From the NCBI GenBank assembly GCA_048940445.1, contig JBHLON010000061.1, positions 1 through 13,773 on the forward strand: a DNA stretch of 13,773 nucleotides, written 5' to 3'. Below, one piece after another: positions 1-13,773 of this stretch. The stretch comes from Promethearchaeota archaeon. GTDB lineage: Archaea; Asgardarchaeota; Lokiarchaeia; Sigyniarchaeales; SOKP01. The translations under genes and the position numbers were made by a program. Position 1 is the stretch's first letter; every line of letters starts with the position of its first letter. Below the pieces are notes generated by a model. That model saw only the letters and a program-made list of their open reading frames with translations, made no database searches and had not been told where the DNA came from.

Positions 1-935
1 TTAAGAAGAGCAAGTAAATTTTCTTCACCTCTCTTAGCTTTTGCATTAATAACTTCCCCTTTAGAAAAAGTTAATGTGAAATCCGAAAAATTATATTGGG
101 AATTTGGCCTAGTAGCAGTAACAACACCTTCAGTTTCATCTTTTAGAGGTAAAGTAAATACTTCTTCAGTGGGTATGTTTGCTACATACTTAATTCCATT
201 TTGTGTTGTAGCTCTTGCACTATGCCAGATATGGTCCTTTGGCAGATAAACTGTCAAATTTGTTCCAGGAGCTACAAATTTCAAAGCTTTATAATGTTTT
301 TGATTTAAATATTTACTCCTGGTTGCAAGCTCTTTAATATGTGATTCCCAAGTAGCAACCGGATCTTCTTCCTTGATTCGACAAATCTCAAAAAGAACAT
401 CCCAGAATTTTTCTTTTCTATTTTCTGGAGGTAGATTGGGGAATACTTTATCTACCCAACCTTCAACTGGAGCCGTAATTATTGTACAATTCATCACATC
501 TTTATGACGTAGATCTAAAAAGGGTTTATAATGTTTACCAAAAGTCCGTCTATATGTAGTAATTAATTCAAAAGGTTGCTTTTCCAATAAATCTGGATTC
601 ATTGCAGCAATTATAAGTATAGCTCCACCGGATTTAGCAACCTCAATTGCTATATCATATCTCCATTTTGGAAATTCTTCGAGAGTATCATTTGGAGCAT
701 TTTGAAACCGAGTTAAGGTCAGTTGTTCATCATCCCACAACACATCAACAAATTTGGCTCCTAGTTGATAAGCCTTTTTTACAATTAAACGTACAAGGGG
801 GTATAATTCAATGGGAGTACCATACCTTAGAAAAGGCGGTCCAATCAACAATTTTTGTCCTGATTGCAAATTAAGTCCTATTTTTAGAATAACATCAGCG
901 TATTTTTCTAAATTTTTTTCAAATTCTAAAGACAA
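1..935 (-). CDS. Aminopeptidase, peptidase family M29 (AmpS/PepS/aminopeptidase T-like), 3' end truncated by the window edge
   Basis: Manual translation of the - strand from TTG at 935 gives MSLEFEKNLEKYADVILKIGLNLQSGQKLLIG..., later VANIPTEEVFTLP (~147-185) and FTLTFSKGEVINAKAKRGEENLLALL at the edge, all in the same frame. NxPTEEVFT and the N-terminal 'LEKYA..I...G.N.Q.GQ' are M29 hallmarks. It is absent from the ORF track because the stop lies outside the window. Confidence 0.92.
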   Translation of the reverse strand, partial: MSLEFEKNLEKYADVILKIGLNLQSGQKLLIGPPFLRYGTPIELYPLVRLIVKKAYQLGAKFVDVLWDDEQLTLTRFQNAPNDTLEEFPKWRYDIAIEVAKSGGAILIIAAMNPDLLEKQPFELITTYRRTFGKHYKPFLDLRHKDVMNCTIITAPVEGWVDKVFPNLPPENRKEKFWDVLFEICRIKEEDPVATWESHIKELATRSKYLNQKHYKALKFVAPGTNLTVYLPKDHIWHSARATTQNGIKYVANIPTEEVFTLPLKDETEGVVTATRPNSQYNFSDFTLTFSKGEVINAKAKRGEENLLALL

Positions 936-1067
936 GAGAACTCATTTTATTACTATAATTTGATTAAAGATATGTAATCCTCATATAGTTAATATAATTT
1001 TATTTTTCTTGAATTAATTTAGGGTATATTTTAATTAGGATAAACTCTAGAAATCTTAGACATAAGA

Positions 1068-1074
1068 TTTAAAA
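1068..1074 (+). promoter_or_regulatory. Candidate archaeal TATA box (TTTAAAA) for the MFS gene, probably a leaderless or near-leaderless transcript
   Basis: TTTAAAA lies about 24-30 nt upstream of ATG 1098, the spacing expected for an archaeal TATA box with transcription starting close to the ATG. The AT-rich background weakens this. Confidence 0.35.
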
Positions 1075-1097
1075 CCAGCGATTTTATCTTTTTAGGT

Positions 1098-2297
1098 ATG
1101 AATCTTTTTAAGAATAAGAGAGCACTTAGTATAACATCTCTCTCTCATTTTTTAAATGATGGAAATTTCACGATATTGTTGCTAATTTATACATATGCTA
1201 TAAGTTCCATTGGCACATCACAATTTCTAATTGGAATTATGGCGGGTTCATTTTTTATTGCTTCTGCAATAGCATCACCTATAATTGGACGTTTTGCGGA
1301 TAAGTTTCAACATCCAACTCGCTTGATTTCTTTTGGTATATTGTTGTGGGGAATAGGCATAATTACGTTAGGGTTTGCTACGAGTTTTGGGATGTTCCCT
1401 TTGATGTTTACGGCAGTTATTATATCGGGATTTTCTTCTGCGTTCTATCATCCCATAGGAGGACTCGTACTTTCATCTACTTATGGAGTTGATGCTGGAT
1501 CGGCATTAGGTTTTAATGGGGCCTTAGGAAGTATTGGGAGGGCTATTTATCCATCGATAACATTATTTATTTTTGAATTTTTTACGGGATCATCTATTGA
1601 TATGGCATATACCCTTTTAATCATGGGTTTAATTTCTTTAATTGCTTCTATTCCCATTTTTACAATTAAAGTAGAATCTAATATTTCTGAAAATGGGCAG
1701 AGCATTAGTAAAGTTGAAGAAGAGAAAACAAAAAAGTTTTCTTCAATGCTTATTCTATTTACAATTATAATGCTTTTTGTAGGGATATTTTTACAAGGAG
1801 TGTTCCAGTTTCTTCCCACGTTATTAGTAAGTACGTTTAATTATAAATATGGAATTGATCTTGGGTTGATATTAACCATCACACTATCAGCTTCAGTTAT
1901 AGGACAACCAGTCTTAGGATTAATATCCGATAAATTTGGTAGAAAATATTCTTTTTTTGGAGCAGTTTTGTCTTCTTTAATTTTCTTTTTTCTGTTCTTG
2001 TATTTCCATTCTCTCGTTTGGTTAACAATTTTTGGTTTTTTTGCATTCAATAGCTTTCCTATGATTTTATCTTTAATAGGAGATCTTTTTCCAAAAAGAA
2101 AGAGAGGTTTTGCAGATTCATTTGTATGGGGTCTGGGAACTTCTGGAGGAGGAGCTATCGGTCCAATTTTAGCAGGTTATTTAGCTGAAATTATAGGACT
2201 AGCTAATGCAATGACAATAGTAACATGTTTGGGTATAATCCCATTAATTCTTATCTTAATCATACCTAATCCTAAAAAAAAAATTCATGAAAATTAG
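1098..2297 (+). CDS. MFS transporter (about 12 TM; Fsr/fosmidomycin-resistance-like subfamily)
   Basis: 399 aa with two hydrophobic 6-TM halves separated by a charged loop. It has MFS motif A-like GRFADKF and GLISDKFGRK, plus N-terminal HFLND and FYHP motifs typical of Fsr-like MFS proteins. Confidence 0.93.
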   Translation: MNLFKNKRALSITSLSHFLNDGNFTILLLIYTYAISSIGTSQFLIGIMAGSFFIASAIASPIIGRFADKFQHPTRLISFGILLWGIGIITLGFATSFGMFPLMFTAVIISGFSSAFYHPIGGLVLSSTYGVDAGSALGFNGALGSIGRAIYPSITLFIFEFFTGSSIDMAYTLLIMGLISLIASIPIFTIKVESNISENGQSISKVEEEKTKKFSSMLILFTIIMLFVGIFLQGVFQFLPTLLVSTFNYKYGIDLGLILTITLSASVIGQPVLGLISDKFGRKYSFFGAVLSSLIFFFLFLYFHSLVWLTIFGFFAFNSFPMILSLIGDLFPKRKRGFADSFVWGLGTSGGGAIGPILAGYLAEIIGLANAMTIVTCLGIIPLILILIIPNPKKKIHEN

Positions 2298-2427
2298 GAT
2301 GATTGAGTGTTTTGATTTAATTGCTTATTGATTCAAAATTACCTCAAATTAAAGATCCTGATTCTTTAGAAAGATTAACCAAAATGAAGATGGAAACAAT
2401 TTATTTTTACTTTTTGAAAAATTAAGT

Positions 2428-3627
2428 TTAAAAGTCGATATCTTTACCTTCAAACGCGTATTTGTAAATGTTTTCGAATTCTGCTTTTGATGGCAACCTT
2501 GGACACATTGAACCGCTGGCATCCTGAAAGCATAAATTAACTAAGGTATCAAGATTTTTATCTAAGTCATCTCTTGAAATACCTAAATCTTGAATCTTTT
2601 CTGGAAAACCTATTTCTCTAATCAAGGCTTTTAACTTTTCAATAACTAAATGAGCAGCTGTTATATCATCATCATCCCACTTAGCCCATCCTAATTGTTT
2701 TGCCATTTTCGAATAGATTTTGACTGTTTTATCGTCCTTATCTTGACTATTCATACAATATTGTGTTACATATTTTAGCATAATTCCCACACATTTTCCA
2801 TGAGGAATGGTAAAAACAGCTCCAAGACAATGTCCTGTGGTGTGTCCAATATGCAAATTTGCATTACCAAATGCTAGTCCTGCCATTGTAGCTGCCTGAT
2901 GCAAATAGTCTCTAGCTTCCTTATTTTTTCCATCATTATAAGCAATAGGTAAATATTTAAAGCTTAATTCAATTGCTTTGGTAGCTAGAGCATCGCTAAA
3001 TTCGTTTTTCCCATTTGCTATCATACTCTCTATGGCGTGTGCTACTATATCCATACCTGTATCCAATGTTAAACTAGGAGGCATTCCTATAGGGAAAATA
3101 GGGTCTAATATTGCATATGAGGGGACTAATCCTCTATGAGCTTGTATTAATTTTTGCCAAACTCCATCATTATACCTTGAAATAACAGCGTCATAAGTAA
3201 CATCAGCTCCAGTTCCAGATGTGGTTGGAATAGCAATAAACTTAGCTTTTTTACCCAAATCGTAGAGATCTTTATTAAAGATATGAAGATCATCTATTTC
3301 ATATTGAGGATATTCATACATTGCCCATATAACCTTAGCTGTGTCGATGACAGAGCCGCCTCCTAGAGCAATAATTAGGTCAGGAGCATAAGTGTTACAT
3401 AATTGTTTGACTTTCAATACAACCTCTTCTCTTGGATCAGGTTGGACTTCATTAAATATGTCAAAAGTTTTTCCCAATTTTTCTAATTTATCTGTTAAAA
3501 TCTTAAGATATCCTAACTCTTTAATCACTCCGTCTGTTATGATGTAACATCTATTTCCCATGATATTTTCTAAAAAATCTAATGCGTCTTCCCCATAAAT
3601 TATATCTGGACTAAAAAAGTACCACAA
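2428..3627 (-). CDS. Iron-containing (group III) alcohol dehydrogenase
   Basis: GGGSVIDTAK and PTTSGTG NAD-binding motifs. Metal ligands lie in GMDIVAHAIE (D,H), HIGHTTGH and PHG. TTG start preceded by a GAAGTGA SD-like sequence. Confidence 0.95.
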   Translation of the reverse strand: MWYFFSPDIIYGEDALDFLENIMGNRCYIITDGVIKELGYLKILTDKLEKLGKTFDIFNEVQPDPREEVVLKVKQLCNTYAPDLIIALGGGSVIDTAKVIWAMYEYPQYEIDDLHIFNKDLYDLGKKAKFIAIPTTSGTGADVTYDAVISRYNDGVWQKLIQAHRGLVPSYAILDPIFPIGMPPSLTLDTGMDIVAHAIESMIANGKNEFSDALATKAIELSFKYLPIAYNDGKNKEARDYLHQAATMAGLAFGNANLHIGHTTGHCLGAVFTIPHGKCVGIMLKYVTQYCMNSQDKDDKTVKIYSKMAKQLGWAKWDDDDITAAHLVIEKLKALIREIGFPEKIQDLGISRDDLDKNLDTLVNLCFQDASGSMCPRLPSKAEFENIYKYAFEGKDIDF

Positions 3628-3680
3628 TTCTATAAATCACTTCTATATTGTTATTAGACTTTTATATTAATTTTAAATTT

Positions 3681-3687
3681 AAAAAAA
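3681..3687 (-). terminator. Possible archaeal oligo-U terminator (T7 on the - strand) after the SCP2 gene
   Basis: A7 on the + strand, 14 nt downstream of the SCP2 stop at 3702. T-runs are frequent in this AT-rich DNA. Confidence 0.25.
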
Positions 3688-3701
3688 TTAGGATTTCTGG
3701 A

Positions 3702-4103
3702 TTATAAAAATTCTGTTGGTACATTTTGAAGGCTATTAACGATTTCCTGAGCAGCTCTTGTGGCTCTCATCAATTTTGCCATATTTCCTACAAGTCTTAA
3801 TTTTCCCGACATTACTCCTTGAATAGTATCTAATTCTTTTTTAGCAATTTTTACCCAGTTATCATATGGTCCAGAAAGCGTAAATTCCACATCCACTTTC
3901 TCACCCTCCTCTAATAATTTAACACTAGTGCATTCTCCATGATAAAGTCCTAGAAAAAATCTAACTTCATGATCTAAGGGACCACTAGGTTCGATTACAC
4001 AGAGCATATCACCTTCCCACCAAGACGCAGCTTCATTATAAGCAGGATTGTCGTTAATAGCCTGTCCAAAAGCATCTAACCATTCTTTTGTCAAAATTTT
4101 CAT
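3702..4103 (-). CDS. SCP2 sterol/lipid-binding domain protein (stand-alone)
   Basis: 133 aa. It shows the N-terminal 'EWLDAFGQAIN...Y...WEGD' and C-terminal 'DTIQGVMSGKLRLVGNMAKLMR' SCP2 signatures. SD GAGGTG lies upstream (4109-4114). Confidence 0.9.
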   Translation of the reverse strand: MKILTKEWLDAFGQAINDNPAYNEAASWWEGDMLCVIEPSGPLDHEVRFFLGLYHGECTSVKLLEEGEKVDVEFTLSGPYDNWVKIAKKELDTIQGVMSGKLRLVGNMAKLMRATRAAQEIVNSLQNVPTEFL

Positions 4104-4181
4104 TCATAAACACCTCAATAATTATATTTTCTAATTTCGCTTTTAAACTATTTAAAATTTTATAGAATTTAACAAAATAAG

Positions 4182-5378
4182 TTAGGTTAAAGTTAAATCA
4201 AGATGGATATCTGTTAAAGGATAAGATACACAGGGATGAATGAATCCAAATTCCTTGTCGACTTCACGGATAGTAACCCAAGGAGGTATAAAAACTTCTC
4301 CAGAGATCAATTTTGTTCTGCATAAAGCACAGTCTCCTGAACGACAGCCATTTTCAATATGGACTCCGGATAATTTTTCACGCTCTATACTATTTAAAAT
4401 TGGTTCTATGCATGAAGATTTAAATTCTATTCTTTCAGTATCACTGCCCTTCCTAAAATCAACTGTTACATTAATTTCTTTTAAAGCATCAACTTCTTTT
4501 GGCCAACCCATAATTTGGGTAATATCATCTGGAATTCCAAATGCTTCATAATACATTTTATGTTCTGGTACCCCTAAGGCTCTCAGTTCTGCTTTAATAA
4601 ATTCATACATAGGACGATTTCCGACAACATAGTAATACTTGTTCTTTATTGATCCTATTTCATTTAATATCTTATCTCTAGTTATGAACCCACATTCTCC
4701 ATTCCAACTAGAATCTGGCTCAGACAATATAAATTTTATTTTAATATTTGATCTTCTGTTTTGTATATCCTCTAATTCTTCTCGGAATAAAATATCCTTT
4801 TCAGTTAAACACCCGTAAATAAGTGAAACTTTTAAAGGCAAAGCTTTCTCAGAAATATTTCTTAGCATTGAAACAAACGGAGTTATCCCACATCCTCCAG
4901 CAATGAATACAAGATCTTTTCCATGAAATAAGGGGTTATAATACAAATTTCCTAGAGGTTCAGTTACTTCATAAATTTCACCTATCTCTACATATTCGAA
5001 CAAGTAGGGACTAACATAGCCTCCTTGTTTCTTTCTAATGCCTAACTCATAATAAGCGAGCTGATTAGGTGATGATACTATTGAGTAAGGACGTGAGGTT
5101 ATAACATTATTAATTTTAACAGTAATTCCTATATATTGACCAGCCCGAAATGGTGCTAAAGGCTTTTTTGGTTTTGCTGATATAAAACGTAATAATTTTG
5201 TATCATGAGAAAGTTCCTCAATATCAGTTAGTTTTAATAATTGATTTCCTGGATGTATCCTTTCACATAAATTTTCTAAACCATCAAAATACCAAGGTGT
5301 CGGTTGAACTTCTTCGCGTGTTTTTTTTAGTTTCTCAGCTTTTTGATACTTCTTTATATCTTCCATCATTTTTACCAT
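4182..5378 (-). CDS. FAD/NAD(P)-binding ferredoxin-reductase-family oxidoreductase with C-terminal plant-type [2Fe-2S] domain (PaaE/KshB/Hcr-like architecture)
   Basis: RPYS FAD motif, GGYVS, IAGGCGITP NAD motif, YEAF, and C-terminal CRSGDCALC...CVS (Cx4Cx2C...C). The true start may be ATG 5369 or 5366, since a GGGAG SD lies within the end of the upstream gene. Confidence 0.92.
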   Translation of the reverse strand: MVKMMEDIKKYQKAEKLKKTREEVQPTPWYFDGLENLCERIHPGNQLLKLTDIEELSHDTKLLRFISAKPKKPLAPFRAGQYIGITVKINNVITSRPYSIVSSPNQLAYYELGIRKKQGGYVSPYLFEYVEIGEIYEVTEPLGNLYYNPLFHGKDLVFIAGGCGITPFVSMLRNISEKALPLKVSLIYGCLTEKDILFREELEDIQNRRSNIKIKFILSEPDSSWNGECGFITRDKILNEIGSIKNKYYYVVGNRPMYEFIKAELRALGVPEHKMYYEAFGIPDDITQIMGWPKEVDALKEINVTVDFRKGSDTERIEFKSSCIEPILNSIEREKLSGVHIENGCRSGDCALCRTKLISGEVFIPPWVTIREVDKEFGFIHPCVSYPLTDIHLDLTLT

Positions 5379-6925
5379 CTCCCTTCAATTTTATCTTTTA
5401 AATAAAGACCTGAAGCAATTCTCCCACCTAGTATCGTGGTAGAAAAACCTCCTCCAAAATTTGTCCATGCACCTACTTGATAAAGCCCAGGAATTGCACC
5501 TCTGCTAGTTAATCTAAATAATGGTCCATTAATGACATCTTGAGTTGTACCATAAATTGCGCCTTCAATATTTTTGGAATATCGGTAATAAGTTAGAGGA
5601 CTCGCAGCTACTGCAACTTCTATGTAATCTCGAATTTCCGGGCATATTGTATTTTCCACTAAGGAGATCATACCATTTGCAATCTCATCTTTAAGTTTGA
5701 AGTATTGATCTGGAGGGACACTTTGCCATAATTTACCCATCTGTAATGTGGTTAATACAAGTTGAGTTGTCCCCGGAGGTGAAATATCCTCATAAATATG
5801 ATTATAACAAGCTGCTACAATATATTTTGGAGCTTCTAGTTTATGAAACATTTCAAAAGCCTCATTCATATCATAGTTATTATTTATGAACGTCTCATGA
5901 GCGGTTAAACCTAAATCTCGATAAGAAGCATTCAATCCAATATAAACCGAGAACCCAGAAGGTCCAATCTCTGGAGCGTAAATCTTCTTTTTGTATTCTT
6001 CAGGAACAACCTCAGAAGGTAACATTTTCATGGCGGTGCATATTGGGTTCACATTAGAAATTAATGCATTACATTTGTAAATATCTCCATTAATAAGTTC
6101 CACACCGCAAACTCTACTATTTTCTACTAATATCTTATTCACCAAAGCGTTATACCTTATTTCTCCACCAAATTTTTCAAATGCTTCGACCATTGCATTT
6201 ACTAGTGAATGTGATCTTCCCAAAGGAAATGCTGCGCCCCATTTTAAATAGAAGATCAACAAAGCAATAAAGGCATATGCATTTAATCTATTTGGTGGTA
6301 ATCCAACATACCCCCAAAGTTGAGATATTAGAGCAATTAACTTCTTGTTAGTAAAGAATTTTGAGTATAGTTCAGATAAGGTGATGCCTGAGACACGTGG
6401 AAGCCAAGGATGCTCTTTAAGGACTTCTTGTGGTTTAAATTTTCCTCTTTTTGAGGCAATATATTCAATTCCTTTTAATACCGCTTCACACATCTCCATA
6501 AATTCTTCTATACCTTTTTTTTCGGAGGGAAAAAGCTCAATTAATTTTTCCGTGTATTCTTCTACACCCAGTGGCATTGTAATGTCAAATCCATCGAGAA
6601 ATACACTTCGATAAAATTCGGGTACTTGTTTAAATTGCAATCTCTCTGGAATAATTTCTAGTCTTTCCAAAAAGCGATACAAACTGCCTTTATTATCTTT
6701 TGTGCCTATATCACTAAGTTCATGAAGTGCTCCTTCAAACTCAAATCTTCCTCTTACGAAAGAAGTGGCAAAACCTCCTGGAACATTATGTTTTTCGAGC
6801 AGTAAAACTTTTTCTCCTCTTAATACCAATTGACATGCTGCACCAAGTCCTCCAAGCCCAGCTCCAATAACTATAACAGGATATGTAGAAATAACTCTAT
6901 TGTTATCATAAATACTATTTATCAT
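5372..6925 (-). CDS. FAD-dependent oxidoreductase, phytoene desaturase/carotenoid isomerase/retinol saturase (CrtI/CrtISO/RetSat) superfamily
   Basis: 517 aa with VIGAGLGGL Rossmann motif, LLEKHNVPGG...GRFEFE, SPLTYYRY...GAIYG and C-terminal GLYQVGAWT..GGG FAD-contact segment. The substrate cannot be determined from sequence. Confidence 0.88.
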   Translation of the reverse strand: MINSIYDNNRVISTYPVIVIGAGLGGLGAACQLVLRGEKVLLLEKHNVPGGFATSFVRGRFEFEGALHELSDIGTKDNKGSLYRFLERLEIIPERLQFKQVPEFYRSVFLDGFDITMPLGVEEYTEKLIELFPSEKKGIEEFMEMCEAVLKGIEYIASKRGKFKPQEVLKEHPWLPRVSGITLSELYSKFFTNKKLIALISQLWGYVGLPPNRLNAYAFIALLIFYLKWGAAFPLGRSHSLVNAMVEAFEKFGGEIRYNALVNKILVENSRVCGVELINGDIYKCNALISNVNPICTAMKMLPSEVVPEEYKKKIYAPEIGPSGFSVYIGLNASYRDLGLTAHETFINNNYDMNEAFEMFHKLEAPKYIVAACYNHIYEDISPPGTTQLVLTTLQMGKLWQSVPPDQYFKLKDEIANGMISLVENTICPEIRDYIEVAVAASPLTYYRYSKNIEGAIYGTTQDVINGPLFRLTSRGAIPGLYQVGAWTNFGGGFSTTILGGRIASGLYLKDKIEGRW

Positions 6926-7022
6926 TAAAGATCATTCTATCAGATAACATTTAAAATTATAGATTTGGCTCTAAATTTTACATTTTAGGAAATAATTTTT
7001 AAAGAATTTCATTAATTATAAA

Positions 7023-7838
7023 TTACTTACCAATAAAATTAGGAGCTCTTTTTTCTTTAAGCGCTTGCATTGACTCATTAAAATCTTTTGATCTAAAAGT
7101 TTTTCTTAGAGCTTTGTTTTCTAAATCGAGAGTATCTGAGATAATTTCTCTAAAATAATGATGCATTGTTTTTTTCATTAATTTTATAGATAAATATGGC
7201 CCTCTTGGAGGAATCAATTTTAGCGCTTGTTCTCTGGTATATGGAATTAATTCATCTGGAGGTAATATTTTATTAACTAAACCAAGTTCGAAGGCTTGTT
7301 GGGCTGTTATTTTATCTCCAAAATAGATAATCTCTTTTGCTCTTTGAAAACCTATGTAAAAAGGTAATATAAAAGTGTTAGCAAATTCTGGAATAATTCC
7401 TCTTTTAACAAAAAAGAATCCAAGCCAAGCATCTTCAGACATATAAATCAAATCAGCTCCCACGAGTGGCATTGTAATACCTCCTCCAATAGCCATACCA
7501 TTTATTGCAACTATAACCGGTTTATTAAAATCCCATAACTTCAAACATAGTTTTTTTTGTGCAATATCCATGATATTTACCTCTGGATATTTTTTCATTT
7601 CTTCAAGCATTTCTGGCTTGAAATAACCTCCAGAAGTAAAAGCATTCCCTTTTGGGTCACCAGTTATTATAAGAACTTTGGCATTTTTGTCTTTTTCCAT
7701 ATCTTCCAAGACAGTGTATATTTCCAAGAATGTGATATAAGTAACAGCATTTCTTATATCTGGTTTTGAAATAGTTACTGTATATATGCCATTTTCTTCT
7801 TTTTCATATAATATATCTTCGAATTCTTCGACATTCAT
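7023..7838 (-). CDS. Crotonase-superfamily protein, enoyl-CoA isomerase-type active-site signature
   Basis: KPVIVAINGMAIGGG, ADLIYMSEDA, GIIPE and ITAQQAFELGLVN motifs. The hydratase glutamates are absent (T122, F143) and E151 is present. Confidence 0.9.
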   Translation of the reverse strand: MNVEEFEDILYEKEENGIYTVTISKPDIRNAVTYITFLEIYTVLEDMEKDKNAKVLIITGDPKGNAFTSGGYFKPEMLEEMKKYPEVNIMDIAQKKLCLKLWDFNKPVIVAINGMAIGGGITMPLVGADLIYMSEDAWLGFFFVKRGIIPEFANTFILPFYIGFQRAKEIIYFGDKITAQQAFELGLVNKILPPDELIPYTREQALKLIPPRGPYLSIKLMKKTMHHYFREIISDTLDLENKALRKTFRSKDFNESMQALKEKRAPNFIGK

Positions 7839-7926
7839 CTTATATTTCTAATATTATCGAATGGATTAAAAATTAATATAATTTAAACTACAAAATTAAA
7901 ATAAAAATAATTTAAGGATTCGCTCT

Positions 7927-9630
7927 TTATTTCTCTTCTTCTCGTAATGCTCTTTTTAGAACTTTTCCTATCATTGTAGTAGGTAACTCTTCAGAAAATT
8001 CCCAAATTTTAGGAACTTCATATTTTGCTAAATTTTGTTTAGCATATTCCTGTATTGAAGCTTTAATCTCTTCAGTTGGATCAATTCCTTGCTTTAATTG
8101 AATGACAGCTTTAACTATTTCTGATCCCGGGCGTTCTGGATTAGGAACACCTATGATTGCACACATTTGGATCTCTGGGTGCTTTGTCAAGACATCCTCA
8201 ACATGAACGCTATATACTTTAAATCCACTCACGACAAGCATATCTTTTGTCCTATCTACAATAGTCAAATACCCTTCTTCATCAAAAACACCTACATCAC
8301 CTGTGTGTAACCACCCATCTATGTAAGTTTTTGCAGTAGCTTCAGGTTTGTTGTAATAGCGTTTTGTGATTTGAGGACCCTTCAATAATACTTCGCCTGG
8401 CTGACCTATAGGTACTTCTTCTCCTGTTTCTACATCTGCGAGTTTAACATCTGTATCCGGTAAAGGAAGACCAACAGAACCAATTTTTTTCTTTCCTAAG
8501 GCAGGGTTAACTGTTGCCAGAACAGCAGATTCTGTCATTCCATAGACCTCTACAAACTTATTCTGGGAGTAGAAATCTTTCTCAAAGTCTCTTACAGCTT
8601 CAGCCGGGAAAGGAGCTGCTCCACTAACCCATATACTTATATTTTGTAAGATTTCAGGAGGAATATTTTTCGATTTAGGATTTCTTTGAATCATTAGAAA
8701 CAAAGTTGGTACATTACCAAAACAAGTTGGCTTTCTTTCAACTATCTCTTTAATCATATGTTCAGTATCTCTCGGATTTGCTATAATGATATGAGAAGAA
8801 CCAATATAAGTTAGAAAAAGACCAATGAATAGACCAGCAATATGAAAATATGGAAAAGCACTCATAGTAATGTCAGTACCCTTTATTCGATTAAGCCATA
8901 CATCAAATTGATGCATATTTGCAGCTAAATTAAAGTGAGTAATTTCGGTACCTTTAGGTGTTCCAGTTGTCCCTCCAGTATACTGAATTAAGGCTAAATC
9001 ATTTTTTGAATCAATCGACACTTTTTTAAGGTCGATTGGAGTTTCCATTGCTTCTAAAAAGGGAATAACTTTCTTTCCAGGCCACGGGTTCATTTTCCCT
9101 TTTGGGATTTTTTTAATTAATTTTCCCATGAAAACCTTAAAACTGGAAAATCCCATATACTCTGACACATTAGTTGGAATAATTACCTCGAGATCTGGCA
9201 CTTTTTCTAGAAATTTTGGATATACTTTTTCGTAAACTATATCCATTGTGACTACAAATTTAGCCTTACAGTCATTTAGTTGGTAAGCCATTTCAACAGG
9301 ACTTAAAAGTGGAGATAAGCCAGTGGATACTCCCCCCGCCAAGAATGTCCCATATAATGCAAATAAATACTGGGGGGTATTTGGAATATTCATGGCAACC
9401 ACATCTCCTTTCTTTAAACCATTTTTCTGTAGAAACGTTGCAAACGCTTGAGCGCTTTTTAATACATCTTTAAATAGGATTTTATTATCCATAAAATAAA
9501 ATCCGACTCTATCTCCATACTTTTCCATTGCTTTTGCTAATAAAGTTCCCAAATCTTCTGTAGGATATTCTAGCGTTTTAGGAACATGAGTATCGTATGA
9601 CTTTGTCCAAAATCTTTCTTGACTCATCAT
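7927..9630 (-). CDS. Long-chain fatty acid--CoA ligase (FadD-like AMP-forming acyl-CoA synthetase)
   Basis: YTGGTTGTPKG P-loop, YGMTE, GEVLLKGPQ, WLHTGD, DRTKDML and terminal GKV lysine motifs in 567 aa. Confidence 0.95.
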   Translation of the reverse strand: MMSQERFWTKSYDTHVPKTLEYPTEDLGTLLAKAMEKYGDRVGFYFMDNKILFKDVLKSAQAFATFLQKNGLKKGDVVAMNIPNTPQYLFALYGTFLAGGVSTGLSPLLSPVEMAYQLNDCKAKFVVTMDIVYEKVYPKFLEKVPDLEVIIPTNVSEYMGFSSFKVFMGKLIKKIPKGKMNPWPGKKVIPFLEAMETPIDLKKVSIDSKNDLALIQYTGGTTGTPKGTEITHFNLAANMHQFDVWLNRIKGTDITMSAFPYFHIAGLFIGLFLTYIGSSHIIIANPRDTEHMIKEIVERKPTCFGNVPTLFLMIQRNPKSKNIPPEILQNISIWVSGAAPFPAEAVRDFEKDFYSQNKFVEVYGMTESAVLATVNPALGKKKIGSVGLPLPDTDVKLADVETGEEVPIGQPGEVLLKGPQITKRYYNKPEATAKTYIDGWLHTGDVGVFDEEGYLTIVDRTKDMLVVSGFKVYSVHVEDVLTKHPEIQMCAIIGVPNPERPGSEIVKAVIQLKQGIDPTEEIKASIQEYAKQNLAKYEVPKIWEFSEELPTTMIGKVLKRALREEEK

Positions 9631-9877
9631 TATTCACTTATTTATTAAAATTCAATTTTTTATTAATTATTTCGCTCTTTTTATTTTTAAAAGTTGATTC
9701 TTGATTGATTAAAGAAATTGACAATAAATATTTTTTTAATTTCTAAGATAAATTCTACAAAATAGTCTATTTGGCAACATTGGAAAAAAGCTTGGTGATT
9801 TACTAATTAAACTCATTAGAATAAAAAATCATACACTTGGGATCATTGAACGCTTATATAGATTGAAATAAAAATAA

Positions 9878-10249
9878 TTATTTGGTTTTTAAAACAATTG
9901 CTATTGCTCTTGTTAGACGAATCACATCCATTACCTTTCCTTTTTCAACAGTAATTTGTTCTCGGGAAATCGCATGAGTAAAATCTCCTTTACCCTCACA
10001 AATTCTCACTATTGCGGAAGGGTCTCCAGACATCAGCACCTTTGCATCAGGTTTAGTACCATTAAGTAATTCGATTTTTCGACTTTTAACTTCTAAATAG
10101 AAAGGAGTTTGATTATCAAGATTGAATTGAAATGTCATTTCCCAGTCTATATCTTTTCCTGCAATATTCGTTACAAAAACTTCTTGTGCTTTTGGGTTCG
10201 TATTTAATTTATTTATTATATTATTTAGGTAATCTTTAGCTAGTTCCAT
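9878..10249 (-). CDS. SCP2 sterol/lipid-binding domain protein (stand-alone)
   Basis: 123 aa with the 'TFQFNL...FYLEVK...PDAKVLMS...GKGDFTHAISREQITVEKG' SCP2 pattern. It starts 2 nt after the DUF35 stop. Confidence 0.82.
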   Translation of the reverse strand: MELAKDYLNNIINKLNTNPKAQEVFVTNIAGKDIDWEMTFQFNLDNQTPFYLEVKSRKIELLNGTKPDAKVLMSGDPSAIVRICEGKGDFTHAISREQITVEKGKVMDVIRLTRAIAIVLKTK

Positions 10250-10251
10250 AA

Positions 10252-10746
10252 TTAACTCCCTCCTTCATATTCTGGTTTTGAAATCCAATTTTCATATTCA
10301 TCCTCTGGTACAAAGAAAAAGTCAGTCATCTTTCCCTCCCTTTCCTTACTAAAAACCGCTCTGACTCTTTTTCCCTTCCTTATCTTTGATGGAACTAAAT
10401 TTTCAGAAAAAATTCCTTGAAGCAGAGCTGTTTCAGCACCATCAAGTTTTATAAAACCTATACCATAAGGAATCGCTTTAATAAATGCTGAAGTAGTATA
10501 CCAGACAATTGTACTCACCTCAATGGTTCCAGTTTGTTTTAACTCCACCCAATCTGCTGGAGCATAGCAATCAGAACAATTAATCCTTGGAGGCATCCAT
10601 GTTTTACCACACTTTTTACATTTTGTGCCTAAAAGCTTTTTATTATTCATTAATTCAATGAAAAATTTGGATTGTCCTCCCATTGTATATTTATAATCAA
10701 TTTTTATTTTGTCCCTTATTTGATGATCTTGAAATTCTTTGCTCAT
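10252..10746 (-). CDS. DUF35-family Zn-ribbon/OB-fold protein (thiolase/aldolase partner subunit)
   Basis: CKKC...PPRINCSDC zinc ribbon followed by an OB-fold (GTIEVSTIV...PYGIGFIKLDG...GKRVRAVF). It has an ATGA 4-nt overlap with the upstream thiolase-fold gene. Confidence 0.93.
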   Translation of the reverse strand: MSKEFQDHQIRDKIKIDYKYTMGGQSKFFIELMNNKKLLGTKCKKCGKTWMPPRINCSDCYAPADWVELKQTGTIEVSTIVWYTTSAFIKAIPYGIGFIKLDGAETALLQGIFSENLVPSKIRKGKRVRAVFSKEREGKMTDFFFVPEDEYENWISKPEYEGGS

Positions 10747-12014
10747 GATTTTTTCAACCCCTCCTCATTTGCCATTACAATAATCGCAGCATATGCCGCT
10801 CCTGGACCTCCTATTGAATGGGCTATAGATCTACCTTTATCAATTGTTACTTGGTGTTTACCAGCTTCTCCTCTTAACTGAAGTGCAGCTTCACCAGTAC
10901 TCATAATACCAGTGGCACCAACCGCATGTCCACATCCTATCAACCCTCCTGAAGGACAACATGGAAGTTCTCCTTCTAGCCAAGGACCTTCACCCGATTT
11001 TTCATAAGTTTTTTCAATCCAAGGACCACCCTCTCCAAATGGAACAAATCCAAGCTCTTCATATGAGATGACTTCTTGACCCGAAAATGCATCATGGAGT
11101 TCAGCACAATCTATTTGCATCTTTATTTTATTATATTCTAGACCTGCCATTTTATATGCTTCTTTCGCAGCAAAAATATTAGAATATAATCTACCCATAT
11201 CCTCTCGATTACCAATGAAACAATCTGTATTGGCTGCGCCTACTCCAGTAATCCAAATTGGTTTCTCAATTTTGAGTTCTTTTACTTTACTTTCATTTGC
11301 TAAAATTAATGCTGCTGAAGCCTCTGAATAAAGACAGCAATCCAACAATTTGAAGGGATAACAAATGATTCGTGAGTAAAGTACGTCTTCTACTGTAATT
11401 TCCATAGGAGATTGAGCCTTTGGGTTTAATAAAGCATTGCCATGATTCTTAACGCTGACGTATGCCATTTGTTTTTCTGAAGGATTCCCAAATTCTTCAT
11501 AATGTGCATTTACCATAGAGACATAGGAACTTGCTGCCATCATTCCCATCGGATACTCATACGTCATGTCAGCAGAATATGCAATCGCATTTAATACTTC
11601 AGGAGTCGTTGTACCCGTTTGTTCGTCATAACAATCGTTACACTTCTCAAGTCCTATACATAAACATAAATCACTCAATCCAGATGCTACTTCTGCAAAT
11701 GCCATTCGAACAGTATATCCTCCTGTGGCGCCACCCGTCGCTACTCTCGTACCAGGCTTATTATTCATTCCAAGATAGCTATTAGTAAAAATATCAGGCA
11801 TGAATTGACGCTCAAAGAGTTCATTGTAAATCCCATATACAGTAGACTGAAGATCTTTATGACTAATTTCGGCTCCATTCTGATTTGCGTCTTCCAGAGC
11901 TAGTTTTGTTGCATCATAAGCCAGTTCAAAATAAGTTTTATCTAAATATCTTGCTTTAAAAGGTGTAATTCCTATACCTATTATTGCTACTTTTTGCAAA
12001 ATTTTTTCACTCAA
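10743..12014 (-). CDS. SCP2/SCPx-type thiolase-fold protein lacking the nucleophilic cysteine (possible acyl-CoA aldolase)
   Basis: VAIIGIGITPF N-terminus, VKNHGNALLNPKAQ, AELHDAF, PSGGLIGCGHAVGATG and AHSIGG motifs. RVATGGATGG occupies the place of RVE..CASG. TTG start. Confidence 0.9.
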   Translation of the reverse strand: MSEKILQKVAIIGIGITPFKARYLDKTYFELAYDATKLALEDANQNGAEISHKDLQSTVYGIYNELFERQFMPDIFTNSYLGMNNKPGTRVATGGATGGYTVRMAFAEVASGLSDLCLCIGLEKCNDCYDEQTGTTTPEVLNAIAYSADMTYEYPMGMMAASSYVSMVNAHYEEFGNPSEKQMAYVSVKNHGNALLNPKAQSPMEITVEDVLYSRIICYPFKLLDCCLYSEASAALILANESKVKELKIEKPIWITGVGAANTDCFIGNREDMGRLYSNIFAAKEAYKMAGLEYNKIKMQIDCAELHDAFSGQEVISYEELGFVPFGEGGPWIEKTYEKSGEGPWLEGELPCCPSGGLIGCGHAVGATGIMSTGEAALQLRGEAGKHQVTIDKGRSIAHSIGGPGAAYAAIIVMANEEGLKKS

Positions 12015-12042
12015 TTATTTTTATGGAATAATTAGTGATTGG

Positions 12043-12050
12043 TTTTTATA
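12043..12050 (-). promoter_or_regulatory. Candidate TATA box (TATAAAAA) for the thiolase-DUF35-SCP2 operon
   Basis: TATAAAAA on the - strand lies 29-36 nt upstream of TTG 12014, within the divergent intergenic region. Confidence 0.35.
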
Positions 12051-12225
12051 GTATTTAATTATTAAAAGAAGGGCGACACGATTTTGAGTCTTTCTTCAAA
12101 ATTGTATTATTTATTTTTAATTGTTATAAAAAAAATAAAATAAATTTTTTTCCATGACCCTAATAAAATTTTTACAAAATAGCACAATTTAATTATAATA
12201 AAACGAATAATGTGAACTATAATCT

Positions 12226-13029
12226 ATGTCTCATCTTGATAATTGGGCGGGAAAATATTTTAGCACTCAAGGAAGTTATATTCGGTATTTTCGCACTAAT
12301 GGAGACAAACCTTCAATGATATTACTCCATGCGGCAATGGATAATGGTTTGTGCTGGAAAAGAGTTACAAAAGCATTAGAAAATGATTTTGACATTGTCA
12401 TGCCAGATGCACGGGGACATGGAAAATCTATTTCGTATCAAACAGAATTCCATTTATCGGATTTGGTTGATGACATAGTAGAATTAATTAAAGGTTTAAA
12501 ATTTACTTCTATAATTGTTATGGGACATTCTATGGGAGCGCAGGTGGCTACTGAGCTTGGTGCTCGATTCCCTAACTTTGTCAAAAAACTTGTTTTAGAA
12601 GATCCTGGCTATTATTTCAAAAATCCAACATTCTTAGATTTGTTATATTATAAACGGAGGATTCGAAGAATTAAAAAGAGTACAATTGCCCAAATTCGAA
12701 AAATGTGCGATCAAATTCACAATGGTTGGGATGAAGAAGATAAAAACTTATGGGTTAAGGCTCAAAAAGAATGGGCTGAAAATGAATCGAAATCAAAATC
12801 TTTGAATCCAAAAAGGAATTGGCATGTAATTTTTCCCAAAGTGAAAGCACCCACATTGCTTCTTATTTCTGAAAATGGTATAGTTAAAAGACGAGAAGTA
12901 GAACAATATATTACAGAATTTAGTAACGCTAAATATGAATTTATAGAAAATGCTGGACACCATATACATCGAGAAAATTTCGAAGCATTTATGAAAACTG
13001 TACAAGAATTTTTGAAACAAAATCAGTAA
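12226..13029 (+). CDS. Alpha/beta-fold hydrolase (esterase/lipase-like)
   Basis: GHSMG nucleophile elbow, PDARGHG, LVLEDP and C-terminal AGHHIH catalytic His. 267 aa, transcribed divergently from the lipid cluster. Confidence 0.93.
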   Translation: MSHLDNWAGKYFSTQGSYIRYFRTNGDKPSMILLHAAMDNGLCWKRVTKALENDFDIVMPDARGHGKSISYQTEFHLSDLVDDIVELIKGLKFTSIIVMGHSMGAQVATELGARFPNFVKKLVLEDPGYYFKNPTFLDLLYYKRRIRRIKKSTIAQIRKMCDQIHNGWDEEDKNLWVKAQKEWAENESKSKSLNPKRNWHVIFPKVKAPTLLLISENGIVKRREVEQYITEFSNAKYEFIENAGHHIHRENFEAFMKTVQEFLKQNQ

Positions 13030-13193
13030 GTTTTCATTAGAATTGAGTTGGAAAGATAAATTCAACATCTGATTTCTATGAAAATTTCTTTGAAAAAATT
13101 TGGTTAAAATGCTCTAATTCTTTTTATAAAAGTTAGAAAAAAAATATTTATTAGCTATTTATTATTCTCATTCTCAAGTTATTCTATCGTTGA

Positions 13194-13391
13194 TTAGGTT
13201 TTTCTATGATGGAAATCTATAACTTCCCCAGATCTTATATCTAATTCATTTAAAATTGCCATAATCTTGACTCTTATTTCATTCTTCAGATTTTCACTCA
13301 TTCTATTAAATTCACTTATCTCTTCTTTATCAATTTGGTCGATTAAATTGTTTAACTGGCTAATTAATTCCTTTGCTCTTTTTATATCCAT
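13194..13391 (-). CDS. Small hypothetical protein (65 aa, predicted helical hairpin)
   Basis: A perfect GGAGGTGA SD lies 4 nt before the ATG. The ORF has an amphipathic helical pattern and does not overlap other genes. Confidence 0.72.
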   Translation of the reverse strand: MDIKRAKELISQLNNLIDQIDKEEISEFNRMSENLKNEIRVKIMAILNELDIRSGEVIDFHHRKT

Positions 13392-13395
13392 TTTT

Positions 13396-13403
13396 TCACC
13401 TCC
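13396..13403 (-). promoter_or_regulatory. Shine-Dalgarno sequence GGAGGTGA
   Basis: The + strand tcacctcc reads GGAGGTGA on the - strand, directly upstream of ATG 13391. Confidence 0.75.
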
Positions 13404-13617
13404 ATTTAATTTTTTAATTCGATTTTAATTTTGAAAAAAATTGTTTTATCACCTTAACAAAGCTTCATATCCGTGTTATAAAGTAATTAGACAGCTAAAT
13501 TGGATTAACTATGAATTAGTATCATCCATAATGTGGAATTGATAGTTTAAATCCCATTCTAAAAGAGTTCTCTGCACGATATAAGTTAAGCAAATTAGAT
13601 ATAAAGCCTAAGTAATA

Positions 13618-13677
13618 GATGGATTATGAATTTAGGAGTAATACCTGATTCAATTGATATTGAATCATAATCCTATC
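13618..13677. repeat. Nested inverted repeats (potential RNA three-way junction or competing hairpins)
   Basis: ggattatga (13621-13629) and tcataatcc (13665-13673) form a perfect 9-bp IR. tgattcaat (13646-13654) and attgaatca (13659-13667) form a perfect 9-bp IR with a 4-nt loop. Confidence 0.55.
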
Positions 13678-13773
13678 AAATTTTGTTTATAACAAGGTGT
13701 TAGTTTTAATATATGTAAACGGAAATTTAAACATATTTGCATAATAAATTGGGGGATGTTTTGTTTCATAAAA

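Follow-up and report, generated by a model that had tools for sequence, protein, structure and literature searches.

The characterised members of the CrtI family of flavoproteins that we found all act on isoprenoid C=C bonds or allylic positions. One of them, CRTISO, requires a reduced flavin and carries out no net redox reaction. Likewise, the CrtI-family hydroxyarchaeol synthase Has requires a reduced flavin and performs no net redox (10.1101/2025.10.20.683597). In anoxic terpene breakdown, the COG1233 flavoenzyme CtmAB works together with a 2Fe-2S ferredoxin and a reductase (CtmE/F), and a ctmE mutant does not grow on limonene (PMC4109377). CtmAB and the Δ24-desaturase are oxidative enzymes with a covalent-flavin His (PMC11061730). 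Allylic oxidation requires a positive-potential acceptor and is thought unworkable in highly reduced habitats (PMC12583861). A second type of system with related components is the ketothiolase (KT)- and DUF35-based fatty acid synthase of Sulfolobus; the number of KT/DUF35 pairs in Asgard genomes averages 3.8 (preprint 10.1101/2024.07.05.601840).

The window analyzed here (13,773 nucleotides) spans the full length of one contig from a Promethearchaeota genome. Nine co-oriented genes occupy positions 2428-12014, all on the minus strand; open reading frames and Pfam searches confirmed the coordinates and domains given for them in a preliminary description, each Pfam domain scoring above its curated cut-off. 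The cluster and its flanks comprise the following features:

10743..12014, minus strand: ThlX, a thiolase-fold protein of 423 aa (Pfam thiolase N and C domains)
10252..10746, minus strand: DUF35 protein of 164 aa (Pfam DUF35, zf-ChsH2 and OB)
9878..10249, minus strand: SCP2a, a divergent SCP2-fold carrier of 123 aa (Pfam SCP2)
7927..9630, minus strand: FadD-like acyl-CoA ligase of 567 aa (Pfam AMP-binding)
7023..7838, minus strand: isomerase-type crotonase of 271 aa (Pfam ECH_1)
5372..6925, minus strand: CrtI-family (COG1233-type) flavoprotein of 517 aa (Pfam Amino_oxidase/NAD_binding_8; NCBIfam)
4182..5378, minus strand: FNR-type reductase with a C-terminal plant-type [2Fe-2S] domain, 398 aa (Pfam FAD_binding_6, NAD_binding_1 and Fer2; NCBIfam)
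3702..4103, minus strand: SCP2b, an SCP2-fold carrier of 133 aa (Pfam SCP2)
2428..3627, minus strand: Fe-ADH, an iron-type alcohol dehydrogenase of 399 aa (Pfam; NCBIfam)
12226..13029, plus strand: alpha/beta hydrolase of 267 aa, divergent flank (Pfam)
1098..2297, plus strand: MFS transporter of 399 aa, convergent flank (Pfam)
3-935, minus strand: M29 aminopeptidase, flank

Within the cluster, ThlX and the DUF35 gene overlap by 4 nt and the CrtI-like and FNR genes by 7 nt, the remaining gaps being 2 to 247 nt. The proposed Asgard (Promethearchaeota) origin is confirmed by the titles and source organisms given in the records of its nearest relatives. The view that this is not a β-oxidation operon also stands, as Pfam and residue checks found no acyl-CoA dehydrogenase (ACAD), 3HCDH, two-Glu hydratase or Cys-thiolase within the window. 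Neither a ketoacyl-CoA reductase nor a dehydratase was found there by Pfam. Outside the island, the same genome contains 12 ACAD, six or more HADH and eight thiolase-fold genes, seven of the last without the nucleophilic Cys and one encoding a Cys-thiolase; the island therefore need not be a self-contained pathway.

Conservation was assessed by comparing the neighbourhoods of the CrtI-like gene at 39 loci from other Promethearchaeota species. The FNR/[2Fe-2S] gene follows the CrtI-like gene in 38 of these loci, the same crotonase precedes it in 35 and a CoA ligase is present in 24. These four genes constitute a tight, near-universal core. The ThlX, DUF35 and SCP2a genes are each found in 12-14 of the 39 loci, and together in 10 of the 19 with sufficient upstream DNA; DUF35 adjoins ThlX in 13 loci and SCP2a comes after DUF35 in 14. 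SCP2b occurs in 10 loci, always beside Fe-ADH, which occurs in 12 (10-12 of 32 loci for the two). The complete set is found in order in six species, while L027, L030, L031 and L032 have the genes in another order but still clustered. Thus, the arrangement recurs in 39 other species, and the refuting case named in the preliminary description, a random cluster of paralogues, does not apply. As one unit of nine genes, however, it holds for the core only, the ThlX triad and SCP2b/Fe-ADH being missing from many loci. Of 68 genomes sampled from the window's own family, 49 have orthologues of at least 70% identity, whereas other families have none. Neither flank, esterase-like hydrolase or MFS gene, is a conserved part of the cluster: the hydrolase has an orthologue in 1 of the 39 loci, and the MFS gene is kept beside the cluster in one relative only (L040). 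In most relatives, a true hydratase and an Ltp-like thiolase-fold pair adjoin the core. Additionally, a polar-amino-acid-type ABC transporter is inserted inside the cluster in about ten relatives, five related loci carry a FadH-type gene (Oxidored_FMN and Pyr_redox_2) beside the CrtI-FNR pair, and BKACE genes and a beta-eliminating lyase also occur in related loci.

The CrtI-like flavoprotein, a single-copy gene in the genome, has a GxGxxG motif at residue 21 and invariant residues S55, F56, R58, F63 and H68. Its AF2 model (pLDDT 92) confirms the predicted CrtI-family fold: of the three best matches in a fold search (4rep, 4dgk and 3ka7), two are carotenoid desaturases and the third is an oxidoreductase from an archaeon, as yet uncharacterised. 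A PDB sequence search likewise supports the family assignment. The motifs of the reductase (RPYS at 96, GGxGxTP at 161-167 and C345/C350/C353/C383) are all invariant among orthologues, and the solved structures nearest to it all belong to NADH-oxidising electron donors. A dedicated reductase for the CrtI-like enzyme is supported by the gene overlap, by fusions and by complex prediction. In the bacterial homologues P0123, P0133, P0131 and P0141 the two proteins are fused, in both domain orders, each half being 33-38% identical to its counterpart in the window; in the variant P0257, the CrtI-like part is combined with a different reductase bearing a BFD-type [2Fe-2S] domain. The predicted complex scored 0.87, the best of three controls 0.00. 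Among solved complexes 58 of 80 reach this mark, and among mismatched pairs 2 of 110 do so; these counts are approximate here, as our own alignments were used. Agreement between runs covers at least 95% of contacts, the partner has a pLDDT of 86 or more, and the Fe-S loop (342-354, 369-377) lies opposite CrtI residues 55-62, an invariant segment. Several gene neighbourhoods point to action at the level of CoA esters. In a Syntrophales locus (L041), a ligase, a crotonase and a fused CrtI-FNR enzyme occur together, and in L043 a crotonase and a DUF35/thiolase-fold set adjoin the fused enzyme; both bacterial crotonases are of the isomerase type. Moreover, a paralogous cluster in the Promethearchaeota genome itself has ACAD and SDR genes between the paralogous ligase and crotonase, so that C=C redox enzymes occupy the corresponding place.

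The best NCBIfam matches of the ligase are all long-chain fatty-acid CoA ligases, each under the equivalog cut-off. In the crotonase, T122 and F143 replace the Glu pair of hydratases, at positions presumed from rat numbering, and E151 stands at the PaaG Asp136 position; the top PDB matches are Thermus PaaG structures and the signature is invariant in 34 orthologues, upholding its designation as an isomerase type. ThlX is indeed a Cys-less thiolase fold. The nucleophilic Cys of the archaeal thiolases 6esq and 7yvy corresponds in alignments to G95, a Gly is found here in all orthologues, and the motif is kept in 13. Because the nucleophilic Cys is absent, ThlX would be unable to thiolyse. It retains H363 and H399 and has HDAF (H307) in place of HDCF. 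The Ltp2 and Sal aldolases, in contrast, have a catalytic Tyr (YDHF/YDCY), and membership of the Ltp2/Sal family was rejected on this ground. Of the earlier aldolase proposal the missing Cys thus stands and the Ltp2/Sal-type identity does not; we infer that ThlX may still act as an aldolase. The DUF35 protein combines a zinc ribbon (C43/C46/C57/C60) with an OB fold. SCP2a scores 28.3 bits with Pfam (cut-off 21.3) and had no PDB match by sequence search, while SCP2b matches Thermus SCP2 (2cx7, E 3.6e-15). Fe-ADH resembles above all the AdhE ADH domain (3zdr, E 1e-75), and the alignment includes the GGGS and metal-ligand blocks. This likeness to a short-chain AdhE-type enzyme counts against the hydrophobic-acid module proposed below, as does the ABC transporter inserted in about ten relatives.

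Taken together, the probable role of the cluster is the oxygen-independent processing of an unsaturated fatty acid, possibly an isoprenoid one, along a route that is so far uncharacterised. We put at roughly 0.5 the probability that it is an accessory acyl-CoA module for an unsaturated hydrophobic carboxylic acid, conserved in a family of Loki-type Asgard archaea, with an NAD(P)H-driven two-component C=C reductase of the CrtI family. The FadD-like ligase would form the CoA thioester, and the PaaG/dienoyl-isomerase-type crotonase, with E151 as single acid, would bring a double bond into conjugation, or take it out, without hydration. The CrtI-family flavoprotein in complex with the FNR/[2Fe-2S] protein could then saturate a C=C bond of the chain, as retinol saturase does, electrons passing from NAD(P)H to FAD, to [2Fe-2S] and to FAD. 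Subsequently, ThlX and DUF35, with SCP2a, may perform non-thiolytic C-C chemistry (retro-aldol) or merely hold the acyl-CoA, and SCP2b and Fe-ADH may act on a hydrophobic alcohol or aldehyde entering or leaving the route. We infer these steps and their order throughout, with the exception of the CrtI-FNR partnership, the sole step with direct support. Of the route first proposed, from ester hydrolysis to carbonyl/alcohol interconversion, the acyl-CoA core is conserved, but the ester-hydrolysis step is weakened by the near-absence of the hydrolase from related loci. As for a bulky unsaturated lipid as substrate, the isoprenoid substrates of CrtI-family members provide a prior in its favour, but nothing specific to steroids was seen. 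We lean weakly toward a methyl-branched isoprenoid acid, for example one derived from phytol or archaeal lipids, because of these isoprenoid precedents and because the adjoining hydratase and Ltp-like pair offer the chemistry for passing a β-methyl branch.

Since CRTISO and Has need no net electron transfer, the reductase could serve flavin activation only, and the CrtI-like enzyme might not be a saturase at all. It could catalyze a redox-neutral isomerisation (CRTISO-like) or hydration (Has-like), or be a CtmAB-like anoxic allylic hydroxylase or desaturase, with the FNR protein keeping the redox state of the flavin or removing electrons. The superfamily offers precedents in CtmAB with CtmE/F (PMC4109377), the Δ24-desaturase (PMC11061730) and Has (10.1101/2025.10.20.683597), and invariant H68 has the F-x4-H spacing of the flavin-binding His of the first two (PMC11061730), the comparison being one of spacing. 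An alcohol formed by hydroxylation would also place Fe-ADH, an aldehyde oxidiser and the ligase in order, as in the conversion of limonene to perillyl alcohol, perillate and perillyl-CoA. However, CtmAB and the Δ24-desaturase are heterodimers of two paralogous subunits, whereas here there is one gene in one genomic copy. A stoichiometric, often fused partner exceeds the needs of an occasional activator, and its family is known for NADH-oxidising donors. A positive-potential acceptor is moreover unlikely in an archaeon of presumably fermentative or syntrophic physiology (PMC12583861), which makes reduction by NAD(P)H the likelier direction, and we regard a non-saturase function as rather unlikely. 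Eukaryotic breakdown of unsaturated fatty acids by DECR and ECI pairs a reductase with an isomerase, and the electron path of E. coli FadH parallels the one from NAD(P)H through FAD and FeS to flavin. The reductase and isomerase-type crotonase directly after the FadD-like ligase mirror this logic. The substrate might accordingly be a straight-chain polyunsaturated fatty acid, with CrtI-FNR reducing 2,4-dienoyl-CoA (or another enoyl-CoA) as a non-orthologous enzyme and the crotonase as the subsequent Δ3,Δ2-enoyl-CoA isomerase. The core would then be a set of auxiliary enzymes feeding the ordinary β-oxidation encoded elsewhere. The ACAD, HADH and Cys-thiolase genes outside the island would fit, and the FadH role appears vacant, a search of the assembly with the relatives' FadH-like protein having found no FadH-type gene. 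Yet the five loci with both FadH-type gene and CrtI-FNR show that the pair is not a simple substitute. No characterised CrtI-family enzyme was found to act on a straight-chain acyl-CoA, and the Cys-less thiolase folds, SCP2 proteins and Fe-ADH are left unexplained, so that this substrate too seems unlikely.

The remaining explanations are less probable still. Fermentation of amino acids, for example with a branched-chain or lysine-derived acyl-CoA, in place of lipid breakdown, is how cultured relatives are reported to live, and the ABC transporter, BKACE and lyase genes of related loci and the M29 aminopeptidase adjoining the cluster point the same way. But 2-oxoacid oxidoreductases yield acyl-CoA directly and make a long-chain-type ligase superfluous, the transporter insert is missing from the window and many loci, and two SCP2 carriers with a CrtI-family enzyme favour hydrophobic substrates; we consider it improbable. 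Biosynthesis by a ketothiolase/DUF35 assembly of the archaeal fatty-acid-synthase type, with CrtI-FNR as enoyl-CoA reductase, would find its models in Sulfolobus and in the KT/DUF35 pairs of Asgard genomes (10.1101/2024.07.05.601840). It is very improbable, as the Gly of ThlX allows no acyl-enzyme for Claisen condensation, most thiolase-fold genes of the genome share the lack of Cys, a CoA ligase together with an isomerase-type crotonase is a hallmark of catabolism, and the window lacks ketoacyl-CoA reductase and dehydratase. Chance juxtaposition of unrelated paralogues, for which the patchy distribution of the ThlX triad and SCP2b/ADH could be cited, is hardly credible: it is already contradicted by the co-occurrence of the same orthologues in up to 38 of 39 species, even after rearrangement, by the bacterial fusions and by the same associations in L041 and L043.

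At the unrelated loci L041 and L044, other MFS genes stand close to the fused enzyme. Broader homologues of the fused enzyme stand alone in L049 and L050. In L051 the neighbour is a type III PKS, and Lokiarchaeum ossiferum (L045) has a Rieske protein and a tocopherol cyclase there. These unrelated contexts indicate that the CrtI-FNR pair is a general module, linked to acyl-CoA only in part of the family.

The window covers the whole of contig C36 (13,773 bp), part of a genome of 3.64 Mb that is 93% complete. The preliminary description had placed nine co-oriented genes between positions 2428 and 12014 and had given each a domain; ORF calls, all on the minus strand, matched these positions exactly, and all nine domains were recovered by Pfam above curated cut-offs. 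In gene order, the cluster comprises:

First three genes, minus strand: thiolase fold (ThlX), DUF35 (zinc ribbon and OB), SCP2 (SCP2a)
Fourth and fifth genes, minus strand: AMP-binding ligase (CoA ligase), crotonase
Sixth gene, minus strand: amine-oxidase/CrtI-type FAD protein (CrtI-like)
Seventh gene, minus strand: FNR-type FAD/NAD protein with C-terminal 2Fe-2S domain (FNR)
Eighth and ninth genes, minus strand: second SCP2 (SCP2b), iron alcohol dehydrogenase (Fe-ADH)

The thlX and DUF35 genes overlap by 4 nt and the CrtI-like and FNR genes by 7 nt, and the remaining intergenic gaps measure 2, 247, 88, 97, 78, and 74 nt, a spacing that would be compatible with co-transcription as one to three units. 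In line with the earlier claim that this is not a β-oxidation operon, no acyl-CoA dehydrogenase (ACAD), two-Glu enoyl-CoA hydratase, 3-hydroxyacyl-CoA dehydrogenase or Cys-thiolase is encoded in the window; all four are encoded elsewhere in the genome. The assumed Asgard origin is likewise borne out, the closest relatives of the CrtI-like protein all belonging to Promethearchaeota or other Asgard-labelled MAGs. Flanking the cluster are genes for a divergent α/β hydrolase, an M29 aminopeptidase and a convergent MFS transporter. Membership of hydrolase and transporter in the pathway was considered and rejected, as each is conserved in only one related locus. Scans of the window for tRNA genes and Rfam families gave no match. 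The final 740 bp (13030-13773), which are AT-rich, likewise contain no tRNA or Rfam match, and no ORF there exceeds 65 aa.

Conservation was evaluated using one genome per species, yielding 39 loci of other Promethearchaeota with CrtI-like proteins 72-94% identical to that of the window. An FNR orthologue lies directly downstream of the CrtI-like gene in 38 of the 39 loci, the exception having no DNA there, and a crotonase orthologue directly upstream in 35. Of the four remaining loci, three offer next to no upstream DNA; in the fourth (L029), where about 8 kb is present, no crotonase orthologue was found. Orthologues of the CoA ligase occur in 24/39 loci, those of ThlX, DUF35, and SCP2a in 12, 13, and 14, and those of SCP2b and Fe-ADH in 10 and 12, Fe-ADH always travelling with SCP2b. 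Where at least 9 kb of upstream DNA is available, ThlX is present in 10 of 19 loci. All nine genes occur in the same order in six species (L002, L005, L006, L008, L009, L011), several of which carry a 4-kb ABC transporter between SCP2a and the ligase. In four further loci (L027, L030, L031, L032) the gene order is rearranged and the genes are still together, which speaks for selection on their linkage. The comparison of gene neighbourhoods thus identifies the cluster as a conserved, uncharacterised unit. Its distribution is narrow: among 301 sampled genomes from the phylum, orthologues (≥70% identity) occur in a single family, that of the window (49 of 68 genomes; 25 of 27 within the genus), and other families carry only paralogues of 27-47% identity. 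The ABC insert is of the four-gene polar-amino-acid type (SBP_bac_3, two permeases, ATPase; for instance L002:3719-7199), occurs in about ten other loci as well and is missing from the window. Two relatives (L035:1296-5300, L037:6853-12400) carry a second, mirror-image copy of the CrtI-FNR pair that is 56-60% identical.

The CrtI-like protein belongs to the CrtI superfamily (COG1233 type), with a GxGxxG fold and matches to PF13450 and PF01593 above cut-offs, and reaches the curated cut-off of none of the NCBIfam carotenoid models. The best of these is the carotenoid isomerase model carot_isom TIGR02730 (143.8 bits, cut-off 586.9), and the CrtI/phytoene desaturase family TIGR02734 gives 133.2 bits (cut-off 238.1). 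The AF2 model (pLDDT 92) has 4rep (TM 0.79/0.84), 4dgk, and 3ka7 as top fold matches; these structures of CrtD, CrtI, and a Methanosarcina oxidoreductase are the best matches by sequence and fold alike, with E-values of 2e-22 for CrtI 4dgk and 2e-19 for CrtD 4rep at 16-20% identity. Comparison of this clade with characterised members was by HMM scores, PDB matches and a single motif. That motif, F63-E-G-A-L-H68, has the Phe-to-His spacing of G-F-L/R-x-N/S-T/L-H-A, the N-terminal consensus around the flavin-binding His of the CtmAB/Δ24-desaturase class, and differs at the other consensus positions, the comparison with the Ctm consensus being one of motif spacing. H68 is invariant in 53 sequences (the window protein and 52 relatives), its position being occupied by Thr in CrtI (4dgk).

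The partner protein carries the motifs of the FNR-[2Fe-2S] class (PaaE/phthalate dioxygenase reductase/BenC; RxYS, GGxGxTP and Cx4Cx2C...C) as RPYS at 96, GGCGITP at 161-167 and C345/C350/C353/C383, all invariant in 35 sequences. Its solved relatives, cytochrome b5 reductase, MmoC, BenC, and carbazole dioxygenase reductase, are all NADH-oxidising donors. The window differs from this class in lacking the usual oxygenase partner (Rieske or di-iron). Service of FNR to an unseen oxygenase was considered and rejected for this lineage, as no Rieske or di-iron gene is found in the window or the 39 loci, and gene fusions tie FNR to the CrtI-like protein, although the more distant pair of Lokiarchaeum ossiferum does adjoin a Rieske gene. 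An exhaustive profile-free search returned many CrtI-like homologues of 850-930 residues, in which Pfam detects a CrtI-like domain fused to FAD_binding_6/NAD_binding_1/Fer2, in both orders. Each half is 33-38% identical to the corresponding window protein over its full length, and one Asgard genome has an open frame of 875 residues. One fusion variant carries a different reductase and a BFD-type [2Fe-2S] domain. In the bacterial locus L051:4243-10005 a homologue is fused to a reductase of the Pyr_redox_2 type and a BFD-type [2Fe-2S] domain.

Binding of FNR to the CrtI-like protein is also supported by a predicted complex, which scored 0.87 against 0.00 for the best of three controls; in counts that are only rough because our own alignments served as input, 58 of 80 solved complexes attained this mark, as did 2 of 110 mismatched pairs. 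Contact agreement between runs was 95% or more, and the partner had a pLDDT of 86 or higher. In the model, extra N-terminal helices of FNR (residues 3-42) would pack against CrtI-like residues 400-448, and the Fe-S loop would be set against the invariant S55-F56-x-R58 beside the flavin motif. The fused bacterial forms, such as those of 882-918 aa, are expressible as a single polypeptide and offer an easy experimental handle.

The superfamily includes CrtI, CrtD, CRTISO, and RetSat, of which CRTISO and RetSat use reduced flavin to isomerise or saturate C=C bonds of an isoprenoid chain. The window protein resembles the latter two in that its best NCBIfam match is a carotenoid isomerase model and, we presume, in sharing the F-D/E-x-G-x-H motif of RetSat. 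It differs from them in that its neighbourhood lacks carotenoid and retinoid genes, an adjacent gene encodes the electron donor, and the substrate is likely a CoA ester. CrtI (4dgk) and CrtD (4rep) are the best solved relatives by sequence and fold, yet CrtI lacks an FNR partner, its electrons going to quinones or O2.

Comparable in genetic organisation are CtmAB/CtmE/CtmF of Castellaniella defragrans and the Sterolibacterium Δ24-desaturase, likewise O2-independent COG1233/CrtI-superfamily flavoenzymes with hydrophobic unsaturated substrates. The limonene dehydrogenase CtmAB requires the 2Fe-2S ferredoxin CtmE and is accompanied by the reductase CtmF (PMC4109377). As in the Ctm system, the window's flavoenzyme has genetic links to both a [2Fe-2S] protein and a reductase of the NADH type, and alcohol dehydrogenase, CoA ligase, and crotonases follow in the Ctm pathway as well (PMC4109377). 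In the sterol Δ24-desaturase the flavin is covalently bound to the His of a short N-terminal motif, and H68 stands at the F-x4-H spacing of this flavinylated residue (PMC11061730). On the other hand, CtmAB and the Δ24-desaturase are α/β heterodimers of paralogues that carry covalent flavin and oxidise their substrate, whereas the window encodes a single subunit: the cluster's CrtI-like gene is the only one in the genome, where the next match (22% identical) lies on another contig, and no pair of adjacent paralogous subunits (~26-27% identical) of the CtmAB class is found in the window. The only locus where a second, 27%-identical paralogue adjoins the enzyme, there a fused one, is the bacterial L043. 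The ferredoxin and NADH:ferredoxin reductase functions of the CtmAB class are both present, but in one adjacent polypeptide with FAD_binding_6, NAD_binding_1 and Fer2 domains, which is sometimes fused to the enzyme. A further member of the superfamily, hydroxyarchaeol synthase, is a hydratase (10.1101/2025.10.20.683597). All these enzymes, CtmAB, the Δ24-desaturase, hydroxyarchaeol synthase, CrtI, CrtD, CRTISO, and RetSat, act at C=C or allylic carbons of isoprenoids. This family precedent is the sole real evidence for an isoprenoid substrate class, which would accordingly enter as a prior.

As to direction, reduction by the CrtI-like/FNR pair is favoured, because the partner family donates electrons, because the partner is stoichiometric and often fused, and because allylic oxidation depends on an acceptor of positive potential and is regarded as unworkable where conditions are highly reduced (PMC12583861). 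The host is probably a strict anaerobe with no obvious acceptor of this kind, which makes reduction more likely.

The gene directly upstream of the pair had been described as an isomerase-type crotonase, and its residues agree with this assignment. At the hydratase Glu-pair positions, presumably those of the rat numbering, the protein has T122 and F143, while E151 stands at what we take to be the position of the catalytic PaaG Asp136 and of DCI Asp204; the T122/F143/E151 pattern is invariant in 34 orthologues. A single acid, absence of the hydratase Glu pair and best PDB matches to PaaG (Thermus structures) are shared with PaaG and Δ3,5-Δ2,4-dienoyl-CoA isomerase, from which the window protein differs in having Glu instead of Asp, in the absence of phenylacetate pathway genes and in that all NCBIfam matches fall below cut-offs. 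Among NCBIfam models the ligase matches only long-chain fatty-acid CoA ligases, all below equivalog cut-offs. SCP2b resembles Thermus SCP2, and the closest resemblance of Fe-ADH is to the ADH half of AdhE, whose cofactor and metal blocks it keeps.

Several gene contexts tie the CrtI-FNR pair to CoA esters. In the Syntrophales locus L041, ACAD, CoA-transferase, CoA ligase, crotonase, and the fused enzyme stand in a row; L043 reads DUF35, two thiolase folds, DUF35, crotonase, NMO-type reductase, fused enzyme; and a third contig carries two ligases, an unfused pair, NMO, and crotonase. The crotonases of L041 and L043, the two with readable DNA, are of the isomerase type too. In the window's own genome, contig C49 (L046:3088-9883) encodes a paralogous ligase (57%), ACAD, a cation-efflux protein, an SDR, and an isomerase-like crotonase (58%). 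In this mini-cluster, ACAD and SDR occupy the place of the CrtI-FNR pair between ligase and crotonase, so that the pair may fill the slot of C=C redox chemistry. The link to acyl-CoA is not universal in the wider family, since no ligase or crotonase accompanies the bacterial homologues of three other loci: those of L049 and L050 are solitary, and that of L051 is found with a type III polyketide synthase (PKS) and methyltransferases. In Lokiarchaeum ossiferum (L045:8782-12734), a 48%-identical CrtI-like/FNR pair lies beside Rieske/VanA_C, tocopherol-cyclase-like, and another amine-oxidase-fold gene, a context that hints at prenyl-lipid chemistry.

E. coli FadH, a 2,4-dienoyl-CoA reductase, passes electrons from NADPH to FAD, Fe-S, a second flavin and finally the acyl-CoA C=C. 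It is a functional analogue of the CrtI-FNR pair with the same electron logic, although the folds are unrelated (OYE and Pyr_redox versus CrtI and FNR), and five related loci have a genuine FadH-type gene next to the pair. These FadH-type reductases (Oxidored_FMN and Pyr_redox_2; L028:12867-14882, L026, L034, L040, L021), together with NMO-type enoyl reductases near the cluster (L005:3-1037, L006, L008, L009), suggest that the substrates contain several double bonds. A search of the window's assembly with the FadH-like protein of relatives as query found no FadH-type gene; the genome has four NMO paralogues (C15, C62, C13, C79).

ThlX aligns end to end with the archaeal thiolases 7yvy (E 4e-44) and 6esq (E 4e-41), with G95 at the position of the acylated Cys in both, in agreement with the proposed Cys-less thiolase fold. 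It reads HDAF against HDCF of SCP2-type and archaeal thiolases and keeps H307, H363, and H399; the active-site residues are identical in 13 of 13 orthologues. ThlX thus has neither the nucleophilic Cys nor the HDCF Cys of a thiolase and, judged by these residues, should be incapable of thiolysis. With a thiolase fold lacking Cys, the cluster also departs from SCPx, which combines a competent thiolase with SCP2. The archaeal thiolases are the closest sequences to ThlX and share the thiolase-DUF35 gene pair (10.1101/2024.07.05.601840), but differ from it in the nucleophilic Cys and in genomic setting: beside ThlX are no HMG-CoA synthase, ketoreductase or dehydratase genes, and an SCP2 gene comes next. 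The order thiolase fold-DUF35-SCP2 is kept in 12-14 loci.

ThlX had been assigned as an aldolase, a proposal that is unsupported as stated. Ltp2 and Sal are Cys-less thiolase folds acting with DUF35 as retro-aldolases, with the motifs YDHF and YDCY, respectively (PMC12329534). Like Ltp2-ChsH2(DUF35), Sal-Shy(DUF35), and the heteromeric Ltp3-Ltp4, ThlX has Gly at the nucleophilic Cys and a DUF35 partner (PMC12329534). However, all ThlX orthologues read H307-D-A-F, lacking the catalytic Tyr of both enzymes and the Cys of Sal, and Ltp2 (6ok1) matches ThlX at E 2e-18 compared with 4e-44 for archaeal thiolases. This replacement of Tyr by His and the much closer relation to archaeal thiolases place ThlX outside the known aldolase families. 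The DUF35 of Ltp2 and Sal is normally the tail of a MaoC hydratase; that of ThlX is free-standing (C43/C46/C57/C60 ribbon), with no MaoC hydratase in the window. A specifically steroid substrate was rejected on similar grounds, as ThlX lacks the Ltp2/Sal residues and the loci examined contain no MaoC hydratase, KstD/Ksh-type or other steroid gene.

The Ltp/Sal logic is matched well by a second, convergent module found beside the core in 23-27 of the 39 related loci (e.g., L002:14518-19835). Its members are a crotonase that retains both hydratase Glu, a pair of DUF35 proteins, a pair of thiolase folds in which Tyr occupies the YDxF position, and then BKACE; by its residues the module would represent a hydratase/aldolase set of the Ltp3-Ltp4 kind. 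In the window's genome this module is broken: only one of its thiolase folds (92.6% identical) was found, on contig C71 near BKACE genes (L048:1733-5985).

In the best-supported reading, the core of the cluster consists of the ligase, the isomerase-type crotonase and an NAD(P)H-driven CrtI-family enzyme of two components, acting on a CoA-activated unsaturated hydrophobic acid, with the Cys-less thiolase fold, the SCP2 carriers and the ADH as variable accessories. The general idea of the preliminary description, a route other than β-oxidation for a bulky unsaturated lipid, therefore stands, while its stepwise pathway, with an esterase step and the aldolase assignment, is unsupported as stated. 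A more specific proposal, to which we give a tentative probability of about one in four, is that Loki-type Asgard archaea break down isoprenoid (β-methyl-branched, polyunsaturated) lipids independently of O2, for instance acids derived from phytol or archaeal membranes. The retinol-saturase-like CrtI fold with its FNR/[2Fe-2S] partner would saturate C=C bonds of the CoA ester, and Cys-less thiolase-fold/DUF35 lyases would replace the methyl-blocked dehydrogenase and thiolase steps. Literature searches found no characterised CrtI-like/FNR fusion or Asgard SCP2 cluster and no published description of this gene system. To our knowledge, the electron donor of vertebrate RetSat is still unidentified. 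If true, the proposal would add to the CrtI/RetSat superfamily a new functional class, a saturase with a known dedicated electron donor, and provide a route for the anoxic turnover of unsaturated and isoprenoid lipids in marine sediments.

The loss of the nucleophilic Cys extends beyond ThlX. The window's genome has eight thiolase-fold genes (C4:49340, C1:670, C104:8817, C71:11704, C71:16099, C108:1739, C108:2971, C36:10779), seven of which lack it; the C104 gene is the only one with GACASSG and HDCF. Together with the additional absence of the HDCF Cys from ThlX, this suggests that counting thiolase/DUF35 pairs overstates ketothiolase capacity. The ketothiolase/DUF35 pairs counted in published work on Asgard genomes may thus be mostly non-thiolases, which bears on claims that many such pairs indicate fatty-acid synthesis. 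On C71, TIR-domain and SLOG genes occupy the expected place of the four missing genes of the second module.

Follow-up and report, generated by a model that had tools for sequence, protein, structure and literature searches.

What can a protein of thiolase fold catalyze when glycine stands in the place of the reactive cysteine? The question is raised by P0001, a Cys-less SCP2/archaeal-type thiolase-fold protein (423 aa as listed; 10743..12014, minus strand) encoded on contig JBHLON010000061.1 of a Promethearchaeota archaeon (Asgard, of the Lokiarchaeia type; assembly GCA_048940445.1), of which the whole stretch of 13,773 nucleotides analyzed here is referred to as the window. With its two-domain fold and its HDxF, GHx and xxGG loops P0001 belongs to the SCP2/archaeal-type subgroup of the thiolase superfamily. 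Pfam matches above cut-off are Thiolase_C_1 (86 bits) and Thiolase_N (29.8 bits), and with the AF2 model (pLDDT 79.9) the top Foldseek matches are 6hrv, 7yvy, 6esq and 4yzo at E values of about 1e-31. In the NCBIfam search no model reached its cut-off: the top match, PRK06064, scored 298 bits (cut-off 420) and the archaeal acetoacetyl-CoA thiolase equivalog NF053570 scored 234.7 bits (cut-off 600). The orthologues begin with M-x-K-VAIIG, and therefore the TTG at 11999 is probably the true start, which would shorten the protein to approximately 418 aa and turn G95 into G90; the numbering used here is that of the listed protein.

The loop in which thiolases carry the nucleophile reads RVATGGATGG in P0001 (residues 90–99). 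When compared by phmmer with PDB chains, G95 (codon GGC, 11730-11732) was found aligned with the Cys of the ACASGG loop in the thiolases from Pyrococcus (7yvy) and Methanothermococcus (6esq), exactly as a preliminary description of this DNA had placed it, and with Ser in ST0096 (4yzo). The other loops are SEAS (230–233), HDAF (307–310), G-H-A (362–364) and AHSIGG (398–403), with the key codons of Y229 at 11328-11330, of E231 at 11322-11324, of H307 (CAT) at 11094-11096 and of H363 (CAT) at 10926-10928. The same description had listed H307, H363 and H399 as retained and SEAS as the substitute for the usual SDGA. Indeed, H307 and H363 are invariant, but position 399 varies (82 His, 27 Gln), and it is the invariant Ser400, not His399, that occupies the position of the second thiolase Cys (CxG); SEAS is there, but it is better described as an invariant Tyr229-x-Glu231, where thiolases have x-S-D. 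HDAF is likewise invariant and lacks the acid/base Cys of the SCP2-type HDCF motif.

These residues are kept over a wide range of organisms. Among 108–109 aligned homologues, which carry Asgard, Thermoplasmatota, Nitrospirota and Planctomycetes labels, G94, G95, T97, Y229, E231, H307, D308, A309, F310, H363, A364, S400, G402 and G403 are invariant or nearly so, and G94-G95 is invariant down to approximately 50% identity; Gly-Gly is also present in every sampled member of the GGATGG family from other phyla. The hallmarks of the family are thus GGATGG, Tyr229-x-Glu231, HDAF, GHA and Ser400. An invariant Cys column was sought in the alignment of 108 homologues and none was found, the best being C128 (102/108, the remaining six having Asn or Ala), whereas C361, just before His363, is Cys in 87 and Ala, Gly or Thr in the other 21. 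Because Gly replaces the reactive Cys, thiolysis should not be possible for P0001, and because Gly-Gly at the nucleophile site is combined with the lack of any invariant Cys, a covalent acyl-enzyme is, as judged from the alignment, impossible. The earlier proposal that the protein is not a true thiolase (EC 2.3.1.9 / 2.3.1.16) is well supported by this residue pattern, in which neither the nucleophilic nor the acid/base Cys is found. Nor does P0001 resemble the benzoylsuccinyl-CoA thiolase BbsAB (BbsB 126/750 bits, BbsA 22.6/250) or the acyltransferase PhlC (63.6 bits in phmmer), the active Cys being absent.

Selection on the gene is extremely strong, as is shown by a dN/dS of 0.03–0.05, at saturated dS. 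Across the Lokiarchaeial loci the thiolase-like protein is 82–94% identical as compared to 56–79% for the SCP2 protein encoded nearby, which makes it the most conserved in the cluster. In representatives of 50%-identity clusters Tyr229 is confined to Cys-less proteins (9/61 versus 0/72 of the Cys-bearing ones) and does not occur together with Tyr at position 307 (0/18), and a sister clade (L099–L104) has YDSF at the latter site and Asn or Ser at position 229. This mutual exclusion fits a catalytic Tyr that would be placed at either 229 or 307, not at both. A superclade made up of Cys-less proteins throughout was also observed.

P0001 has two small partners. The first, P0002 (164 aa; 10252..10746, minus strand), is a DUF35 protein with a rubredoxin-like zinc ribbon (CKKC 43–46 and CSDC 57–60) and an OB fold (PF12172 and PF01796, both above cut-off), and with this Cys4 ribbon, OB fold and adjoining thiolase-fold gene it has all the features of a DUF35 partner. 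The ATGA overlap of the two genes, noted already in the preliminary description, is real: the TGA stop of the thiolase-like gene (10745-10743) overlaps the ATG start of the DUF35 gene (10746-10744), upstream of which lies a Shine-Dalgarno-like run, GAGGAGGGG. The second, P0003 (123 aa; 9878..10249, minus strand), is a stand-alone SCP2 lipid-carrier protein (Pfam SCP2 28.3 bits, cut-off 21.3), which begins 2 nt past the DUF35 stop. The thiolase-like/DUF35 pair is kept in most of approximately 115 loci from Asgard archaea and other phyla with enough downstream sequence, and one natural thiolase-like::DUF35 fusion (P0105) exists. SCP2 is the third gene in most Promethearchaeota and Helarchaeota loci reaching that far and is absent from this position in the bacterial-type and Atabeyarchaeia loci examined. 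The generally conserved core in Lokiarchaeia is the thiolase-like/DUF35/SCP2 trio; an obligatory nine-gene operon was considered and rejected, since general conservation is limited to the trio.

The genes beyond the trio are, on the minus strand, those for an AMP-forming acyl-CoA ligase (567 aa; 7927..9630; Pfam AMP-binding 268 bits; NCBIfam long-chain-fatty-acid-CoA ligase models 360–405 bits, below their cut-offs), a crotonase-fold protein of the isomerase type (7023..7838; Pfam ECH_1 169 bits; best PDB matches the PaaG-like 6sl9/6slb), a CrtI/carotenoid-isomerase-family FAD oxidoreductase (517 aa; 5372..6925; Pfam Amino_oxidase and NAD_binding_8; NCBIfam carot_isom 144 and crtI_fam 133 bits, both below cut-off), an FAD/NAD(P)-binding reductase with a C-terminal [2Fe-2S] ferredoxin domain (398 aa; 4182..5378; Pfam FAD_binding_6, NAD_binding_1 and Fer2), a second SCP2 protein (133 aa; 3702..4103; Pfam SCP2 34.6 bits) and an iron-containing alcohol dehydrogenase (399 aa; 2428..3627; Pfam Fe-ADH and ADH_Fe_C). 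Divergently transcribed on the plus strand is the gene for an alpha/beta-hydrolase (267 aa; 12226..13029; Pfam Abhydrolase_1 86.6 bits), of which an 80%-identical copy is found at the same position in locus L012. Set against the motifs of the rat hydratase, the crotonase has GGGIT versus GGGxE and Phe at the position of the second catalytic Glu, and in the alignment to 6sl9/6slb it has Glu where PaaG has the catalytic Asp. It is thus without the two glutamates of hydratases and resembles an isomerase rather than a hydratase, and therefore there appears to be no obvious hydratase in the window that would form a 3-hydroxyacyl-CoA.

How widespread is the gene, and in which company is it found? 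It is present in 96 of the 134 genomes of the host's family and in 104 of 400 Asgard genomes. The best 80 loci of the genome-contig scan are nearly all Asgard-labelled (three have other labels), the metagenome scan yielded only about five distinct non-Asgard loci with the full signature, and a tblastn search of plasmids with a bacterial member gave only matches of less than 40% identity, none of them family members. Of the 28 Lokiarchaeial loci whose flanks are long enough, only about 13 have the ligase, crotonase, CrtI and reductase genes together with the trio; in Helarchaeota the trio is surrounded by unrelated housekeeping genes. A CoA ligase gene also follows the thiolase-like/DUF35 pair in L089, L092–L094 and L097. 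For example, the cassette in L093 is acyl-CoA dehydrogenase (ACAD), thiolase-like, DUF35, CoA ligase, MaoC hydratase; L094 has the same gene set with a gap ahead of the ligase; and L097 has ligase, MaoC, ACAD, thiolase-like, DUF35, ligase. These three relatives are 50–55% identical and have the full signature; in L102, of the sister clade, thiolase-like and DUF35 genes are followed by ACAD. It should be noted that the ACAD/MaoC context comes from three or four distinct metagenomic contigs and that these relatives are bacterial-type. The annotated ORFs of the L093, L094, L097 and L102 cassettes and of the window include no 3-hydroxyacyl-CoA dehydrogenase. Such ACAD/MaoC/ligase cassettes follow the gene logic of the steroid side-chain aldolases, in which ChsE (ACAD) and ChsH (hydratase) accompany Ltp2. 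A role of P0001 as the mevalonate-pathway thiolase was rejected, since the host genome has, elsewhere, another thiolase/DUF35 pair that does bear the Cys (contig C104) as well as a gene for HMG-CoA synthase (contig C78).

The function that we predict for the thiolase-like/DUF35 pair is that of a retro-aldolase/aldolase with a new catalytic constellation, to which we give a probability of about one half. The two proteins would act as a complex, assisted in Lokiarchaeia by SCP2 as a lipid carrier, and the complex would catalyze non-thiolytic C-C chemistry on acyl-CoA, most likely the reversible retro-aldol cleavage of a 3-hydroxyacyl-CoA to an aldehyde or ketone and acetyl-CoA (or propionyl-CoA), as in Ltp2-ChsH2(DUF35) and Sal-Shy(DUF35). 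In SCP2-type thiolases the thioester enolate is stabilized by the two histidines equivalent to His307 and His363, and in P0001 this pair may stabilize the acetyl-CoA enolate leaving group. Going by sequence, the invariant Tyr229-x-Glu231, which would sit two residues past the pantetheine-contacting position of thiolases, could serve as the acid/base, a role for which Ltp2 and Sal employ the Tyr of YDxF, and DUF35 may stabilize or shape the substrate cleft. The two SCP2 proteins, the long-chain-type CoA ligase and the CrtI-like flavoprotein together point to a bulky acid, possibly branched or isoprenoid, as substrate. The preliminary description had already called the pair a probable aldolase; this finds genuine, though indirect, backing in the cassettes of the relatives, but is weakened by the crotonase of the window, which is not of the hydratase type, and by the linkage of ligase, crotonase and CrtI, which holds for no more than about half of the loci in Lokiarchaeia. 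Also against the aldolase speaks that HDAF fits neither of the known aldolase catalytic sets, YDHF and YDCY.

This misfit can be turned into an argument for another enolate-based acyl-CoA reaction, in which His307 and His363 would provide the oxyanion hole and Tyr229/Glu231 would activate water or a proton, be it in the decarboxylation of a malonyl-type or 3-oxo-acid CoA ester, in the hydrolytic cleavage of a 3-ketoacyl-CoA or in an isomerization. The retention of the enolate-stabilizing His pair together with the loss of both thiolase cysteines is a pattern shared by superfamily members that decarboxylate; the Cys-less relative TbSLP has weak malonyl-CoA decarboxylase activity (PMC12329534), and a crotonase of the hydratase type is absent from the window. 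We nevertheless consider such a reaction rather unlikely, because ACAD, MaoC hydratase and ligase without a dehydrogenase among the annotated ORFs of the relatives favor a 3-hydroxyacyl-CoA over a 3-oxo or carboxylated acyl-CoA as substrate, and because neither the window nor the annotated loci showed a carboxylase gene or a biotin gene.

Might the protein have no catalytic function at all? As a dead thiolase it could, together with DUF35 and SCP2, hold acyl-CoA or lipid and deliver it to other enzymes. DUF35 proteins are assembly mediators in archaea, where they organize thiolase/HMGS and fatty-acid-synthase assemblies (bioRxiv 10.1101/2024.07.05.601840; PMC12329534). SCP2 is a carrier and not an enzyme, and seven of the eight thiolase-fold paralogues of the host genome lack the Cys, so that non-thiolase roles appear to be common there. 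Dead subunits, however, normally drift in their active sites, whereas H307, D308, H363, S400, G402-G403, Y229 and E231 are invariant across phyla in what is the most conserved gene product of the cluster, and a scaffold therefore appears improbable. More improbable by far is a thiolase or acyltransferase with a relocated nucleophile, for example Cys361 beside His363, Cys128 or Thr97: Thr97 is invariant and the two cysteines are frequent, but neither cysteine is invariant, the acid/base Cys is gone too (HDAF, Ser400), and we know of no thiolase-fold enzyme with a nucleophile at such a position. The preliminary description had argued against pseudogene decay while asking whether close homologues carry Cys at position 95. 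Such decay, like a sequencing error at Gly95, is refuted by conservation even though one base separates GGC from TGC, since all 108 homologues have Gly-Gly, the frame is intact, dN/dS is very low and the gene recurs in about a quarter of the Asgard genomes.

The strong conservation and the presence in most genomes of the host's family indicate that the function matters to these organisms. In databases the members of the GGATGG family are named "acetyl-CoA acetyltransferase" or "thiolase family protein". If fatty-acid synthesis or beta-oxidation is deduced from the number of thiolase/DUF35 pairs in a metabolic reconstruction of an Asgard archaeon, that number would therefore be too high, because the family bears the name of a thiolase and yet should be incapable of thiolysis. 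In this genome most thiolase-fold genes lack the Cys. If the pair is indeed an aldolase with a His/His and Tyr/Glu site, then the thiolase-fold aldolases (Ltp2, Sal) extend past steroid catabolism and past bacteria, a new catalytic solution has been found, and there is a testable handle on the turnover of lipid and isoprenoid acids in the closest archaeal relatives of eukaryotes. Going further, and as a doubtful proposal, the GGATGG/Tyr-x-Glu/HDAF family might represent a third class, by mechanism, of C-C lyases with a thiolase fold, with a His-His oxyanion hole and a relocated Tyr/Glu acid-base pair, which with DUF35 and SCP2 in Lokiarchaeia would be a widespread module of "aldolytic beta-oxidation" that dispenses with the NAD-dependent dehydrogenase and thiolase steps when it shortens bulky or 3-branched (isoprenoid-type) acyl-CoAs, and would correspond, at the level of the operon, to the thiolase-SCP2 architecture found in eukaryotic SCPx.

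Of the known systems, Ltp2 and Sal are closest in chemistry: both are thiolase-fold, DUF35-bound retro-aldolases with Gly at the nucleophile position, and at the His307 site YDHF in Ltp2 and YDCY in Sal are equivalent to HDCF (PMC12329534). TcLtp2-ChsH2(DUF35) (6ok1), the retro-aldolase of the steroid C3 side chain, shares with P0001 the fold, the Gly and the DUF35 partner, which in Ltp2 is obligate, and just as ltp2 lies beside chsE/chsH, so relatives of P0001 lie beside ACAD and MaoC hydratase genes. In sequence TcLtp2 is more distant (phmmer 70 bits versus 155 bits for 7yvy; Foldseek rank 30). DUF35 is a free protein in the window and the tail of a hydratase in Ltp2-ChsH2, and a steroid context is absent from the window. 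The catalytic set of Ltp2, Tyr294 (YDHF) with Tyr344, is not matched by P0001, where His307 (HDAF) takes the place of Tyr294 and His363 is a putative counterpart of Tyr344, and Tyr229-x-Glu231 is not in the published description of Ltp2, on which this comparison is based. The earlier suggestion that the mechanism may differ from that of Ltp2 is consistent with His at the site of the catalytic Tyr of both Ltp2 and Sal. CtSal-CtShy(DUF35) (9myr), the aldolase of the bile-acid C5 side chain, again shares fold, Gly, DUF35 partner and, if P0001 is an aldolase, the retro-aldol chemistry (63 bits in phmmer, Foldseek rank 50). The Tyr302 and Cys304 of its YDCY are both replaced in HDAF, by His and Ala, and P0001 therefore lacks the YDC[YF] motif of Sal and SLP. 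The trypanosomatid SLP (5ab4), a suspected aldolase (PMC12329534), is Cys-less like P0001 and has YDCF, unlike HDAF. IadG/IadH was dropped as an aldolase precedent, since the paper infers a ketothiolase role from annotation and contains no aldolase biochemistry.

Closest in solved sequence and fold are 6esq, the thiolase of the thiolase/HMG-CoA synthase/DUF35 complex, and 7yvy (Pyrococcus PFC_04095), with 145–155 bits and TM-scores of 0.76–0.81 (query-normalised) and 0.87–0.89 (target-normalised). They have the HDxF, GHx and xxGG loops and a free DUF35 partner in common with P0001, from which they differ in the nucleophilic Cys (ACASG), in x-S-D, in GHP and in Asn at the position of Ser400. 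ST0096 from Sulfolobus tokodaii (4yzo; 136 bits, among the top Foldseek matches), of which the literature searched contains only a passing mention, is an archaeal SCP2-type thiolase fold with Ser for the nucleophilic Cys; its loops (TSGSGG, HDMA, GHP) differ from those of P0001, and Tyr-x-Glu is absent. Finally, the eukaryotic SCPx/SCP2-thiolases type 1 (6hrv, 6hsp), which provide the top Foldseek match, keep the Cys and HDCF and have no DUF35, unlike P0001; thiolase and SCP2, which are fused in SCPx, are encoded in the window as neighboring genes of one operon.

P0001, the thiolase-fold protein (423 aa), is encoded by an open reading frame at 10743–12014 on the minus strand. Its residues 90–99 read RVATGGATGG, with Gly95 encoded by GGC at 11730–11732, and further motifs are SEAS (230–233), HDAF (307–310), GHA (362–364) and AHSIGG (398–403). 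The next open reading frame encodes P0002, a DUF35 protein in which a zinc ribbon (CKKC...CSDC) is combined with an OB fold; the stop codon of P0001 and the start codon of P0002 share ATGA at 10743–10746, the overlap already given in the preliminary description. The gene for P0003, an SCP2 protein of 123 aa, begins two bases beyond P0002. The true start of P0001 is probably the TTG at 11999, because the N-termini of orthologues read M-x-K-VAIIG. The residue numbers used in the preliminary description are then five too high; they are retained here for continuity.

The assignment of Gly95 to the place of the catalytic cysteine was borne out by a phmmer comparison with all PDB chains, in which Gly95 pairs with the cysteine of the ACASGG loop in the archaeal thiolases from Pyrococcus (7yvy) and Methanothermococcus (6esq), both of which retain this nucleophile; the uncharacterised ST0096 (4yzo) has a serine at the equivalent site. 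Positions 94–95 are Gly-Gly in all of the 108–109 full-length homologues, down to approximately 50% identity (database labels Promethearchaeota, Hermod- and Helarchaeota, Thermoplasmatota, Nitrospirota, Planctomycetes and Manganitrophaceae). Also invariant in this set are T97, Y229, H307, D308, A309, F310, H363, A364, S400, G402 and G403, and E231 is nearly so. No column of the family alignment holds an invariant cysteine, the best being C128 (102/108) and C361 (87/108), and a relocated nucleophile is therefore unlikely. The gene has pairwise dN/dS values of 0.03–0.12 against eight orthologues (0.03–0.05 in six of them; synonymous sites were saturated in three further pairs). It was found in 104 of the 400 Asgard genomes searched (E ≤ 1e-100), among them 96 of the 134 that belong to the family of the host, where identity is mostly 85–94%. 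Sequencing error and pseudogene decay, the latter already argued against from the intact reading frame, are excluded because the Gly-Gly is fixed, an invariant cysteine is lacking, dN/dS is low and the gene is widespread.

It should be mentioned that short hairpin-forming inserts break the reading frame in several Lokiarchaeial P0001 orthologues, in a gene otherwise 85–90% conserved. They lie outside the window, in the homologous loci L084 (10404–10432), L085 (same site), L088 (~10455–10530) and L042 (~3240–3280). In L084 and L085 one site, after ..CYDEQ, is occupied by a common insert whose 29 nt are not divisible by three; L088 contains two of 31 nt each, and L042 one more. Matches in L048, L056, L057, L086 and L087 are 30–60 nt above the usual length, and many matches in the genome search contain internal stops. 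Spliced mini-introns, MITE-like insertions and assembly artefacts are all conceivable explanations; the folds showed no evident canonical bulge-helix-bulge motif, and a literature search found no paper describing such inserts.

When the family was compared with 70 Cys-bearing cluster representatives, Y60, Y63, N64, R69, G94, G95, P138, S147, A161, L228, Y229, E231, G268, A364 and S400 were fixed in the family and rare in the thiolases. As read from the alignment, the family signature that follows from these positions is GGATGG / L-Y-[ST]-E / HDAF / G-x-GHAV / [HQ]-S-I-GG. Of the three histidines described earlier as kept, His307 and His363 are invariant, but position 399 is His or Gln, as it is likewise variable in ordinary SCP2-type thiolases. 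The change of SDGA to SEAS is indeed present, but the feature fixed in the family is Tyr229-x-Glu231. The position of the second thiolase cysteine (CxG) is taken by the invariant Ser400 (Asn in archaeal thiolases). P0001 thus lacks both cysteines that define a true thiolase, which upholds the earlier view of the pair.

By fold, P0001 belongs to the thiolase superfamily. The best structural matches of its AF2 model (pLDDT 79.9, pTM 0.87) are the SCP2-type and archaeal thiolases 6hrv, 7yvy, 6esq and 4yzo (E ~1e-31), with the Cys-less retro-aldolases Ltp2 (6ok1) and Sal (9myr) at ranks 30 and 50. By score, Ltp2 and Sal are distant from P0001 (phmmer bits 70 and 63, versus 155 for 7yvy), and no NCBIfam model reached its cut-off. 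Many Cys-less lineages appear in a 148-row FastTree tree, which does not include Ltp2 and Sal and was built after 1.8 billion cluster representatives had been searched exhaustively with phmmer. The tree indicates that the cysteine was lost long ago rather than recently from an archaeal thiolase, because a 47-row clade (SH-like support 97) has no Cys-bearing member. A 23-row subclade of it (support 98) comprises the family with its closest relatives; the sister of this subclade holds "Tyr-type" proteins (with YDxF, YNPF or similar motifs), which often have Asn in place of the His of GHP.

The window's genome has eight thiolase-fold genes. Seven are Cys-less, with GPASGG, GGATGG, GGTTGG or shortened GDGA/MDGA loops; besides P0001 these are C1:43–1122, C4:48560–49783, C71:11692–12834, C71:15895–17316, C108:1004–2146 and C108:2149–3396 (contig:positions). 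The eighth (C104:8004–9263; ACASSG, HDCF, GHP, HNLGG) has its own DUF35 gene and is by its motifs the genome's only canonical HDCF thiolase. Because of this gene pair and an HMG-CoA synthase gene on C78, P0001 is ruled out as the thiolase of the mevalonate pathway. The C108 genes form a DUF35–thiolase–thiolase–DUF35 cassette, which recurs beside the P0001–P0003 trio in many Lokiarchaeial loci (e.g., L018, L028, L036, L059, L072). On C71, two genes for BKACE (beta-keto acid cleavage enzyme, PF05853; 13016–15210, equal to L132:2717–4911) are flanked by the two Cys-less thiolase-like genes, one with a DUF35-like neighbour; this region may be another non-canonical acyl-CoA/beta-keto acid module.

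Downstream of the trio, the same strand of the window carries genes for an acyl-CoA ligase (AMP-forming), a crotonase-fold protein, a flavoprotein of the CrtI/carotenoid-isomerase family, a FAD/NAD/[2Fe-2S] reductase, a second SCP2 and an iron alcohol dehydrogenase; the cluster is bordered by a divergent alpha/beta-hydrolase gene and a convergent MFS transporter gene. Read against the rat hydratase motifs, the crotonase-fold protein (7023–7838, minus strand) lacks both enoyl-CoA hydratase glutamates (GGGIT versus GGGxE, and Phe at the second); where PaaG carries its catalytic Asp, it has Glu. The protein is probably not a hydratase but an enoyl-CoA isomerase, so that no obvious hydratase would be left in the window. 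The CrtI-type gene abuts the reductase gene (4182–6925, minus strand), and roughly twelve Lokiarchaeial loci have the two together. Genes for carotenoid synthesis were not seen near the pair, which might act, for instance, as a C=C desaturase or saturase.

Among the best 80 loci listed, nearly all Asgard, the constant unit is thiolase-like/DUF35/SCP2. The ligase–crotonase–CrtI–reductase genes lie 0.5–8 kb downstream in ~13 of the 28 loci whose flank is complete; the two blocks of L012 are separated by an ABC transporter. In Helarchaeota the trio stands among threonine-biosynthesis and AAA/VWA genes, and in Atabeyarchaeia a CoA ligase comes after the thiolase-like/DUF35 pair. A minus-strand ORF of 340–344 aa recurs 4–5 kb upstream of the trio, outside the window's span, in several Lokiarchaeial loci (L012:5189–6211, L018:5704–6726, L031:4262–5296, L039:5557–6579); it adjoins an AMP-ligase of ~595 aa, and in L012 it encodes an FMN oxidoreductase of the NMO/FabK-like type (PF03060).

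The most telling gene contexts come from metagenomic loci of higher G+C (0.51–0.58 in L092–L094 and L097) that encode a 50–55% identical protein with the full signature. The gene order is acyl-CoA dehydrogenase (ACAD)–thiolase-like–DUF35–CoA ligase–MaoC hydratase in L093, the same with a gap before the ligase in L094, CoA ligase–MaoC–ACAD–thiolase-like–DUF35–CoA ligase in L097, and thiolase-like–DUF35–ACAD in L102 of the sister clade. L129, also a family locus, is without the ACAD/MaoC/ligase set. A 3-hydroxyacyl-CoA dehydrogenase was found neither among the annotated ORFs of these four cassettes nor among those of the window.

In SCP2-type thiolases, the enolate of the thioester is held in an oxyanion hole made by a pair of the His307/His363 type. 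Tyr229 presumably lies two residues past the pantetheine-contacting loop position, as judged from the alignment and from thiolase structures. Among 50%-identity cluster representatives, Tyr229 is confined to Cys-less proteins (9/61 versus 0/72) and never occurs together with Tyr307 (0/18); in the sister clade (L099–L104), YDSF goes together with Asn or Ser at 229. This pattern would fit a catalytic Tyr that can sit at either 229 or 307, but as related sequences do not count as independent, it is suggestive and does not prove this. In the mechanism we propose, His307 and His363 would stabilise the acetyl-CoA enolate, Tyr229 and Glu231 would deprotonate the 3-hydroxyl and reprotonate C2, DUF35 would stabilise and shape the cleft, and SCP2 would present a hydrophobic substrate. 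A natural thiolase-like::DUF35 fusion, P0105, supports a physical complex of the two. Because of the two SCP2 proteins, the long-chain-type ligase and the CrtI-like enzyme, one may speculate that the substrate is a bulky acid, perhaps of isoprenoid type; an aldolase would then, equally speculatively, be required to deal with a tertiary 3-hydroxy intermediate. Only by analogy do we infer that P0001 works like the Ltp2 and Sal aldolases: it may carry out other enolate chemistry (decarboxylation or C–C hydrolysis), or it may have a scaffold role.

The family is of relevance for Asgard metabolism and for thiolase enzymology. A literature search found no paper combining SCP2, Asgard and thiolase; a preprint on archaeal fatty-acid synthase counts thiolase/DUF35 pairs in Asgard genomes, and a search of its text turned up no mention of cysteine (bioRxiv 10.1101/2024.07.05.601840).

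As for the retro-aldol reading, Ltp2 and Sal are precedents for retro-aldol cleavage of a 3-hydroxyacyl-CoA by a DUF35-bound thiolase fold whose nucleophile site is occupied by Gly (PMC12329534). Their catalytic residues are Tyr294 (YDHF) and Tyr344 in Ltp2 and Tyr302 and Cys304 (YDCY) in Sal; YDHF and YDCY correspond to the loop that reads HDCF in SCP2-thiolases (PMC12329534). In the P0001 family, in contrast, this loop reads HDAF, and P0001 therefore has neither catalytic set, in line with the earlier suggestion that its mechanism may differ from that of Ltp2. The P0001 family can be placed in a known kind, the thiolase-fold, DUF35-associated, non-thiolytic C–C enzymes, as a variant with new features, and its ACAD-containing cassettes share with the ChsE/ChsH/Ltp2 system of aldolytic steroid side-chain degradation the logic of activation, desaturation, hydration and then a Cys-less thiolase-like/DUF35 pair.
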